From positions 8,612 to 72,611 of the forward strand of contig JAATFD010000041.1 of assembly GCA_015655375.1 (NCBI GenBank): a stretch of DNA of 64,000 nt. Direction: 5' to 3'. This DNA is from Actinomycetales bacterium. GTDB taxonomy: Bacteria > Actinomycetota > Actinomycetes > Actinomycetales > Actinomycetaceae. How positions within the stretch are numbered: position 1 is the first letter of the stretch; every line of letters starts with the position of its first letter. Positions 1 through 64,000 of the stretch are shown one piece after another. The notes below the pieces were generated by a model. The model was not told the origin of the DNA. It searched no databases and saw only the letters and a list, made by a program, of their open reading frames with translations. Position numbers and translations under genes: made by a program.

Positions 1-722
1 CGAGTGGTGTGGACGACGCGCGCGACCGCATCGAAGCGATCCCTCAAAGTGATCTCCTTGAGGGCGGAAACCATCTCCGTCATCAAAGAACTGATCCGCA
101 GGGAAAAACGCAGGTTGACGCGACCGGCTTCGACGGCGGCCCGTGAGGTCCCCCAGTACATGAATGCTGCCACGAGGCCGAGGTAGACCAGGGTGATCGC
201 TGCGGTGAGCGGCTGGGCGGCAATAAGGACCAGGAAGACCGCGACGAAGGTCGCGATCTGTTGGGGCAGCGAGACCGCAGGCAGCAGGACACCGGAGATC
301 GTGTTGGCGATGCCGATGTCGGCCAAGCGGACGAGTTCGGCGGTGGAGCGGGACGCCCGATCGGTCCACGGTGCCCGGATGTAAGCCTCGAAGAGTGCGT
401 CGCCAATGGTGAGCTCGTAGGCGGCGAACCGCCGCGTCGCAATCCACTGGATGACCAGCGCGACGCACGCTTTGAGCACCATCAACGCACACACTCCGAG
501 CAACATCCAGGGGTAGGCGCTCGGACTGACCTCGCCGATGATGGGGAGCGTCGTCGAACGGCCCTGGATCATCGGAGTGAGGATTGCAGCGAGTACACCC
601 AACGCGACGATGTCGAGGATGGCCAGCGCCGAGGTCGCCCACATGAAGACGGCGAGGAACCTGCGTGCTCCCGCCGGGAGCAGGGGCACGAGGCGACGCA
701 CGCCCTCCCTCAGCCGTTTCAT
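1..722 (-). CDS. ABC exporter, N-terminal transmembrane domain (partial; the 3' part lies beyond the left window edge)
   Basis: Reverse-strand ATG at 722 (cat at 720-722). My own translation reads MKRLREGVRRLVPLLPAGARRFLAVFMWATSALAILDIVALGVLAAILTPMIQ... and continues open to position 1. It has several hydrophobic helices in the layout of type-1 ABC exporter membrane domains. It is absent from the ORF track because it runs off the edge. Confidence 0.7.
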   Translation of the reverse strand, partial: MKRLREGVRRLVPLLPAGARRFLAVFMWATSALAILDIVALGVLAAILTPMIQGRSTTLPIIGEVSPSAYPWMLLGVCALMVLKACVALVIQWIATRRFAAYELTIGDALFEAYIRAPWTDRASRSTAELVRLADIGIANTISGVLLPAVSLPQQIATFVAVFLVLIAAQPLTAAITLVYLGLVAAFMYWGTSRAAVEAGRVNLRFSLRISSLMTEMVSALKEITLRDRFDAVARVVHTT

Positions 723-891
723 CGCCTCTGGGACCTCCCTGGTGTGAGCATTCGGCCCCTCAATCTATCGTCTTCGCTCGTCGTGGCGGATGTCAGGACT
801 GCGCGGGTGGGTGCCGCGAAAGTGACCCGTCGGGCCCATGCTTCCCGAGAGGGACGGTCAAGGCGTCCTCACCCCTCCGTAGACTATCCGC

Positions 892-1965
892 ATGCGCATC
901 GTCTCCGTGGTGGGCGCTCGTCCTCAGTTCGTCAAGCTCGCACCGATCGCGCGGACCTGCGAGGCGGCCGACGTCGACCACCTCATCGTCCACACCGGGC
1001 AGCATTACGACCCCCTGCTCTCCGATGTCTTCTTTGACGAACTTCATATCCCCGCCCCCACGATCCACCTCGGGGTGGGCTCCGGATCCCACGGACATCA
1101 GACCGGGGCGATCATGGGCGCCCTCGACGACGTCCTGCCGGGTCTCGCGCCCGACTGGGTCCTCGTCTACGGGGACACGAACTCGACGCTGGCCGCGGCG
1201 ATCAGCGCAGTCAAACTTCATCTGCCACTCGCCCACCTGGAAGCGGGGCTTCGTTCGGGAGACCGGCGGATGCCGGAGGAACACAATCGGGTGCTGACCG
1301 ATCACGCCGCCGACCTGTTGTTCGCCCCCACACCAGGAGCGGCAGCCCAACTGGCTCGCGAGGGATTGGCCGGGCGCACGGAGGTCGTCGGCGACGTGAT
1401 GACCGATGTTCTCCTGTCCGTCGCCCGCGAGGTCGAGGCCATGCCCTCCCCGCTCGGAGCCGAGCTTGGTCTGGACGATGGTGGCTACTCGATCGCGACG
1501 ATCCATCGAGCGGAGAACACCGACGATGCCGATCGTCTGCACCGGATCATTGCGTCGCTGCGGCGCGTCGATCATCCCGTCATTCTGCTCGTGCATCCAC
1601 GTCTGCGAGACCGCGCCGCCGCCCTCGGGGAGCCACTGGAGGGCGGGAGCCTGCTGGCGCACGATCCCCTGGGCTACCGCGAGCTCATCGCCTCTGTGCG
1701 CTCGGCCCGTGGCGTCATCACGGATTCGGGTGGGCTGCAGAAGGAAGCTTTTCTCCTGCGGGTGCCGACGACGACCGTGAGGCCGAGCACTGAGTGGGTC
1801 GAGACGATTCAGGCCGGGTGGAACCTCCTGGTCGAGCCTGGACAAGCCCTGGTCGAATCGGCATCCCGAGTCAGGCCCTCCGATACGGACGTCACACCCT
1901 ACGGCGATGGCCATGCTGCCGAACGAGTGGTCAAGATCCTGGCCAGCAGGATCCCCACCGGCTGA
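892..1965 (+). CDS. UDP-N-acetylglucosamine 2-epimerase family protein (WecB/MnaA/WbpI-like, non-hydrolysing)
   Basis: ATG at 892. The 357-aa product begins MRIVSVVGARPQFVKLAPI...HTGQHYD...VYGDTNSTLAAA...HLEAGLRS, which are the hallmark motifs of the non-hydrolysing 2-epimerase family. Confidence 0.9.
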   Translation: MRIVSVVGARPQFVKLAPIARTCEAADVDHLIVHTGQHYDPLLSDVFFDELHIPAPTIHLGVGSGSHGHQTGAIMGALDDVLPGLAPDWVLVYGDTNSTLAAAISAVKLHLPLAHLEAGLRSGDRRMPEEHNRVLTDHAADLLFAPTPGAAAQLAREGLAGRTEVVGDVMTDVLLSVAREVEAMPSPLGAELGLDDGGYSIATIHRAENTDDADRLHRIIASLRRVDHPVILLVHPRLRDRAAALGEPLEGGSLLAHDPLGYRELIASVRSARGVITDSGGLQKEAFLLRVPTTTVRPSTEWVETIQAGWNLLVEPGQALVESASRVRPSDTDVTPYGDGHAAERVVKILASRIPTG

Positions 1966-2093
1966 CCCTTCCGCCGACGCTGCCTCAGGCCCACCGCAAC
2001 GCGTCTCGAGGCCCCAGGAGAACGTGCGTCGCAATCCACAAGCGGCGTGCCGAGCATCAGCCAACGTGCTTCGCTAGACAGCGTGAGCCGCCC

Positions 2094-3272
2094 TCAGCCC
2101 TGCGGTGTCTCAAGCACCACGCGCGCAGCCGCTCGACCCGTCGCTGCCAACGAGCGGTTCCGGATCACCCACCCGCGCAGGCGCTCCACCTCGCGAGGTC
2201 GCCCCAGCACTCGTCGGATCGCGTCGGCCACCGAGCCGGCAGAATAGTCCGCAACCTCGCCGAGGTCCGCCTCCTCGATGTCGCGCGCGGGCACTCCCAG
2301 CCCGGCATAGACGACCGGTGTCCCACACGACAGGGCTGCCAGCACCTTCGTCGGGTAGGCGAAGTCATAGCCCCTCCCCGGCACGATCGAGACGAGGGCA
2401 GCCTCGGCCTGAGCCAGCCAACGGGCGGCTTCTTGCGGCGGTACCTGAGCGATGAAATGGATCCGCGGATCGCCCTTCGCTCTCGCGCGGATCGCCTCGA
2501 AGTCGGAACCCCGCCCGAGATAGACCAGCTGCAGGTCCGGTTCCTCGGCCTCGATCAGCCGGAAGGCATCAACGAAGATCCCGGCCCCTTGCCACTCCGA
2601 GGCCGTGCCCGCATAGACCAGGAAGCGGCCTCTCGGGCCGACGTCCGCCGGACCCACATCCTCCGCACCGACCTCCTGAGGCACGAACACCTCCGTGTCG
2701 ATTCCATTGAGAACGACGTGAACGTCATGGGCACCGAGCGCCCGCGCCCGCTGCGCAACGCCCTCGTTGATCGCGATGACGGACCGGGCTCCCCGCAGAG
2801 CGAAGCGCTCAACAGCCCGCAATGTGGCGACGACGGGGCCGGGCATCCCGGCCGAGCGAGCCGCATCGGACCAGACATCCGCCGCGTAATAGACAAAGGG
2901 GACGCGCCGAAGGGCAGCCATGATCCTCACGACCGCGCCGGTCGTCGGCGGCGGCTCGACGACCATGGCATCCGGACGCGGTCCCCCCAGCAACCGTACT
3001 AACAGAGGAATGTCGAAGGACAGGTACTGGACGTAGCCTCGGATGTAATCGGAACGGTCCCGCAGGCTTCGGGCTCGATGGATCCTCACCGCACCACGGT
3101 CTTCCTGCGCAGCGCTTCCCTTCGGCCGCGATGTCAACACCTGAACGCGTGCCCCCGCCGCAGCGAGCGACCTCGTGAGCGCGTCAAGCCTGAACGTCGC
3201 CGCAGCCGCCTCGGGGACGAAGATGCGCGTGGCCACCACGATGTCGGGATGTGTCGCGTGCCTGCTCCTCAC
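2094..3272 (-). CDS. Glycosyltransferase, GT4 (GT-B fold) family
   Basis: The track ORF 2094..3893 is over-extended. The glycosyltransferase-like sequence starts near VRSRHATHPDIVVATRIFVPEAAAATFRL. The GTG at 3272 overlaps the upstream stop as GTGA. The C-terminal half has the GT4 pattern (...LVYAGTASEWQG...FAYPTKVLAALSCGTPVVYAG). Confidence 0.8.
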   Translation of the reverse strand: MRSRHATHPDIVVATRIFVPEAAAATFRLDALTRSLAAAGARVQVLTSRPKGSAAQEDRGAVRIHRARSLRDRSDYIRGYVQYLSFDIPLLVRLLGGPRPDAMVVEPPPTTGAVVRIMAALRRVPFVYYAADVWSDAARSAGMPGPVVATLRAVERFALRGARSVIAINEGVAQRARALGAHDVHVVLNGIDTEVFVPQEVGAEDVGPADVGPRGRFLVYAGTASEWQGAGIFVDAFRLIEAEEPDLQLVYLGRGSDFEAIRARAKGDPRIHFIAQVPPQEAARWLAQAEAALVSIVPGRGYDFAYPTKVLAALSCGTPVVYAGLGVPARDIEEADLGEVADYSAGSVADAIRRVLGRPREVERLRGWVIRNRSLAATGRAAARVVLETPQG

Positions 3273-4255
3273 AGATGGACGACCTCGCCCTCGGCGGCCG
3301 AGCGCAGTACCGCTTCGACGACCCGCAGGGTCGCCACTGCCTCGCCCATCGTCACGTGGTCGCGGCCGATACCCTGGATCGCGTTCCGGAAGTACTCGAG
3401 TTCGACGGCGATCGGCTCGCGTTTGACGAGGGCGTAGCGGGTGATCGTCCCCTCGGAAACCCCGCGGAAGGTCGCGATCTGGTCCCATTGGACGGGCAGG
3501 AGCCCGTTCTCGTAGAACGTCAGGTCCCCCATCGCGGTGTCCGCGACCAACGCGCCGTGCTCTCCGACGACGATCGTCGCGCGATCCTTGTAGGGGTTCA
3601 GCCAGTTGACCAGATGATTGACGAGGACGCCCGAACGCAATGTGCCGGAAATGACAACCATGTCCTCGTGGGTGCGACCCGAGGGATGGGCAGTCCGGGC
3701 GAAGACCGTGTCGTAGTCGGATCCAGCGATCCACGCGGTCAGATCGATGTCGTGAGTGGCAAGATCCTGGACGACGCCGACATCGGAGATGCGCTCGGGG
3801 AAGGGCGACTGGCGGCGCGTGGAGATCTGATGGATCTCCCCGAGTTGTCCCTCGGCAATGCGCCGACGCATGTCGAGCAGCGCCGGATTGCACCGCTCGA
3901 CATAGCCGACGGCTCCAACCAATCCGGCCCGGTCGAAAGCGTTGGCGATCCGCTGTCCCGATTCGACGTCGAGGGCCAAGGGCTTCTCGACCAGAGTATG
4001 TACACCCGCCTCGGCCAACGTCAGCGCCGCCTCCTCATGACACGAGGTCGGGACCGCGACGATCGCCGCGTCGATCTCGGCCTCGATCAGCGCCTCGACA
4101 TCGGGCAGGACCTCGAGGTCATTGGCCGCCCCGAAGCGATCTCCTGCGGGATCGGCCACTGCGGACAAGCACAGCCCCTCGGTCTGCCGGACGTTGCGGA
4201 CATGGTGACGACCCATCGACCCGAGGCCGAGGATACCGACGCGCAGGTCTCTCAT
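3269..4255 (-). CDS. Gfo/Idh/MocA-family NAD-dependent sugar-nucleotide oxidoreductase (WbpB-like 3-dehydrogenase)
   Basis: MRDLRVGILGLGSMGRHHVRN... Rossmann N-terminus, then ...VEKPLALD...GYVERCNP. The ATG at 4255 overlaps the upstream stop as ATGA. It sits between a DegT aminotransferase gene and a GT gene. Confidence 0.8.
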   Translation of the reverse strand: MRDLRVGILGLGSMGRHHVRNVRQTEGLCLSAVADPAGDRFGAANDLEVLPDVEALIEAEIDAAIVAVPTSCHEEAALTLAEAGVHTLVEKPLALDVESGQRIANAFDRAGLVGAVGYVERCNPALLDMRRRIAEGQLGEIHQISTRRQSPFPERISDVGVVQDLATHDIDLTAWIAGSDYDTVFARTAHPSGRTHEDMVVISGTLRSGVLVNHLVNWLNPYKDRATIVVGEHGALVADTAMGDLTFYENGLLPVQWDQIATFRGVSEGTITRYALVKREPIAVELEYFRNAIQGIGRDHVTMGEAVATLRVVEAVLRSAAEGEVVHL

Positions 4256-5358
4256 CAGGCCCCCGCCACGGCGCACGCGTTAACGGCCTCGACGATGCGT
4301 TCAAGGTCGTTCCGGGTCAACGCCGGGTGGACCGGCAGGGAGACGACCTCACGTGCAGCCCGTTCCGTCTCCGGAAGGTCGAGGTCGGGGGCGAAGGACG
4401 CCAGGGACGGCAGCCGATGGACGGGCGTCGGGTAGTAGACGCCGGAACTGACCTGCCATTCCTCGTACAGCGCCCGGACGAATCGGTCCCGATCACCCCC
4501 GGGAACGCGGATCGTGTACTGGTGGTAGACGTGTGCGGCGCCCTCAGCCACAGGCGGGGTGACGACCCCCTCGAGGTTCGCGTCGAGGAACGCCGCGTTC
4601 GCCCGGCGTTGCTCGGTCCAGGCCGCCACCTTGGTCAGTTGAACACGTCCGATTGCCGCGTGAATGTCGGTCATCCGGTTGTTGAGGCCGACCATCTCGT
4701 TCGCGTAACGCTTCTCCATGCCTTGGTTGCGCAACAGACGCACCCGCCGGGCCAGCTCGGGGTCCGAGGTAGTCACCATCCCGCCCTCGCCCGACGTCAT
4801 GTTCTTTGTCGGGTAGAGGCTGAACGCCCCGAACGCGCCGAACGTCCCCACGCGTTTGGACCGCCACGAGGCGCCGTGGGCCTGCGCGGCGTCCTCGAGC
4901 AGGGAAAGGCCGTGGCGATCGGCCAGGGACCGAAACCGGGTCATGTCCGCGGGATGTCCATACAGATGCACCGGCAGGATCGCCCTCGTGTGCTCCGTGA
5001 TCACGGCCTCGACCGCGGCGGGCGACAGACAGAAGGAGTCGGCGTCGATGTCAGCGAAGACCGGTCGTGCGCCGGTGATCGCCACGGCGTTCGCGGTCGC
5101 CGCGAAGGTGAAGGAAGGAACGATGACCTCGTCGCCCTCGCCGATGCCCGCGGCCAGCAGACCGAGGTGCAGTGCGGATGTTCCGGAGTTCACCGCGACG
5201 GCCTCGACACCGGAGACGAGGGCGGCGGAGAACTCGTCCTCGAAGGCCGCCACCTGCGGCCCCTGGGCGACCACCCCGGAGCGGAGCACCGCGGAGACGG
5301 CCTCGACCTCGTCCTCCCCGATGATCGGATGGGCGGCGGGGATCACTTCACGGGTCAT
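4255..5358 (-). CDS. DegT/DnrJ/EryC1/StrS-family PLP sugar aminotransferase (WbpE-like)
   Basis: 367 aa, MTREVIPAAHPIIGEDEVEAVSAVLRSGVVAQGPQVAAFEDEF...SLYPTKNMTSGEGGMV. The lysine lies in the typical YPTKN context. The start overlaps the upstream stop (ATGA at 5355-5358). Confidence 0.88.
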   Translation of the reverse strand: MTREVIPAAHPIIGEDEVEAVSAVLRSGVVAQGPQVAAFEDEFSAALVSGVEAVAVNSGTSALHLGLLAAGIGEGDEVIVPSFTFAATANAVAITGARPVFADIDADSFCLSPAAVEAVITEHTRAILPVHLYGHPADMTRFRSLADRHGLSLLEDAAQAHGASWRSKRVGTFGAFGAFSLYPTKNMTSGEGGMVTTSDPELARRVRLLRNQGMEKRYANEMVGLNNRMTDIHAAIGRVQLTKVAAWTEQRRANAAFLDANLEGVVTPPVAEGAAHVYHQYTIRVPGGDRDRFVRALYEEWQVSSGVYYPTPVHRLPSLASFAPDLDLPETERAAREVVSLPVHPALTRNDLERIVEAVNACAVAGA

Positions 5359-5960
5359 CGCGATTCCACTTCCTCAAGGGTGTTCGCATCGAGGACTCGG
5401 TAGAGAGCGCCAGTGACCGGACACCGGAGGAACTCCGATCGGTCGTCGTCTTCAACCAATCGGACCCCAGTGCGCCCCACCCATCCCACTCGGCGTGCCG
5501 GGTTGCCAGCCACCAGAGCGAAGTCGGGGACGTCTCGGGTGACAACCGCACCGGCCGCGACCATCGCCCAGTGTCCGATGCTCACCGGTGCGACGCACAC
5601 CGCGCGGGCCCCGATGGAGGCGCCCTCGTGGATCGTCACCCCTACCGGCTTCCAGTCCTCGGCCGACTTCAACGTGCTATCGGGGGTGACGGCACGGGGA
5701 AAGCGGTCGTTCGTCAGGATGACACCGGGACCGATGAACACGCCATCGGCGATGGCAGCCGGTTCATACACCAGGGCGAAGTTCTGGACCTTGCAATTGT
5801 CACCGAGTCGAACCCCGGAGCCGATGTAGGCCCCGCGTCCAATGATGCAGTGGCTCCCGATGGAGGCTCCCTCGCGAATCTGTGCCAGATGCCACACAGC
5901 GGAGCCCTCGCCCACGGTCGCAGTGGTGGCGACGTCGGCGGTGTCCGAGATCCGAGGCAT
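5355..5960 (-). CDS. Left-handed beta-helix (hexapeptide-repeat) sugar N-acetyltransferase (WbpD/WlbB-like)
   Basis: 201 aa with repeated [LIV]G hexapeptide units (IGSHCIIGRGAYIGSGVRLGDNCKVQN...IGARAVCVAPVSIGHWAMVAAGAVV). It is the first gene of the overlapping four-gene string. Confidence 0.85.
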   Translation of the reverse strand: MPRISDTADVATTATVGEGSAVWHLAQIREGASIGSHCIIGRGAYIGSGVRLGDNCKVQNFALVYEPAAIADGVFIGPGVILTNDRFPRAVTPDSTLKSAEDWKPVGVTIHEGASIGARAVCVAPVSIGHWAMVAAGAVVTRDVPDFALVAGNPARRVGWVGRTGVRLVEDDDRSEFLRCPVTGALYRVLDANTLEEVESR

Positions 5961-6162
5961 GCCACTCCTTGGTTGAGGCGTTGCTTCTCATCCTAGGGTG
6001 ACGACGGCGAAAGCTCGGCGCCGGCACCAGCCGACGAAGCGTCGTCCCCACCGGTGTCCGTCTCCCGGGTGGAGGGGAGTGTGAGACGAACGACCCGCCG
6101 AATATCGTCTGACCGTACGCATGTCGGCCCGCCAGGTCCCCCGACGATGAAAGGATGGTGCC

Positions 6163-6837
6163 ATGAATCCCATCCGTGACACGTGGCTCGTCGTGCCGCT
6201 CTACAACGAGGGGAGCGTCATTGGTGACGTCGTCGCCGACGCTCACGCCACCTTCCCGAACATTGTCTGCATCGACGATGGATCGTCGGACGACTCGGCT
6301 GCCCAGGCCCACGCCGCGGGTGCTGTCCTTGTCTCCCATCCGATCAACCTCGGGCAGGGCGCGGCTCTGCAGACCGGTTTCGATTACGTCCTGCACAAGA
6401 CCGATGCCCGATACGTCATCACCTTCGACGCCGACGGCCAACACCAGGTGTCCGATGCAGTGAGAATGCGGGAGATTGCCGAGGACCAGGACGCCGCCGT
6501 CGTCTTCGGCTCCCGTTTCCTCGAGGGCAAGGCCGAAACTGGCATGCTCAAGCACATCGTCCTGTCCACTGTCGCCCTCATCACCGGCTGGCGGACCGGC
6601 ATGCATCTGACAGACGCCCACAACGGACTGCGCCTGCTGCGTCGCGATGCTCTTGAACAGATCCATCTGGAACAGAACCGAATGGCCCACGCCTCCGAGA
6701 TCGTCAGTCAGATCGCGCGGTCGAAACTCCCCTGGCGTGAGGCTCCGGTCCACATCAAGTACACGGAGTATTCGAAATCAAAGGGGCAGTCCCTGCTCAA
6801 TTCCGTCAACATCCTCGTCGAACTGATCATGGGGTGA
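6163..6837 (+). CDS. Glycosyltransferase family 2 (soluble, polyprenyl-phosphate-sugar-synthase-like)
   Basis: 224 aa, WLVVPLYNEGSVIG...CIDDGSSDDS...ITFDADGQH. These are the GT-A DxD-type motifs. An AAGGA-type RBS lies upstream. Confidence 0.85.
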   Translation: MNPIRDTWLVVPLYNEGSVIGDVVADAHATFPNIVCIDDGSSDDSAAQAHAAGAVLVSHPINLGQGAALQTGFDYVLHKTDARYVITFDADGQHQVSDAVRMREIAEDQDAAVVFGSRFLEGKAETGMLKHIVLSTVALITGWRTGMHLTDAHNGLRLLRRDALEQIHLEQNRMAHASEIVSQIARSKLPWREAPVHIKYTEYSKSKGQSLLNSVNILVELIMG

Positions 6838-7262
6838 CCATGGCCGAATACTGGCTCATCAAGACGATCCTGCTCATCGCGCTGGCGGCGGTGGGGTGGC
6901 TGACCATCCGCCCGGCGCGCTCCGCGAATCACCTGGCCATCAGGCGTCTCGGCATGATGGTGATCATCCTGTTCGCGTTCTTCGCGGTTCTCTTTCCGAG
7001 TCTGCTCAATGAATTGGCGACCCGGGTCGGCGTCGAACGGGGAATCAACCTGCTCGTCTATGTCCTCGTCCTCGCGTTCTTCGTGCAGATGGCGACCTCG
7101 TATCGGCGGGATTCCGAGGCTGACAAGCGTCTGACCCTCTTGGCCCGGGCCGTCGCGCTGTCCACCGTGACACCGCCCGATCAGTCGTCGGCCGGAGGCT
7201 CCCCCGACACTGCGGCCGATGGACCGCAGACGGACGTACTCCCGTCCTTCGACGCGCGCTGA
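6834..7262 (+). CDS. Small membrane protein (DUF2304-like), coupled to the GT2 gene
   Basis: 142 aa with three or four hydrophobic helices (YWLIKTILLIALAAVGWL..., MMVIILFAFFAVLF..., LLVYVLVLAFFVQM). There is a 4-nt overlap with the GT2 stop. The GT2+DUF2304 pairing is a common actinobacterial arrangement. Confidence 0.7.
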   Translation: MTMAEYWLIKTILLIALAAVGWLTIRPARSANHLAIRRLGMMVIILFAFFAVLFPSLLNELATRVGVERGINLLVYVLVLAFFVQMATSYRRDSEADKRLTLLARAVALSTVTPPDQSSAGGSPDTAADGPQTDVLPSFDAR

Positions 7263-7313
7263 GAGCCCACGATTCGGCATATCCCCAGCATCCGCCGGTA
7301 GAATCTCGACCCA

Positions 7314-8678
7314 ATGGGACTTCATTCGACGCGAAACGCGGTCACGCCCGTCCTCCACGCGGCCACCAACCCCTACAAGGCTGGTGTTGGTCGCGGAGTC
7401 CTTGCCGCCCTCCTGTCAGTCGTCCTCATGGTCGGATCGACCGGTTGGTTCGTCTACGACGACCTCCTGACCGACGTCAAGAGCAACGCCTTGGACACCT
7501 CGGGGCTGGGCGACACGAGCACCACCGACTCCCAGAATGAGGAAGCCCCGGCCGACTCCTTCGAGGGTCGGGCCGTCAACGTCCTGATCGCCGGGATCGA
7601 CTCCCGCTATGACCAGGGTGATGCGGCCAACGGGAATTCCGAGGAGCTCTCGACGATCCAGTCGGACACGACAATGGTCGCCCACATCTCCGCCGACCGG
7701 TCGCGCGTCCAGATCGTTTCGATCCCACGCGACACGTTGACCAACGTGCCGTCGTGCAAGCGGACCGATGGGTCTGTCTCCGAGGCCTACTACGGGATGT
7801 TTAACTCGGCCTTCGCCACCGGCGCTGTCACCGACGATGTCGCGTCGGGCATCGCCTGCACGAAGTCGACCGTCGAGAAGATGACGGGGCTGAACATCGA
7901 CGGGTTCTTTGTCGTCGACTTCAAGGGCTTCGAGGCGATGATCAATGCGCTGGATGGCGTCTGGTTCACCGTCGACGAGGACGTCAACGACCCCGAGGCC
8001 GATCTCGTGTTGAGTGCGGGGTGCCAGAAGCTTGACGGCACGAGTGCCCTCGGATACGCACGCGCCCGCTACAGCCTCGGCGATGGATCCGACATCTCGC
8101 GGATCGGGCGTCAGCAGAAGCTGGTCGCCGCGATCATGCGTGAGGCACTCGGCAAGAACTTCGTCACGGATCTGCCCTCGCTCCTCAGTTTCCTCAAACA
8201 GGCCCTCGGCTCCCTCCAGACATCGACGAACCTCTCCGACCTCAACACGGACGCGGGCCTACTGCTGTCCCTGTCGAGCATCGACCGGGCGAATATCCAG
8301 TTCGTCACGATGCCCAACAAGCCCGCACCCACGAACGCCAACCGCGTCGTCGCCATCGAGCCCGCCGCCTCGAACGTCTGGCAGGCCTTGGCATCGGACA
8401 GCGCGTTGCCGGTGAGCACCGAGTACACGGATGGATCCGGCACAGCACAGACGATCCCGGATCCCGCGACCGCCGCGGCTGAAACGGGCACGGGAACCAA
8501 CGGCGCATCCTCGTCCGAGTCATCCTCGACTGAGGACGCCACCGGAACCAGCGGATCCACGTCGACGCCTGAGTCCTCGACAACTGAGCAGTGCCCCCCG
8601 CAAAGCGCCTCCTCGACGAGCTCCACCGGCTCCGCTCCCACGGGCGACCGCCTGGAGGACGGGAACCCGATCGGCTGA
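7314..8678 (+). CDS. LytR-CpsA-Psr (LCP) family glycopolymer-to-peptidoglycan ligase
   Basis: 454 aa with an N-terminal TM segment. The LCP core reads NVLIAGIDSR...TTMVAHISADRSRVQIVSIPRDT...MTGLNIDGFFVVDFKGFEAMINALDGV. The tail is Ser/Thr-rich. Confidence 0.88.
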   Translation: MGLHSTRNAVTPVLHAATNPYKAGVGRGVLAALLSVVLMVGSTGWFVYDDLLTDVKSNALDTSGLGDTSTTDSQNEEAPADSFEGRAVNVLIAGIDSRYDQGDAANGNSEELSTIQSDTTMVAHISADRSRVQIVSIPRDTLTNVPSCKRTDGSVSEAYYGMFNSAFATGAVTDDVASGIACTKSTVEKMTGLNIDGFFVVDFKGFEAMINALDGVWFTVDEDVNDPEADLVLSAGCQKLDGTSALGYARARYSLGDGSDISRIGRQQKLVAAIMREALGKNFVTDLPSLLSFLKQALGSLQTSTNLSDLNTDAGLLLSLSSIDRANIQFVTMPNKPAPTNANRVVAIEPAASNVWQALASDSALPVSTEYTDGSGTAQTIPDPATAAAETGTGTNGASSSESSSTEDATGTSGSTSTPESSTTEQCPPQSASSTSSTGSAPTGDRLEDGNPIG

Positions 8679-10015
8679 TGGCTACACGACCGCCATCCTT
8701 CACTCCGGATCCTCGACGCCAGAGACCCGATTCCTCCGGAGCCCGCTCCGCGTCCTCCCCAAGTGCGTCGTCCCCGGGCGCGCAGTCACGGGGCTCCGAT
8801 GCGAACGAGGCCGTCCCTGAGTCCCCGCCCTCGTTCGCGCCCCGCTCCGGCCGGGCGCCAGCGCGCGGATACCGGCCTGCGCCCTCCGAGGACGAGGACC
8901 GGATTCCGCCCTCGTGGGCAGCTGTGAACAGGGCGAGCATACAGCGCCCACCAGTCTTCTCGCCCACTTCGTCGGCCCAACAGACCGACGGCGCGCGCCC
9001 CGCCGCCCCACCGGGGCGTCAGCCTGCGGCTCAGGCACCTTCCGGGTGGCGACAGTCCTCCAGGTCGACGGTTCCCGTTCGTCGACGTCGCCATCGGCGG
9101 TGGCCTATGGTCCTGCTCGTCCTCCTCCTGGTGCTGGTCGCGTGGCCCGGGTTCCTCCTGTGGGATGCGAACCGGAACCTCGAACGGGTCGATGCGCTCT
9201 CGTCAGCAGCCGGCACGGCGGGAACGACTTATCTGCTGGCGGGATCCGATTCCCGGGCCGATGGCTCGGTCCCGGACGACACCGAGGGGCAGCGCGCCGA
9301 CTCGGTGATGCTCGTCAACGTCGCCTCCAATGGCCAGGCCAGCGCCATCTCGATTCCCCGCGACACCTACGTCCAGATCCCCGGATATGGTTGGAACAAG
9401 CTCAACGCGTCCTACTCCTACGGTGGGGCTCCGCTGTTGGTCCAGACCGTCGAGAGGCTGACGGGCTTGACCATCGATCACTTCGTCGAGATCGGCATGG
9501 GCGGCGTCGGCGAGATCGTCGATGCGGTCGGTGGCGTCGAACTCTGCCTCGACATGGACGTCAACGACGAGAAGTCCGAGCTCGTCTGGCAGTCCGGCTG
9601 TCATGTCGCAGATGGGACGACAGCCCTGGCCTTTTCCCGGATGCGCTACTCCGACCCGCTCGGTGACATCGGACGGGCCCAGCGCCAGCGTCAGGTCGTC
9701 ACCCAGACGATCAAGACGGCGATGTCTCCCAAGGTCCTCATCAATCCGATCTCGGCCTACAAGTTGGAGAGGGCCGGCTCCTCGGCGTTGACCATCGACC
9801 AGGACTCCTCCGTCGTCGACGTCGCCCGGCTCGTACTGGCCTTCCGATCAGCAAGCAATTCGGGGCTGACGGGTACGCCGCCGATCGAGTCACTGGGCTA
9901 CGCCACGTCTGCCGGATCAACGGTCCTGCTCCAGGACACGACGGCCCCGGAGTTCTTCCAGAAGGTCCTCAACGGGACGCTGACGACATCCGACGTCACC
10001 TCGTCGACGTCGTGA
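8678..10015 (+). CDS. LytR-CpsA-Psr (LCP) family protein, second tandem copy
   Basis: The ATG at 8678 overlaps the preceding TGA by 1 nt. A long Pro/Ser/Arg-rich N-terminal region is followed by a TM helix (WPMVLLVLLLVLVAWPGFLLW). The LCP core reads YLLAGSDSR...SVMLVNVASNGQASAISIPRDTYV...LTGLTIDHFVEIGMGGVGEIVDAVGGV. Confidence 0.85.
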   Translation: MATRPPSFTPDPRRQRPDSSGARSASSPSASSPGAQSRGSDANEAVPESPPSFAPRSGRAPARGYRPAPSEDEDRIPPSWAAVNRASIQRPPVFSPTSSAQQTDGARPAAPPGRQPAAQAPSGWRQSSRSTVPVRRRRHRRWPMVLLVLLLVLVAWPGFLLWDANRNLERVDALSSAAGTAGTTYLLAGSDSRADGSVPDDTEGQRADSVMLVNVASNGQASAISIPRDTYVQIPGYGWNKLNASYSYGGAPLLVQTVERLTGLTIDHFVEIGMGGVGEIVDAVGGVELCLDMDVNDEKSELVWQSGCHVADGTTALAFSRMRYSDPLGDIGRAQRQRQVVTQTIKTAMSPKVLINPISAYKLERAGSSALTIDQDSSVVDVARLVLAFRSASNSGLTGTPPIESLGYATSAGSTVLLQDTTAPEFFQKVLNGTLTTSDVTSSTS

Positions 10016-10106
10016 GACACCGCCCCTCGAGGCACGCCAACTCTTCGCCTCGAAACACGTCGTCCAACGTGGGCCGGGGGCGGTGCGCTCGTCTCAGGAG
10101 AGAGCC

Positions 10107-11102
10107 TCAGCCCTTGCCGGGCACGTCGATTCGCCGAGGGCTCTGCTGCCAAGCCTCCCAGGCAGACTCAAGGATCTCCGTGACCCCATAGTTCGCCTTC
10201 CACCCGAGATCGACGGCGATGCTCATCGGGTCACCGATCAGCTTCGGCGGATCGCCTGCCCGTCGCGGGAGCTCCTCGACCGGGAACTCCCATCCGGACA
10301 CCTCACGCAGGCCGTCCATAATCTCGCGCACCGAGGTCCCCATGCCCGTTCCCACGTTGAACACGTGATGCTCGGGCGCGCCCTTGAGCAGGTTGTCGAG
10401 GGCGAAGATGTGGGCCTCAGCCAAGTCCGTGATGTGAATGTAATCGCGGATGCAGGTGCCATCGGGCGTCGGATAGTCAGTCCCGAAGATCTTCGCTGGC
10501 TCGCCCTTCGCCAGCCGGTCCAGCACCATCGGCACCAGGTTGAGCGTCGCGGGATCGGCCAGGTCCGGCCATCCCGCTCCTGCCACGTTGAAGTAGCGCA
10601 GCCCGATCCAGTTCAGGCCCCAGGCCCGCTCACAATCGGCCATGATCCATTCGCCGATCAGCTTGGTCTCGCCATAGGGATTGATGGGCTTCGTCTCAAC
10701 GTCCTCGGGAACGACATCGACCGGAGGCATCCCATAGACCGCCGCGGACGAGGAGAAAATCAGGTTCGAGACTCCTGCGTCCTCCATAGCCAGCAACATG
10801 TTGGCCAGACCACCAACGTTCTGCTGGTAGTACCAGGCGGGCCGCTCGACGGACTCGCCGACCTGCTTGCGAGCCGCGAAATCAATGACGGCCGTGACGT
10901 CCTCGTCAACCATCGTGTTCGTCAGGATCGAGCGCGCTGCATCGGTGGACACATCGAGCGTGACCAGCTTCGCGTCCCCGATCCGATCCGGTGTTCCGTA
11001 GGAGAGGTCGTCAACGACCACCACCTGCTCACCGCGCTGTTGGAGGAGTCGGACGACATGGGCGCCGATGTAGCCGGCACCGCCACTCACAAGAATGCTC
11101 AT
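10107..11102 (-). CDS. galE: UDP-glucose 4-epimerase
   Basis: 331 aa, MSILVSGGAGYIGAHVVRLL... The sequence is SDR extended family, with a YxxxK region (PINPYGETKLIGEW). Confidence 0.9.
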   Translation of the reverse strand: MSILVSGGAGYIGAHVVRLLQQRGEQVVVVDDLSYGTPDRIGDAKLVTLDVSTDAARSILTNTMVDEDVTAVIDFAARKQVGESVERPAWYYQQNVGGLANMLLAMEDAGVSNLIFSSSAAVYGMPPVDVVPEDVETKPINPYGETKLIGEWIMADCERAWGLNWIGLRYFNVAGAGWPDLADPATLNLVPMVLDRLAKGEPAKIFGTDYPTPDGTCIRDYIHITDLAEAHIFALDNLLKGAPEHHVFNVGTGMGTSVREIMDGLREVSGWEFPVEELPRRAGDPPKLIGDPMSIAVDLGWKANYGVTEILESAWEAWQQSPRRIDVPGKG

Positions 11103-11467
11103 GCGGACCAGTCTACGAGGTCGCCTCCTCCGTCCCGAACTCCCCAGAAGCGCGCCCCTTTGAACCTTGAGTCACGTTCACCGACGAGGACAGAGCGGGA
11201 TCGGTCCTGTCGCCAACGTGCCGGCTCTGGTACCCCGGTCGGGTCCGCTCCACCCTGGGGGCTCTATGGCTCCAGAGATAATGAATGGGCGGGAGCCTCG
11301 TCGAAGCAGTCGGCGCTATCGATTCGACGCTGCGGGTGCTCCTCGGCACTCCGAATCAGGCGCCGAGGCCGGCTCCCGCGCCTGCCCGAATCGTAGTGAG
11401 TCAACCGGTGATCTAGCATATCCGCCTGTCTTGAGGACGACAGAGAACGTGCCTCACGGCAGAGCGT

Positions 11468-12091
11468 TCAGGAACGGCGATCTGGCACGAGGCGCTCCAT
11501 GCCTCGGCCGAATTCATCTTCCGCTGTCTCGGCTCCCACTCGCGCAGCCAGTTTCGTCCCCTTCTCGAGGGCGATGCCGCGCAGGTCGGTCTGGAACGTC
11601 CGCATCTGCTCCCGCAGCCCAGCTGCGACTTCATCCCCACCGGCACCCAGGATCCGCACGGCCAGCAGCCCCGCGTTGCGGGCCCCACCCACGGAGACCG
11701 TCGCCACCGGCACCCCGGCAGGCATCTGGACGATCGACAGCAGCGAGTCAACGCCGTCCAGATGCGCGAGCGGCACGGGCACGCCGACGACGGGCAACTC
11801 GGTCAACGCCGCCAGCATGCCCGGCAGGTGTGCCGCTCCCCCGGCACCGGCCACGATCACCCTCAGTCCTCTCGACGAGGCCGAGCGCCCGTAGGCAACC
11901 ATGTCCTCGGGCATGCGGTGAGCCGAGACGACGCCGACCTCGGCGCTGATCCCGAACTCCGTGAGTGCCTCGACGACCGGCTTCATCGTTGGCCAGTCGG
12001 AGTCCGACCCCATGACGACACCGACGATCGGGTGCTCCCCGATCTGCGTGAGCACTGGTGCCGACGAGGTTGCAGCCTGATTCTGGTCCAT
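11468..12091 (-). CDS. purE: N5-carboxyaminoimidazole ribonucleotide mutase
   Basis: [22 protein letters not shown]...SAHRMPEDM...[18 protein letters not shown]. The ATG at 12091 is preceded by GGGGAGAA. The track ORF is over-extended upstream. Confidence 0.9.
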
Positions 12092-12119
12092 CGGGATTCT
12101 CCCCATTCGTTCGTTCCGG

Positions 12120-13271
12120 TCAGTGCCCTTGCAGCCGATCGACGGCTTCGCTCGCCGCCGCCCGGGCAGACTCCGGGTCCACCCCGCACACCGTGACATG
12201 CCCCAGTTTGCGCCCGGGTCGCACGTCCTTGCCGTACAGGTGGACGCGCACATCTGGCGAGGTCGCCAGTGCTGCCTCCAGCCCGTGTCCCGGATTCTCC
12301 AGGTCCGAGCCGAGCAGGTTGACCATGACGGTCCACGGTGCGCGCGTCGCCGTGTCCCCCAGGGGAAGGTCGAGGACCGCACGCAGGTGCTGCTCGAACT
12401 GGCTGGTCACAGATCCGTCGATCGTCCAGTGTCCCGAATTGTGGGGCCTCATCGCCAGCTCATTGACGAGGACATCCTGACGACCGTCGTGGTCGACGAG
12501 GAACATCTCGACGGCCAGGACACCGGTGACATCGAGTTCGCGGGCAATCGTCTCACCGATCTCCCGGGCCCGCCGAGCAACCTCGGGATCGAGGTCCGGG
12601 GCGGGCGCCGTCACGATGGAACAGACCCCGTGCTCCTGGATGGTCTGCGCCACGGGCCAGGAACGGATCTCCCCCGACGGCCGCCGTGCCAGCAGTGCCG
12701 CGAGTTCTCCAACGAACTCCACGCGTTCCTCACCGAGCAGCACTCCCGCCCGGTCGAACCAGTCGTCCACGCCGTGCGCATCCTCGACCACGCGCACCCC
12801 GTGACCGTCGTAGCCGCCGACCGGAGTCTTGACGATCACGGGCCACCCGACCTCGTCGCCGAAAGCGGCCAGATCCTCGGGCCCCTCCAGACGTGCCCAT
12901 CGCGGGCACGGGATCGACAGCTCACCGAGCCGCTCGCGCATCGCCAGCTTGTCCTGGGCATACAGCAACGCAGCAGCACTCGGCTGAATCGACAGCGACC
13001 CCGGCAGCGCGGCCAGTAGCTCCTGTGGAATGTGCTCATGTTCGAAGGTCAGCACGTCGGCGTCCTCGACCAAGGCCTCGACCGCGCCCATGTCGGAGGC
13101 TTCTCCCACTGAGGAGTCGACGACGACTCTGCCGGTCGATCCGCCCGAGGCCTCCACAAGCGCCTTCAGCCTGATTCCGAGCGCGATCGCGCTCTCCTGC
13201 ATCATTCTGGCCAGTTGGCCGCCGCCGATGACGGCGACCACGGGCCCCGTCTGGCGCTGGGTGTCCACCAC
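12120..13271 (-). CDS. purK: N5-carboxyaminoimidazole ribonucleotide synthase (ATP-grasp)
   Basis: [14 protein letters not shown]...[12 protein letters not shown]...[15 protein letters not shown]...[18 protein letters not shown] start near 13271 is inferred from where the family similarity begins. The track ORF (to 13838) is over-extended. Confidence 0.88.
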
Positions 13272-13448
13272 GGGATTCAACCTACCGCGCCCACGCGATG
13301 TGCCCGACGCACCATCTCTCCACGGACATCGACCGAGACACACTCCACATCTGCCGGTTGTTCGCCTCCCCACTCCACGGCGCCCACGATCGGTGCCCGT
13401 CCACCGCGCGGATACCTCGCGTCCAGTCGCAAAGGCTACGATGCCCGG

Positions 13449-13979
13449 GTGACCGACATCGAGACCGCGGAGCCCCACTTCGGGTCCCCCCGTCCCCTCG
13501 ACCGACTGCTCAACCGGATGCCCGGCACCCGCTCGCTGTCGCGCCAACGTCGAGAAAGCCTGACCGAGATCGCCCGATTCTTGATCGTCGGTGGGATGAA
13601 CTGGATCGTCGACTTCACGGTCTTCAACGTGATGCGGGTCCTGATCGGCGCGAACTGGGTGCTGGTCGCCAAGGTCGTCGCCGTGGGCGCCGCCACCTTG
13701 TTCTCCTGGGTCGTCAACCGTCGGTGGACTTTCGCGGCCCGCGCCACCGATGCGCCGGGGCGCGAACTCAGCGGATTCGTCGTCGTCAATCTCCTGGGGA
13801 TGGCACCGCCTCTGGTCTGCCTGTGGATCTCCCACCATCTGCTCGGCCTGACGTCGGTCCTCGCCGACAACATCTCAGCGAACGTCATCGGCCTGGTCAT
13901 CGGAACAATCCTGCGGTACGCGGGTTACAAGTTCTTCGTCTTCACCGGACGCAAGGCTCCCACACCCCACCAGGACTGA
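13449..13979 (+). CDS. GtrA-family polyprenyl-linked-sugar translocation/membrane protein
   Basis: EIARFLIVGGMNWIVDFTVFNVM...WVVNRRWTF...LRYAGYKFFVF is the typical GtrA-like four-helix layout. The GTG start at 13449 is inferred. Confidence 0.75.
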   Translation: MTDIETAEPHFGSPRPLDRLLNRMPGTRSLSRQRRESLTEIARFLIVGGMNWIVDFTVFNVMRVLIGANWVLVAKVVAVGAATLFSWVVNRRWTFAARATDAPGRELSGFVVVNLLGMAPPLVCLWISHHLLGLTSVLADNISANVIGLVIGTILRYAGYKFFVFTGRKAPTPHQD

Positions 13980-13996
13980 CTGACACCAGAAGCCGC

Positions 13997-15322
13997 TCAG
14001 AACCTCCGACTGCGCCGCCCCATCGAGACCAGTGGCCCTTCGGGCATCACGCGATCCGGGTCCAGCGAGGCCGGAACCGCGGCCAAGGAGACCGTGAAGA
14101 CTGGCGGACGCTGCTGGGTCAGCTCAATGCGTCCGCCCATCCCCTGCATGAGGTCGCGAGCCAGCGCCAACCCGATCCCACTCGACCCGTGCCCGGAGAC
14201 TCCGTACTCGAAGATGTCGGGTGCTAGATCCGCCTCGACGCCCCCGCCTTGGTCGGAAACCTCGATCATGACACCACGACCGTTCGTGGAGCGCCGGGAA
14301 GCGACCCGGGTCGTTCCCGCCCCATAACGCAGGGAGTTCTCGATGAGGGTAGCCAGCACCTGCGCCAGCTTCGCCTCATCGGCCAGGACCGGCAGAGCCG
14401 CCTCGTCGGCGAAGACGAGTTCGCGTCCAGCGTGGGCGAACGGAACCTCCCATTCCTCGCGTTCCGTGTTGAGGACCTCGAGGACGTGGATCGCCTCGGT
14501 CTGTCCGGCCGTCCGCGCATTCGAATCAAGCAGATCGGTGACGACACCTGTCAACCGCTCGACCTGTTCGAGGCTGCGTTGGGCCTCATTCCGGACTTCG
14601 TCCTCGGTGGAGATCATCTCGATCTCTTCCAACCGCATCGACAGGGCCGTCAACGGGGTCCGCAGCTGGTGTGAGGCGTCCGCCGCGAACTGGCGCTCGG
14701 CGGCCAATCGCCCCGCCATACGCTCGCCGGTCCGCGCCAGCTCGTCCTGGACGAGGTCGATCTCTTCGATGCCGGAGGGCTTGACGCGGGCACGGACCTG
14801 CCCGGACCCGATCTGTTCGGCCTGGGCCGCCAAATAGATCAGCGGCGCGGACAGGCGCCGCGACAGCCGATTCGCCAACGCCCAGCCGAGCAGGAAGGAC
14901 AGCACGATTCCGACGAGGAAGACGGAACACACCAGCGCGACACCGCGGATTGCAGGCGCCGCGGAGACCTCCATCCGCACCGTCGTCCCGAGTGCAGAAG
15001 AAGACACGGACGCGAGGCGTGGTCCCTCGATCTCCGCGCCGACGACGATCGTCGGTCCCGCAGACACCGCCACCCGAGTCCATGCCGTCGGCTCTCCGGC
15101 CGACACCGGTTGCGACCACGAATCGACGAGCGATTGAGTGACGTCCTGGTGGTCCGTGACCCGCCGGTCGACTGTGCGCAGCATGGACTGCACGCGCAGA
15201 TCAAGACTGTGCTGCTCGGAGTTCCACATGACGACCGACCCGAGGATCATGCCGGGGATCCCCAGAAGCAGGGCCACGACGGCGACCGCCGTCAGGATCA
15301 TCTGTACCGAACGCCTGCGCAT
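13997..15322 (-). CDS. Two-component sensor histidine kinase
   Basis: 441 aa with two TM helices flanking an extracytoplasmic loop. H-box: FAADASHQLRTPLTAL. N and G boxes: LIENSLRYG, DQGGGV, GSSGIGLALA. Confidence 0.9.
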   Translation of the reverse strand: MRRRSVQMILTAVAVVALLLGIPGMILGSVVMWNSEQHSLDLRVQSMLRTVDRRVTDHQDVTQSLVDSWSQPVSAGEPTAWTRVAVSAGPTIVVGAEIEGPRLASVSSSALGTTVRMEVSAAPAIRGVALVCSVFLVGIVLSFLLGWALANRLSRRLSAPLIYLAAQAEQIGSGQVRARVKPSGIEEIDLVQDELARTGERMAGRLAAERQFAADASHQLRTPLTALSMRLEEIEMISTEDEVRNEAQRSLEQVERLTGVVTDLLDSNARTAGQTEAIHVLEVLNTEREEWEVPFAHAGRELVFADEAALPVLADEAKLAQVLATLIENSLRYGAGTTRVASRRSTNGRGVMIEVSDQGGGVEADLAPDIFEYGVSGHGSSGIGLALARDLMQGMGGRIELTQQRPPVFTVSLAAVPASLDPDRVMPEGPLVSMGRRSRRF

Positions 15323-15427
15323 GGCTCGACCTCCCTCTCGTCGTTGCCGCCGTGAGGCTCGTCGCCGTCCCGGTGCGCCGACGCGCCCTCATCCTGGGTG
15401 GGACTGGGGCGTGTCGAGGGCTGAGCG

Positions 15428-16108
15428 TCAGTCCGTGCCGGTCTCGAAACGGAAGCCCATGCCCCTCACGGTGGTGATGTAACGTGGGTCGGCGGCGTCA
15501 TCCCCCAGCTTGCGCCGCAGCCAGGACACGTGCATGTCGAGGGTCTTCGTGGACCCCGTCGGATCGGATCCCCAGACCTCACGCATCAGCGTCTCGCGCT
15601 CGACGACGCTGCCGGCCTCGCGCACGAGGACGCGCAGCAGATCGAACTCCTTGGCGGTCAGCTGCAGTTCCCGCTCTCCCGCAAAGGCTCGGTGGGCGGC
15701 AACGTCGACACGAACGTCCTGCGCCACGAGGTCTCCTTCGGCCGCCTCCCCAACGGTGCGACGCAACAGGGCGCGCACTCGGGCCAGCAACTCGGCCAAC
15801 CGGAAGGGCTTGGTCACGTAGTCGTCGGCTCCGGCATCCAGGCCGACGACCATGTCCACCTCGTCCGTGCGGGCCGTGAGGATCAGAATCGGGACCACGC
15901 GCCCCTGGGAGCGAATCTCGCGGGCGACGTCGAGTCCGTCGATGTCGGGAAGCCCGAGGTCGAGGACGACGAGGTCGACGCCCTCAAGTTCGGACAGGGC
16001 TCCTCGACCGGTACCGTGGGCCCTCACTTCGTAGCCCTCACGTCCCAGGGCGCGGGCAAGCGGTTCGGAGATCGCGGGATCGTCTTCGACGAGGAGCACA
16101 GTAGTCAC
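15428..16108 (-). CDS. OmpR/PhoB-family response regulator
   Basis: VTTVLLVEDDPAISEPL...VVLDLGLPDIDG...TARTDEVD...GADDYVTKPF, plus a winged-helix C-terminus (LTAKEFDLLRVL...YITTVRGMGFRF). The start is uncertain: GTG at 16108 is preferred, while the track start at 16156 is a TTG. Confidence 0.88.
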   Translation of the reverse strand: MTTVLLVEDDPAISEPLARALGREGYEVRAHGTGRGALSELEGVDLVVLDLGLPDIDGLDVAREIRSQGRVVPILILTARTDEVDMVVGLDAGADDYVTKPFRLAELLARVRALLRRTVGEAAEGDLVAQDVRVDVAAHRAFAGERELQLTAKEFDLLRVLVREAGSVVERETLMREVWGSDPTGSTKTLDMHVSWLRRKLGDDAADPRYITTVRGMGFRFETGTD

Positions 16109-16235
16109 AGGCTCATGGTATCCCGCAGAGGCGCCACTTTCACTTTCCTTGACCAAGTAAAGGACGACTCACGTTGTGAAATACCCGTCTCCATTCCCGG
16201 TCATGGACGCGCGTGAACGTTCCCGAGCAAACGGC

Positions 16236-17366
16236 TCAGTCATAAGAACGGGACAACAGGTAGGGCGAGACCGTGCCAAATCCTCTCAATTCAGCGCTCG
16301 GAAACTCCTCAAGCGCGTATCCCGACCCACCCTTGCCCGCCGCGATCGCCGCTGCCGTTGTCGGATCGGTGAGGATCTGGCCCACCGGCGCCACGTCCAC
16401 GAGTCGAGACGCGAGGTTCACTGGTGGTCCGAAGACATCGCCCGACCGGGAGAACACATCGCCACGCACGAACGAGGCTCGCACCGGAAGAATGTCATCA
16501 TCGGCCTGGAGTCGCTCGATCAATGAGGTCACGACCCGCAACCCCGTCGACAGATCGTCGGCGATGAAGAAGACGGCATCGCCGATCATCTTCACGACGC
16601 GCCCACCGGCCTCCGTGACGGCGTTGCGCGACGCGTCCTCGAAACGTTCGATCAACCCGACCAGTTTTCCCCCGAGGATCGTCGAGGACGACGTGTAGGA
16701 GACCATGTCGACGAAGCCGAGTGAACGCGTCAGGGGGAAGCGCCTCCTCGCGGCCTCGTGACCGCGCTGAGCGACCTCGTGATCGACACGCGCCAGGAGC
16801 GCCTCAAGCTGACGCTGCCACGAATAGATCAGGGAACGCCCAAGGTAGTCGAGGTGGGTGCTCATCTGGTCGAGGGCGACCAACCGGGCGGACGTGTCGT
16901 CGAGGTCGAGGCGCCGCGCGTTGTCCTCGACCAAAGCCTCGACCTGCCAGAGTGCCAATCGATCGGCGATGTGGGACTCGGCGCGCAGCAAGGAGCGGGC
17001 GGTCGCCAGATCGATCGCGCCCGAGTCGATCAATTCGCTCCATGAGCGATACGCCTCAAGGTCCCGCTCGGTGAAGACCGCCCCATCGGGATCAACGGCA
17101 GGAAACCCCATGGCAAGCCAAAACTCGTGGACACGACGCAGTTGGGTCGAGGTCTGTTCGGCGAGGTCGCGCGCGCTCAGAGTCGGACTGCCGCCGAGGA
17201 GGAGGCCTTCATAAAGTCCGATCGTCGAGGTCGGCGCTGCTGCGTCGGGCATACCACCGGCGGGATCATGGGCCGTGGGCTCGGTCGAGGTCACGCTGGT
17301 TGCTCCTCCTGTGGTCATGTCGCGTCGGTAGGGCATCCGCTTGACCGTTACTGTGTCCGACGTCAC
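16236..17366 (-). CDS. Class III adenylate/guanylate cyclase domain protein with an N-terminal regulatory region
   Basis: The C-terminal half (SLGFVDMVSYTSSS...VVKMIGDAVFFIADD...GDVFGPPVNLASRL) fits the class III cyclase fold. The start is uncertain (GTG 17366, or ATG 17336/17318). Confidence 0.75.
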   Translation of the reverse strand: MTSDTVTVKRMPYRRDMTTGGATSVTSTEPTAHDPAGGMPDAAAPTSTIGLYEGLLLGGSPTLSARDLAEQTSTQLRRVHEFWLAMGFPAVDPDGAVFTERDLEAYRSWSELIDSGAIDLATARSLLRAESHIADRLALWQVEALVEDNARRLDLDDTSARLVALDQMSTHLDYLGRSLIYSWQRQLEALLARVDHEVAQRGHEAARRRFPLTRSLGFVDMVSYTSSSTILGGKLVGLIERFEDASRNAVTEAGGRVVKMIGDAVFFIADDLSTGLRVVTSLIERLQADDDILPVRASFVRGDVFSRSGDVFGPPVNLASRLVDVAPVGQILTDPTTAAAIAAGKGGSGYALEEFPSAELRGFGTVSPYLLSRSYD

Positions 17367-17449
17367 GATGTCAGCCTAATGCCCGATGGTGCCACCGGCT
17401 ATGCCTGGATGGCGAAATCGCGCGCGGGCAGGAAGACTACGCTGATCAC

Positions 17450-19138
17450 GTGACAGATGCACCCACCCGCACGCTTTCGTCCCTTGACGAGCGCGCAGAC
17501 GCCTACATCCATGCCATCGCCCGGCTGAATCCCATTGCTGCCATGGATTGGGGCCTGCCAGGAGATCCCGGAGCCCTGCCCGACTACTCACCCGAGGGAC
17601 AACAGGCCTTCGATGACCTCGACCGAACGTTGATCGCGGATGCCCGCACCCTGGAGCCTCGTGACGAGGCCGACCGCGTGACTGCCTCGGCAATCACAGA
17701 GAGCCTCGGGGCCGAACTCGCATTGAGCGAAGCCAACTAATGGCCGGGCGTCGTCAACAACATCGGCTCCCCCATCCAGGACATCACCCAGAGCTTCGAT
17801 CTGATGCCGACCGAGTCGCCGGAGAACTGGGAGCACGTGGCCGAGCGGCTCCACGCCGTGCCCCAGGCCCTTGCCGGATACATCGAGTCATTGCGTGTGG
17901 CCTCTTCACGTGGACAGATCTCTGCCCGCCGCCAGATCGGGATCGGGATCGATCAGTCACGGGCGCTGTCCCGGGATTCCGGGGTGCTTGGTGCTCTCGC
18001 CCAACGCGGGATCGCCGCCACCGACAGGATAAGTCCCGAGGTGGCCGACCATCTGAGGTCCGGCGTGCACGCTGCCGAGCGGGCCTACGACGGACTCGCT
18101 GACATGCTCACCTCAGAACTCCTCGACAGGGCCCCGGAGGCGGACGGCGTCGGCCGCGAGCGCTACGAGCGCTTCTCGCGCGCGTCCATCGGCGCCGTCG
18201 TCGACCTCGATGAGACCTATGACTGGGGCCTCGACCAGTTGGCTCAGATCGACGCGGAGGAACGCGCGATCGCTGAGCAACTCTATGGGCCCGGAGTCTC
18301 TGTCCGTGAGGCCCTGGACCGGCTCAACAACGATCCGAGCCTCCAGTTGCACGGCACGGATGCCCTTCAGCAGTGGATGCAGGAGCTCGCCGACTCCGTC
18401 ATCGCGGACCTAAACGGCACTCACTTCGACATTCCCGAGCCCGCGCGCCGCATCGAATGCCTGATCGCGCCCGCCCAGGACGGCGGTATCTACTACACGG
18501 GCCCGTCCGCGGACTTCTCCCGCCCAGGGCGCATGTGGTGGGCCGTGCCCGAGGGAGAGAACGTCTTCCACACCTGGCAGGAGCGCACGACGGTCTTCCA
18601 CGAGGGCGTTCCCGGTCACCACCTCCAGATCTCGCAGGCGATGTACGAGTCGGGCTCCCTCAACCTCTATCGGCGTCTGGCCTCCTGGAATTCCGGGTTC
18701 GGCGAAGGCTGGGCCCTGTACGCCGAGGGGCTGATGGCCGAGCTCGGCTACCAGGACGAGCCCGCGAATCGCATGGGATTGTTGGACTCAATGCGACTGA
18801 GGGCCGCACGTGTCGCGCTCGACATCGGTGTCCACCTGGGCAAGGAGCGCCCGGATGGTCAGGGCGTGTGGGACCGCGACTATGCGTGGACCTTCCTCAA
18901 GGAGAACGTCGCAATGGCCGATGGGTTCCTGCTCTTCGAGCTCAACCGCTACCTCGGATGGCCCGGTCAGGCGCCCTCGTACAAGGTCGGCCAGCGACTC
19001 TGGCAAGACCTGCGCGAGGACTATCTGGCGACCGCCGCCGACCGCGGCGAAGAAGCGACGCTCGCCGCCTTCCACTCGAAGGCGCTGCGCCTGGGCGGCT
19101 TGCCGATGTCCACCTTGCGTGAGGCAGTCCTGTCGTGA
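17450..19138 (+). pseudogene. DUF885-family protein (HExxH-like HEGVPGHH motif) interrupted by a single in-frame TAA at 17738-17740
   Basis: ORFs 17450..17740 and 17804..19138 are in the same frame (354 nt apart). Reading through gives ...LGAELALSEAN*WPGVVNNIGSPIQDITQSFDLMPTESPENWEHVAERLHAVPQALAGY. This is one continuous DUF885-type sequence with no other lesion. Confidence 0.8.
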
Positions 19139-19890
19139 GGATCGTGCTCGCCTCGCAGTCACCGGCACGACGCGCCACGTTGGTGTCCGCCGGGATCACA
19201 CCGATCGTCTTCGTCTCTCACGTGGACGAGGATGCTGTACTCGCCGCACTTCCCGGAGGACGTGCTTTCAGCGGTGGCGCGACCACGCCCGCCGATGAGG
19301 TCGGGTCATTGGCCCGCGCCAAGTGCGAGGCTGTCGCACGCGAGATTGCCGCGGGGTCCGTCGAGATCCCGAAGAACCTCGGACCCGACGCCGCGGGAAC
19401 ACCGGGCATCGACCGGCTCGTCGTCCTTGGCTGCGACTCGATGCTCGAACTCGATGGGCGCATGCTCGGCAAGCCGCACTCCCCTGAGGTCGCCCGCCAA
19501 CGAATCCGCGACATGCGTGGGCACGACGCCACTCTGTGGACCGGTCACCACGTCGTGGTGCTTGAGCACCAGCCCCAAATCGGTGACGGCCTCGAGACAC
19601 CCGCGTCCTGGTCCGCGGTCGCGTCGCTCGGAGCCGCAGGATCGACACTGGTCCGCTTCGGCCAGATCTCCGGGGCAGAGATCGACGCGTATGTCGATTC
19701 GGGTGAGCCGCTGGAGGTCGCCGGGTCCTTCACGGTGGACGGCCTCGGAGGCCCGTTCGTCACCGGAATCGACGGCGACTATCACTCGGTCGTCGGCCTG
19801 TCGCTTCCGTTGCTGCGCCAGATGCTGACCGGGCTCGGGCTCTTCTGGCCCGACCTCTGGGACCGCCGTCGCGAGGAACGTCCTCTCTGA
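19135..19890 (+). CDS. maf: Maf-like nucleoside-triphosphate pyrophosphatase
   Basis: The GTG start overlaps the DUF885 stop (GTGA). [15 protein letters not shown]...[10 protein letters not shown]...GKP...[11 protein letters not shown]. Confidence 0.85.
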
Positions 19891-19967
19891 CCGTCGAGGC
19901 ACACGCCCGTGCTCCGCAGATCGGACCTCCCAGTGCCGATCCGGCCCTCGACTCCTACAGTGGTGCC

Positions 19968-20951
19968 ATGGATCAGACGACAGCATGGGGCATCGGCCTC
20001 GCGACGGTGACGACGAGCGGACAGACCCTGGATGTGTGGTACCCGCGACCCCATCTTGGAGAACGAACCGAGGGTGCTGACGCCGACCTCCTCACGACGC
20101 TCACCCAACTCGAACGCCAGGATCATTCCCGCGTCATTCACACCCAGGTTGTCACGTGCCAGGCCGACCTCGAGGATCAGCCGCAGTCGACTGCGGACGC
20201 CTATCTGCGACTCCACTTGCTTTCGCACCGTCTGGTCCTGCCCAACACGATCAACCTCGACGGGATCTTCTCGCGCCTGCCCAACGTCGTGTGGACCTCA
20301 GTCGGACCGTGCGCGGTCGAGGATTTCGAGGAGACCCGCATGCGGTTGCGCCTTCACCATGGCCACCCCGTCACCGTCATCGGCGTCGACAAGTTCCCGC
20401 CCTTGGTGAACTACGTGATTCCCTCCGGTGTCCGCATCGCCGACGGCGCGAAGGTTCGCCTGGGCGCTTATCTCTCCGAGGGCACGACCGTCATGCATGC
20501 CGCCTTCGTCAACTTCAACGCTGGCACTCTCGGCACCTCGATGGTCGAGGGACGGATCTCGCAGGGCGTCGTCGTCGGCAATGGATCGGACGTGGGCGGC
20601 GGTGCCTCAACGATGGGCCGGCTCTCCGGTGGCGGACGCGAACGCGTCCGTCTGGGCGAGCGGTGCTTGTTGGGCGCGAACTCCGGACTCGGCATCGCTC
20701 TGGGTAATGACTGCGTCGTCGAGGCCGGCCTCTACCTGACGGCCGGCACAAAGGTGTCGATCCTGCCCGGAGGCGGAGTCGTGCCCGGTACCAACGGGCT
20801 GTTCGCCGAGCCTCGGACCGTCTCCGCCCGCGAATTGTCGGGTGCCTCGAACGTCTTGTTCCGCCGCAACTCCGTGTCCGGTCGAGTCGAGGCCCTGCCC
20901 CGTGGCGGCCACGGCATCGAGCTCAACTCGGAACTCCACGCGACAAACTGA
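19968..20951 (+). CDS. dapD: 2,3,4,5-tetrahydropyridine-2,6-dicarboxylate N-succinyltransferase (actinobacterial long form)
   Basis: 327 aa with hexapeptide repeats in the C-terminal half ([52 protein letters not shown]). Its neighbourhood with dapC/fdxA supports the call. Confidence 0.85.
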
Positions 20952-20968
20952 GGGCGAGGGCGACGCCC

Positions 20969-20997
20969 CGTCTCGGCACGAGATCGGGGCCGAGACG
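20969..20997. terminator. Hairpin between convergent dapD and gltA (9-bp stem cgtctcggc/gccgagacg, 11-nt loop)
   Basis: The inverted repeat was read directly. A second nested inverted repeat follows at about 21012-21072. There is no strong T-tract. Confidence 0.45.
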
Positions 20998-21095
20998 TCC
21001 AACACGGACACAGTGAGGCGAGTTCACCGAGGCGAGGCAGAATATCGGCGTGCCTCGGCGGATTCGCCTCACCTCGGCGAAGTCCACGGCCCGCT

Positions 21096-22460
21096 TCAGC
21101 CCCGCGCGGGCCGAGCGCTGCGCTGGCGCAGCGACACGTAGTCGCGCTCGACCTCGCCGATGTAGACCTGACGAGGTCGCCCGATCTTCGTCGCCGGGTC
21201 CTCGGTCATCTCCTTGTACTGCGCGATCCAGCCGGGCAAGCGACCGAGTGCGAACAACGGCGTGAACATCTTCGGCGGAAAGCCCATCGCCGAATAGATC
21301 AGACCCGTGTAGAAATCGACGTTCGGGTAGAGCTTGCGCTCCTTGAAGTAATCATCGGCGAGGGCGATCCCCTCCAGCTCCATCGCGATCTCCAACAGAT
21401 CGTCGCGCCGACCCAGCCGATCAAGGACGTCATGGGCCGTCTCTCTGACGATGGCAGCCCGAGGGTCGTAGTTCTTGTAGACCCGGTGTCCGAAGCCCAT
21501 CAGGCGTGCCCCGGATTCCTTGTTCTTAACCTGGTCAACAAAGGACTGGACCGAGTCTCCGGAGTCACGAATCTGGTTGAGCATGCGTAGAACGGCCTCG
21601 TTGGCCCCGCCATGGAGCGGGCCTGCGAGCGCGCCGATGCCTGCTGCTACCGACGCGTACATGTTCGCTTGGGACGATCCGACCAACCGGACCGTCGAGG
21701 TCGAACAATTCTGCTCATGGTCGGCGTGAAGGATCAGCAGCATGTCGAGGGCATGGACCAGCGACGGATCGATGTCGTAGGACTGGTAGGGCATGCCGAA
21801 GGTCATCCGGATGAAGTCCTCGGTGTATCCGCGCTGCGAGTCCGGGTAGAGCAGCGGCAGGCCCGCGGCGCGCTTGGCGATGTAGCTGATCATCGTCGGC
21901 AGCTTCGCGATCAGCAGGATGAGAGCGTCATCGACTTGTTGAGGATCGCGAGGATCGAGCGTGTCCTCATAGTACGTGGCCATGCCGGCCACCCCGGCCT
22001 GGAGGATCGCCATGGGGTGACCGTCGTGCGGGAACGCTGTGAAGAACGCCTTGAAGTCCTCGTGGAGCAGACGGTGACGTTGGATCTGACGTGTGAAGTG
22101 TCCCAGATCCGAGGCCGACGGCAGATCCCCATAGATCAGCAGGTAAGCGACCTCGACGAAGCTCGAATGCTTGGCAAGCTGGTCAATCGGATATCCTCGA
22201 TAGCGCAGGATGCCCGCGTCGCCGTCGATGTAGGTGATTGCGGACTCGCAGGACGCCGTGTTCGTGAATCCAGGGTCTAGCGCGACCACGTTGGCATCAG
22301 CCAGGATCCGGCCGATCCGCACGCCGTCCGTCCCCACGCTGGCCGACACGCGCGGAAGATCGACGCGGGTCTCGCCAACCGTCAGCAGTCCATCGGCGGG
22401 AGTGTTGTCCACCGGTGCCGTATCGCTGACGGCGTCACCTGTGGGAATGGTGCTGCTCAT
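21096..22460 (-). CDS. gltA: Citrate synthase (type II, hexameric class)
   Basis: 454 aa, ...ILHADHEQNCSTSTVRLVGSS...GPLHGGANEAVL...GFGHRVYKNYDPRA... These are canonical citrate synthase motifs. Confidence 0.93.
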   Translation of the reverse strand: MSSTIPTGDAVSDTAPVDNTPADGLLTVGETRVDLPRVSASVGTDGVRIGRILADANVVALDPGFTNTASCESAITYIDGDAGILRYRGYPIDQLAKHSSFVEVAYLLIYGDLPSASDLGHFTRQIQRHRLLHEDFKAFFTAFPHDGHPMAILQAGVAGMATYYEDTLDPRDPQQVDDALILLIAKLPTMISYIAKRAAGLPLLYPDSQRGYTEDFIRMTFGMPYQSYDIDPSLVHALDMLLILHADHEQNCSTSTVRLVGSSQANMYASVAAGIGALAGPLHGGANEAVLRMLNQIRDSGDSVQSFVDQVKNKESGARLMGFGHRVYKNYDPRAAIVRETAHDVLDRLGRRDDLLEIAMELEGIALADDYFKERKLYPNVDFYTGLIYSAMGFPPKMFTPLFALGRLPGWIAQYKEMTEDPATKIGRPRQVYIGEVERDYVSLRQRSARPARG

Positions 22461-22579
22461 CTGGGTCGTCCTCCTCGAAACATCTGCTTGCGGAACGTCT
22501 GTCTGCCGGCGTCGCCGGGCTCTTCCACGTCGAAGACGGGACTTGAGGCCTAACTGTAGTGCCGGTCACTCTGGCCTGC

Positions 22580-23761
22580 TCATATTGGAGTTGGATCCGC
22601 CGCCAAGCGATCCGCGGCCGCCGCGATCCGTTCGTCCGTCGCCGTCAGCGCCACCCGCACGCGATCCGATCCGGCCGATCCATAGAAGGTTCCGGGCGCG
22701 ACGAGGATGCCCAACTGTGCGAACCGATCGACGAGGCCCCACGCGTCGAGAGCTCCAGAGGGATCGCGGACCCACAGATACAGGCCGGCGACCGACTCGG
22801 GATCGTTCTCCAGCCCTGCGGCCTCGACACCTGCAAGCAGACGCACCCGCCGATCGGCATAGATGGCACGTTGGAGGGCCACATGCTCGGTGTCGTGCAA
22901 CGCCACGGCCATCGCGTGCTGGATGGGAGCGGGAACCATCATTCCCGAATGCTTGCGCACCTGGACGGCCGCATTCACGAGGGCAGGGTCCCCCATCAGC
23001 AGGGCTGCGCGATAGCCCGCCATGTTCGACTGCTTCGACAGAGAGTAGAGGACCAACAGCCGGCTCGGGTCGCCCTCGCACACCTCGCGGTCGAGGAGGC
23101 TGGGCACACCGGACGCCGCCAGCTCCGGGTCCCAGGCCAACGCGGCGTAGCACTCGTCGGAGGCCACGACCGCGTCGTGGGCGCGCGCCCAGACGACGAC
23201 CGCACGCAACTGCTCGCGGGTGAGGACATGGCCGTCCGGATTGCCCGGCGAATTGAGCCACACCATGCGAGCGTCGGGCCACGTCTCGGGTCGGGTCGGG
23301 TCGACCGGGCACGGGATGGCACCCGCCAACCTGGCTCCGATGTCGTACGTCGGATAGGCGGCCTCCGGGAACAGGATCGTGTCGTCCGAGGACGACCCGA
23401 GCAGCATTGGCAGCCAAGCGACGGCTTCCTTCGAGCCGATCGTCGGGATCACACCGGACAAACCGACATCGACCATGTTCCGACGTGCACCCCAGGCGAG
23501 GATCGCCTCGCGGACCTCGGTCGTGCCGATGACTGTCGGGTATCCGGGAGCATCCGAGGCCAGGGAAAGGGCCTGCCGAACGAAGTCAGGGGTCGGATCG
23601 ACCGGAGTACCGACGGAAAGGTCGCAGATTCCACCAGGATGGGACTCGGCTAGCATCCGCGCCGGGGCGAGCGCATCCCATGGGAAATCGGGAAGGCCGA
23701 GGCTCACCGGGAGGACCAGTTCATCCGGCGTCAATCCGCCCGTCGGTTGATGGTCCCCCAT
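22580..23761 (-). CDS. dapC: Succinyldiaminopimelate aminotransferase (class I PLP aminotransferase)
   Basis: The ATG at 23761 is preceded by GGAGGAGG; the track start at 23797 is a GTG further upstream. The aminotransferase class I pattern is present (NSPGNPDG...YSLSKQSNMAGYR). The position next to fdxA is typical for actinobacteria. Confidence 0.8.
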   Translation of the reverse strand: MGDHQPTGGLTPDELVLPVSLGLPDFPWDALAPARMLAESHPGGICDLSVGTPVDPTPDFVRQALSLASDAPGYPTVIGTTEVREAILAWGARRNMVDVGLSGVIPTIGSKEAVAWLPMLLGSSSDDTILFPEAAYPTYDIGARLAGAIPCPVDPTRPETWPDARMVWLNSPGNPDGHVLTREQLRAVVVWARAHDAVVASDECYAALAWDPELAASGVPSLLDREVCEGDPSRLLVLYSLSKQSNMAGYRAALLMGDPALVNAAVQVRKHSGMMVPAPIQHAMAVALHDTEHVALQRAIYADRRVRLLAGVEAAGLENDPESVAGLYLWVRDPSGALDAWGLVDRFAQLGILVAPGTFYGSAGSDRVRVALTATDERIAAAADRLAADPTPI

Positions 23762-23983
23762 ACGTCCTCCTCCGTGAATGACGGGTGCACCGGGCACTCG
23801 TCGTGTCGGTTCAGCGTACGGCGCGAAAGCAGACGAGACACCGATCGGACCGAATGGCGTCCACAGGTCTCACGCTCGTCGGGCAGTGGACACGTCCTAC
23901 CGATGCGACATCACAGAATGACGATGTCCGTCGTGCCTCCCACGTCGCGACGTCCCCGAAATGTCGAGATCCAGCAGGCTGCC

Positions 23984-24322
23984 TCAGTGGGACCGGAGGT
24001 AGTCCTCGTTCTGCGGAGGAAGAGCCGCAATCACCTCGTCGTCGAAGTCCTGCACACCAGCACGCTGAGCACCGCCGGGTGAGCCAAGGTTCGCGAAGAA
24101 GTCGGTGTTCGCGCGGAAGTAGTCGGCCCATTCGACAGGTAGATCGTCCTCGTAGAAGATCGCCTCGGTCGGGCACACCGGTTCGCATGCGCCGCAGTCC
24201 ACGCATTCCTCGGGATGGATGTAAAGCGTGCGTGCGCCCTCGTAGATGCAGTCGACGGGGCATTCATCCACACACGCGCGATCCTTGACGTCCACACAGG
24301 GCTGCGCGATGACGTAGGTCAT
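23984..24322 (-). CDS. fdxA: 7Fe ([3Fe-4S][4Fe-4S]) ferredoxin
   Basis: MTYVIAQPCVDVKDRACVDECPVDCIYEG...CVDCGACEPVCPTEAI. A GGAGG RBS is present. Confidence 0.93.
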   Translation of the reverse strand: MTYVIAQPCVDVKDRACVDECPVDCIYEGARTLYIHPEECVDCGACEPVCPTEAIFYEDDLPVEWADYFRANTDFFANLGSPGGAQRAGVQDFDDEVIAALPPQNEDYLRSH

Positions 24323-24445
24323 GCATTCCTCCTCAAGTCTGTGCGCACCCGCCCGGCTCTTCTGCCCGGCCTCTCACCATCCGTCTCGGACGGGGGCCGC
24401 AGGACCTCGCGCGGGTGGCGCGAACCGGGCTCTATTATCGCTCAC

Positions 24446-24724
24446 ATGGATGGACACGCCGATTCGGAGCACCTCGGAATTCCCGAGGTCGGGGTCGGCC
24501 GCGCACCACGGACGTCGTGCAGTCCCCCGCTTCCGTGGCTGGCTTGGAAACCCGGAATCCGCGTTGTCGTGCGCTATCGGCTCGCCGACGGGCTGCATGA
24601 CGCGCTCGGCGAGGTGCTCGAGGTCGCCGCCGATCACGTGACAGTTCACACACGGCGCGGCGAGGTTCGCGTCGAGGCGACAACCATGGTGACCGGCAAG
24701 ACGGTGCCACCGCCCGCGTGGTGA
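24446..24724 (+). pseudogene. 92-aa ORF resembling only the N-terminal beta-rich domain of the fdxA-linked actinobacterial GNAT acetyltransferases; the acetyltransferase domain is missing (probable truncated gene)
   Basis: PGIRVVVRYRLADGLHDALGEVLEVAADHVTVHTRRGEVRVEATTMVTGKTVPPP matches the pattern I recall for the N-termini of those roughly 300-aa proteins. The ORF stops at 24724, exactly where base composition changes. Confidence 0.4.
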
Positions 24725-24962
24725 GGCATCAGGGCCGACAGACGTGGGCACGACCTTGCCGCTGGCGCAATAATGGACGCCGATCTTCTGGGCTCGCGCT
24801 CGCAGGACTGGCACAATTGTGGGGTGCTCACTGAATTCCTGCCAATCAGTGACGATCCATTGAGGACGCATTGAGCACCTGTCGACCAGATATCCCAAAG
24901 TGTTCAGGATCTTCGATTCCGACCGGGATGAATGAGGCGGATCACGATCGGAGACGATCGAA

Positions 24963-25832
24963 TCAGTGGCCAGCGTCCTCTTCTGCCAGATCGGTAACGG
25001 CGGTGTGCGAATCACGGACATCGAACGGATCTGACGTCTCTGAACTCTGGACGATGCCGTCGACCGTCAGAGTCTCGCCGGTGAACGGATTCGTGGTCGT
25101 CGCCGACCATGTCGTCGTCAACGAGATCGCGCGCGAGGGCGCCACCGTCTCATAGATGTGCTGGTTAGCCGTATTCGGGTACGGGGCACCGGGGTCTGTG
25201 GTGGTCTCCGGCGAGCTCCCGTCGCCAAAATCAAAGGAATATCGGTCGGCGACCAGATGGATGCGCACCGAGCGGCCAAGGACTGTCGTCCTCAGAGTCT
25301 GCTGAGTTGTGCCGACCGACACGATCGTCGGGATTCCGACATACGAGGCACCTGCCGGCTGGACCAGAAGGCCCGCGGGTGCGACGCGGACCGAAGCCAA
25401 TCCCCGATACAGGATCGACAAAGTGGAGGGTGGGACGAACTGCTGAGCGGGAGTGGCCGGGTCGGCATCGCTGTCCGAAGGAGGACCAGTGACTGTCACG
25501 CAGAACTCGATGGGCGTCGCCAGCTCATTCAACCCACTTGCGAAACAGTCATCGGGAATCTCCTCAGGCTTCGCAGCCAGACCCGAAGTGGTCAGAGAGA
25601 CAGTCGGACCCGAGCCAGAGGAAGAGCCCCACGACGAAGTGGAATTGTCTGACTTGTACCCATGCGACGACGAAATCTCCACTGTGATCGATTGATCTTG
25701 GGAATCAGATGAAGCCCAGTAAGAGTCACCGCCAGACGGATCCTCACTCGCATTCGAGGGTACAATCTGCACGAATGTTAAGAGGCCAGTTGATAGAACT
25801 AATCCAATGGCAAGATCAAGCGCCTTCATCAT
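24963..25832 (-). CDS. Secreted protein with a PKD-like C-terminal domain
   Basis: ATG pair at 25832/25829 with a GGAAGTGA RBS. Signal-like N-terminus: MMKALDLAIGLVLSTGLLTFVQI. A Ser-rich linker follows, and a PKD-type motif (SFDFGDGSSPETTTDPGAPYPNTANQHIY). Confidence 0.6.
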   Translation of the reverse strand: MMKALDLAIGLVLSTGLLTFVQIVPSNASEDPSGGDSYWASSDSQDQSITVEISSSHGYKSDNSTSSWGSSSGSGPTVSLTTSGLAAKPEEIPDDCFASGLNELATPIEFCVTVTGPPSDSDADPATPAQQFVPPSTLSILYRGLASVRVAPAGLLVQPAGASYVGIPTIVSVGTTQQTLRTTVLGRSVRIHLVADRYSFDFGDGSSPETTTDPGAPYPNTANQHIYETVAPSRAISLTTTWSATTTNPFTGETLTVDGIVQSSETSDPFDVRDSHTAVTDLAEEDAGH

Positions 25833-26463
25833 TATCACTTCCAAGACCACCAAACACTATCCAGTCAGTATCTAACCAACATTCATGGAGCTCCACACGC
25901 TCCAGCTGCATCGTGAGCCTTTTCAGCTCAACGCCGTCATAGTTATCATGATCAGATGTCTTAACATTTACAACGACTGCATATTTGCCATCTTCGTTAG
26001 GAAACAAAATTGGACTTTCTACGCTCGAAATATCATAGCGAAGTCCCAATACCCACCCGCCCGACAAATACTTTTCTTCAATTGTATTGATAATCCCACT
26101 ACACCACTCACAGTCGTGATTTGAAATCTCTCTGAGAGTATCCGTATCCCCCGTATTCCACGCGTACTCCGTCATTTCGACGAAGTATCGGGCGAATGCT
26201 TCTGCGCCCTCGGGCGTATCGCTTGACATCACGGTCGGAGGACTCGGCTTCACCGGAACGGGCGCATCAGAAGGCTTGAGGAGCTTTCCGTCCGCCCCGA
26301 CCTCGTATCCGCCGGACATCTCCACGGCCGCCGCCGTGGTCGATCCTGCCGAAAGACTCGGTTCGCCTGATTCGCTCGACCCGCTCGCGCATGCGGCTGC
26401 CGACACAACACAGCCACTGAGCAGAACAGCAAGGATCCACGGACGTCGTTGAAACCGAGTCAT
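25816..26463 (-). CDS. Lipoprotein, DUF6318-like
   Basis: Lipobox: MTRFQRRPWILAVLLSGC. Then PEGAEAFARYFVEMTEYAWNTGDTDTLREISNHDCEWCSGIINTIEE, which resembles the actinobacterial DUF6318 lipoprotein signature (paired Cys after a helical segment). Confidence 0.65.
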   Translation of the reverse strand: MTRFQRRPWILAVLLSGCVVSAAACASGSSESGEPSLSAGSTTAAAVEMSGGYEVGADGKLLKPSDAPVPVKPSPPTVMSSDTPEGAEAFARYFVEMTEYAWNTGDTDTLREISNHDCEWCSGIINTIEEKYLSGGWVLGLRYDISSVESPILFPNEDGKYAVVVNVKTSDHDNYDGVELKRLTMQLERVELHECWLDTDWIVFGGLGSDNDEGA

Positions 26464-26612
26464 GGATCATAGGTTAGCCAGAAAACTCCACCGAATACCA
26501 GGGGCCTTCAGCCATCTGTGGACAACTGCCACCGCGCCGCACGGGCGACTCCCACGAGGAACCACGACGCCGCACCACAGACCACGCACCGCATCTCGCG
26601 GACACAGAAGAA

Positions 26613-26645
26613 CCCCGGCGGAGCGCCGAAACGCCACCGCCGGGG
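26613..26645 (-). terminator. Hairpin downstream of typA (9-bp stem ccccggcgg/ccgccgggg)
   Basis: The inverted repeat was read directly, 45 nt beyond the typA stop on the reverse strand. Confidence 0.45.
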
Positions 26646-26689
26646 TCAAGCGCCTTGGTCCCAGTCCGAGACTCACACGCCCCCGCGCG

Positions 26690-28612
26690 TCACTTCATCT
26701 GCTGGCGACGCTCCCGGGCAGCGACCTTGAAACGCTCCTGGGAATCGAGGATCACTTTGCGCACACGCACGGCCTCGGGCGTCACCTCGACACACTCGTC
26801 GTTAGCGGCGAACTCCAGGGATTCTTCCAATGTCAGCTTGCGCGACGGGGTCAGCGACTCGAACACGTCGGCCGTGGACGACCGGGTGTTCGTCTGCTTC
26901 TTCTCACGCGTGATGTTGACGTCCATGTCCTCGCCACGGGGGTTCTCTCCCACGACTTGGCCCTCGTAGACCTCGGAAGCAGGCTCAATGATGAACGACC
27001 CACGCTCCTGCAGGTTCGTCATCGCATACGGCGTGGCCTGCCCGGCGCGGTCGGAGACCAGCGACCCGGTTAGGCGCTGCTCGATCGTGCCCTGCCATGG
27101 CTCGTACCCGGCACCGATCGACGCGGCGATGCCCGTCCCTCGCGTCTCGGTGAGGAAGCGAGTGCGGAACCCGATCAGTCCACGGGCCGGGACGATGAAC
27201 TCCAGGCGGATCCAGCCGGTGCCGTGGTTGGCCATCGACTCCATGCGTCCCTTGCGCTGCGCCATCAGCTGCGTGACTGCCCCGAGATGCTCCTCCGGGA
27301 TGTCGATCGTCATGCGTTCCATCGGCTCGTTCAGCTTGCCGTCGATCTCCTTGGTGACAACCTGCGGCTTACCGACTGTCAGCTCGAAGCCCTCACGGCG
27401 CATCTGCTCGACGAGGATCGCCAGAGCGAGCTCGCCGCGGCCCTGAACCTCCCACGCATCGGGGCGGTCGGTCGGCAACACCTTGATCGACACGTTGCCG
27501 ATCAACTCGCGGTCCAGACGATCCTTGACCTGACGCGCGGTGACCTTGGCGCCCTTGACACGTCCGGCCATCGGCGACGAGTTCGTCCCGATCGTCAGCG
27601 AGATCGCTGGATCGTCCACCTTGATCAGCGGCAACGGGCGTGGATCCTCGAGGTCGACCAGGGACTCGCCGATCGTGATGTCCTCGATACCGGCGACAGC
27701 AACAATGTCGCCGGGATCTGCGTGATCGGTCGGCACGCGGTCCAAACCGTCAGTACGCAGCAGCTCCGTGATGTGCACCGGCTTGATCGACCCGTCGTGA
27801 CGGGCCAGGCCAACTGTCTCTCCCTTGTGCAGCGTGCCGTTGTGGACACGCAGCAGCGCAAGGCGTCCGAGGAACGGCGAAGCGTCGAGGTTCGTGACGT
27901 GAGCCTGCAGCGGCGCACCCTCCTCGTAGCTCGGGCCGGGGATGCGGTGAAGTATCGTCTCGAAGAGGGGTTCGAGATCCTCGGTCGGCAGGTTGCCGTC
28001 ACCGGGGTTCGTCAGCGAGGAAACACCAGCCTTCGCGGAGGCGTAGACGACGGGCACATCCAGCAGCGAATCGACATCGGCATCGACGCCCTCGTTGATG
28101 AGGTCCTCGGCCAGGGAGAGCAACAGGTCCGTCGTCTCGGAGACAACGGCCTCGATCCGTGAGTCCGGACGGTCGACCTTGTTGATGACGACGACGACCG
28201 GAAGCTTGGCCTCCAAGGCCTTGCGCAGGACGAATCGGGTCTGGGGCAGCGGACCCTCGGAGGCATCGACCAGCAGGACGACGCCATCGACCATGGAGAG
28301 GCCCCGCTCGACCTCGCCGCCGAAGTCGGCGTGACCGGGGGTGTCGACGACGTTGATGATGACGCCGCCCTCCAGTCCAAGCTTCTGGGCAGCCGGGCCG
28401 CGGTAGTGGACTGCGGTGTTCTTCGCGAGGATCGTGATGCCCTTCTCGCGCTCGAGGTCGCCCGAGTCCATGATGCGCTCGCCGGTTTTCTCCACCGTGT
28501 CGCGGTCGGAGAAGACTCCCGACTGCCACAGCATGGCGTCGACCAGGGTCGTCTTGCCGTGATCGACATGAGCGACGATGGCAACATTGCGCAGATCAGG
28601 GCGCACCGACAT
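26690..28612 (-). CDS. typA: Translational GTPase TypA/BipA
   Basis: The ATG at 28612 has a [37 protein letters not shown]...[14 protein letters not shown]...INKVDR. About 640 aa, as expected for BipA. Confidence 0.93.
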
Positions 28613-28810
28613 GTAGGACTCCTCGGATTGAACGGGCCACGTGGGCCACCACGCGCCAGGGATGCGGCTCGCAGCTGAAGGACACCAGCGAATCCGGGCA
28701 GACGGATGCCGTTGTGACCGACCTTTCAAGATTATCCGCTTGACCCCATCGGCTCACAGTCGAGGTCGTGCGACATGTGACACGTCGGGGCGCCGCTAGA
28801 CTCGTTCCCA

Positions 28811-29470
28811 ATGACTCACACCATCACGATCCGCTCAAAATGGGCGTTGATCGGGACCGGCGTCATCGCCGCGCTCGCCGTCATCCTCGAAGCCCTCATG
28901 TTCATCCAAGAGGGCGGACATTCCGCACTCATCAGCCTGCCGTTCCCCCTGGGAGTGGTCCTGCTCTGCGCATGGTTGTGGGCCTGGCCGAGCCTGACGC
29001 TCGCGCCCGGCGGGGTCTTCGTGCGCAATCACTTCCGCGACATCTCGATCCCCTGGGATCAGATCACCGACACCCGTACCCGTTATGGGCTGCGCATCGT
29101 CACCGGTGATCGCGAGTTTGTGTGCGCAGCTCCCCCGGAGCGCGGAGGTTTCGCCGCGAACCGGAAGAACGCTGTGCCTGCCGCCCCGATCATCGATGAC
29201 ACGAGGACGGTCCACCACCGGGTGCAAACAGTGCCGGCCATCGCGGCCCGCTTGGTCCTCGAGCAGCGCGACCTGGCGCTGCACCCCGAGCATGCGCCAC
29301 GCGTCTCCTCGCGCGACCGCGGCCAGATCCAGAAGAATCTGGCGGAGTCCCCCATACCTGCGAAGTGGGACGCCAGCTTTCCCGCCGAGACGACGGTGCG
29401 GTGGCAGCCGTGGCCCGCGCTGGCTGTCGCCATCTGCGTGGCAGCGCTCGCAGCGGAGATGGTGGTCTAG
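28811..29470 (+). CDS. Membrane protein with a bacterial PH-like domain
   Basis: 219 aa. Two N-terminal TM helices are followed by ...GVFVRNHFRDISIPWDQITDTRTRYGLRIVTGDREF, which is a bPH-type pattern, and a C-terminal TM helix. Confidence 0.55.
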   Translation: MTHTITIRSKWALIGTGVIAALAVILEALMFIQEGGHSALISLPFPLGVVLLCAWLWAWPSLTLAPGGVFVRNHFRDISIPWDQITDTRTRYGLRIVTGDREFVCAAPPERGGFAANRKNAVPAAPIIDDTRTVHHRVQTVPAIAARLVLEQRDLALHPEHAPRVSSRDRGQIQKNLAESPIPAKWDASFPAETTVRWQPWPALAVAICVAALAAEMVV

Positions 29471-29815
29471 TCAGCCAGGCCCTGGATCGGCGGAATCAGG
29501 AGCTTCTCCTCCTGTTCTACGGCATATGACCGGTGTCATAATCCAGATGAGACACAAGATGACCTACCGAGAGCAAACCGAAGGGTCACCATTGGTCGAA
29601 GGCCGTCCCAGAGTCGTCACGAAGGCGATTACTGCCCATCGTCTGGGACTGCGCTGCAATCGAAATTCTCCGTACACAAGCACGGCGCAACTCGAGGTCA
29701 CGGGCAACCTGTAACTGAGGAAGCTACGACCGCCCAGGAATGCCCATGCACTCCGATCAGGAGTACCTCCCAGTCGTCGGCGCCACCGTGGCCGGTCTCC
29801 CCAAGGAACAAGAAA

Positions 29816-29847
29816 GTGGGCCCCGGGAGCTTCCTCCCGGGGCCCAC
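29816..29847 (-). terminator. Intrinsic terminator of the peptide ABC operon
   Basis: Perfect 13-bp stem gtgggccccggga / tcccggggcccac with a 6-nt loop. On the reverse strand it is followed by TTTCTTGTTCC. It lies 34 nt beyond the SBP stop. Confidence 0.8.
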
Positions 29848-29880
29848 CACTGTCAGCCCTGAAAGCTGACTGGAATCAGC

Positions 29881-31614
29881 TCACTTCGTGAAACCGACGT
29901 CCTCTGCCTTGAAGTTCGCCAGACCAAAGGCCCCATAGTTCGCGAGGCTCTTCGCAGTCGCCGTCATCTCAATACGGCGGTAGATCGGGACGGTCATGAC
30001 ATCGTCCCAGATCTTCGTGTCCGCCTGGTTGACCAGATCGAGGCGCTCTTGCGTGTCGGCCGTGGTGGAGATCTGCTCCAACAGAGGCTCCAGATCCTGA
30101 TCGCAGTACCGTGAGAAGTTCGAACCGCCGTTCTGCGCCAGCGCATCACCGCATCCGTAGAGCTGGGCTGGAGTCCCCAGCGGGAAATCCGTGCCCTGCC
30201 ACGTGAAGCTCGTCACGCCGAAGCGGCCCGCAGGAACGTCCTCACTGAGGAACGTCGACGAGTCGAAGTTCTGGAAGTCAACCTTGACGCCGATGGCCTG
30301 CATCTGCGATTGCAGAAGCTCGCCCTCATTCTTGGACGTCGAGACATCCGGCATCATCGAGTAGGTGAACTCGAGTGTCTGACCGTCCTTCTCCCGATAG
30401 CCTGTGGATTCGTTGAGGGTCCAGCCGAGTGCATCCAGCTCCGAGCCCGCCTTCGTCGGGTCATAGGCGTAGGCCGCAGAGTTGTCCTGGTACCCGCTCT
30501 GACCGGGAAGGAAGAAGTGGTTGCCAACCATGAGCTCGGATGCGACCAGATCCGGAATACCCGCCAGGTCGGACTCTGCAATGGCCTCGCGATCGATACC
30601 TTTGACGAGCGCTTGACGAACCGCTTGATCCTGCAGGACGCCTGACTCGGAGTTGAACGTGAAGTGGCGCCACTGTAGGCCGCCCGCGCGGCGAATCTCA
30701 GCATCGGAGCGCGTCGCAGCCTGAGTGTATTGATCAGCGCTGATGATCCCCTTGAGGACGTCGATCTCCGAGTTCGCGAAGGCAGTGCCCATGGCCGAGT
30801 CATCCATTGCACGGAAAGACACCGTGTCGAGGAGCGGCGCGTCTCCCCACCAGTTCGGATTCGCCACCAAGTTCACGACCTGCTGGGCCTCATCGACTGA
30901 ATCGACAATGTACGGGCCGGCCAACCAGTCATTGTTGTAGCTGCTCCAGCCGTTGTTGAAGGTCTCTGCGTCCGAGACGCCTTCCTTCGCGTTCGGGCCA
31001 GCGAGCACATTCGCCCAGTCCGGATACTCGCCCTTGAATGTCACGACAACCTGAAACTGGTCTGCGCCCTGGGCAATGTCGGAGATCTGGCTCAGGCCGT
31101 CAGTCGCCGCACACTGGAAGTCTGCATTATCACCGTTGCAGGCTTTCCACGCGTAGTAGTAGTCCTCCCACGTGATGGATCGGCCCGAGCCCCACTTCGC
31201 CGCCGGGTTCAGCGTCAGCGTGACAACCTGCCCCATGTCAGCCGTCGCATCCTGGACGTCATAGCTCTCGAGGTAGTTCGTATTGGGCGTGTACGACCCA
31301 TCATCGGCAAAAATCCAATTGGCAGTGATCGGCAAGACAAATGCATAAATATCGTTGTTGTCGACCGAGTTACCCGCAGTCGACATCACATTCCAGCTGG
31401 ACGGCAGCGCAGTAATCGTCAGCCGGAGGTCCCCCCCCTGCTGAAGAGCATCACGAGACTGCGTATTGACGTCAGATGCCGCCAAAGTCTCCGTCGTGAC
31501 CGTCTCCGAACTCGAGTCCCCCGATTCATCGGACTTGCTGCCGCTCGAACAACCCGCCAGTGCCAGCGCCGCCACGACGCCAATCGCAGCGACTGCACGC
31601 GAAGTGCTCCGCAT
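29881..31614 (-). CDS. ABC transporter substrate-binding lipoprotein, family 5 (peptide/nickel type)
   Basis: The ATG at 31614 is preceded by GGAGG. MRSTSRAVAAIGVVAALALAGCSS is a lipobox. The roughly 575-aa size and sequence are typical of DppA/OppA-like SBPs. Confidence 0.88.
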   Translation of the reverse strand: MRSTSRAVAAIGVVAALALAGCSSGSKSDESGDSSSETVTTETLAASDVNTQSRDALQQGGDLRLTITALPSSWNVMSTAGNSVDNNDIYAFVLPITANWIFADDGSYTPNTNYLESYDVQDATADMGQVVTLTLNPAAKWGSGRSITWEDYYYAWKACNGDNADFQCAATDGLSQISDIAQGADQFQVVVTFKGEYPDWANVLAGPNAKEGVSDAETFNNGWSSYNNDWLAGPYIVDSVDEAQQVVNLVANPNWWGDAPLLDTVSFRAMDDSAMGTAFANSEIDVLKGIISADQYTQAATRSDAEIRRAGGLQWRHFTFNSESGVLQDQAVRQALVKGIDREAIAESDLAGIPDLVASELMVGNHFFLPGQSGYQDNSAAYAYDPTKAGSELDALGWTLNESTGYREKDGQTLEFTYSMMPDVSTSKNEGELLQSQMQAIGVKVDFQNFDSSTFLSEDVPAGRFGVTSFTWQGTDFPLGTPAQLYGCGDALAQNGGSNFSRYCDQDLEPLLEQISTTADTQERLDLVNQADTKIWDDVMTVPIYRRIEMTATAKSLANYGAFGLANFKAEDVGFTK

Positions 31615-31870
31615 GAATACCTCCATGGTTGATTGGGTTCTTAGTCGCTCAGACCCGGCACAGTTGGTACAGCAGTACTGGACGAAAGCAACTCGGGTCA
31701 AGCTTAGTCAAAGTCTCGGTAGGGTTCGAACCATATCCACCCGTTGACAGCATCTTCGCACCCAAACCGTAACCAACAGCTCAACTTTTGAGACAACTCT
31801 ATCGAAGAATCGAGACGAAAACCTCCGTGATCCGTCCATACGTTCCAACCCTGCAATTTTCAGGCTCTAT

Positions 31871-34093
31871 TCAAAACACCTTCTGAACCTGCGCAAAATG
31901 GCAGGCGACCCTGTCATCAATCCCGTCCTCGAATGTCCGAAGCTCCGGCGAATCGTCGATGCACATCTGTTTCTTGTCCTCAGGCAACGTGAGAAACAGT
32001 GGACACCGCGTCCTGAACCGACATCCCGACGGAGGATTCGCAGGTGACGGAAGGTCTCCCTGAAGGATCACCCGTTTGCGCGCCCGTTCCTTCGCGGGAT
32101 CAGGAATCGGAATTGCTGACAGCAAAGCGTGCGTATAGGGATGACGAGGACGGTCGAAGACCTCCTCGACCGACCCGACTTCGACCAGTTTCCCGAGGTA
32201 CATGACAGCAACACGATCTGCGATGTGTCGAATGACGGACAAATCATGAGCCACAAAGAGATACGACAAGCCAAGTTTCGTCTTGAGCTCGTCGAGCAAA
32301 TTGATCACGCCCGCCTGGATGGACACGTCCAACGCGGAGACCGGCTCATCCAACACCAGCAATTTCGGCTCCAGTGCGAGCGCCCTGGCAATTCCGATGC
32401 GCTGACGTTGGCCACCCGAGAAGTTCCGCGGATATCGGTTAAGGTGAGCCTTTTCCAAGCCAACGAGCTCAATCAGCTCCGCGACGCGGGTGTCGATGTC
32501 CTTCTTTGAAAAGCCATTGTATTTGAGCGGCTCGGCAATAACGTCATAGATCGGCATGCGGGGATCCAACGACGCCATCGGATCCTGGAAGACCACCTGC
32601 AAGTCGCGGCGGGTCTGCCTGCGGGTCCGCGCGTTCATCGTCGCTGTATCTTTGCCGAGGACGACTATTGTTCCGCTCTCGGGGGCCTTGAGATCAAGGA
32701 TCTCCATCAAAGTGGTCGTCTTCCCAGAGCCCGACTCACCCACCAAGCCGAGTGTCTCGCCCTGTCGGATCTCGAAAGAAATCCCGTCGACAGCGTGGAC
32801 GGTCCCGACTTGGCGCTTGAAGACAGAGCCCTTTGTCAACGGGAAGAACTTCGTCAGGTCGTCGATCTTGAGGACAGCTTCCCGCGACTCTCGATTCCTG
32901 CGCCCAGCCCCACGGTCGATATGGGCTGGAATCGGGTAGATATCCTGGAAGTGCCAGTCGTTGGCTCGGATGTCTTGGCTGCGCACGCACGCGGCGGCAT
33001 GAGGCTCGATGATTGAAGCGACTAAATTCTCAGCATCGACCTGACTGCGGTAGGAGTCCATCAGCGTCAAAGCAGGCTCACCTGCGTGGCACCGATCCTC
33101 AGCCAACGGACACCTCGGCGCAAAAGGACACCCAGTCGGCAGTTCCAGCATCGAGGGTGGGTTGCCCTCGAGTGTCGCCAAAGCATCCTCAGACGTCTGG
33201 TCGGGCCGCGGCAGAGCACCCAGCAGACCGATCGTGTAGGGCATTCGCGAGGCATAGAAGATGTCATCGACGGTGCCGCGCTCGACCACGCGGCCGGCGT
33301 ACATCACGGCGACCTTGTCGGCCAGACCCGCGACGACGCCGAGGTCGTGTGTGATCATGATGACCGCTGCGCCCGTCTCCTCCTGAGCCTTCTTCAGCAG
33401 TTCGAGGATTTGGGCCTGGATCGTCACATCCAAGGCGGTGGTGGGCTCGTCACAGATGATCAGGTCAGGATCGTTCGCGATCGCCATGGCGATCATCGCA
33501 CGCTGCCGCATGCCACCGGAGAACTCGTGTGGGAACGACTTGAAACGGACCTCGGGGTTCGGGATGCCAACCTCGCGCAAGAGTGCGATTGCGCGAGCTT
33601 CTGCTTCCTTGTCTGTCAGATCCCCATGGATCTTGAGTGCCTCGACGATCTGCGACCCGATCGTGTAAACGGGCGTCAGAGCGGACAACGGGTCCTGGAA
33701 GACCATCGCCACCTTGCGGCCTCGGATACGGGACATGTAGGCATCGTCGCGGCCGAGCAGCTCCAGACCGTGCATCTTGACGGAACCCTCCACTCGAGCA
33801 TTCTCATCGAGCAGGCCCATGATCGCCATCGAGGTCACAGACTTGCCGGACCCAGACTCACCAACGATACCGAGGACCTCACCGGGCATCAAGGAGAAGG
33901 ACACGCCGCGGACCGCGTGAACTTCGCCGTCCTCAGAGGGAAACGTAACGTTGAGGTCCTCAACCTCCAGAACCGGGACGCCCTCAGCACGGGTCGGAAG
34001 CTCAAAGTCGGTGCTCTCCCGCTTGCGTTGTGCTCTGGACGACTTCCTCGCCGACGAATCGAGTTCAGTGGTTGATTGTTGGATGTCGCTCAT
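31871..34093 (-). CDS. ABC transporter ATP-binding protein with two fused ATPase domains (DppD-DppF type)
   Basis: Two Walker A motifs ([16 protein letters not shown]), two LSGGxxQR signatures and two Walker B motifs. The ATG at 34093 has a GGGAGA RBS. Confidence 0.92.
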
Positions 34094-34145
34094 CGGATGT
34101 CTCCCTTCGTCGCACTGAAGCACATGCCGATCGCGTTGTGGACGC

Positions 34146-35111
34146 TCACGCCTGACCACCCGACTTCGATGAGGGATCGATCGCGTCGCGCAGACCGTCA
34201 CCCATGAAGTTGACGAAGATCAGCATCAAGGTCAAAACGGCTGCGGGCGCTAGGAACGCCCATGGGAACGAGGTCGCCATCTTCTGCCCCTCGGCGAGGA
34301 GGGTTCCCAACGATGTCTGAGGTGACTTGATGCCGAATCCGAAATACGACAGCGTCGTCTCCGACATGACTGCGGACACAACACCGAGCGTCGCATCGAT
34401 GATCAGGTACGACGACACGTTGGGAATGATGTGGCGCACGATGATCGACCACGCCGGCACCGACATGTACTTTGCGGCCCGCACGTAATCGAGGCTGATG
34501 ACCGACAAAGTCATCGATCTGACAACCCGGGCTGTCAGCATCCAGCCGAAGGCCGCCAGCAAGAGGACGAAAACAAGGGTCGAGCTCTTCGCCCCACTGA
34601 ACTTCTGGGAGATGATGGCGATTAGTAGGAACGATGGAATGACGAGCATGAGGTCTATGACCCACAGGAGAGTCTTGTCGATCGCCTTCCCGAAGTAGGC
34701 AGCCGCCGATCCGATCAGCGCCGCAGCTGCCGTCTGGATGGCAGCGACGGTGAGACCGATGATCAAGGACTTCCGTAAGCCCTCAACGGTCATGGCAAAA
34801 ATGTCACGGCCATTCTGGGAGGTTCCCCACCAATGATCGGTCGAAGGCCCTTGAAGGAAACTGGTTCCATCGACCTCGGTGTAGCCCCACGGGGATATGT
34901 ACTTTCCAAAGATCGAGAAAAGCACCATAAGGACGAACCCGATCATCCCGATCACGGCCGTTTTGTTCCGCAGAAAGCGGCGGAGGATCAGCTGCCGACG
35001 GCTCAGCCGCTTGTTCTGCACAGGGGCGAGATCGACCTCCTCAGCGATCACACCGCCGGTGAGCAAATCAACGCCATCATCATCTGTTTGGTCAGTGTTG
35101 TTAAAAGCCAT
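34146..35111 (-). CDS. ABC transporter permease (DppC/OppC type)
   Basis: 321 aa, multi-TM, binding-protein-dependent transport inner-membrane component pattern (EAA-like [23 protein letters not shown]). Confidence 0.88.
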
Positions 35112-35128
35112 ATAACTCTCCTCGCCGC

Positions 35129-36112
35129 TCAGCTGACCCGGACGCGCGGATCAACCGCGACAGTGAAGACATCGGACAACATCAGCCCGAAGAACGTACA
35201 GACTGCGGAGAAAGCAACGACGGCGACCGTGCCGTTGATGTCCTGTCCTTGGATCGACGTCACCGAGTAGCTGCCCATTCCATTCCATGCGTAAATCTGT
35301 TCCGTGATTGCTGCACCGGTGAACAGATTCGCGATGACGAAAGCGAAGTAGGTGGCCATCGGTACCAAGGCGGTCCGCAACGCATGCCGCCGCATGGCTT
35401 GCCCCTTTGTCAGGCCCTTCGCGCGTGCAGTCCGGACGTAGTCCGCACCCAGAGTATCGAGCATCAGATTGCGCTGGTACCGCGAATAGGTGGCGATTCC
35501 ACTCAACGACAGGGAGATGGTCGGCAATAGGAGATGTTGGAGTCGGTTGACGATCTCGGCACCTGGATAGCTACCGATCTGGCCTGTCTCACCAATGAAC
35601 TCGAAGAAACTGGTCCCGGTCGACTGGTTGAACCGCGTCGCCGCAATCTGAAGCACCGTAGCCAGAACGATGGTGGGCGTGGAGATGACGATAAGGCAGA
35701 GGATCGAAATCGTCCGATCCGAAAATTTGTACTGCCTGGCCGCTGTCCACGCTCCGAGTGCGACACCGCCGATGATCCCGACGAAGGACGCGATGAAGAT
35801 CAACCGAACCGAGACCCAAATCCTGGTTGCCAGCAGCTTGTTGACGTAATCGCCCTTCGGCGTCCGGCCCCAATCCCATTGGGTCACAACGGACTTCAGC
35901 CAGATCCAATACCTCTGGGCGACGGAAACGTCCGTATTGAGGTTGTATGACGCCAACTGGGCATCAATGGACGCCTTGTCGAGGTGCGGGTTCGTGTAGT
36001 CGAAGACTGACTTGGGTTCAAGGGCCGAGCCCGCGAGAAAGTACGCGAGCGTTACCGCAATGAACAACAGGATCACATAGTTCAGCAGTCGTTTAGCAAG
36101 GTATCGGTACAT
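35129..36112 (-). CDS. ABC transporter permease (DppB/OppB type)
   Basis: The ATG at 36112 gives MYRYLAKRLLNYVILLFIAVTLAYFL..., the typical DppB N-terminus. EAA loop: DYVRTARAKGLTKGQAMRRHALR. Confidence 0.88.
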   Translation of the reverse strand: MYRYLAKRLLNYVILLFIAVTLAYFLAGSALEPKSVFDYTNPHLDKASIDAQLASYNLNTDVSVAQRYWIWLKSVVTQWDWGRTPKGDYVNKLLATRIWVSVRLIFIASFVGIIGGVALGAWTAARQYKFSDRTISILCLIVISTPTIVLATVLQIAATRFNQSTGTSFFEFIGETGQIGSYPGAEIVNRLQHLLLPTISLSLSGIATYSRYQRNLMLDTLGADYVRTARAKGLTKGQAMRRHALRTALVPMATYFAFVIANLFTGAAITEQIYAWNGMGSYSVTSIQGQDINGTVAVVAFSAVCTFFGLMLSDVFTVAVDPRVRVS

Positions 36113-36461
36113 CGGGCTCTTACTTTCGGTGGACGCACTGCCGACTCTCTCTGACCCACATGACATGAGCCAAGGCCGGTCGACGGTGCTCAGCATTGCC
36201 GAAGGAATCACACCGTCCGCCCGGGAGGACTCTCCCATGGGCTATGCAAAGAATTCCAACGACTCGGTCAGCATACCGTCGGTTCACAGTACGACACGAT
36301 AGGGGCTTCGAAAAATCAGGAGCGGACGCAGGGTGACCATCCGGCCACAGCAAACACGTCTCAGCACCCTTCGCCCAGCGACACCGACTCGTGCCGAATG
36401 GACTGGACTCACCATGCCGGGGCACACCGCACAAGCCCCCGGAACGTCTAGCCTTGGAGCC

Positions 36462-37325
36462 ATGACGATCCTCGACCAAGAGGTCCCACTGATGGGACCC
36501 GGCAGCAGCGGAGCAGCGCTCCCCTTCGGCGCACAAGTGTTGAGCTGGGCACCTGAAGGCGAGACCTCGGTGCTGTGGACGTCGCATTCGGCGATTCTCG
36601 ATGGAAGCGCCCCCATCCGCGGCGGAATTCCCGTGTGCTTGCCGTGGTTCGGCTCTGGGAACGACGGCACATGTCACCCTTCCCACGGCTTCGCCCGGAC
36701 CGCGTGGTGGACACGAGTCGACGACCCCATGCCTGCTGGTCGTTCCCATTCTTCGCATTCGACGGCGTTCCGGTTGGACCATGAGCCGAGCAACGCCGAT
36801 GACGACGAGCCCTTCCCACATCGCCTTGAAGCGTTGCTTCGCGTCGACGTCACCGAGGACCTCGTGATCACCCTGAGGGTCACGAACACCGATGATCATG
36901 CGTTCACTTTTGAAGAAGCCCTCCACACCTATCTCCGTGTCGGCGACGTCAAGGATGTGACGATTGATGGCCTCGAAGGCGCCGATTACCTGGACACGAC
37001 GCGCGAGCCCCATCAGTGGCGCCAGCAGGTCGGCGAGGTCACTCTGGTTGGTCCAACCGATCGGATCTATCGGTCCGGATGCCCCTTGTCCGTGCACGAT
37101 CCTCGGTTGCGTCGCACCATCAACATCGACAAGGACGGCTCCGCCAACACCGTCATCTGGAATCCCTGGGTCGAGGGCGCGGCAGCGCTGTCCGACCTCG
37201 ACGATCAAGAATGGCAAGAATTCGTGTGTATGGAGACCGCGAACGTCCGCGACGACGCGATCACCCTGAAACCCGGCGAGGACCACGAGATGGTCCTCAT
37301 CCTCCACGCCGACACGATGGCCTAA
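36462..37325 (+). CDS. D-hexose-6-phosphate mutarotase (aldose 1-epimerase family, YeaD-like)
   Basis: ...IRGGIPVCLPWFG...HGFAR...NTVIWNPW...FVCMETAN. The start is uncertain (ATG 36462 preferred, ATG 36414 possible; the track start at 36333 is a GTG). Confidence 0.8.
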   Translation: MTILDQEVPLMGPGSSGAALPFGAQVLSWAPEGETSVLWTSHSAILDGSAPIRGGIPVCLPWFGSGNDGTCHPSHGFARTAWWTRVDDPMPAGRSHSSHSTAFRLDHEPSNADDDEPFPHRLEALLRVDVTEDLVITLRVTNTDDHAFTFEEALHTYLRVGDVKDVTIDGLEGADYLDTTREPHQWRQQVGEVTLVGPTDRIYRSGCPLSVHDPRLRRTINIDKDGSANTVIWNPWVEGAAALSDLDDQEWQEFVCMETANVRDDAITLKPGEDHEMVLILHADTMA

Positions 37326-37876
37326 TGCGCATCCGCGTCGTCACCGGCGACATCACTCGGCTCGACGTCGATGCGATCGTCAACGCCGCGAACTCCTCCC
37401 TGCTCGGAGGTGGAGGGGTCGATGGGGCGATCCACCGAGCCGCGGGGCCACGACTTCTGGAGGCGGCCCGAGAACTGCGTGCGACCTCGTTGCCTCAGGG
37501 GCTCCCGGCTGGGCAGGCCATCGCGACCCCCGGTTTCGACCTGCCCGCGCGATGGGTGATCCACGCGGTCGGGCCGAATCGTCACGCCGGACAGGATGAC
37601 CCCGATGTCCTACGGTCATGTTTCACCTCATCACTGGAGATCGCCGAACGCATCGGCGCACGATCGGTTGCCTTCAGCGCGATCGGCGCCGGCGTCTACG
37701 GATGGAGTCCCGACGAGGTCGCACACGCCGCCCGGCTCGGCGTCTTCGGGGATCCAGTGGGCAACGGGTCCAGCGGTGTCGAGCGAATCTGGCCGGGGAT
37801 CGACCTCGTCGAGTTCGTCGCCTTCACCCCCGCTGTGCGGAGGCCCTTCGAGGAGGCCTTCACCGATCGACTCTGA
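37325..37876 (+). CDS. Macro-domain protein (O-acetyl-ADP-ribose deacetylase / ADP-ribose binding, YmdB-like)
   Basis: MRIRVVTGDITRLDVDAIVNAANSSLLGGGGVDGAIHRAAG...VIHAVGP...SVAFSAIGAGVYGW. The ATG overlaps the preceding TAA by 1 nt. Confidence 0.88.
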   Translation: MRIRVVTGDITRLDVDAIVNAANSSLLGGGGVDGAIHRAAGPRLLEAARELRATSLPQGLPAGQAIATPGFDLPARWVIHAVGPNRHAGQDDPDVLRSCFTSSLEIAERIGARSVAFSAIGAGVYGWSPDEVAHAARLGVFGDPVGNGSSGVERIWPGIDLVEFVAFTPAVRRPFEEAFTDRL

Positions 37877-38286
37877 GGTCGGCGAACCTGGACTGCTACG
37901 AGGCTCACGGCATCGCCAGCGCCATCTCGACGAAGACAGCCGCCACTCCGGCGATGAGCAGGCCCATGAAGGACGCACGCAGTGAAGTTGACGGCCTGGG
38001 TCCCCATCGGAATACTCAGCCGGTTGTGCCGAACAACTCGCGAGGCGTCGAGGAGAAGGCACGCGGCGCCGAGGGCTCCAGCGAATGCGATGAGTACCAC
38101 AGTCTGTGGGGTCACTATGCTCATCGAGCACCATCGCTGGTCATTGTCACCGCGTGCTCAACAGAGCGGCCGAAACTGACGGCATCCCCGCACAACAAAC
38201 GGTGACAGTGCCTCGAGGGACGTCGGCGGTGCTTCTCCGGGGAGAACCTCGCCACGGCCAAAGCCGTTCCCACCCGGGCACACGAA

Positions 38287-38311
38287 GGGCCGGGGAGAAT
38301 CTCCCCGGCCC
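38287..38311 (-). terminator. Hairpin downstream of dps (11-bp stem gggccggggag/ctccccggccc, 3-nt loop)
   Basis: The perfect inverted repeat was read directly. It lies about 110 nt beyond the dps stop. Confidence 0.5.
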
Positions 38312-38421
38312 TGAAGCCTCGGCATCATATGCGATGTCGTGCCCTATTCGTGCTTGATCCGACGCTCACGCCACCTTTGGAGAACCAAGCGCGGTGACGC
38401 TCACGACTCTCGCTCGAAGGC

Positions 38422-38958
38422 TCAGTCCTCGGTGCGGTTCTCGGCGCTGACCATCCAGGACAGCTTCTCGAGATCGTTCATGATGCCATGCAGCAGATCG
38501 GCACTGGCCGGGTCCTGCGCCTCGACGCTGGCATGGACGTCACGAGCCGTCTTGACGGTGCGGTCCAGACGCTCGGTGATCAGACCGATCGTCCGGGTCG
38601 TGGAGACCTCCCCATTGGGGTAGGCAGGCAGCGACGTCGTGGCGGCCACGGTCGCGCTGCGACCGTCGGGTACAGCGTGCAGGGCACGCAGGCGCTCGGC
38701 AATCGTGTCCGAGTGGCCCTGGACGGTGGCGACGATCTCGTCAAGCTGCAGGTGAGTGTCGCGGAAGTTCTTTCCCACCACATTCCAGTGGGCCTGCTTG
38801 CCCTGGAGGGCCAGCTCGACGAGATCGACCAGCACACGCTGGAGGTCGGTGATCAATGAATCAGAAGCGACAAACCCAGCCTCAGAATTCTCAAGTCCAG
38901 TGCGACGCGCCCCTGCATCGGTCGAGGGGACGACGGTCTGTTCAATAACGTCAGTCAT
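38422..38958 (-). CDS. dps: DNA starvation/stationary-phase protection protein (ferritin-like)
   Basis: LQRVLVDLVELALQGKQAHWNVVGKNFRDTHLQLDE...DTIAERL...; a GGGAGA RBS is present. Confidence 0.92.
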   Translation of the reverse strand: MTDVIEQTVVPSTDAGARRTGLENSEAGFVASDSLITDLQRVLVDLVELALQGKQAHWNVVGKNFRDTHLQLDEIVATVQGHSDTIAERLRALHAVPDGRSATVAATTSLPAYPNGEVSTTRTIGLITERLDRTVKTARDVHASVEAQDPASADLLHGIMNDLEKLSWMVSAENRTED

Positions 38959-39027
38959 GTTCTCCCTTGCCTTCCTGATGACGATGGCCCGGCAAGGACC
39001 ATGTTCCCGGATACTCCGGGACCTCCC

Positions 39028-39207
39028 TCAAGGGTAAGACCGCGAGACGCCATGCGCCATGCCTGTACGCTGCCCGCGCAACCCCAACACCGAATGACGT
39101 CGCCCGTAGCAGAAGTAGACGATCAGTCCCAGAGCCATCGAGACGAGCACGCGCGTCCACCGCAGGTCCGCCTGGTCACCGACCTCGCCAAGGAACGCGA
39201 TTCGAAG
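39028..39207 (-). pseudogene. Stub of the C-terminus of an APC-superfamily amino-acid permease
   Basis: ...LRIAFLGEVGDQADLRWTRVLVSMALGLIVYFCYGRRHSVLG... The last TM helix plus the YxxYGRxHS tail is characteristic of amino-acid permease C-termini. No upstream permease body is present. Confidence 0.6.
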
Positions 39208-39658
39208 CCCGATCCCGCGACGGGGCCGGTCCCGTGCTCGCGTCCACGCCGACCTGACCAAAGCCAACGGATTGTTGGGATGGGCCACGCACGGAGCGTT
39301 CCAGATCGTGTCCGTCCAAAGAGCCCTGAGCCGTCAACCTAGTTGACGGCCACTTCCGACTTCCGACCCACCGACGCCACCTGTGTCCGGGTTGTTCGAT
39401 TGTTGGCCGTTCAGCTGAACGGTGTCGCCCCAGCAACCCCGACGACAATCGACAAGGTGCCGCCCGAAGGCACTCCCAACCGCCCTCATCGATGAAGGCG
39501 TCCAACTGCCCGACCAGAACGCGAACCAGGACGTGTCTCGCGGTCGCAAAGGGCGTGCTTCGCGCGAGGACGGGAGGTCATCCCACGCAATCCCGAGTGA
39601 GAAGTCCACTGTGACACTTGACTTTCCCCCTCAGGAACACCGGATGTTAGTCCCACTA

Positions 39659-40303
39659 ATGATCATCGGGATGTTCGCCCAGATGAGCGGTTTGACACCG
39701 AAGACGCAGCGCCGCGTGCACGACACCGCCGGGGTGCTCGCTCCCGCCGACGTCGACCCGACGAGTGGGTATCGCCGTTATTAGATGGCTCAAGCCCTTG
39801 AGGGCGCCAAGATCGCTGCGCTCGAGAACGCCGGTCTCACGATACCGAAGCTCACTCACCTCGCTGAGGCGGTTCCCGCCGCGGATCTCCTCCAGGCACA
39901 CCGCACGCAGGCTCTCGACATTCGATCCGCCGAGGTCACGGCATACAGCAAAGCCCTCACCGACCTCACATGTTTCGACACGTTGCTCGCCGTCCGCGAG
40001 GTTGAGGCCATGTGCTGTTGGCCGGTGTCAGGCCACTCCACGAATCCCGACATTGTGGAGTTCCGGCGAGGGATCGACGTCGCGAACCACACCGCGTGGA
40101 TGGCGATCAGCCTCGACTGGCGCGCTGTCCTCCGCGCGCCGGCGCGGCCGTTCACTCCGGCTTCTGTCCCGAGACCGTCCGATCCGTGTTCCACCCAGAT
40201 CGTCCCACCCGCTCCTCGCGAAGCGCCGCCCACTCCTCACGCAGGATCGCGTAGCTGTACGAGTCGAGCCAGCGCCCGTCGCGGTGCAGTGAGTCCGCGG
40301 TAA
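39659..40303 (+). pseudogene. MerR-family transcriptional regulator interrupted by an in-frame TAG (39782-39784); the 3' limit is uncertain
   Basis: MIIGMFAQMSGLTPKTQRRVHDTAGVLAPADVDPTSGYRRY*MAQALEGAKIAALENAGLTIPKL... This is the MerR HTH followed by the wing/linker, and both ORFs are in one frame. The distal part overlaps the opposite-strand GNAT gene. Confidence 0.6.
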
Positions 40304-40790
40304 ATGCCCCCTCACACCGCAACCCGAGCCGGTCCATCATCCGCCACGACGGCTTGTTGTCCGCGAAGCACCCGGCCGTCACCCGACGCAGTCCGAGATC
40401 GTCGAAGCACAGGTCGAGCATCCGAGAAGCTGCCCCACTGGCCAAGCCCTTGCCCTGATGTGCGGGGTCGAAGACCCATCCGACCTCGGCCTCGGTCGAG
40501 CGCGCTCGGTCGACCACCTCCGTCTGGCCCCACCCGTCCTCAATGGTCACGCGCAGGTCTCCGACGACAGCGCCTCCCGACTCGACAATGATCATCGAGC
40601 TCATCTGTGCCGGGGTCGGAAACCCCTCGACGAACGCTTCCTCATCATTGACCAAGGACGTCATCCACTGTGAGGCCTCGGGCAGGCGCCGGTAGGCCCA
40701 TACGGCCTGTGCATCCGCTGAGGTCGGGCGCCGGAGCACGCATCGCGGCGTGTACACGGGCCATGGCACTGCATCCAGAGTGACGGACAT
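40152..40790 (-). CDS. GNAT-family N-acetyltransferase (RimJ/RimL-like)
   Basis: The ATG at 40790 gives MSVTLDAVPWPVYTPRCVLRRPTSADAQAVWAYR...VGWVFDPAHQGKGLASGAASRMLDLCFDDLGLRRV...NKPSWRMMDRLG. Confidence 0.8.
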   Translation of the reverse strand: MSVTLDAVPWPVYTPRCVLRRPTSADAQAVWAYRRLPEASQWMTSLVNDEEAFVEGFPTPAQMSSMIIVESGGAVVGDLRVTIEDGWGQTEVVDRARSTEAEVGWVFDPAHQGKGLASGAASRMLDLCFDDLGLRRVTAGCFADNKPSWRMMDRLGLRCEGAFTADSLHRDGRWLDSYSYAILREEWAALREERVGRSGWNTDRTVSGQKPE

Positions 40791-40919
40791 GGAACCACCG
40801 TAGCCGGGGCGGGGCCGGGCAGGGCCGACCATCCTCGAAGTGGGTCTTCTCAGACCCGCCGAACGAACCGGCGCCCGGGTCATCGGCCGCTCCAGGAACC
40901 CCTCGCCTACGATCGACAG

Positions 40920-41576
40920 GTGCACACGAGCGATCCGACGCCCCCGTCAACGGGCCTGCGCTCGCTCGCGACCTCGATGGCCACGCTGATCGGCCCGCGT
41001 GACGGTTGGTGGCCCGCCGGGTCCCGCTTCGAAGTGATGATCGGCGCGGTCCTCGTCCAACAGACCGCATGGGAGAGCGCCGCCCGTTCAATTGCTTCCC
41101 TGCGCGAGTGCGGGCTGCTGGCACCCGACACGCTCGCCGAGGCCGACCCCGACCTCGTTCGCGACCACATCCGGCCCAGCGGATTCATGGTGGCGAAGGC
41201 GCGGGCGCTAACGGAGATCGCACGATGGGTAACCGACCGGGACATCCGCGAATCGACACTCCCCGAGGTCGAGGACGCCGCACTGCGCGCGGAGTTGCTC
41301 GCTCTGCCCGGCGTCGGTCCCGAGACCGCCGACGCGATGATGCTCTTCGCCTTCGACCGACCCGTGTTCGTCGCCGACGCCTACGCGAGACGGTTGTTCG
41401 AGGGCGTCGGATGGACGGCTCCGCACAGTTACGAGGACCTGCGGAGCGCGGGAATGGCGCGGGCCGCTGCCGAGAATCTCAGCGTTGTCGAGTGTCAGGA
41501 ACTCCACGCCCTGATCGATGAGTACGGCAAACGGGTCCGTCAGGGCGCGCGAACGTACCGCGAGCTGATCGGCTGA
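40920..41576 (+). CDS. Endonuclease III-related HhH-GPD superfamily protein
   Basis: WWPAGSRFEVMIGAVLVQQTAWESAARSI...LPGVGPETADAMMLFAFDRPVFVADAY. No C-terminal Fe-S Cys cluster is seen. The start is uncertain (GTG 40920 or ATG 40980). Confidence 0.75.
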   Translation: MHTSDPTPPSTGLRSLATSMATLIGPRDGWWPAGSRFEVMIGAVLVQQTAWESAARSIASLRECGLLAPDTLAEADPDLVRDHIRPSGFMVAKARALTEIARWVTDRDIRESTLPEVEDAALRAELLALPGVGPETADAMMLFAFDRPVFVADAYARRLFEGVGWTAPHSYEDLRSAGMARAAAENLSVVECQELHALIDEYGKRVRQGARTYRELIG

Positions 41577-41648
41577 GTCAACTGGGCGCGGACACTCCCA
41601 CGGTGGCGTTGGCGCCTCCTGCCATTCCGCAACGGCCGGACAAATCCG

Positions 41649-42169
41649 TCATACGAGCAGCTTGACGAGATTGAGGATCAGGTAGAACGACGCGGTCGTC
41701 CCGAGAAACAACCGAACCGGGAATCCCTCCGTCATGAAATACATCGAGGTCGCCGGCGTTCGCGACCACCATCGTGAATCCGGCAAGGATTCCGAACACC
41801 CAGCTTGAGGCGGCCGGCTCCAGACGCGGAGGCAGCCTCCGGAGCCGCGCCCGGGGTCAAGTCCGGCATCGTCTCCTGGACTGGCTCGGATGTCGCGACG
41901 GATTCCGGCACACGCTCCGAGGAAAGCCCCACAACCTGCTCAGATCCAGCGGCAGGTTCACTCGTCGCTTCCACGACTCTCGCGTCGTGCGCAGCTCTCG
42001 TCTTCTTCAATTCCCTGGTGGACAAGAGGTTCCACGAGACGAAGACGAGGATGATGACGCCGATGAGCTTTCGAGTCAGAGTATCGGCGGCGATCAGCAG
42101 GAATCCCGCACCCGCGACAACCCCGATGAACACCGTCGGCAGCCGCGACCCATCCTCATCAATCGTCAT
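41649..42169 (-). pseudogene. TauE/SafE (DUF81) sulfite-exporter-family membrane protein remnant: two frameshifts and missing termini
   Basis: Family-like sequence is spread over three reverse frames: ...LPTVFIGVVAGAGFLLIAADTLTRKLIGVIILVFVSW... / ...FGILAGFTMVVANAG... / MYFMTEGFPVRLFLGTTASFYLILNLVKLLV*. Intact members read ...GFTTMVANAGGPVMxMYF...FLGTxAxFFxxxNLxKLP.... Confidence 0.6.
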
Positions 42170-42851
42170 GAGTAGCGATGGCCCACACCACGCGCCAGCG
42201 TGCAGCCAGCGACTCGATGTTCTCGTGGGCGTTGAGTCCGCTGGGTTGGGGCACGACCCACAGGATGACCTCATCCGGCCAACCAGCGATCCCACTCGTC
42301 CCTTGACGGCCAAGAACGGCCTTCGGCCTCGAGAAAGCTGTTCGGAATGCCGTGATCCCTGCGATCGCCACCACGCGAGGACGCAGAACATGCACTCGCT
42401 CGACCAGATGGGCGCCCCCGGCGCGAAGCTCATCGCGGGACAATTCATCGGCCCGCGCCGTGGCCCGCCCGATCAAGTTGGTCAGGCCAATCCCTCGCGA
42501 CAGCACCTGTTGCTCGTCCTCGGCGGCAAGCCCCGCCGCTGCGTCGACCATGTGATCGGTGAGCCCGGCGCGGTGCAGAGAGGGCCAGAACCGGTTGCCG
42601 GGCCTTGCGAACGGAGCATTCACCGCCGCGGTCCACAGACCCGGATTGATCCCCACGATCAACAGCTTCAGCGGCTCTCCCGACGCGGGCAACACATCGT
42701 CGATCGCATCGGGGTCATCAGTGGCAAATCGCCCGAGCTCGTCCCTGGTGGGACGCCGACCATCCAGCGGCGACGGCCTTCGAGGAATGGCGGGAACGAT
42801 CGGTCGGCCGAACGAGGTCGCAGACGGCTCATCGGTACTCACGTGAGGCAC
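42159..42851 (-). CDS. mug: G/U mismatch-specific uracil-DNA glycosylase (Mug/TDG, UDG family 2)
   Basis: LKLLIVGINPGLWTA...NRFWPSL...GIGLTNL...VVPQPSGLNAH. The GINPG and PSGLN motifs are present. The GTG start at 42851 (or 42842) is inferred. Confidence 0.8.
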   Translation of the reverse strand: MPHVSTDEPSATSFGRPIVPAIPRRPSPLDGRRPTRDELGRFATDDPDAIDDVLPASGEPLKLLIVGINPGLWTAAVNAPFARPGNRFWPSLHRAGLTDHMVDAAAGLAAEDEQQVLSRGIGLTNLIGRATARADELSRDELRAGGAHLVERVHVLRPRVVAIAGITAFRTAFSRPKAVLGRQGTSGIAGWPDEVILWVVPQPSGLNAHENIESLAARWRVVWAIATHDD

Positions 42852-42885
42852 TGTAGCCTCGGACGTCGCGACCGAGCGCGGCCGA

Positions 42886-43995
42886 TCAGCTCGTCGCAGT
42901 CTGGAAATCTGCTCCCTCGGCCAAGGTCTGAAGCAATTCGGGCATGATCGCCTTGTTCCAGAAGTACCCGCAGTAGTGAGACACCCCGAAGTCCGGAAGG
43001 AACGGGCGGGCAGCTGTGATGCGGCGCTCCATTGCCTCGAGGCCGTCATTGCATTCCACACCGAGATAGATGTCCGCGTCCGCGACATCAAGCCGGGACA
43101 ATGGCTCGAAATATGACTCGTCCGAGTCCGTCATCGTCGGCAGATGGAAGTAGTCGACCGCGTTGCCCGAGGCCCGCTGGATCGAAGTGGACAGCCGGAC
43201 CGGAAGATCGATGTCGGCCAGGGGAAGAACGGGATAGCTCGGCGACGTTCCACAACAGATGTGGAAGCCGATGCGGACTCGATCGGGCAGGCCGGCCAAA
43301 TGTCCCTGGATGTAGTCGGACGACGTGTACTGCGCGAATAATTCGTTTTCGGGAAGGTCGGGAACCCAGTCGAGCAGCTTCGCCCAGGTGCCGCCGATGT
43401 GGATCATCTCGGTGCAGAAATCAATCTGGATGCACAACTCGTCGGCGGGGATTACCTCGAGCATGCGTTGGTACTCCTCCTGCACGGCCTGTTGCCACGC
43501 CTCGATGACGACCGGCCACTCGGTGACCTCCGCAAAGCTGATCGACACCACATCGTGCGCTCCGGGGATCGAGCACTGGAAGCGAGTTCCCTCGGGGATC
43601 CGTCCCGCCACCTGCATCCTCTTGAAGAGGCGATAGGACTCGATCGCTTCGCTCGCGTAGGGAAGCCTTCCGCGCAGATCGACAGTGGCCCCGGGTCTGA
43701 TGCGCAGTGACTTCCACTGTTGGTAGCGGTGTCCCTCAGGCTGGCTGAGGTCCCGCGGAGCCTCCTCGAAGCATGGCGCAGTGGCGAGCACGTGGTTGTT
43801 CACAGCGGTGATCCACCCTCGTCGTTCCACATCGGTCTCACCGTCCGGCCAACTCAAGGCGCGGTTGCCGATCGTATCGGCCAACAGAGAGAAGACACCC
43901 TCGGCGCCGTCGGCGGGGATGCCCCCGGAAAACATCACATTGCGGCGCACGCAGCGCCTCCTTTCCTGGGGAAAACAGTGAACGCGGAGCCTCAT
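42886..43995 (-). CDS. Hypothetical protein (369 aa); weak resemblance to MetE-C/UROD-like TIM-barrel enzymes
   Basis: The ATG at 43995 has an AGGAG RBS 6 nt upstream. There are no TM segments. An HxC motif (GFHICCGT) and a late Cys (SHYCGYF) resemble the Zn-site spacing of cobalamin-independent methionine-synthase-like proteins. The function is not assignable from the sequence alone. Confidence 0.5.
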   Translation of the reverse strand: MRLRVHCFPQERRRCVRRNVMFSGGIPADGAEGVFSLLADTIGNRALSWPDGETDVERRGWITAVNNHVLATAPCFEEAPRDLSQPEGHRYQQWKSLRIRPGATVDLRGRLPYASEAIESYRLFKRMQVAGRIPEGTRFQCSIPGAHDVVSISFAEVTEWPVVIEAWQQAVQEEYQRMLEVIPADELCIQIDFCTEMIHIGGTWAKLLDWVPDLPENELFAQYTSSDYIQGHLAGLPDRVRIGFHICCGTSPSYPVLPLADIDLPVRLSTSIQRASGNAVDYFHLPTMTDSDESYFEPLSRLDVADADIYLGVECNDGLEAMERRITAARPFLPDFGVSHYCGYFWNKAIMPELLQTLAEGADFQTATS

Positions 43996-44280
43996 CGCGA
44001 GCTCCTGTCGCTCCGTAGTACATCATGGCGATCAGGAAAACACGGTCAGCGCGCATCCCCAACGACATCGACGCTCACGGTCACGGCCGCCGAACAAAGC
44101 CGTTTGTTGCCCGTCGACAGCGACGCATGCGCGAACACGGCAGATCCCAGCGATACCCCACTGGGGTGCCCGTGGGGGCCAGATCGGAGAGACATCGGTC
44201 GCCACTTCTGCGGCAAGGTTGCCCTCCCCTGCACATTGAACCTGAAGTCAGTCCGTTGTTCCACAGGCTTCATCGGGCGC

Positions 44281-44487
44281 TCAACCGATTCGTTTGAAAG
44301 ACACGGTCTTGTTCTTTATCGAGATCCGGCCAACTTCATAACCGTAATCGGCCAGATCTTTCTTGGCGTTGAGGAACGAATGATCGATCTCAAAACCGAG
44401 CACCTCATGTATCTCGCCGAACGTCATAGTGAACGACGGTGAGTCATGACCACCCACGTGCCGCCACAACGGATCGTATTTGCTCAT
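44281..44487 (-). CDS. Small hypothetical protein (68 aa) in a low-G+C patch
   Basis: The ATG at 44487 has a GGGGAG RBS. MSKYDPLWRHVGGHDSPSFTMTFGEIHEVLGFEIDHSFLNAKKDLADYGYEVGRISIKNKTVSFKRIG. Composition is clearly more A+T-rich than the flanks. Confidence 0.5.
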   Translation of the reverse strand: MSKYDPLWRHVGGHDSPSFTMTFGEIHEVLGFEIDHSFLNAKKDLADYGYEVGRISIKNKTVSFKRIG

Positions 44488-44592
44488 ACCGCTCCCCACG
44501 CCGAACATGACTGCTCCACTGCTATCACCGCGTGATAACCGCCCCATCTGCGATACGTCTGATAACAGCAAGAACCCCGGAACCATGCGGAT

Positions 44593-45675
44593 CTACACGT
44601 TAAACTTGAAGTCCACAATGTCTCCGTCCTGCATGATGTAGTCCTTGCCCTCCATGCGGACCTTGCCGTGCGCGCGGGCCTCGGCCATCGAGCCCAGCTC
44701 CATGAGGTCGTCGTAGGAGACGATCTCCGCCTTGATGAATCCCCGCTGGAAGTCTGTGTGGATCACGCCGGCCGCCTCGGGCGCGGTGTCGCCCTGGTGG
44801 ATCGTCCACGCGCGAGATTCCTTCGGCCCCGCAGTCAGGAAGGTCCTCAGTCCCAGGGTGTCGAAGCCGACGCGGGCCAACTTGTCCAGTCCGGACTCAT
44901 TCTGGCCCGAATCCTCGAGCATCTCACGAGCGTCATCGGGCTCCAACTCGACGAGTTCGGCCTCGAACTCCGCATCCAAGAAGATCGCCTCGGCGGGCGC
45001 GACCAACGCCCGCAACTCCGCCTGCAGGCCCTCGTCGGACATTCCGTCCTCGTCCATGTTGAAGACATAGATGAACGGCTTGGAGGTCATCAGCTGGAAG
45101 GACTTCAGCGCATCCTGGTCCAGCCTCTGCCCCTCGGGTCCGCTCAGCAGCTCACCGCGTTCCAGCAAGTCGAGGGCGGCGCGCGCCGTCTCCAGGACGA
45201 TCGTCTCGGTCTTCTTGCCGCGGACTTCCTTCTCCAGGCGTGGAATCTGCTTCTCCAGTGTCTGGATGTCGGCCAGGATCAGCTCGGTCGAGATCGTCTC
45301 GATGTCGTCCCTCGGAGAGACCTTGCCATCGACGTGGACGACATCGGGATCCTGGAATGCACGGGTCACCTGGCAGATCGCATCGGCCTCGCGGATGTTC
45401 GCAAGGAACTGGTTCCCCAGCCCCTCCCCCTCGGAGGCGCCCCGCACAATGCCAGCGATGTCGACGAAGGACACAGTTGCCGGAACGATGCGCTCCGAGT
45501 CATACATCTCGGAGAGGTTCTCCAGGCGAGGGTCCGGCAGCGGCACGATCCCGACATTCGGCTCGATCGTGGCGAAGGGATAGTTCGCGGCGAGCACCGT
45601 GGCACGCGTCAACGCGTTGAACAGGGTCGACTTGCCGACGTTGGGGAGTCCGGCGATTCCGATGGTGAGAGACAC
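44593..45675 (-). CDS. ychF: Redox-regulated ribosome-binding ATPase YchF
   Basis: GTG start; SLTIGIAGLPNVGKSTLFNALT...; C-terminal TGS domain ...AWTIHQGDTAPEAAGVIHTDFQRGFIKAEI. Confidence 0.93.
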   Translation of the reverse strand: MSLTIGIAGLPNVGKSTLFNALTRATVLAANYPFATIEPNVGIVPLPDPRLENLSEMYDSERIVPATVSFVDIAGIVRGASEGEGLGNQFLANIREADAICQVTRAFQDPDVVHVDGKVSPRDDIETISTELILADIQTLEKQIPRLEKEVRGKKTETIVLETARAALDLLERGELLSGPEGQRLDQDALKSFQLMTSKPFIYVFNMDEDGMSDEGLQAELRALVAPAEAIFLDAEFEAELVELEPDDAREMLEDSGQNESGLDKLARVGFDTLGLRTFLTAGPKESRAWTIHQGDTAPEAAGVIHTDFQRGFIKAEIVSYDDLMELGSMAEARAHGKVRMEGKDYIMQDGDIVDFKFNV

Positions 45676-45892
45676 CCGCTCATTCTAGGCGAGGACGCGC
45701 CACCTCGATCCCCTTGATCGGGCGCTCAGATGGAGGTGTGCCGGCTCGCGGCCATGTCCGCCCATGAGGAGCAGAAGAGCTCCGCACGGTTGAGGGCGAT
45801 GAGACCGGCGAGCGTCACAGACACCCGGTCAGGGTGACCAGGAACACATGGCCCGACTTTAGGTTCACATCGTCCTCCGAGCGAGCATCCGA

Positions 45893-46960
45893 TCACCCGG
45901 TGTGGTCCGCGCCGACGCGCCTCGGAGCATGCAGACCGGAATCGACCAGGCCGCTCCCGGCAAGCTCCGCACGCAAGCCGCGCGGCAACGTGAACGTGAT
46001 CGTCTCCGTCTCGGTGCGCACCTCCTCGACGGTGGGGAATCCTCTATCCGTCAACCAATCGATGACCTTACGCACGAGGATCTCGGGCACCGACGCGCCC
46101 GAGGACAGCCCGACGGTCGAGGCGCCCTCGAACCAGGAAGGATCGAGGTCGTCCACCCCGTCGACGCGGTGGGCGGATGGCACTCCGGCCTCCCGAGCGA
46201 CCTCGACCAGGCGCACGGAGTTGGACGAGTTCGCCGAGCCGACGATGACCATGACATCGGCCCGTCCAGCAATCGCCTTGACGGCGACCTGACGATTCTG
46301 GGTCGCATAACAGATGTCGTCACTGGGCGGATCGATCAACGCGGGAAAACGCTCGCGCAGACGATCCACGGTCTGGCGGGTCTCGTCGACCGACAGGGTC
46401 GTCTGGGAGATCCACACGACCCTCTCCGGGTCGCGCACGACCACCCCATCGACCTCGTCGGGAGAACTGACGACCTGGATGCGTGAAGGCGCCTCGCCCT
46501 GGGTCCCCTCGACCTCCTCGTGACCGCGATGTCCGACGAGGATGATGTCACAGTCCCGGTCCGCGAAGCGCACGGCCTCTCGATGAACCTTGGTGACCAA
46601 GGGGCACGTCGCATCGATCGTCGCCAGGTGCCGGGCCTCGGCAGCGGCCCTGACCTGTGGGGACACTCCGTGGGCAGAGAAGACGACATGAGCGCCCTCG
46701 GGCACCTCGTCCGTGTCCTGGACGAAGACCGCACCACGCCGGGTCAGCCTCTCGACGACATACGTGTTGTGGACGATTTCCTTGCGCACATAGACCGGCG
46801 CACCGTAGAGATCCAACGCCTTCTCGACGACATCGACGGCGCGATCCACGCCCGCGCAATACCCACGCGGCGCCGCCACCAGGATCGTGCCGGTGGCGCA
46901 GGACGCCGCAGGATCTGAGAAGGCCCCGGACACGGGCGCCGGAGCGGGTCGGACCGTCAT
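45893..46960 (-). CDS. ispH: 4-hydroxy-3-methylbut-2-enyl diphosphate reductase
   Basis: [17 protein letters not shown]...EIVHN...[10 protein letters not shown]...[11 protein letters not shown]...ICYATQNRQ...[11 protein letters not shown]. Confidence 0.93.
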
Positions 46961-47052
46961 GCCACCAATCTAACGGTGCAAACCGAGCACGGCATCCTCA
47001 CCCGCCGCGCCTCCCACGTGACTGTCGCCGCGTGGAATGACATCCTGAAGGT

Positions 47053-48375
47053 GTGTCTTCTCCCCTCCCCCCTGCGAAGAGCCCGGGCTCCCCACCGCGT
47101 CCGCCTGCTGCCCACGCTGCCGAGACCACGCGTGACAACCCCTGGCCGCTGCGCCGTTTGACGGAGAACATTAAGATCTACGTCGACCGCATGTCCGAGC
47201 TGTGGGTCGAGGGTCAGGTCGTCGAGTACAAACCTCGTCCCGGCACACGCATGGCTTTCTTCGTCCTGCGCGACATCGAGACCGACACCTCGATGACGGT
47301 CTCGACTTTTCCTGCCGTCCTTGAGGGAACCGGCCCCGGCTTCGAGGAGGGTGCCCGCGTCGTCACGCGGGTCAAACCCGTCTTTTGGGAACGTCGAGGC
47401 ACCCTCAATCTCCGTGCCGCCGAGGTGCACCTCGAGGGCCTGGGCGACTTGTTGGCCCGCATCGAACAGCTGCGCCGCCGCCTGGCCTCCGAGGGGCTCT
47501 TCGCCGACGACCGCAAGGTCCCTCTGCCCTTCCTGCCGCGTGTCGTCGGCCTCATCTGCGGACGCAACGCGAAGGCCAAGGACGACGTGATCGTCAACGC
47601 GACCGCCAGATGGCCCGCGGTCCGCTTCGAGATCCGTGAGGTCGCCGTCCAGGGCCAGTACGCGGTGGGCGAGGTCAGCGCGGCGATGGCCGACCTCGAT
47701 GCGATCCCCGAGGTCGATGTCATCGTCGTCGCCCGGGGTGGCGGAGCCGTCGAGGATCTCCTCCCGTTCAGCGAGGAAGCGCTTGTTCGTGCCGCTGCAG
47801 CCGTGCGAACCCCCGTGGTGTCCGCCATCGGTCACGAGGGCGACTCCCCGCTGCTCGACCTCGTCGCCGACTACCGCGCTTCGACACCCACGGACGCCGC
47901 CCGGCGGATCGTCCCCGACCGAGCCCGGGAGCTCGACGGCCTCGCCCACGCCGTGACCCGGCTACAGACCCTGGTCGGCACCCGGTTGTCAGCCGAGCGC
48001 CGGTCCCTCGACCTCGTCGCCTCACGGCCAGTCCTGCTCAGTCCCGGTGCCGTCGTCGATCGGCACCGCGCGGTCATCGATTCCCTCGGCCTTCGTCTGG
48101 ACCAGGCGCTCGCCCGCCGACTCGCCGAGGAACGCACCGGACTGGCCCAGGCTCGCGCCACCCTGCAGGCGATCTCGCCCGAGGCGACCCTCGAACGTGG
48201 ATATTCCCTGCTGCGGACTCCCTCGGGAGCCCTCGTACGTTCGACGGATGACGTGCGCAAGGGCGATCTGCTCGAAGGCATCCTCGCCCACGGGCGCCTC
48301 GTCGCCCAAGTCTTCGGAACGAGCCCTGAACCTGAGCCCACGACCACCACCGCATCCCAGGAGGACACCCAATGA
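47053..48375 (+). CDS. xseA: Exodeoxyribonuclease VII large subunit
   Basis: 440 aa with an N-terminal OB fold (...[28 protein letters not shown]...) and catalytic core (...[18 protein letters not shown]...VSAIGHEGD). GTG start. Confidence 0.9.
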
Positions 48376-48656
48376 GCACCTCGATCCCCATGCCTGCATC
48401 CGACGCCGACGGGGTGACCGGCCCGGACCCCTCGACCCTCGGTTATGAGCAGGCACGCGACGAACTCGTCGAGATCGTTCGCCATCTCGAGGGCGGCGAG
48501 GCCCCCCTCGAAGCGACGATGGCGCTGTGGGAACGAGGTGAAGCGCTGGCCGCCCGGTGCCGCCGGATCCTAGACGACGCCCAGGCGCGGCTCGATCGAG
48601 CCCAGACCCCGACCGCCCCCTCCGCGGCGACCGGGTCCGACCCCACGGGAGACTAG
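48372..48656 (+). CDS. xseB: Exodeoxyribonuclease VII small subunit
   Basis: ATGA overlap with xse[47 protein letters not shown]. Confidence 0.88.
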
Positions 48657-48751
48657 GCTGATGGGGTTCGCGTCGGCGGCACGGTCGCCGTCGACCCGGG
48701 CAGGCACACGAACACGCCGAAGAAGACACACAGTCGGACAGGAGTCCGCGA

Positions 48752-49687
48752 ATGGACCTCGCAACAGACCCCCACGTCCTCGCCATCGGTGAGGCGCTCG
48801 TCGACATCGTCACCCCGGCCACCGACCCGACCCAGGAAACGGAGATTCCGGGGGGATCACCCGCCAACGTCGCCATGACACTCGGGCGACTGGGGCGCAC
48901 GGTGGCGCTGCAGACATGGATCGGCAATGACGAACGCGGACGGACCGTCGCTGAGCACTTCGAAGCCTCGCATGTGGCCATCACCGCAGAGTCCCACGGG
49001 GCCACGCGCACCCCGACGGCCCATGCCGTGCTCGACGAATCCGGCGCTGCTCGCTACACCTTCGACCTCGAATGGGCACCGAACTCTCCCATTGCAGTGG
49101 GACGCGCCGCCCAGGTCGTCCACGCCGGGTCGATCGCGACGACGCTCCAACCGGGATCCGCAGCCGTCCTCGAGGCCCTTGTGCGGGCCCGACGTCACGC
49201 GATCGTCACCTTCGATCCAAATGCGCGGCCCGCGATCATGGGACGCCCCTTCGAGGCACTCAACACGATCACGTCTTTTCTCTGTGTCGCTGACATCGTC
49301 AAGGTTTCCGACGAGGACATCGATTGGCTGACCGGAGGACGCGACGTCGATTCGGTGGTGAGCGACTGGTTGACGATGGGACCCTCCCTCGTCATCGTCA
49401 CGCGCGGCAAGGATGGCGCTCTGGCCCGCACGCCCTCGGGGCTACGACGCACGTGGGCACCCGGTAACGTGGCGGTCGTCGACACGGTCGGCGCGGGAGA
49501 TTCCTTCATGGGGGGCGTCATCGACGCCCTGTGGGCCTTGGGTCTGGTGGGAGCCGGGGCACGGCCCGCCCTGCACACGCTCACCGACGAGCAGATCGAC
49601 ACAGTCCTTGGTAGAGCCTCGGCGATCTCGGACATCACAGTCTCTCGGGCCGGAGCGAACCCGCCATGGTCAGAAGAACTCGACTGA
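48752..49687 (+). CDS. PfkB-family carbohydrate kinase (fructokinase-like)
   Basis: VLAIGEALVDIV...GGSPANVA...VVDTVGAGDSFMGG...TVSRAGANPP. An AGGAG RBS is present. Confidence 0.82.
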   Translation: MDLATDPHVLAIGEALVDIVTPATDPTQETEIPGGSPANVAMTLGRLGRTVALQTWIGNDERGRTVAEHFEASHVAITAESHGATRTPTAHAVLDESGAARYTFDLEWAPNSPIAVGRAAQVVHAGSIATTLQPGSAAVLEALVRARRHAIVTFDPNARPAIMGRPFEALNTITSFLCVADIVKVSDEDIDWLTGGRDVDSVVSDWLTMGPSLVIVTRGKDGALARTPSGLRRTWAPGNVAVVDTVGAGDSFMGGVIDALWALGLVGAGARPALHTLTDEQIDTVLGRASAISDITVSRAGANPPWSEELD

Positions 49688-49723
49688 GGCCGCGTTGACA
49701 GCAACCCGCTGCTACGGCCGGCG

Positions 49724-50485
49724 TCAGCGGCCCATGCGCCGCTCGCGCTGACCGTAGCTGCGCAATGCCCGAAGGAAATCGACCCGCCGGAAGTCAGGCC
49801 AGTAGGCCTCGCAGAAGTAGTACTCGGAGTGCACCGACTGCCACATCATGAATCCTGACAACCGCTGCTCCCCGGACGTGCGGATGACGAGGTCGGGATC
49901 GGGCTGCCCCTTGGTGTACAGGTGGCCGGTGATATCCGCGTCCGTCAGCGAGTCCGCCACCTCATCCAGAGTTCTCCCGTCATCGGAGGCCTCACGGAGA
50001 AAAGACTTCACCGCATCGGCGATCTCGTGACGGCCGCCGTAACTGACCGCGATGTTGACCTGCATGCCCTCGGTCTGTGAAGTCGCGTCGGAGGCCTCCC
50101 GCAGGGCGTCGGCGAGCTCCGGCTTGAGCAGGGACAGATCCCCGACGATCGTCAGCCGCCATCGGCCCTGGGCAGCCAGGGTCCGCACCGCCGCGATGAT
50201 GATGTCGAAAAGCTCCGCCAGCTCCTCGGGATCACGTTCAAGATTGTCGGTGGACAGCATCCACAGCGTGACTATCTCAACGCCGGCTTCATCCGCCCAT
50301 TCGAGGAATTCCTGGATCTTGCCAGCTCCGGCCCGATGTCCGTGGGACGCGGTTGTGCCGATGGAACGGGCCCATCGCCGGTTCCCGTCGAGGATCACCC
50401 CCACGTGGCGCGGCACAGAATCCGGATCGAGCTCGGCGCGGATCCTGCGCTCGTAGAGGTCGTAGAGCAGGTTCCAGTGCGCCAT
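49724..50485 (-). CDS. Isoprenyl transferase (cis-prenyl diphosphate synthase, UppS family; short-chain Z-FPP-synthase-like)
   Basis: PRHVGVILDGNRRWA...VTLWMLSTDNLER...LSGFMMWQSVHSEYYF... Confidence 0.88.
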   Translation of the reverse strand: MAHWNLLYDLYERRIRAELDPDSVPRHVGVILDGNRRWARSIGTTASHGHRAGAGKIQEFLEWADEAGVEIVTLWMLSTDNLERDPEELAELFDIIIAAVRTLAAQGRWRLTIVGDLSLLKPELADALREASDATSQTEGMQVNIAVSYGGRHEIADAVKSFLREASDDGRTLDEVADSLTDADITGHLYTKGQPDPDLVIRTSGEQRLSGFMMWQSVHSEYYFCEAYWPDFRRVDFLRALRSYGQRERRMGR

Positions 50486-50652
50486 CCAAATCCTCCCACC
50501 CGGTCAAGCCGGACCGACGACGACCCCGAGCGGCCGAGTTTGCTTCAAGGGTAGCCGCCCCTCGGTCGCAGCGATGCACCGCGGCACACCCAGCGCGGCT
50601 TCGCCCCGCTTGACAGGTGGTGACGATCGCGTAACCTACGGTAACGTAGGAA

Positions 50653-51360
50653 ATGCCGGACACGACGAACGGAGGATCGATGAAGGTCGCCTCGCTCAAG
50701 CCCAGGTCATGGGTTCCCGATCAGATCATTGCCATCAAGCCCCACCTTCGCGGCTGGCTTCACCTCGGAGCGACGCCCCTGGCATTGGCGGCTTCGATCG
50801 TCCTCGTCGTTCTGGCACCGACCACCGCAACAAAATGGGCATCCGCGGTCTACCTTGCGTCCTCATTGATCCTCTTCGGCGTCTCTGCGCTCTACCATCG
50901 CTTCTACTGGGCACCTCCGTGGGAGCGCTTCTGGAAGCGGTTCGATCACTCGAACATCTTCTTGCTGATCGCCGGGACCTACACGCCGCTGTGCGTCGCA
51001 CTCCTCAGCCCGACCAAATGCCGCAACGTCCTCCTGATCGTCTGGCTCGGCGCACTTGCCGGAATCCTGCTCAACATCTTCTGGCCCTCCGCCCCGCGAT
51101 GGCTGACGACTCTGGTCTATGTGGTGCTCGGCTGGGTGGCGATCTGGTATCTGCCCGACCTGTGGAGAGCAGGCGGACCCGCCGTCGTCATCCTCATCAT
51201 CGTCGGCGGTGTCCTCTACACGATCGGTGCCGTGGTCTACGCGCTGAAGAGACCGGACCCCTCCCCCAAGTGGTTCGGATTCCACGAGATCTTCCACCTA
51301 TGCACGGTGCTCGCCTGGGCCTGTCACTGTGTCGCCGTCTACCTCGCTGTCCTCAGCTGA
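50653..51360 (+). CDS. Hemolysin III / PAQR-family membrane protein
   Basis: 235 aa, 7 TM. ...SALYHRF...FDHSNIFLLIAGTYTP...HEIFHLCTV... Confidence 0.88.
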   Translation: MPDTTNGGSMKVASLKPRSWVPDQIIAIKPHLRGWLHLGATPLALAASIVLVVLAPTTATKWASAVYLASSLILFGVSALYHRFYWAPPWERFWKRFDHSNIFLLIAGTYTPLCVALLSPTKCRNVLLIVWLGALAGILLNIFWPSAPRWLTTLVYVVLGWVAIWYLPDLWRAGGPAVVILIIVGGVLYTIGAVVYALKRPDPSPKWFGFHEIFHLCTVLAWACHCVAVYLAVLS

Positions 51361-51518
51361 GTCGCGGGGAAGCGGGTGTTGACACCGCACCCCGTTCCCC
51401 GGCTTGCACTCCCACCTGCGGTTGTGAACGACTGCCGCCGAGCGCCCGGTTCGCCGGAAAGTGTTGCTCCGGCCACATCGTCCGGACTCTGATTGCTATA
51501 CTGTCGCGAGTCGTTCCG

Positions 51519-51550
51519 CCGGCACCACCACGGTGCCGGTCGATTTTTTT
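51519..51550 (+). terminator. Canonical intrinsic terminator/attenuator abutting the greA RBS
   Basis: 8-bp stem ccggcacc/ggtgccgg with a 5-nt loop, then tcga + TTTTTTT (51544-51550). This is immediately followed by GGAGG (51551-51555) and the greA ATG at 51561. T-runs are otherwise very rare in this window. Confidence 0.75.
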
Positions 51551-51560
51551 GGAGGTACAC

Positions 51561-52040
51561 ATGGCCGACACCCAGTGGCTGACCCAGGTGCAATATGACG
51601 CCCTCAAGGCCGAGCTCGAGGACCGCTCCGGGCGCCGCCGCACCGACATCGCACACCTCATCGACGAAGCTCGCCAAGAAGGCGACCTGCGGGAGAACGG
51701 TGGATACCACGCTGCTCGCAATGAACAGGCGATGAACGAGACTCGTATCCAGTCCCTGGCGGAGATACTCAAGAACGCTGTGGTCGGCGAGACACCCAAG
51801 GATGATGGCATCGTCGAACCCGGAATGGTCGTGACCGCCCTCGTTGCCGGACGCGAACAGAAGTTCCTCCTCGGATCGCGTGACGCCGGCGGGGATCTCG
51901 GGATCCAAGTGTTCTCCGCGCAAGCTCCCCTCGGCGCGGCAGTCGTCGGGCACAAGGCCGGCGACAAGCTCAATTACGAGGCTCCCAACGGACGGACGAT
52001 CGAGGTCGAGATCCTCAACTGTGTGCCCTTCGAGGCCTGA
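51561..52040 (+). CDS. greA: Transcription elongation (transcript cleavage) factor GreA
   Basis: MADTQWLTQVQYDALKAELEDRSG...EARQEGDLRENGGYHAARNEQAMNETRIQSL... It has the coiled-coil acidic tip motif and a GGAGG RBS. Confidence 0.92.
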   Translation: MADTQWLTQVQYDALKAELEDRSGRRRTDIAHLIDEARQEGDLRENGGYHAARNEQAMNETRIQSLAEILKNAVVGETPKDDGIVEPGMVVTALVAGREQKFLLGSRDAGGDLGIQVFSAQAPLGAAVVGHKAGDKLNYEAPNGRTIEVEILNCVPFEA

Positions 52041-52123
52041 CGAGGAACACAACACGACCCGACTGACACCGGGGTCGGACCAATCACGGTCCGGCCCCGG
52101 TCTCGTCGGCGTCATCGACGCGC

Positions 52124-53569
52124 TCAGACCTGTCCGGATCCACCGGCCGGGCTCGGCGTCCCGCTCTCGGGCGACGTGGATTCCATGACCTCAGCCGATG
52201 CTGCCGCCGGATCGGCGGCTGACGCATCCGCCGTCTGGGAATCGGCCTCCTCCGCGTCCTTCGGCGCGTACGAGGCCGCCACCAGCTCGGCGAGCATCCC
52301 CGGAGGACCACCCGGTCGGTCCCGCTTCGTGCGCAGCTCGGGCAAGGGGTCGTACCCGTGGAGGTAGAGGAAGGTTGAGTTGAGGAACGCCGCGATCGGC
52401 ACGCCGAAAAGTGCTCCCGGGATCCCCGCGACCGCACCAGCTCCAGTGACGACGAGCAACACGGCGACCGGGTGGAGGGAGACCGCGTTCGACATCAGCC
52501 ACGGCTGAAGGATGTTCCCCTCAATCTGCTGGACGACGAGGATCACGAGCAGCATGATCAGCCCGGTCGTCAGGCCCTTGTCGACGACAGCGACGAGCAC
52601 TGCGACCGTCCCCGACAGGAACGCGCCGACGATCGGGATGAAGGATCCGAAGAACACAAGGACGGTGATCGGCACCGCCATCGGGACGTGGAGCACGGCG
52701 GCGCCCAGACCAATGCCAGCAGCGTCGATGGCCGCCACCTTGATCTGGGTCCGCACGTATCCGCCCAACGTCGCCCATCCCCGGATCGCGGACTCGTGGA
52801 CGGGCTCACGAGCGGAAGCCGGCAGAAGGCGGACGACCCACAACCAGATCCGACGCCCCTCCTTCAGGAAGAAGAACAAACAAAACAAGGTGATCAGCGC
52901 TCCTGCGAGCACAGACGCCAATGACGATGTCACCGACAGAGCGCCTGAGGCCAGTAGCGATGAGTTTGCCTGCACGTAGCCGGTGATCTCGTCCTGCAGC
53001 GATATGACGGCCTTGTCGACCGTGGTGTCGTCGAGGGCGAGTGGACCGTTCGTCAACCAATCGACGGCCTTGTCGAGTCCGCCGGAGGCCTTCACCAGGA
53101 GGGACGGGAACTGCTGGAACAACGAGGAGGCGGCCTGCGTGACTAGAGCGCCCGCGATCCCGAATCCGACGAGCAGGCCGGCCACGGCAGACAAGGTCTG
53201 TGACAGATGTGCGCGTCGGTGGAAGAACCCGACCAAGGGCTCCAGCAGAACCGTCAGCAGCAAGGCGATCGCAACCGGGAGCACGATGATCGAAAGCTTC
53301 ATCGCCCCCCACACGATGAGTGCTGAGGCCGCCGCGACCAGCAGCGCACGCCAGGACCAGGCTGCTGCTACGCGCAACGGCCACGTCACAGCCATGTGGG
53401 CCAATTCTCCCGACGGCCCCGACGTTGCGTCGCGGAAGCGAACGCCCTCGGCCGCGCCGTCACGCAGCTCTTCGCGTTGGGCGGACAGTCGCTCGAACAG
53501 ATCGGCGAAACGACGCCGTGACCTGGATCCGCCTGTCCCGGACATCGGTGCATCTGTGCCGGTCTCCAT
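52124..53569 (-). CDS. AI-2E family (PerM/UPF0118) transporter
   Basis: Multi-TM with ...FFFLKEGRRIW...GGYVRTQIKVAAIDA...IPIVGAFLSG...QQIEGNILQPWLMS... The start is uncertain (ATG 53569 preferred; the track TTG is at 53629). Confidence 0.82.
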   Translation of the reverse strand: METGTDAPMSGTGGSRSRRRFADLFERLSAQREELRDGAAEGVRFRDATSGPSGELAHMAVTWPLRVAAAWSWRALLVAAASALIVWGAMKLSIIVLPVAIALLLTVLLEPLVGFFHRRAHLSQTLSAVAGLLVGFGIAGALVTQAASSLFQQFPSLLVKASGGLDKAVDWLTNGPLALDDTTVDKAVISLQDEITGYVQANSSLLASGALSVTSSLASVLAGALITLFCLFFFLKEGRRIWLWVVRLLPASAREPVHESAIRGWATLGGYVRTQIKVAAIDAAGIGLGAAVLHVPMAVPITVLVFFGSFIPIVGAFLSGTVAVLVAVVDKGLTTGLIMLLVILVVQQIEGNILQPWLMSNAVSLHPVAVLLVVTGAGAVAGIPGALFGVPIAAFLNSTFLYLHGYDPLPELRTKRDRPGGPPGMLAELVAASYAPKDAEEADSQTADASAADPAAASAEVMESTSPESGTPSPAGGSGQV

Positions 53570-53663
53570 CCCTGAACTGTACAAGGTCGCCTCGCCACGT
53601 CGCGCGACAGGCCTCTTCGTGTGCTGCAATGGAGGCCCAGTCCTGCATCATGAAGGAGCATCC

Positions 53664-54293
53664 GTGTTCCAGTTCCACGAGGCGCTCACAGGCGCCCGAC
53701 CCGACCCCTCGCGTCACGTCGTGCTCGGAACGGCCCTCGACCTCCAACCCGGTCCGGAACAGGAGGTCATCTTCCTCGCCGCCGGTTGTTTCTGGGGAGT
53801 TGAGAAGATCTTCTGGGAGAGCCCCGGCGTGGTCGCGACCTCCACCGGCTATATGGGTGGTCATACCGAGAACCCCAGCTATTCCGAGGTCTGCACCGGG
53901 CTGACAGGCCACGCCGAGACAGTCAGGGTCGTCTACGACACGACGCAGACCGACGCTTCCCGCATCGTCTCGACGTTCTTCGAGATCCACGATCCGACCC
54001 AGGGGGACCGACAGGGCAACGACGTCGGCAGTCAGTACCGTTCGGCGATCTGGACGACGACCCCGCATCAGCTTGAGCTTGCTCTCGCCACGCGCGACGC
54101 CTACCAGGAGGAGATCTCCGGCCACGGCTTCGGCCCGATCACGACCGTCATCGTCGCCTCCGAAGAAGCCGGGCCGTTCTGGCAGGCCGAGGACTACCAC
54201 CAAGGCTACCTGTGGAAGAATCCCGACGGCTATCAGTGCCACGTCCGCACGGGATTGGCGTGCCCGGTGCTTCCGGCTGCAGCCGCGAGCTGA
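53664..54293 (+). CDS. msrA: Peptide-methionine (S)-S-oxide reductase
   Basis: GTG at 53664 with a GAAGGAG RBS. ...VIFLAAGCFWGVEKIFW...TGYMGGHTENPSYSEVCTGLTGHAE...HDPTQGDRQGNDVGSQYRS...EDYHQGYL. Confidence 0.9.
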   Translation: MFQFHEALTGARPDPSRHVVLGTALDLQPGPEQEVIFLAAGCFWGVEKIFWESPGVVATSTGYMGGHTENPSYSEVCTGLTGHAETVRVVYDTTQTDASRIVSTFFEIHDPTQGDRQGNDVGSQYRSAIWTTTPHQLELALATRDAYQEEISGHGFGPITTVIVASEEAGPFWQAEDYHQGYLWKNPDGYQCHVRTGLACPVLPAAAAS

Positions 54294-54406
54294 GGTCCAG
54301 GCGAGTACGCGCCCACACCGATGCGGAACGGCCCCGGCACCTCATCAGAGGTCGCCGGGGCCGTTCCTTTGAGTCCCGTGGACTCCACATGTCAGATGGA
54401 CCTGGG

Positions 54407-54805
54407 TCAGCTGACACCGAGGATATCGGTGACGAAGACCAAGGTGTCGCCGCCCTGGATGCCGGCTGCTGGAACCCCGCGATCTCCGTATCCGTATTCT
54501 GAGGGAATCGACAGCAGGACGCGCGATCCCACCTTGTGGCCGACGAGGCCGTCGTCCCAGCCCCGGATCACCATACCGACGCCGATCTGGAAAGCCAGCG
54601 CCTCACCACGATCGTAGGAGTTGTCGAAGACATCCCCGTCCCAGACCTGCCCGAGGTAATGACACTGGATTTGGTCACCGGGCTCAACCTCGGGCCCGGT
54701 CCCCTCGGTGAGAACCTCGACGAGGAGGTCGCCGGAGGGGCGCTCGCCCGCAAAGTCGAGGGTGGGCTTGCGACCGAAGCCGCCGCTGACAGTGACGTTG
54801 TCCAT
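54407..54805 (-). CDS. FKBP-type peptidyl-prolyl cis-trans isomerase
   Basis: ...CHYLGQVWDGDVFDNSYDRGEALAFQIGVGMVIRGWDDGLVGHKVGSRVLLSIPSEYGYG...LVFVTDILGV. Confidence 0.9.
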   Translation of the reverse strand: MDNVTVSGGFGRKPTLDFAGERPSGDLLVEVLTEGTGPEVEPGDQIQCHYLGQVWDGDVFDNSYDRGEALAFQIGVGMVIRGWDDGLVGHKVGSRVLLSIPSEYGYGDRGVPAAGIQGGDTLVFVTDILGVS

Positions 54806-54891
54806 TGTTGTCCTCGTGAATGGGAGACCGGCATGCGGTTGCGCACCAGTTAAGCGGTGCGGTCACCCGCACCTCAAAGAGCCAAGTCGTC

Positions 54892-55893
54892 TCAGTCGCG
54901 AATACGCGCCAAGAGCTGAAGGATCTCGACGTACATCCACACGACAGTGACCATCAGACCGAAGGCGCACATCCAGGCGAACTTCGCGGGAACACCCGCC
55001 GCAACGCCGACCTTGACCTCGTCGAAATCCTGGATCAGGCAGGCAGCACCGACGAGGACAGCCAACACGCCGACCGCGAGGCCGAGCGGGATGCCCATGA
55101 TCGTCGCATCGTTGAGCCCGCCGTTCGAGAGGACGCCGAAGAACACGAGCCCGGCGTTGATCAGCCGGTAGGCCAGGATTCCGACGAGGGCGATCAACGT
55201 GAACCGCATGAGCTTGGGCGAGTTGCGGACCTTGCCGGAGGCGAAGAGGGCGAGCGTCACACCGAAGACGGCAGCCGTAGCAAGGACCGCCTGGATGACA
55301 ATGCCCGGGTAGACGGTCTCCATCAAGTAGGACAATCCCCCCAGGGCCAGTCCTTCCGCCGCCGAGTAGGCGACGATGAGCGCCGGGCGCGGCGTTTGGG
55401 AGAAGCTGTTGACCAGCGCGAGCACGAAGCCGACAAGCAGGCCGCCGCCCATGAGTGCCACGCCGATCCCGGGGTTGATGGTCGCAGCGAACCAGGCACC
55501 GGCCGCGGCAACCACGAGCACACCGAGCAGCGCACCGGTACGGACGATGACGTCGTCATAGGTCATACGACCGCGGTCGACGGCGTCCGCCGCTGCAGCC
55601 GCGTAGGCCTGCTCGGCCTCCCCGAGAGCCCGCTGATCGTAGGTCGGGTACCCGGTAGGCGCACTCTGCCCGATCGGATTCGACGCGGTGGGCGCGTCAC
55701 CCGCAGTGGAACCGTAGGGGTATCGCGCATCGGCCGTCGCAGAAGCCGGATATGACGCGCTCGCGTCGGCGCCCGGGCGGGTCTGCGTGGAAGCTGCGGC
55801 CCCGCCGGGCCGGTAGCCGGGCATCGTCGGGTAGCCCGCCGGTGTCGTCTTGTTCCATTGCGACTCAAGGCGGTCGAACACGGGGTTCGCCAT
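54892..55893 (-). CDS. Bax-inhibitor-1/YccA-family membrane protein with a Pro/Gly/Tyr/Ala-rich N-terminal extension
   Basis: The ATG at 55893 has a GGAGGA RBS. A low-complexity segment of about 110 aa is followed by 7 TM helices (...LGVLVVAAAGAWF...IIQAVLATAAVFG...). Confidence 0.8.
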   Translation of the reverse strand: MANPVFDRLESQWNKTTPAGYPTMPGYRPGGAAASTQTRPGADASASYPASATADARYPYGSTAGDAPTASNPIGQSAPTGYPTYDQRALGEAEQAYAAAAADAVDRGRMTYDDVIVRTGALLGVLVVAAAGAWFAATINPGIGVALMGGGLLVGFVLALVNSFSQTPRPALIVAYSAAEGLALGGLSYLMETVYPGIVIQAVLATAAVFGVTLALFASGKVRNSPKLMRFTLIALVGILAYRLINAGLVFFGVLSNGGLNDATIMGIPLGLAVGVLAVLVGAACLIQDFDEVKVGVAAGVPAKFAWMCAFGLMVTVVWMYVEILQLLARIRD

Positions 55894-56159
55894 GTGATTC
55901 CTCCAGTATTTGAGGGTCGTCGGACTCCAATCTCCCATGTTCGGGCGTGCGGCGCCACCCCTGTCTGCTCGGATTCGCCATCAGAGGATCCACGGACTGT
56001 CCTCAGGCTTCCTGAGAGCGTGAGAGTGCCCGCCGAGCATGTCACATCACCTCGCATGGTGAACCGGCCTCCGATACCGAGAACGGAGCGCCGTAGCGTG
56101 CGGAAACACCATCCGCCTCGCCGATGCCGACGGATGACCATTCGAGGAGGTAACTGACG

Positions 56160-57227
56160 ATGGCTCCCACACCGACGACGTCCAGTGACGACCACTTGTC
56201 CGCTCGGGAGTTCCCCGAGCATTTCCCCGACCCGTCTCTCGCGCCGACGGCGGATTCTGTCCTCGCCCTCGTCGGGAGCACTCCTGTGGTCCGACTCACC
56301 GAGGTGACGGAGGGTCTTCCCGCCCAGATCTTCGTCAAGCTCGACCAGACGAATCCCGGCGGGTCATCCAAGGACCGCATCGCCCTGCACATCGTGCGTG
56401 AGGCCGAGCGCAGCGGCGAACTGGCCCCGGCAGCCCGCATCATCGACAACGGAGCCGGCAACACCGCGATCGGGTTCGCTCTGGTCGGGGCCCACACCGG
56501 GCATCCCGTCACTCTGGTCGCCTCCTCCGAGCTGTCCCCCGCCAAGGAACGTTTGCTCAGACTCTACGGAGCCGAGATCCTGCGAGGGCGCCCTGACCTT
56601 CCCTTCTCGGATCCACAGAACTGGGAAGCGATCGCCGCGCGACACGCCGACGAGGATCCCGCCACCTGGTGGTCGCACCAGAGCGCCACGCCGACCAATC
56701 CGGACGCCCACTATCTGTCGACGGGACCCGAGATCTGGAAGCAGACCGCGGGGCGCGTCACCCATTTCCTCGCAGCCACCGCCACCGGTGGAACGGTGTC
56801 GGGAACGGGCCGCTACCTCAAGGAACGCAATCCCCGCATCCGGGTCATCACCACCGATTTCGTCGAAGGCCCCAACACCTCCAATGGTTTGGCCGCGGCC
56901 ATCGCCTCCGATTCCCCGGTCCCCGAGGACGAGCGGGCATGGCCCGCCAACATCGACACCGAGCTGATCGACAGGCTCGAATTGCGGCCTCGTCACGACG
57001 TCATCGAGCTCGGGTGGCGCCTGGCCCGCGAGGAGGGGCTGGCGCTCGGCCTGACTTCGGCGCTCTCCATCCTGGTCGCCCTCGACCTCGCTCGCGAGGC
57101 GACGCCGGAGGACACCTTTGTCGTTTTCAGTGCCGATTCCGCCCGCGACTACCTTGACCACGAATACAACGCGGAGTGGTTGCAGGCCCATGGCCTGGCC
57201 GACATCGCCGACGAGTACAACGACTGA
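56160..57227 (+). CDS. PLP-dependent cysteine synthase / cystathionine beta-synthase-like enzyme (PALP fold), divergent
   Basis: The ATG has a GAGGAGG RBS. ...LVGSTPVVRL...KLDQTNPGGSSKDRIA (PLP-Lys context)...GAGNTAIGFA...NPDAHYLSTGPEIW...ATATGGTVSGTGRYLKE. It deviates from the canonical TSGNTG and GTGGT loops. Confidence 0.75.
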   Translation: MAPTPTTSSDDHLSAREFPEHFPDPSLAPTADSVLALVGSTPVVRLTEVTEGLPAQIFVKLDQTNPGGSSKDRIALHIVREAERSGELAPAARIIDNGAGNTAIGFALVGAHTGHPVTLVASSELSPAKERLLRLYGAEILRGRPDLPFSDPQNWEAIAARHADEDPATWWSHQSATPTNPDAHYLSTGPEIWKQTAGRVTHFLAATATGGTVSGTGRYLKERNPRIRVITTDFVEGPNTSNGLAAAIASDSPVPEDERAWPANIDTELIDRLELRPRHDVIELGWRLAREEGLALGLTSALSILVALDLAREATPEDTFVVFSADSARDYLDHEYNAEWLQAHGLADIADEYND

Positions 57228-57240
57228 GACAGGAACACCG

Positions 57241-58419
57241 ATGCCTGAATCCACTGACACCGGCGACCTCGCGACCATCGAGGGCGCGTTCGAGGACGAT
57301 CCACGTCTGAAGAACCTCGAGGTCCTCGACTCTTCCGGGCTGATGGCAGCGGAGGTCTCCGATTCCTTCCACCGCCAACGCAACCACTTCCCCGCCCGCT
57401 TCGGCGAGGGGCCCGGGCTGATCCCCGTGATCCCCGGCCGCTACCGGCTGGTCGGATCGCCCGAATGCGGATGGAACCGCCGCCAGCGAATCGTGCGCCG
57501 TCTGCTCGGGCTGGAGGAGGCTCTGCCCATCGAGAACCTCATCACCCGCGCCGAGGACGGCAACTGGATCATCGCCCGGCGCGGGGGCGACCTCGTCGAG
57601 AGATTCGGTACTCGCCGACTCAACGACTTCTACGAGCGCACCGACCCGGACTTCACCGGGCGCGGGACCTCACCGACGATCATCGACGCCCAGACGGGAC
57701 TGGTCGCGACGAACAACTACCACACACTCAGCCTCGACCTCGAGACCGCGTGGAAACCGTTCCACACACAGGGCGCCCCTGACCTCTATCCCGAGGACCT
57801 GCGCCCGCGCATCGATCTGCTCAACCAGCAGCTCTTCGACGACGTCAACGACGGGACCTACCGGACGATCGAGGCCCCGACGGTAGAGGGCGCCCGAGCC
57901 GCTTACGGGATCTTCGAGGCGCGCCTGCGTGAGTACGACTTCCGGCTGGCGAGCAGGCGCTATCTGTTCGGCAACCGGCTGACCGACTCCGATGTCCGCC
58001 TGTTCCAGACCATCAGCTCCTTCGATCGAATCTATCGACCGGCTATGGTCGCGCGCCTGGGCGAGGGCGTCATCCGGCTGCCGGAGCTGGAGAACCTGTG
58101 GGGTTATGGCCGCGACCTGTTCCAACAGGGATTCGTCGACGAGGTCGAGTTGTACTACCTCACGCTTGTTCCCGGACCGTCGGGCAACTACCTGCCCGAT
58201 CCTTTGACGTTCGGCGGCGAGCTGCCTGCGCTCAGCCCCAAGGAATCCCTGGCCGCGTGGCGCGCGCCCTCGGGGCGCGAGGAACTGGGCGGGGATTCAA
58301 TCGCGCCCGGACCCGGCGACGGCGGGTCGGTGACCCTGTGGCACCTGCGCGGGGACCCGCTTGAGACCACGTTCCCGACACCCCACCTCGGTGCGCTCCA
58401 CACCGACCCGACCAAATAA
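57241..58419 (+). CDS. Xi-class GST / glutathionyl-hydroquinone reductase (YqjG/ECM4)-like protein, paralog 1, with a CGW active-site variant
   Basis: GRYRLVGSPECGWNRRQRIVRRLLGLEE (family: GRYHLYVSxACPWAHR...KGLE). ...FTGRGTSPTIID...YPEDLRPRIDLLNQQLFDDVNDG...RRYLFGNRLTDSDVRLFQTISSFDRIY. Confidence 0.75.
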   Translation: MPESTDTGDLATIEGAFEDDPRLKNLEVLDSSGLMAAEVSDSFHRQRNHFPARFGEGPGLIPVIPGRYRLVGSPECGWNRRQRIVRRLLGLEEALPIENLITRAEDGNWIIARRGGDLVERFGTRRLNDFYERTDPDFTGRGTSPTIIDAQTGLVATNNYHTLSLDLETAWKPFHTQGAPDLYPEDLRPRIDLLNQQLFDDVNDGTYRTIEAPTVEGARAAYGIFEARLREYDFRLASRRYLFGNRLTDSDVRLFQTISSFDRIYRPAMVARLGEGVIRLPELENLWGYGRDLFQQGFVDEVELYYLTLVPGPSGNYLPDPLTFGGELPALSPKESLAAWRAPSGREELGGDSIAPGPGDGGSVTLWHLRGDPLETTFPTPHLGALHTDPTK

Positions 58420-58430
58420 GGACACCCCTC

Positions 58431-59567
58431 ATGTCGTCCACCCCCATGCCCTCGGTGCCCACGACGCCTCGCTCCCCCACGCCGGCCATCACCTCGGCCT
58501 CGTCCTCCGACTCGGCTGGGGACTACCCCGAGCTCGCTGTCGAACGGACCCCGGACGGAACGTTTCGCCCTCAACACAATCTGTTCCCCGGCCGCTTCGG
58601 CATCGGCCCCGGTCTGACACCGCCCGAACCGGGTCGCTATCACCTGCTCGGCAGCCTCGATTGCGGGTGGTTCCGCCGCCAGCTCATCGTCCGTCGATTG
58701 GTAGGCCTGGAAGAGGCGATCCCCGTCGAGTTCCTCAAGAGCCACGACACCGACGGCTGGCACATCGGACACCAACCGGGCGGATCCATCGAGACCTTCG
58801 GGTACCACCGGCTCAACGACTTCTATCGGGCGACCACCGGTGCTTTCGCGGGTCGAGGCACATCTCCGACGATCGTCGACTTCGAGCAGGGAGTGGTTGT
58901 CACGAACGACTACCACACGATCAGCCTCGACCTCGAGACCGCGTGGGCTCCCTTCCACGCCGCAGGCGCCCCGAACCTCTACCCAGAGGACCTGCGCCCT
59001 GAGATCGACCTGCTCAATCAGCAGATCTTCGACGATGTCAACAACGGCGCAGACAAAGTGCTCTTCGCTCGCTCGCGGGGTGCGGCCCAAGCGGCCTACG
59101 CCGTCTTCGCGGCACGCCTGGCCGACTTCGACTTCCGCTTGACCAACAGGCGCTACTTGCTCGGCCACCGTCTGACCGATTCTGATGTCCGGCTCTACCA
59201 GACGCTCAGCTCCTACGACGTGCGGTACCGGCCCGGGATCGCGGCCAAGCTCGGGGACTCCGTCCTCCATCTGCGCGACTTCGAGCATCTGTGGGCCTAC
59301 GCGCGCGACCTTTTCCAGCAGGGGTTCTCCGACGAGGACGACCAGTTCCATCTCGGGCTGATCCCGAGCTCGCGCGGGACCTATTACGCCGACGACGACC
59401 TGCGGGGAGGCTCATCCTTCGACGGGACGAGCGACTGGGATCCCGAGACCGAGCTCGCCGGGTGGAGTGAGCCAGCCCGTCGAGAGACGCTCACGAACTC
59501 CGCCCCCTACTCGGGGCCTGGCGCGGGAGGGTCCGCCGAGCTCTGGCGTTTCGGGGGGCGCGCATGA
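58431..59567 (+). CDS. Xi-class GST / glutathionyl-hydroquinone reductase-like protein, paralog 2, with a CGW active-site variant
   Basis: GRYHLLGSLDCGWFRRQLIVRRLVGLEE...FAGRGTSPTIVD...YPEDLRPEIDLLNQQIFDDVNNG...RRYLLGHRLTDSDVRLYQTLSSYDVRY. It is colinear with paralog 1. Confidence 0.75.
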   Translation: MSSTPMPSVPTTPRSPTPAITSASSSDSAGDYPELAVERTPDGTFRPQHNLFPGRFGIGPGLTPPEPGRYHLLGSLDCGWFRRQLIVRRLVGLEEAIPVEFLKSHDTDGWHIGHQPGGSIETFGYHRLNDFYRATTGAFAGRGTSPTIVDFEQGVVVTNDYHTISLDLETAWAPFHAAGAPNLYPEDLRPEIDLLNQQIFDDVNNGADKVLFARSRGAAQAAYAVFAARLADFDFRLTNRRYLLGHRLTDSDVRLYQTLSSYDVRYRPGIAAKLGDSVLHLRDFEHLWAYARDLFQQGFSDEDDQFHLGLIPSSRGTYYADDDLRGGSSFDGTSDWDPETELAGWSEPARRETLTNSAPYSGPGAGGSAELWRFGGRA

Positions 59568-60862
59568 CGGCGGTCCCCCTGGACGACGACGCACGCGAGA
59601 CAGATCTGCGCAAAGTCAAGTTGCTCGGGACGGGCCTGCTCGACGTCGAGGTCGAGGGTGGCTACCGGATCCGTCTGGCTGACCCCGAGGAATATGACGA
59701 GGTCGGTAACGTCCTCGATGCAACCTACAGCGCGAGCCTGTCGATCTCCGACCTCTACAGGTCGGGCCTGCACCGCATCCGCGAGCGCGCGGAATCCTCT
59801 CTCGTGTGGCTCGTCGGTGATCCGGGCGGAGCAATTGTCGGCGCCGTCCTCACACCCCTGCCCCAGTTCCGCGCCGACCCGGATTTCACGTTCAACATCC
59901 TCGGCGTCCACCCGGACCACCGGGGCAAAGGATTGGCGCGGGCGCTGGTCGCGCACACGTTCCATGTCGGCGAGGCCTACGGATACCACCGGGTTCTCAT
60001 CCACTCCGGCCCGGACATGACCGCCGCGCATTCGCTATATCGATCGATGGGGTTCCACCGCCGCATCGACCACGAGACGATCATCGTCGACGGCGGACTG
60101 CGTCTGCTGCACTTCACCCGTCCGCTGACCCCGAAGCCGGGCGCAGTCCCGGCGCCCCTCATCGAGGACCGCCCGGAATTCGGTCCGGCACTCGATCCGA
60201 TCCACCTCCAGGCCAGGAGCACCATGACTGTCAATGCACCACCCGATCCGTACCGCTGGCCCGAGGACGAACGCGACCCCGTCCCCGCCGAGAACAAGGG
60301 CGAGCCGGGCTCCGTGGTCTCTCCCCTGGATCCTCGTTCGTGGCCATCGGTGGCGGGCCGCCGTGTGCTCGGGCCCGATGACATCGGTGATCGGCTTGAG
60401 GACGCCCTCGATCCGGTCATCGACCACGACCTCGTCGCGCCGTTGCTTCGCATTGCTTTCGGCGCTGACGACGATTCGGGGCCGGATTCCCATGCGAGCC
60501 TGCGCCGGCTCTTCTATGCCAGGCTCGGGTGGTTCGACGACCTGCTCGGCGGGCATCCCTTCCTCGGTGGCGATCGCCTGCTGGAACCGGACCTGCGGCT
60601 CTTCGGAGTGACCGTGACCTTCGACATCGCCTATCGGGGCCTCTTCCCGGCAGCAGACGCCGCGATCACCGATTACCCGAACCTGTGGCGTCACGCCCGA
60701 CGACTCTTCCAGACTCCGGGAGTGATCTCCGAGGACGAGAAGACCACGATCGGCCTCGTCCCTCGTCCGGACGGCACCTTCGCGGAACCATTGGGCCCGC
60801 CAGCCCCCCGGGAGCTTCTCCCCGATCTGCGTGCCGCATGGAACGAGCCCGTTCTCCGCTGA
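59564..60862 (+). CDS. Fusion protein: N-terminal GNAT acetyltransferase + C-terminal Xi-GST alpha-helical domain (no thioredoxin-like/Cys domain)
   Basis: ATGA overlap with the upstream gene. GNAT core: ...ILGVHPDHRGKGLARALVAHTF...SLYRSMGF. C-terminal part: ...HPFLGGDRLLEPDLRLFGVTVTFDIAYRGLF...YPNLWRHARRLFQTPGV. This part aligns by eye with the C-domains of the two upstream paralogs. Confidence 0.7.
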   Translation: MTAVPLDDDARETDLRKVKLLGTGLLDVEVEGGYRIRLADPEEYDEVGNVLDATYSASLSISDLYRSGLHRIRERAESSLVWLVGDPGGAIVGAVLTPLPQFRADPDFTFNILGVHPDHRGKGLARALVAHTFHVGEAYGYHRVLIHSGPDMTAAHSLYRSMGFHRRIDHETIIVDGGLRLLHFTRPLTPKPGAVPAPLIEDRPEFGPALDPIHLQARSTMTVNAPPDPYRWPEDERDPVPAENKGEPGSVVSPLDPRSWPSVAGRRVLGPDDIGDRLEDALDPVIDHDLVAPLLRIAFGADDDSGPDSHASLRRLFYARLGWFDDLLGGHPFLGGDRLLEPDLRLFGVTVTFDIAYRGLFPAADAAITDYPNLWRHARRLFQTPGVISEDEKTTIGLVPRPDGTFAEPLGPPAPRELLPDLRAAWNEPVLR

Positions 60863-60925
60863 AGGCAGCTCTGCCACCAGCAGCATTACGGTCCCAGTGC
60901 TGTCTCGGTGCTCGAGGCTGCTGTC

Positions 60926-61558
60926 ATGAGCGATTCAGACACCCCACGTCCCCCCTCCCTCACCGACCGTCTCCGCCAGGACCTGGCCGAGAGGCGCGTC
61001 CTCGTCCTCGACGGCGTCCTCGACGAGGACAACGGAACCGGGCTGGCAGCCCAGCTGGTCATGCTCGCCGACCGGGATCCCGCAGCCGACATCGATCTGT
61101 GGATCCGCTCCCCCGGCGGATCTGTCCCCGCCATGCTCGCCCTCCGAGACCTCATGAAGATGCTGCCCTGCGATGTCTCGACGCTCGTCCTCGGGATCGC
61201 TTACAGTGCGGGCCAGTTCCTGCTGTCCGCGGGAACGCCCGGAAAACGGCGCGCGTTGCCGCATTCGCGAGTCCTCATGCATCAAGGATCGGCAGGAATC
61301 GGCGGCAGCGCCGTCGAGGTCGAACTCCAGGCAGGCGACCTGCGCCTGACCAGGGACACCGTCCTCGACCTCATCGCCGCAGACACCGGGCAACCACTCG
61401 AGCGCATCCTCGCCGATTCCCAGCATGACCACTGGTACACGGCCGGCGAGGCACTCGACTATGGATTCGTCGACCACATCGTCGATTCCTTCGACCAGGT
61501 CGCCCCACCTCGACGATCGGGAGCGGGAGTCGGAGCGTCCGAGGAGACCACGCGATGA
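60926..61558 (+). CDS. Divergent ClpP1-like protease subunit (Ser/His/Asp positions retained)
   Basis: ...IDLWIRSPGGSV...GIAYSAGQFLLSAGTPGKRRALPHSRVLMHQGS...ILADSQHDHWYTAGEALDYGFVDHIV is colinear with actinobacterial ClpP1. ATG 60926 is preferred over GTG 60908. Confidence 0.75.
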   Translation: MSDSDTPRPPSLTDRLRQDLAERRVLVLDGVLDEDNGTGLAAQLVMLADRDPAADIDLWIRSPGGSVPAMLALRDLMKMLPCDVSTLVLGIAYSAGQFLLSAGTPGKRRALPHSRVLMHQGSAGIGGSAVEVELQAGDLRLTRDTVLDLIAADTGQPLERILADSQHDHWYTAGEALDYGFVDHIVDSFDQVAPPRRSGAGVGASEETTR

Positions 61559-62148
61559 GCTCCACCTACACGATCCCCCAGGTCATCGAGCAGAATCCCC
61601 ACGGCGAACGAATCATGGACGTCTACTCACATTTGCTCAATGAGCGGATCATCTACCTCGGTACACCGATCGACGCGGGGGTCGCCAATGCCGTGGTCGC
61701 CCAGTTCCTGTTTCTGGAGTCCTCCAGTCCTGAGTCCTCGATCCAGCTCTACATCAATTGCGAGGGCGGGGACCCCTCCGCGATGCTCGCCATCCATGAC
61801 ACGATGCAATTCATCCGACCCGACGTCGCCACGACCTGCGTCGGGGAAGCCGTGGGGCCGGGCGCGGTGCTCCTCGCGTCGGGAGCGCCCGGTCAGCGGG
61901 CGGCACTTCCCCACGCGCGAGTAGTTCTGCATCAGCCCTCCGCCCAGGGGCGCGGGGATATCCCCGACCTGATCCTCCAAGCGGACGAGGTTGTGCGCAT
62001 CCGCCGCGACGTCGAGGAGATCCTTGCATGCCATACCGGCCGGGACGCGGCAGAAGTCCATGCCGACACCGATCGGGAACGGGTCCTGACCGCCGAGGAT
62101 GCCCACGACTATGGCGTCATCGACACCGTGCTCGGCCAGCGGGGGTGA
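61555..62148 (+). CDS. ClpP2-like subunit lacking the catalytic Ser and Asp (ClpR-like pseudo-protease)
   Basis: YTIPQVIEQNPHGERIMDVYSHLLNERIIYLG...YINCEGGD...CVGEAVGPGAVLLASG (canonical GQAASMG)...VVLHQPS...ADTDRERVLTAEDAHDYGVIDTVL (canonical TERDRF). The codons are GGG at 61855-61857 and GAA at 62077-62079. ATGA overlap with the upstream gene. Confidence 0.75.
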   Translation: MSSTYTIPQVIEQNPHGERIMDVYSHLLNERIIYLGTPIDAGVANAVVAQFLFLESSSPESSIQLYINCEGGDPSAMLAIHDTMQFIRPDVATTCVGEAVGPGAVLLASGAPGQRAALPHARVVLHQPSAQGRGDIPDLILQADEVVRIRRDVEEILACHTGRDAAEVHADTDRERVLTAEDAHDYGVIDTVLGQRG

Positions 62149-62163
62149 AAGAGGGGCCGTCCG

Positions 62164-62520
62164 TCAGGCCGCGAGCAGGTGGACCGCGTCCATTCGAGCG
62201 GAAGTGCCAGAGGCTGTCGCTCCGACCTCGTTCCGAACGGAGGCGACGCTCCCGACCCCAAGGCTCCGGGACACCTCCTCCGTGAGGTCGACCAGGGTCA
62301 GGCCGAGCGCTCGCGCGACGGCTGCCACCACCTCGCTGGACGGTTCCTTGAGCCCCCGCTCAATCTCGGAGAGATACTGGGGCGAGACGCCGGCACGAGC
62401 CGCGGTCTCCCCCAATGTCTCGTCGCGATCGTGGCGGGCGTCGCGCAGACAATCGCCCACGACCTCTCGCCACAGCGGCTCGCGCGCGGCACCGCCTTCG
62501 TACACCGTGATCTGGATCAT
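62164..62520 (-). CDS. clgR: ClgR/PopR-type XRE-family Clp gene regulator
   Basis: ...LWREVVGDCLRDARHDRDETLGETAARAGVSPQYLSEIERGLKEPSSEVVAAVARALGLTLVDL... closely follows the ClgR core (REVVGD.LR...YLSEIERG.KEPSSE). The C-terminus is ...VHLLAA. Confidence 0.8.
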   Translation of the reverse strand: MIQITVYEGGAAREPLWREVVGDCLRDARHDRDETLGETAARAGVSPQYLSEIERGLKEPSSEVVAAVARALGLTLVDLTEEVSRSLGVGSVASVRNEVGATASGTSARMDAVHLLAA

Positions 62521-62601
62521 GGTTCATGCTACGGCGGCCGGGATGCCCACCCGCGGTGCCTCCGCTGTGAGCAGATTCCGCATCTCAGAAGGAGAATGAT
62601 C

Positions 62602-63468
62602 ATGAATGCTGTCGCTGTCATCGGGTTGGGGACCATGGGGCGCCCGATCGCTCGCAATTTGATGAAGGCCGGGTACGACGTCACCGTCTGGAACAGGTCG
62701 AGCGGCCGCGTCGACGAGTTGGTGGCTGAGGGAGCACGCCCCGCCCACAGCGTCGCCGAGGCGCTCGAGGTCGGGACTGTGTTGTCGATGGTCTCCAACG
62801 ATCAGGCCGTTTCTGAGCTCTTTCTCGACTCCGGTGTGCTCGAGGCCGCACCCACGGGAACGGTCCACGTCAATCTCGCCACGGTCAGCACCGGTCTGGC
62901 CGAACGTGCCGGGCAGATCCATGCTGCTCACCACGTCGGCTACGTCGCAGCTCCCGTCTTCGGTCGGGAATCCGTCGCCGAGGCCGGAGCGCTCAACATC
63001 CTCGCCGCCGGAGACCCCGCGCTGATCGACCGGGTCCAACCCGTCTTCGACGTCATCGGCTCGCGGACCTGGAGGCTCGGGAACCGACCCGAACAGGCCA
63101 ACATCGTCAAGATCGCTGGCAACTACCTCATGGCATGCGCGATCCAGTCCCTGGGTGAGGCCGTCAGCCTGGCCGAGGCCAGAGACGTGGACGCCGGGCA
63201 ATTGACCGAGCTGTTGTCCTCGACGATGTTCCCCGGTCAGGTCTACGGCACCTACGGCAAGCTGATCGCCCAGCGCCGCTATCAGCCTGCCGGTTTCACG
63301 ACCGAGCTGGGACGCAAGGACCTGCACCTGGCCCTCGACTCCGCCGCACACGCCAACATCCCATTGCCGATCGGCGAGGTCCTCCGATCGGTCTTCGACC
63401 AAGCGATCCAGGCCGGACACGGCCACGACGACTGGGCCTCGATCACGGAACAGGAGCCACGGAGGTAA
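62602..63468 (+). CDS. NAD(P)-dependent beta-hydroxyacid dehydrogenase family oxidoreductase (MmsB/GarR-like)
   Basis: MNAVAVIGLGTMGRPIARNLMKAGYDVTVWNRS...; the ATG at 62602 lies 6 nt after GAAGGAG. Confidence 0.82.
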   Translation: MNAVAVIGLGTMGRPIARNLMKAGYDVTVWNRSSGRVDELVAEGARPAHSVAEALEVGTVLSMVSNDQAVSELFLDSGVLEAAPTGTVHVNLATVSTGLAERAGQIHAAHHVGYVAAPVFGRESVAEAGALNILAAGDPALIDRVQPVFDVIGSRTWRLGNRPEQANIVKIAGNYLMACAIQSLGEAVSLAEARDVDAGQLTELLSSTMFPGQVYGTYGKLIAQRRYQPAGFTTELGRKDLHLALDSAAHANIPLPIGEVLRSVFDQAIQAGHGHDDWASITEQEPRR

Positions 63469-63527
63469 CGGCAGGCCGGGTGCGCGCGTTGCCCGCCGGA
63501 AGCCGACAGACGCATCCCGCACGACCC

Positions 63528-64000
63528 TCACCCCACGCCGTCGAGCCAATCCCCCACGACCTTGAAGGCCACACGCTTGAGAGGATCCCCATAGTGAACG
63601 GCGTCCGAACGCACCCTGTTCGGGTCGATCCCCTGCGCCGCGAGTTCGTGGGCGTGTCCGATGAGCCACCGTTCGATCTTCCGACAGTCAGTCTCCAGGT
63701 GAAACTGCAGACCGAGGATCCCCGCCCCGATGCTGAATGCCTGGTTCGGGAAGCCGGGCGTCTCGGCGAGGCTCTCGACCCCTGGTGGGATCTCGAACTG
63801 GTCGCCGTGCCAATGCAGAACAGACACCCCGTCGAGCGGCGCCAGCACAGAACTACGCCCAACCTCGGTCAGTTCCAACGGTGAAAAGCCAATCTCGTGA
63901 CGCCCGGTCGGCACGACGTTCGCGCCCAAGGCATCGGCGATCACCTGAGCACCCAGGCACACGCCGAGCGTCGCGTCATCCGCCTCCAGTCGCCTCCCAA
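63528..64000 (-). CDS. Class I glutamine amidotransferase-like protein (partial; the 5' end lies beyond the right window edge)
   Basis: My translation upstream of the track start stays open to the window edge: ...LEADDATLGVCLGAQVIADALG... (nucleophile elbow GxCxGxQ) ...LHWHGDQF...LGLQFHLE. Confidence 0.75.
   Translation of the reverse strand, partial: GRRLEADDATLGVCLGAQVIADALGANVVPTGRHEIGFSPLELTEVGRSSVLAPLDGVSVLHWHGDQFEIPPGVESLAETPGFPNQAFSIGAGILGLQFHLETDCRKIERWLIGHAHELAAQGIDPNRVRSDAVHYGDPLKRVAFKVVGDWLDGVG

Follow-up and report, generated by a model that had tools for sequence, protein, structure and literature searches.

In Streptomyces lividans and S. coelicolor, PopR activates the clpP3clpP4 operon (Viala et al. 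2000, 2002, as cited in PMC9765437, PMC9775585 and PMC12607617). The S. lividans PopR site is quoted in PMC9775585 as TCTGCC-3N-GGCGAATCTGCC-3N-GGCAGA, whereas the ClgR site is GTTCGC-5N-GCG. ClgR, too, is a small protein of the XRE family that ends in Ala-Ala, and for both PopR and ClgR the literature reports Ala-Ala-dependent degradation by ClpP1P2. In the asymmetric ClpP1P2 of Streptomyces hawaiiensis and Mycobacterium tuberculosis, the ClpP1-like ring carries out catalysis, for which the ClpP2-like ring is not required; the latter ring docks the ATPases. In Streptomyces, the only triad required is that of ClpP1, and the ATPases are recruited by ClpP2. With regard to thiol chemistry, the Xi-class glutathione S-transferases (GSTs), or glutathionyl-hydroquinone reductases, include Escherichia coli YqjG, PcpF and Corynebacterium glutamicum MstX (NCgl1216), which is a thiol transferase and mycothiolyl-hydroquinone reductase. 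Salvage of S-(2-succino)cysteine by the Bacillus subtilis yxe pathway, like that of S-alkylcysteines, proceeds by acetylation, cleavage of the C-S bond and deacetylation.

We analyzed a 64 kb stretch of DNA (the window) from a Schaalia/Actinomyces-like member of the Actinomycetaceae, in which six plus-strand open reading frames occupy positions 56160-62148. Re-derivation of the frames and their junctions agreed with a preliminary description of this DNA: g1 (56160-57227) is followed after 13 nt by g2 (57241-58419) and after a further 11 nt by g3 (58431-59567), which overlaps g4 (59564-60862) by ATGA; after a 63-nt gap, g5 (60926-61558) overlaps g6 (61555-62148), again by ATGA. The protein families assigned there (PALP, Xi-class GST, GNAT with a GST C-domain, and ClpP) were borne out by profile and PDB comparisons, as were the active-site states. 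Database entries or exact look-ups gave identical calls for g1, g4, g5, g6 and the neighboring XRE gene. The start of g2 at ATG 57241 is plausible and fits the N-termini of homologs, but it is unproven because the frame stays open back to TTG 57118. The six genes probably constitute two independent, abutting units: unit A (56160-60862; g1 to g4), a rare thiol-chemistry module, and unit B (60856-62520; g5, g6 and a convergent XRE regulator), which appears to be a counterpart of clpP3clpP4-popR.

The first gene of unit A codes for a divergent fold-type-II PLP enzyme of 355 aa (PALP, 1.8e-51). It has the PLP domain and SxKDR lysine (here SSKDR) of the cystathionine beta-synthase (CBS)/O-acetylserine sulfhydrylase family (M. 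tuberculosis Rv1077, CysK, CysM), and its closest PDB entry is the catalytic domain of Rv1077, at ~40% identity. However, it has no Bateman domains, its Asn-loop reads GAGNT in place of TSGNT, its glycine loop is altered, and its best NCBIfam matches, CBS and CysK, are far below every equivalog cutoff.

The products of g2 (392 aa) and g3 (378 aa) are paralogs with 52% identity that belong to a CGW-type group of Xi-class relatives, designated GSTx. Both domains of g2 match PDB 4PTS (4e-49) and 3M1G (3e-44), and matches of the two paralogs to these structures are at E 1e-44 to 1e-49. GSTx proteins are ~35-40% identical over their full length to Xi-class GSTs (MstX; structures 3M1G and 4PTS), of which MstX is the closest characterised relative, and they share with them the two-domain fold, the position of the Cys and the Tyr residues. 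They differ in the motif CGW[NASYFG]RR instead of CPWA(H)R, in a conserved C-terminal extension (WREPSGRE...SGPGxGGSxELW) and in the constant linkage of their genes to a GNAT-GST_C fusion. In g2 the motif is CGWNRR (CPWAHR in Xi-class enzymes) and the catalytic Cys and Tyr triad are kept; the protein is 52-63% identical to GSTx of 22 GTDB species, all with CGW. In g3 the motif is CGWFRR and the first Tyr of the triad is lost (NNGADK).

The fourth protein combines a GNAT N-acetyltransferase (PF00583, 6e-12) with only the helical C-terminal domain of a GST (PF13410, above cutoff). Its C-terminal half, which is similar to the C-domains of Xi GSTs, contains neither a thioredoxin-like domain nor a Cys. 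An AF2 model places the GNAT domain at residues 25-190, a disordered linker with pLDDT <50 at 198-279 and the helical domain at 280-400. This fusion, hereafter GNAT-GSTc, is rare (~25-30 clusters in 1.84 billion representatives).

Genes for GSTx and GNAT-GSTc form a conserved pair, found in Bifidobacteriaceae, Actinomycetaceae and Propionibacteriaceae and present in all related loci open to judgement. In 23 of these ~25 loci, GNAT-GSTc immediately follows GSTx, just as g4 follows g3. The pair is mostly accompanied by a Dpp/Gsi-like peptide ABC importer and a dipeptidase-like amidohydrolase, and the PLP enzyme is absent in most loci. A PALP gene next to GSTx was seen in two other loci, as a 66%-identical g1 ortholog (L005) and a 39%-identical one (L027). 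In a further locus (L006), the pair adjoins a yxe-like set of M20 deacylase, LLM monooxygenase and amino-acid ABC genes.

Judged from the chemistry of these families and the neighboring genes elsewhere, the most likely role of unit A is the salvage or detoxification of S-linked conjugates of the cysteine or glutathione type, or of disulfides. In the steps that we propose, the GSTx Cys would de-thiolate the conjugate as in Xi-type enzymes, by attack on its sulfur, the GNAT would N-acetylate the amino-acid moiety, and the PLP enzyme would carry out beta-replacement or beta-elimination at cysteine. The conserved catalytic Cys and Tyr residues of GSTx are consistent with this role, and so is the modeled GNAT fold of g4, which Foldseek grouped with amino-acid-analogue N-acetyltransferases; the window, on the other hand, has no importer or amidohydrolase with unit A, g3 lacks one triad Tyr, and the substrate loops of g1 are altered. 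The preliminary description had proposed N-acetylation of S-conjugated cysteine derivatives. For that idea the yxe-like set in L006, which is of the S-conjugated cysteine salvage type, serves as a lead. The resemblance to yxe and S-alkylcysteine salvage lies in a GNAT combined with importer and hydrolase logic. However, a monooxygenase, lyase and deacetylase are all missing from the window, relatives have an importer of the peptide (Dpp/Gsi) type, and the proposed cleaving enzyme, a GST-like Cys enzyme, has no precedent in those pathways.

An alternative is that unit A makes a thiol rather than salvaging one, e.g., an N-acetylated cysteine-derived low-molecular-weight thiol in mycothiol-less actinobacteria, with the PLP enzyme forming the C-S bond and the GNAT acting like the mycothiol synthase MshD. 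To our knowledge, mycothiol is absent from the Bifidobacteriaceae, Actinomycetaceae and Propionibacteriaceae in which the module occurs. The window version, with its CysK/CBS-like enzyme and no importer, would suit such a pathway, as would a weak match of the g4 GNAT to MshD (E 4e-5, far below cutoff). We nevertheless consider it unlikely. The module looks catabolic because most loci have the peptide importer and dipeptidase-like hydrolase and are missing the PLP enzyme; in addition, no ligase or glycosyltransferase accompanies it, and it is too rare and patchy for the main thiol pathway of a lineage.

In unit B, g5 is a ClpP1-like (ClpP3-type) subunit of 210 aa (PF00574, 2.4e-48) in which alignment to M. 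smegmatis and M. tuberculosis ClpP1 shows the Ser, His and Asp triad to be kept. Its orthologs in four other loci (L010, L012, L022 and L026) are 66-70% identical and all have the triad. The partner, g6, is a ClpP2-like (ClpP4-type) subunit of 197 aa. Alignment to PDB ClpPs revealed a change of the nucleophile Ser to Gly (GEAVGPGA versus GQAASMGA) and of Asp to Glu, with the His kept. The Ser-less ClpP2-like product reported before was recovered, but the term "degenerate" applies to g6 only and not to the pair. Among the 120 closest g6 homologs, the nucleophile column contains Ala (76), Ser (17), Gly (15) or Asp (8), and INCEGGDPS occurs in nearly all. Such tolerance is understandable, since Streptomyces ClpP1P2 needs only the ClpP1 triad. 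Probably, g6 forms a non-catalytic ring that docks the unfoldase. Compared with asymmetric ClpP1P2, its predicted inactivity is hard-wired, and the nucleophile position varies across the subfamily. ClpR-type subunits of cyanobacteria and plastids are an unrelated lineage of inactive ClpP.

Convergent with g6, on the minus strand at 62164-62520, is a gene for an XRE-family regulator of 118 aa (HTH_31 and HTH_3 at 1e-11) whose C-terminus is ...HLLAA. Orthologs with 56-76% identity immediately follow the clpP pair in five other loci (L010, L011, L012, L022 and L026) and end in LALAA, FALAA, SLVA or QLVA. This protein is a candidate PopR/ClgR-type activator and Clp substrate.

The 63-nt gap, previously described as having no convincing hairpin, indeed contains no intrinsic terminator, but it is not featureless because a conserved predicted PopR-type operator (60856-60883) lies there. 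It consists of two palindromes, each of 13 bp, with a repeat distance of 15 bp: box 1, CCGCTGAAGGCAG (60856-60868), has a degenerate left half and overlaps the g4 stop codon, and box 2, CTGCCACCAGCAG (60871-60883), is ~55 nt before the g5 ATG. The sequence CTCTGCCNNNNGCAG has a single exact match in the whole 64 kb, located in this operator. In their half-site sequence, 3-nt spacer and 15-bp repeat, the boxes agree with the published PopR site; they do not fit the ClgR site. Tandem CTGCC-N3-GGCAG boxes with the same 15-bp spacing, ~55 nt from the ATG of the first clpP gene, were found in L010, L011, L012 and L022 as in the window, and tandem boxes are also present in L026; the offset is kept even in relatives with unrelated flanks.

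Could all six genes nevertheless form one operon that functionally couples a dedicated Clp peptidase pair to a mercapturate-like or low-molecular-weight-thiol pathway, as the preliminary description suggested? The genes are co-directional and tightly packed, and read-through from unit A into clpP may occur, since g4 and g5 are not separated by a terminator and the g4 stop codon coincides with part of box 1. Moreover, a clp unit adjoins the module in three of ~35 loci (the window, L022 and L026), and this repeated adjacency, in which the window flanks share no gene with L022 or L026 beyond unit A and the clp unit, exceeds naive chance expectation. However, the clp pair of L022 and L026 is divergent from the module and lies 0.6-0.9 kb from it on the other strand, which makes co-transcription of the two impossible there. 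All three cases are from Actinomycetaceae, and because the window organism itself belongs to this family, family-level synteny is the simplest reading. GSTx and GNAT-GSTc stay together in the related loci, but no clpP is nearby in ~32 of ~35 module loci. Conversely, the clp-XRE unit is widespread without the module, and is self-contained beside unrelated genes in Acidipropionibacterium virtanenii (L010) and other Actinomycetes (L011, L012). These unrelated neighbors and the PopR-type operator in the gap, at its conserved offset, are two kinds of observation that the preliminary description itself had named as speaking against its model. No PopR-like box was found upstream of g1 or of the module in other loci. 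A single operon is thus improbable: g1 to g4 stand as a related set, and the clp pair is better regarded as a separate unit.

It is similarly doubtful that g5 and g6 are the organism's only, housekeeping ClpP1P2 under a ClgR-type regulator and not a backup pair: g5 is nearest mycobacterial ClpP1 and g6 nearest ClpP2 among solved structures, ClgR is likewise small and has an Ala-Ala tail, and the visible part of the genome is only 64 kb, but no tig or clpX flanks the pair in the window, the boxes are of the PopR kind, both proteins score below all curated ClpP cutoffs, the g6 family has INCEGGDPS and a variable nucleophile position, and the A. virtanenii unit sits among accessory genes.

We return to the reading of unit B as a counterpart of the Streptomyces clpP3clpP4-popR circuit, a likeness of arrangement, operator and tail rather than of compared ClpP3, ClpP4 or PopR sequences. 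Both have a bicistronic clpP pair that is not located next to tig and clpX, a small XRE regulator that is a ClgR paralog, is encoded at the locus and ends in Ala-Ala, and, ahead of the first clpP, tandem TCTGCC-N3-GGCAG(A) operators with a 15-bp repeat. They differ in the host, which is not Streptomyces, in the Ser-less second subunit (a difference stated from the g6 side alone), and in box 1, which is degenerate and overlaps the stop codon of the co-directional gene before it. The LAA/LVA tails agree with the Ala-Ala-dependent degradation reported for PopR and ClgR and support such a circuit. Together with the XRE gene, g5 and g6 probably form a stand-by Clp pair beside a housekeeping tig-clpP1P2-clpX locus, which we assume to be present elsewhere in the genome. 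The XRE protein would bind the tandem boxes and activate the clpP pair, g5 would build the catalytic ring, and g6 the ring that docks ClpX or ClpC. The LAA tail would mark the XRE protein for degradation by the housekeeping Clp protease, so that build-up of the regulator, and with it activation of the clpP pair, would be confined to conditions of impairment or overload of that protease.

Six plus-strand ORFs (g1–g6) were found between positions 56160 and 62148, and the spacing that the preliminary description had given for them held at every junction. Gene g1 (56160–57227) is separated by 13 nt from g2 (57241–58419), which is followed after 11 nt by g3 (58431–59567); g3 shares an ATGA overlap with g4 (59564–60862), and beyond a 63-nt gap g5 (60926–61558) shares another with g6 (61555–62148). 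Directly 3' of g6 and convergent with it, a minus-strand gene (62164–62520) codes for a 118-aa XRE-type regulator (HTH_3/HTH_31). Public gene calls gave the same boundaries for g1, g4, g5, g6 and the XRE gene, and the start codon of g2 as called is plausible, judging from the N-termini of its homologs. In 90% cluster look-ups the proteins of the window were singletons. The protein families assigned earlier were also upheld by Pfam, NCBIfam and PDB comparisons. On the other hand, a six-gene operon joining thiol chemistry to a dedicated Clp pair was unsupported as originally proposed. The locus is better described as two units, g1–g4 (module A) and a clp unit composed of an operator, g5, g6 and the XRE gene, and we consider it probable that these units are separate.

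The two clp genes had been viewed as a degenerate pair, which is correct for g6 and incorrect for g5. The ClpP1-like g5 has intact Ser, His and Asp, whereas the Ser-His-Asp triad of the ClpP2-like g6 is broken (nucleophile Ser to Gly, and Asp to Glu). Both proteins scored above the domain threshold of Pfam PF00574 and below the NCBIfam ClpP cutoffs. The best 120 g6 homologs listed, all from Actinomycetes other than Streptomyces (Nocardioides, Actinomadura, Cellulomonas, Microbacterium, Acidipropionibacterium, Georgenia and others), are 70–76% identical and form a distinct subfamily. Their nucleophile column contains Ala (76), Ser (17), Gly (15) and Asp (8), and because this position varies across the subfamily, a widespread, naturally non-catalytic ClpP ring is implied. 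Nearly all g6-type homologs (P0015–P0133) have INCEGGDPS in place of INSPGGS. We found no published description of a ClpP subfamily with INCEGGDPS and a variable nucleophile, and a literature search on a Ser-less Streptomyces ClpP4 and on ClpP3/P4 phylogeny gave no usable account. Streptomyces ClpP1P2 needs the triad of ClpP1 alone, and its ATPases are recruited by ClpP2; this may be why members of the g6 family can lose the Ser, whereas the triad is retained throughout the g5 family in the relatives compared. By analogy, the ring roles of g5 and g6 would follow the same division.

The clpP pair is bicistronic and has no flanking tig or clpX, its neighbors being g4, XRE and HIBADH-like genes, and the same is true of three comparison loci, L010 (from Acidipropionibacterium virtanenii), L011 and L012. 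These share a gene for a 210-aa ClpP, an ATGA overlap, a gene for a 195-aa ClpP-like protein and, directly after it on the other strand, a small XRE HTH gene, with flanks that are unrelated between the loci. Exactly this clpP-clpP-XRE arrangement is present in the window.

Upstream of the first clpP gene, we detected tandem 13-bp palindromes (CTGCC-N3-GGCAG) 15 bp apart. Box 1 (60856–60868), whose left half is degenerate, overlaps the g4 stop codon and has two mismatches to the PopR site, and box 2 (60871–60883) has one. The second box starts ~55 nt before the ATG in the window and in L010, L011, L012 and L022, and tandem boxes are also found in L026. Within the 64-kb window, the sequence CTCTGCCNNNNGCAG has a single exact match, which is at the clp operator. 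In half-site, spacer and 15-bp repeat, the tandem boxes agree with the published operator of PopR, which activates the S. lividans clpP3clpP4 operon: TCTGCC-3N-GGCGAATCTGCC-3N-GGCAGA (PMC9775585). According to three reports (PMC9765437, PMC12607617, PMC9775585), PopR is a paralog of ClgR and is degraded by ClpP1P2, so that Streptomyces clpP3clpP4 is expressed only when the housekeeping protease fails; in ClgR and Lon, the two C-terminal alanines are reported to be the recognition site. The XRE regulator gene is kept in five related loci. Its product in the window ends in ...HLLAA, matching the Ala-Ala C-terminus of Streptomyces PopR/ClgR, and the orthologs end in LALAA, FALAA, SLVA and QLVA. 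By analogy with Streptomyces, the XRE protein would be expected to bind the tandem boxes, and the clpP pair to be induced, in the organism of the window. Thus, from its sequence and its likeness to this system, we take the clp unit to be a clpP3clpP4-popR-type backup protease whose second ring is predicted to be hard-wired inactive.

A further candidate box, CCGCTGTGAGCAG, lies upstream of the XRE gene (62562–62574) and is identical to box 1 (CCGCTGAAGGCAG) at 10 of 13 positions. In L010 (8971), L022 (5919) and L026 (928), the boxes before the XRE gene are clearer, which hints that this gene may be autoregulated.

Control of module A by PopR was rejected, as a search upstream of g1, and upstream of module A in 34 loci, gave only scattered one-mismatch matches inside coding sequence. 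No PopR-like box was found upstream of module A in any locus examined; a match in L027 is identical to box 2 of the window, but it is not tandem and lies within a gene.

Gene neighborhoods were also compared. No clpP gene was present within 10 kb of module A in ~32 of ~35 loci, and in A. virtanenii module A and the clp unit are ~1.5 Mb apart on the chromosome. The sole observation that favors some linkage is that module A lies beside the clp unit in L022 (Actinomycetaceae bacterium L2_0104) and L026, both from Actinomycetaceae. There, the XRE gene and the second and first clpP genes (XRE-clpPb-clpPa) adjoin, at a distance of 0.6–0.9 kb and on the opposite strand, genes for an amidohydrolase, a CGW-type Xi-class GST (GSTx, the type of g2 and g3) and a g4-type GNAT-GST_C fusion. 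The TypA of the window is 91% identical to those of an Actinomyces sp. MAG and Schaalia naturae, which places all three adjacent cases in one family. We read the adjacency in the window, L022 and L026 as local synteny that was inherited, with an inversion. Wider synteny of the window flanks with other loci was discarded, since greA, the AI-2E transporter, msrA, FKBP, Bax-inhibitor, HIBADH-like and GATase genes had no counterparts in any fetched locus. The segment upstream of g1 (51540–55938), with greA, an AI-2E family transporter, msrA, an FKBP-type PPIase and a Bax-inhibitor-like membrane protein, is stress-flavored in content, and none of these genes is kept beside module A or the clp unit in other loci.

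A consensus scan of 55.7–62.7 kb revealed no sigma-70 promoters or intrinsic terminators above shuffled expectation, and none in the 63-nt gap. Some read-through from g4 into clpP is therefore possible in the window, as no terminator follows g4. A conserved small ORF of 31 aa (MNNQ.H.V.PVA.AS.KL.RMCR...MSC.L) with a strong AAGGAGG ribosome-binding site was observed in L022 (8023–8118) and L026 (2960–3055), between the divergent clpPa and amidohydrolase-GSTx-GNAT/GSTc genes. Its Cys/Met-rich tail suggests a possible role as a leader peptide that senses sulfur amino acids. The window has no counterpart of this ORF before g1, nor did Rfam models, scanned over all 64 kb at their gathering thresholds, reveal a riboswitch or leader ahead of that gene or anywhere else.

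Within module A, g1 is a divergent fold-type-II PLP enzyme that has the PALP domain and keeps the SSKDR lysine. In the PDB comparison its nearest structure was the catalytic domain of the M. tuberculosis CBS Rv1077. Bateman domains are absent, the Asn-loop is GAGNT versus the canonical TSGNT, and the protein scores under every NCBIfam equivalog cutoff (CBS, 244.8 bits versus 510; CysK-A, 237.5 versus 387). A g1 ortholog (66%) in L005 has a canonical Xi-GST on one side and a second GSTx on the other, and a more distant relative (39%) is just upstream of GSTx in L027. Because g1 homologs pair with GSTx in these loci, g1-g2 and g3-g4 look like two joined sub-modules.

The g2 and g3 proteins match the actinobacterial Xi-class GSTs 4PTS and 3M1G along their full length. 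They keep the catalytic Cys, in the motif CGWNRR (g2) or CGWFRR (g3) versus CPWAHR in the Xi class. Scanning GTDB with each species represented by one genome identified a CGW-type GST in only ~22 species, all with C-G-W-x-R-R, whereas CPWAHR or CHWSNR was present in more distant matches (≤43% identity). The closest characterized enzyme is C. glutamicum MstX, a monothiol thiol transferase and mycothiolyl-hydroquinone reductase, which differs from GSTx in having CPWA in place of CGW. The Tyr triad of g2 is complete (NDGTYR, FDRIYRP, LWGYGRD). In g3, Asp replaces the first, otherwise nearly invariant, Tyr of the triad (NNGADK versus NNGTYK), and this protein is possibly a paralog with altered catalysis or a regulatory function. 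We take the triad positions of g2 and g3 to be equivalent to those of YqjG on the basis of their motifs.

CGW-type GSTs of 48–53% identity (CGWSRR) that are not accompanied by the GNAT fusion were observed in L029, L030 and L034, which come from a few Proteobacteria (Pseudothauera nasutitermitis, Brenneria corticis and Candidatus Symbiopectobacterium). Many of the actinobacterial carriers are MAGs, presumably from termite-gut samples as their isolate names imply. Together, these carriers suggest that CGW-type GSTs have spread horizontally in niches associated with plants or insects. Paralogs resembling Xi-GSTs, frequently in tandem and with CHWSNR and CNWSNR variants alongside CPWAHR, were also found in Bacillota (L039, L044, L048, L063, L064, L069, L071, L080, L083, L087, L088 and L091; Lachnospiraceae, Oscillospiraceae, Ruminococcus, Paenibacillaceae and others).

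The g4 protein consists of a GNAT domain (PF00583, 46.2 bits versus a cutoff of 20.7), a low-confidence linker of ~80 residues and only the helical C-domain of GST. Its HRGKGLA segment corresponds to acetyl-CoA motif A (R/Q-x-x-G-x-G/A). The AF2 model is of moderate quality (pLDDT 61 overall, 70–90 in the GNAT domain), and Foldseek matches of the modeled GNAT domain were GNATs, with a fold most similar to that of N-acetyltransferases of amino-acid analogues. At 432 aa, g4 is the shortest fusion (others, 439–527 aa), with ~45–50 fewer residues between the GNAT and helical domains than the homologs P0002–P0008. The fusion is rare: there were 13 matches in a word-indexed search of 5.8 billion proteins and only ~25–30 full-length clusters in a full HMMER scan of 1.84 billion representatives.

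A GSTx gene (52–63% identical) was directly upstream of the fusion in ~23 of the 25 loci that can be judged, from Ancrocorticia, Acidipropionibacterium, Propioniciclava, Propionicimonas, several Bifidobacterium species, Actinomycetaceae and metagenomic contigs. Carriers of the module include Bifidobacterium psychraerophilum, B. thermophilum, Ancrocorticia populi and Acidipropionibacterium virtanenii. This pair is commonly accompanied by a peptide ABC importer of the Dpp/Gsi-like type, which has two permeases, a fused double ATPase and a binding protein resembling SBP_bac_5/TIGR04028, and by an amidohydrolase-superfamily enzyme most similar to Xaa-Pro dipeptidase; an occasional companion is a canonical CP[WY]A Xi-GST. 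Module A is a variant of known enzyme families with a consistent but unexplained gene partnership, and the remaining novelty of the locus sits here. The window has a Dpp/Opp-type peptide ABC transporter on the minus strand (30250–36240; binding protein, two permeases and a double ATPase ORF). As the importer of module A it was rejected, being only 25–48% identical to the linked importer and 20 kb away, and it is probably unrelated to module A.

With regard to function, we infer a salvage or detoxification role for module A, acting on S-linked cysteine- or glutathione-type conjugates or disulfides. In the yxe and S-alkylcysteine routes of B. subtilis, acetylation is followed by cleavage and then deacetylation. 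Of such a yxe- or mercapturate-type set (acetyltransferase, C-S cleaver, deacetylase and importer), the window cluster has only the acetyltransferase; no monooxygenase, lyase, deacetylase or importer was found in its module A. Compared with the window cluster, the relatives add the peptide importer and the amidohydrolase. In L006 (7139–16879), a gene set reminiscent of the B. subtilis routes adjoins the GSTx-GNAT/GSTc pair on the opposite strand. It comprises an M20 deacylase, a response-regulator-type DNA-binding protein, an amino-acid ABC system, two NtaA/DmoA-type FMN monooxygenases and an NAD_binding_9-GNAT fusion, and resembles a yxe-type set that would salvage sulfur or S-conjugates. GSTx itself would be the enzyme that cleaves S-conjugates. 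The S-(2-succino) lyase of the alternative yxe pathway gives no direct precedent for this, because it is a class-I lyase and not a GST. Our confidence in the specific salvage chemistry of module A is much lower than in the two-unit reading of the locus.

It is conceivable that GSTx and the fusion, in some genomes with the CBS-like PLP enzyme, form an undescribed pathway of cysteine recovery in actinobacteria without mycothiol. Its sources would be cysteinyl or glutathione-type peptides, either S-conjugated or disulfide-linked, that are taken up or arise within the cell, and the GST-like Cys enzyme would cleave C-S or S-S bonds, replacing the monooxygenase or lyase of the acetylate-cleave-deacetylate routes. 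In Actinomycetaceae, module A beside the PopR-controlled backup Clp would then constitute a small thiol/proteotoxic-stress island. We regard it as improbable that all of these parts are correct jointly. A literature search on the thiols of Bifidobacterium, Actinomyces and Propionibacterium gave no usable account.

Our analysis thus corrects a tempting operon model, which is probably wrong: the Clp pair appears to be a self-regulated backup protease and not a partner of the thiol enzymes. It also points to conservation, in Actinomycetaceae, Propionibacteriaceae and other Actinomycetes, of the PopR-type circuit, which consists of an operator, a bicistronic clpP pair and a regulator whose tail is degron-like, and which to our knowledge has been studied almost exclusively in Streptomyces. 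The second ring, predicted to be often hard-wired inactive, would provide natural support for a model of one catalytic and one docking ring, and bears on ClpP-targeting antibiotics (ADEPs and beta-lactones) in Actinomyces-like pathogens. Finally, the CGW Xi-GST and GNAT-GST_C proteins, a rare and consistently linked pair found together with a peptide importer among gut and host-associated actinobacteria, cysteine-dependent bifidobacteria included, are a concrete candidate for an unknown route of sulfur/thiol-conjugate salvage.

Follow-up and report, generated by a model that had tools for sequence, protein, structure and literature searches.

A predicted non-catalytic ClpP4-type subunit in a clpP3-clpP4-popR-type cassette of an Actinomycetales bacterium

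A 64,000-nucleotide stretch of DNA from an Actinomycetales bacterium (the window) carries two overlapping ClpP-type genes, the second of which (clpP4-like) probably encodes a non-catalytic ClpP4-type ring subunit of a PopR-controlled pair in which catalysis would be left to the ClpP3-like ring, a reading to which we give a probability of about 0.7 from sequence comparisons. An earlier note on the same DNA had described this product as the ClpP2-like member of an actinobacterial ClpP1P2-type pair, with the catalytic Ser replaced by Gly and the catalytic Asp by Glu. The residue assignments withstood alignment to solved structures, while the description as a ClpP1P2-type pair with a peculiar mutation had to be given up. 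The features of the locus are listed in Table 1.

Table 1 Features of the cassette and of the active-site columns of the ClpP4-like product.
Feature	Position in window	Strand	Details
Predicted PopR-type operator, two tandem imperfect palindromes	60855..60884	+	TCCGCT-GAA-GGCAGC, TCTGCC-ACC-AGCAGC
clpP3-like gene, ClpP1-type, intact triad, SPGG	60926..61558	+	210 aa; GAGG 8 nt before ATG
clpP4-like gene	61555..62148	+	197 aa, ATG start, TGA stop
Cys69-Glu70-Gly-Gly replacing oxyanion-loop Ser-Pro-Gly-Gly	61759..61770	+	INCEGG under INSPGG
Gly101, nucleophile (Ser) column	61855..61857	+	GGG; GEAVGPG under GQAASMG/GQAASAA
His126, catalytic His column, retained	61930..61932	+	CAT; LHQP under IHQP
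Glu175, catalytic Asp column	62077..62079	+	GAA; DTDRERV under D.ERD../DTDRDKI
popR-like gene, HTH_31/XRE regulator, ClgR paralogue	62164..62520	-	118 aa, convergent with clpP4, ends ...HLLAA

Residues 16–195 of the clpP4-like product match positions 2–181 of the 182-position Clp_protease profile (PF00574, E = 2.9e-62, 210 bits), and phmmer aligned the protein without gaps to more than 100 solved ClpPs (best E = 1.6e-60), among them 8r04, 6hwm, 7dft, 1tyf and 5dzk, the last being M. tuberculosis ClpP2. Residues 7–196 pair with residues 3–192 of E. coli ClpP (1tyf) without a gap, and, since identity to the solved ClpPs is ~50% over gap-free alignments, the ClpP fold is not in doubt, in agreement with the end-to-end likeness first seen by eye. 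The same alignments place Gly101 in the nucleophile column and Glu175 in the Asp column, retain the catalytic His and put CEGG under SPGG, as had been proposed; because they are gap-free around these motifs, a neighbouring Ser or Asp, which the earlier note had named as a possible occupant, cannot be slid into the catalytic columns. With Gly101, His126 and Glu175 in place of a Ser-His-Asp triad and with scores under all NCBIfam ClpP cut-offs (e.g. 236.9 against 249 for NF001368 and 216 against 308.6 for TIGR00493), the product is, judged by its residues and profile scores, a non-peptidase homologue inside the ClpP family (peptidase family S14, PF00574). The clpP4-like and clpP3-like genes share 4 bp (ATGA, start codon on stop codon), which suggests translational coupling, and the Shine-Dalgarno sequence GAGGAG (61541–61546) stands 8 nt before the ATG.

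The clpP3-like product (PF00574, E = 2.4e-48) has the mycobacterial ClpP1 proteins as its nearest solved relatives (E = 2e-52), with gap-free alignment and matching triad columns. Its Ser94, His119 and Asp168 are kept in this comparison as well as in the alignment of 164 family loci, in which Ser, His and Asp are invariant in the P3-like partner (164/164), bearing out the claim that the upstream partner keeps its triad. Within the cassette nomenclature, ClpP4 denotes the ClpP2-like and ClpP3 the ClpP1-like subunit.

Three features identify the locus as a clpP3-clpP4-popR-type cassette rather than a ClpP1P2 housekeeping pair with an odd mutation: a predicted PopR-type operator, a regulator paralogous to ClgR that ends in LAA, and a Streptomyces-like gene order. 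The predicted operator occupies positions 42–71 bp ahead of the clpP3-like ATG, sharing bases with the preceding gene's stop codon (60860–60862), and related loci carry a double palindrome at equal distance upstream of their P3-like gene. The operator family consensus TCYGCYNNNRGCRGNTCTGCCNNNRGCAG matched the 64 kb window once with 0 mismatches and matched in 0 of 100 shuffles; a consensus scan of 60700–62700 for promoters and terminators gave no match. The PopR site of S. lividans reads TCTGCC-3N-GGCGAATCTGCC-3N-GGCAGA (PMC9775585), and a DNA search with this pattern returned 120 loci, nearly all from Streptomyces and 113 with ClpP matches; the loci inspected had the same gene order as the window's cassette. 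The P3-like gene stood directly upstream of P4 in 84/84 loci, with the 4-bp overlap recurring in all three annotated contexts. The popR-like product matches Pfam HTH_31/HTH_3 and has ClgR as its top NCBIfam match (E = 4.7e-18, under the equivalog cut-off). A homologue of this HTH protein is encoded downstream of P4 on the opposite strand in nearly all loci, its C-terminus reading AA in 64/77 loci, LAA in 67/74 and, within Streptomyces, LAA in 90/99; the C-terminal Ala-Ala of PopR is needed for its Clp-dependent degradation (PMC9775585).

The cassette is present across many actinomycete orders, with carriers including Nocardioides, Microbacteriaceae, Streptosporangiales, Glycomyces, Tsukamurella, Nocardia and Cellulomonas, and its neighbourhood in the window is core chromosomal (ispH, xseA, ychF, typA and greA). 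Such wide retention and setting would also suit a pair serving as the principal or sole proteolytic Clp core, feedback-regulated by a PopR/ClgR-like activator, instead of a silent backup. Within the 64 kb window, moreover, tblastn found no ClpP paralogue beyond the two genes, and no canonical clpP1-clpP2, tig, clpX or clpC was found (Pfam on 20 other large ORFs; tblastn for ClpP). We regard such a role as rather improbable, as the view is limited to 64 kb of the genome and actinobacteria generally carry tig-clpP1-clpP2-clpX; the cassette-bearing genera Nocardia, Tsukamurella and Embleya presumably come from groups with this locus. The question concerns the physiological role only, and either answer is compatible with a non-catalytic ClpP4-like subunit.

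In a neighbour-joining tree without support values, rooted on E. coli ClpP and composed of hits chosen by similarity, the window protein falls in a clade of 258 sequences (the CEGG clade) that is sister to 99 Streptomyces ClpP4 sequences, with M. tuberculosis ClpP2 outside; this supplies a tentative placement against Streptomyces ClpP4, for which the earlier note had asked. The window protein shares ~55% identity with Streptomyces ClpP4, and the signature motifs of the two sister clades differ. An Embleya P4 query retrieved no Streptomyces loci, which is explained by Streptomyces ClpP4 forming a clade of its own. Homologues number ~5,300 in all. Triad columns counted on MAFFT alignments of 367 unique sequences read AHD in 160, SGD in 94, GHD in 59, SHD in 37 and DHD in 9. 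A full triad occurs in 27 of the 357 sequences of the two ClpP4-type clades and in ~10% of the CEGG clade (27/258), members that, by their residues, could be active. The nucleophile column of the CEGG clade is mostly Ala or Gly, else Ser or Asp, and the tree requires no fewer than 23 changes there between small residues, each a single-nucleotide codon step. Streptomyces ClpP4 shows a different loss, with Ser kept and the catalytic His missing in 99/99 sequences (Gly in 97).

These counts bear on whether the substitutions are the ORF's own trait. Loss of the Ser and the change from SPGG to CEGG, the CE of which is found in 119/120 of the closest homologues, are by this alignment evidence clade-wide and not peculiar to the window ORF; what stands as its own is the replacement of Asp by Glu, seen in the window protein only (1/120 closest homologues), the codon in this column being GAC or GAT in 162/164 family loci. 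His is present at column 126 in 163/164 family loci. Near-invariance of these two columns despite the lost nucleophile indicates that His126 and the residue at 175 (Glu in the window) still have some role in the CEGG clade, which we assume to be structural or to lie in inter-ring coupling, a residual catalytic role being also possible. The axial N-terminal segment is conserved at 0.88 in P4 vs 0.65 in P3.

A residual catalytic role would take its most explicit form if CEGG-clade ClpP4 were still a peptidase whose nucleophile had moved to Cys69, working with His126 and Asp/Glu175. This would explain the near-invariance of His126 and of the acidic side chain at 175 while residue 101 varies, and it agrees with position 69 being Cys (TGC/TGT) in 155/164 loci and Ser in 9/164, and with the exchange of SP for CE in the loop forming the oxyanion hole. 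Canonical ClpPs, however, also have a conserved, non-catalytic Ser at position 69 (SPGG), so that a nucleophilic side chain at this position is not new. Positions 69 and 101 do not covary: SE accompanies Gly or Ala at 101, Ser at 101 is found together with CE, and the sister clade in Streptomyces has lost its His, which fits a general loss of catalysis in ClpP4. We therefore consider a relocated nucleophile very unlikely; were it real, the result would be a thiol-type ClpP ring with chemistry and inhibitor sensitivity unlike those of the partner ring.

The clpP4-like gene is under purifying selection. Codon-threaded alignments gave dN/dS values of ~0.18 for P4 vs ~0.21 for P3 across the family and of ~0.19 vs ~0.22 for the window, ratios that are approximate as dS (about 0.8–1.1) is partly saturated. 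A decaying duplicate, that is, an incipient pseudogene drifting from ClpP function, might be suspected from the alteration of two of the three triad residues, from a terminal branch that is the second-longest of 256, and from Glu175, Pro102 and Glu98, all rare states in the family. The partner P3 is equally divergent from the family, however (z of -2.9 for P4 and -3.0 for P3), with a P4/P3 divergence ratio of 0.92 that equals the family median, which makes the long branch a property of the lineage, and the GP motif also occurs in Georgenia, by TypA identity one of the nearest named relatives. The ORF is also intact and full-length, with its Shine-Dalgarno sequence, the overlap with the upstream gene, the high Pfam score and a GC3 of 0.80 typical of the window's genes, and its dN/dS is not above that of the catalytically intact partner. 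Decay is thus largely refuted, and we accord it hardly any weight. Sequencing or assembly error, conceivable a priori for a contig from a metagenome and backed by nothing more, has a negligible chance of accounting for the two codons, since the source run, from wood decay, gave an identical sequence when assembled independently in Logan, over 1.8 kb (60800–62600, ~24x word depth, 0 differences), Gly at residue 101 is common in the family and the reading frame is intact.

We thus return to a non-catalytic ClpP4-type subunit paired with a catalytic ClpP3-like one. Lacking a nucleophile, the ClpP4-like product would be unable to act as a serine peptidase. It most likely makes a homo-heptameric ring stacked on the catalytically competent ClpP3-like ring, where it would offer an axial face and hydrophobic pockets for docking of ClpX or ClpC and maintain the active conformation of the ClpP3 ring, with peptide-bond cleavage confined to the latter. 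Expression of the pair would probably be driven by the downstream ClgR paralogue binding the double palindrome, and the SsrA-like ...LAA C-terminus of this regulator suggests that it is probably destroyed by functional Clp protease, in which case the pair would be induced when Clp capacity falls. Contigs from two metatranscriptome runs belonging to the same study contained no transcript of it, an outcome that says nothing on expression because contigs alone were covered. We infer the hetero-tetradecamer and ATPase docking on the ClpP4 ring from the ClpP1P2 and ClpP3P4 systems of Streptomyces and M. tuberculosis, and activation by PopR, degradation of PopR and a backup role would follow from the same systems; assembly, docking and inactivity of the window protein itself are predicted from its residues and this analogy.

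The earlier remark that this is not a described actinobacterial feature agrees with the literature searched, in which we found no paper describing such a non-catalytic subunit, nothing relevant on ClpR or pseudoproteases in actinobacteria or Streptomyces, and no mention of clade-wide active-site loss in this ClpP4-type family. Judging from the alignments, catalysis seems to be missing almost everywhere from the second subunit of the backup pair, Streptomyces having lost the His and its widespread sister clade the Ser, and ClpP4-type rings across Actinomycetes are likely natural pseudo-proteases in which catalysis was lost at least twice independently, these being the two losses. If true, nature would have arrived more than once at the ClpP2(S→A) arrangement, which experiments showed to be fully active in ClpP1P2; this would support the view that actinobacterial Clp cores with two rings generally divide their labour, one ring cutting and the other docking the unfoldase, and covalent active-site inhibitors would reach only 7 of the 14 sites in such cores. 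Actinobacterial Clp proteases are antibiotic targets (ADEPs, β-lactones and cyclomarin-type ClpC1 binders), and ClpP3P4 is an ADEP-insensitive escape route in Streptomyces. Annotating non-catalytic ClpP4-type genes as "ATP-dependent Clp protease proteolytic subunit" would mislead, and the cassette occurs far more widely than one would expect from work on Streptomyces.

Among known systems, the nearest is the clpP3-clpP4 operon of Streptomyces lividans and S. coelicolor with its activator PopR, reportedly the work of Viala et al. in 2000 and 2002. Both that system and the window have an operator followed by a ClpP1-like gene, a ClpP2-like gene and a convergent HTH gene for a ClgR paralogue; in both the operator is a double palindrome of the TCTGCC-N3-GGCAGA type, the regulator ends in LAA, and the triad is intact in the first subunit and broken in the second. 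Identity between the window and Streptomyces proteins is nevertheless only ~55% for P4 and ~47% for P3, and the triads are broken differently: Streptomyces ClpP4 keeps SPGG and Ser and has lost His, whereas the window's clade keeps His and has CEGG with Ala or Gly for Ser, to which the window protein adds Glu for Asp. In Streptomyces, clpP3clpP4 is switched on by PopR, which ClpP1P2 degrades (PMC9765437, PMC9775585), the system having been reviewed (PMC9765437, PMC12607617, PMC9775585), and it is only there that induction upon ClpP1P2 failure is demonstrated. Papers on "ClpP3/ClpP4" of A. missouriensis and S. cattleya use another numbering and have no bearing on the window pair.

Adjacent ClpP1-type and ClpP2-type genes are likewise found in the actinobacterial ClpP1P2 systems of M. 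tuberculosis and Streptomyces hawaiiensis. The clpP1P2 locus sits with tig and clpX under ClgR and has no cassette-encoded regulator. The N-terminus of the window P4 (YTIPQVIEQ..GER) is like that of generic ClpP and unlike the RYILPSFIE type of ClpP2, and ClpP2 keeps the canonical Ser-His-Asp triad (PMC9765437), whereas the window P4 does not. In Streptomyces ClpP1P2 only the ClpP1 triad is required, the ClpP2 Ser being dispensable, and ClpP2 binds the ATPases (PMC9765437), which is the division of labour proposed for the window pair. Taken with the ClpP4 that has no catalytic His, this means that the premise of two normally active subunits, from which the earlier note started, fails in Streptomyces. 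A non-canonical residue in the Asp column is shared with Listeria monocytogenes ClpP1, which has Asn172 there and is functional solely when complexed with ClpP2 (PMC9765437); the Listeria protein, however, keeps its Ser nucleophile and is active in the complex, while the window P4 has no nucleophile.

ClpR is retained beside active ClpP as a structural or regulatory subunit of the Clp core in cyanobacteria, plastids and Plasmodium; it mixes with ClpP in one ring, whereas actinobacterial pairs have one ring per type, and an additional loop is inserted in many ClpRs. The likeness to cyanobacterial and plastid ClpR that was drawn at the outset is a fair functional analogy, the window P4 having a broken triad and being under purifying selection, with membership of a core complex expected by analogy. 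The window protein nonetheless aligns to ClpP gap-free, without a ClpR-type insertion, and its origin is independent: it nests within actinobacterial ClpP4, and its closest relatives are actinobacterial ClpP4 and ClpP2, not ClpR. ClpR is itself a ClpP paralogue without catalytic residues (PMC8182300), and by its sequence the window P4 is best described as a protein that would work like ClpR and is not a member of the ClpR family.

The ClpP4-like gene (P4) encodes a full-length ClpP in which, as the earlier note had claimed, Gly101 replaces the catalytic Ser and Glu175 the catalytic Asp. The Pfam Clp_protease domain spans P4 end to end (E 2.9e-62) and no gaps interrupt the alignment of P4 to solved ClpPs (among them E. 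coli ClpP and M. tuberculosis ClpP2), with GEAVGPG under GQAASMG/GQAASAA in the nucleophile column, DTDRERV placing Glu175 in the Asp column, the catalytic His126 retained (LHQP under IHQP) and INCEGG where solved ClpPs have INSPGG. P4 scores under the cut-off of every NCBIfam ClpP model, and databases label P4-type relatives "ClpP family protease" or "proteolytic subunit". The upstream partner (P3, ClpP3-like), whose ORF shares 4 bp (ATGA) with that of P4, does keep Ser, His and Asp as reported (Ser94, His119 and Asp168 aligned to mycobacterial ClpP1, E 2e-52). The P4 substitutions are not an assembly artefact: a separate Logan assembly of the source run, from a wood-decay metagenome, shows no difference over 60800-62600 at ~24x.

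Features of the P3P4 locus and its upstream neighbours
Feature	Position	Strand	Remarks
Paralogous ORF	57241-58419	+	no Pfam/NCBIfam match
Paralogous ORF	58431-59567	+	no Pfam/NCBIfam match
GNAT-fusion ORF	59564-60862	+	N-terminal GNAT acetyltransferase domain, weak GST_C_2 match
Putative PopR-type operator	60855-60884		TCCGCTGAAGGCAGC / TCTGCCACCAGCAGC, family-consensus match
P3 ORF, ClpP1-like	60926-61558	+	top match mycobacterial ClpP1
P4 ORF	61555-62148	+	197 aa
Gly101	61855-57	+	codon GGG, Ser column
His126	61930-32	+	codon CAT, His column
Glu175	62077-79	+	codon GAA, Asp column

The triad defect is a property of the clade and not of the window P4 alone. P4 is a singleton at 90% identity, and its nearest relatives (68–76% identical) are spread over many actinomycete orders. 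Among its 120 best matches, CE replaces SP in 119, the His column is invariant, the Ser column holds Ala (77), Ser (19), Gly (16) or Asp (8), and the Asp column holds Asp in 119 and Glu in the window alone. The triad columns of 367 unique ClpP4-type sequences read A-H-D (160), S-G-D (94), G-H-D (59), S-H-D (37) or D-H-D (9), and the G-H-E of P4 is unique among them; a full triad is present in 27 of the 357 sequences in the two ClpP4-type clades of the tree below, scattered inside Ala/Gly clades. Since Ser loss and the Gly-Pro pair occur in relatives, the latter again in Georgenia (among the closest named relatives, with 81% TypA identity; uncultured Actinomyces MAGs, 88%), only the Asp to Glu change is private to P4.

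A neighbour-joining tree rooted with E. coli ClpP supplied the placement against Streptomyces ClpP4 proposed in the earlier note: the actinobacterial clade marked by CEGG for SPGG (the CEGG clade; 258 sequences, including P4) is sister to Streptomyces ClpP4 (99), with M. tuberculosis ClpP2 outside. The minimum number of changes on this tree is at least 23 in the Ser column, whose codons (GCN, GGN, TCN and GAC) are each one step apart, and 3 in the His column. Authentic Streptomyces ClpP4 makes up the S-G-D group; it keeps SPGG and Ser and has LLGQP for LIHQP; in the Streptomyces-type loci (L165-L284), Gly occupies the His column (RVLLGQP) in 97/99 of the clade, with Ser and Asp kept. [quoted passage not shown] S1, PMC12607617). 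P3-type subunits carry Ser, His and Asp in all 164 family loci and in 108–109 of 109 Streptomyces loci.

Two further observations concern related columns. Much of the CEGG clade, most Nocardioides included, has His (DTDHD) in place of the Arg of DTDRD (P4 residues 173-175, DRE); lying between the two Asp, this Arg corresponds to the inter-ring oligomerisation-sensor Arg in other ClpPs. Streptomyces ClpP5 may lack a canonically placed nucleophile, its Ser column, counted back from VLLA in OCR-derived text, being Pro or Ala (GQAGPSAAVLL in S. lividans and S. coelicolor, GQAGAASSVLL in S. hawaiiensis; supplement of PMC12607617).

The P4 branch of the window is long (second of 256), which we ascribe to a lineage effect because P3 is equally divergent (z −2.9 and −3.0 from the family for P4 and P3), the P4/P3 divergence ratio of 0.92 being the family median. 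By the Nei-Gojobori method, with dS partly saturated, family-wide dN/dS was 0.18 (P4) and 0.21 (P3), and comparing the window with all other sequences gave 0.19 (P4) and 0.22 (P3). Non-catalytic P4 thus evolves slightly slower than catalytic P3. These ratios, the matching P3 divergence and a GC3 (0.80) typical for genes in the window make it very unlikely that P4 is a pseudogene.

The window, Nocardioides and Microbacterium share a unit of a 210-aa ClpP, a 195–200-aa ClpP and an opposite-strand HTH_31/XRE gene. A ClpP1-like gene lies directly 5' of the P4-type gene in 84/84 loci first looked at, and a homologue of the window HTH gene lies 3' in nearly all, mostly adjacent. In many Microbacterium loci (L010, L015, L020, L023, L031-L049 etc.) this popR-like gene stands 1.5–5 kb from clpP4, other genes thus having been inserted between. 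In L083 the HTH match is in two pieces and the cassette has a TrwC-type relaxase and a serine recombinase as neighbours; Embleya sp. NBC_00888 (L046) carries its cassette on a replicon of 5.7 Mb that is labelled plasmid. HTH products end in Ala-Ala in 64/77 cases (usually ...ALAA; window ...HLLAA). The closest NCBIfam model of the window HTH protein is ClgR, with a score under the equivalog cut-off, as expected of a paralogue.

In Streptomyces, clpP3clpP4 is activated by PopR, a ClgR paralogue degraded by ClpP1P2 via its C-terminal alanines (PMC9775585, PMC9765437), which binds TCTGCC-3N-GGCGAATCTGCC-3N-GGCAGA (PMC9775585). Paired imperfect palindromes are conserved 5' of the first cassette gene in related loci, and their consensus has a single match in the 64 kb (0/100 shuffles matched). 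This putative operator overlaps the TGA stop (60860-60862) of the GNAT-fusion gene, leaving almost no intergenic spacer ahead of it. A genome scan with the published operator gave 120 loci, nearly all Streptomyces, of which 113 carry ClpP matches; those inspected have the cassette gene order and LAA-ended regulators. Micromonospora sp. NPDC048909 (L168), with the exact S. lividans operator, one adjacent full-triad ClpP gene and an HTH gene, is possibly a one-gene variant.

The cassette directly follows three tandem paralogous ORFs (57118-60862, +). The first two share 55% identity (E 1e-121), and each matches the GNAT fusion in its C-terminal half at 31–36%; judged by eye, they look like Xi-class glutathione transferases whose Cys motif is altered (C-G-W). 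Positions 1-56000 are unremarkable core chromosome from an actinomycete with high GC (64.7%), with genes for a DegT-type aminotransferase, LytR-CpsA-Psr, epimerase, purK, histidine kinase, DUF885, dapD, citrate synthase, typA/bipA, an opp-type ABC transporter, ychF, ispH, xseA, pfkB kinase, greA, msrA, FKBP, BaxI and a PALP enzyme. None of clpP1P2, tig, clpX or clpC lies within the 64-kb window.

In Streptomyces ClpP1P2, proteolysis is due to the ClpP1 triad alone, complexes with ClpP2(S→A) retain full activity, and ClpP2 is the ring binding ClpX, ClpC1 and ClpC2 (PMC9765437). Matches to solved ClpPs make ClpP3 ClpP1-like and ClpP4 ClpP2-like; on this division of labour, P4 would make up the ring without catalytic activity in a ClpP3(7)ClpP4(7) core, docking the ATPase and activating the P3 ring. 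The N-termini fit this proposal: conservation is 0.88 in the axial segment of P4 (YTIPxVIxQxPRGERxMDVYSHLL), one of the best-kept parts of that protein, and a low 0.65 in P3. His126 and Asp/Glu175 are probably retained for a structural role in inter-ring coupling. Assembly, docking of the ATPase and control through the HTH protein are inferred, and the P3P4 pair may be a backup or the main Clp core.

No statement of ClpP4-type subunits without a complete triad was found in the searchable literature, the original Viala et al. papers lying outside its coverage. The window P4 gene is an ordinary member of its own clade, and the interest lies at clade level, where the ClpP4 ring has lost its activity in two different ways beside an invariant ClpP3 triad. 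By its sequence, the locus has the architecture described for Streptomyces clpP3-clpP4-popR, sharing operator, gene order and a ClgR-paralogue regulator with an Ala-Ala end. The system is a relative of Streptomyces ClpP3P4/PopR and would work like ClpR-containing cores, but P4 does not belong to the ClpR lineage of cyanobacteria and plastids.
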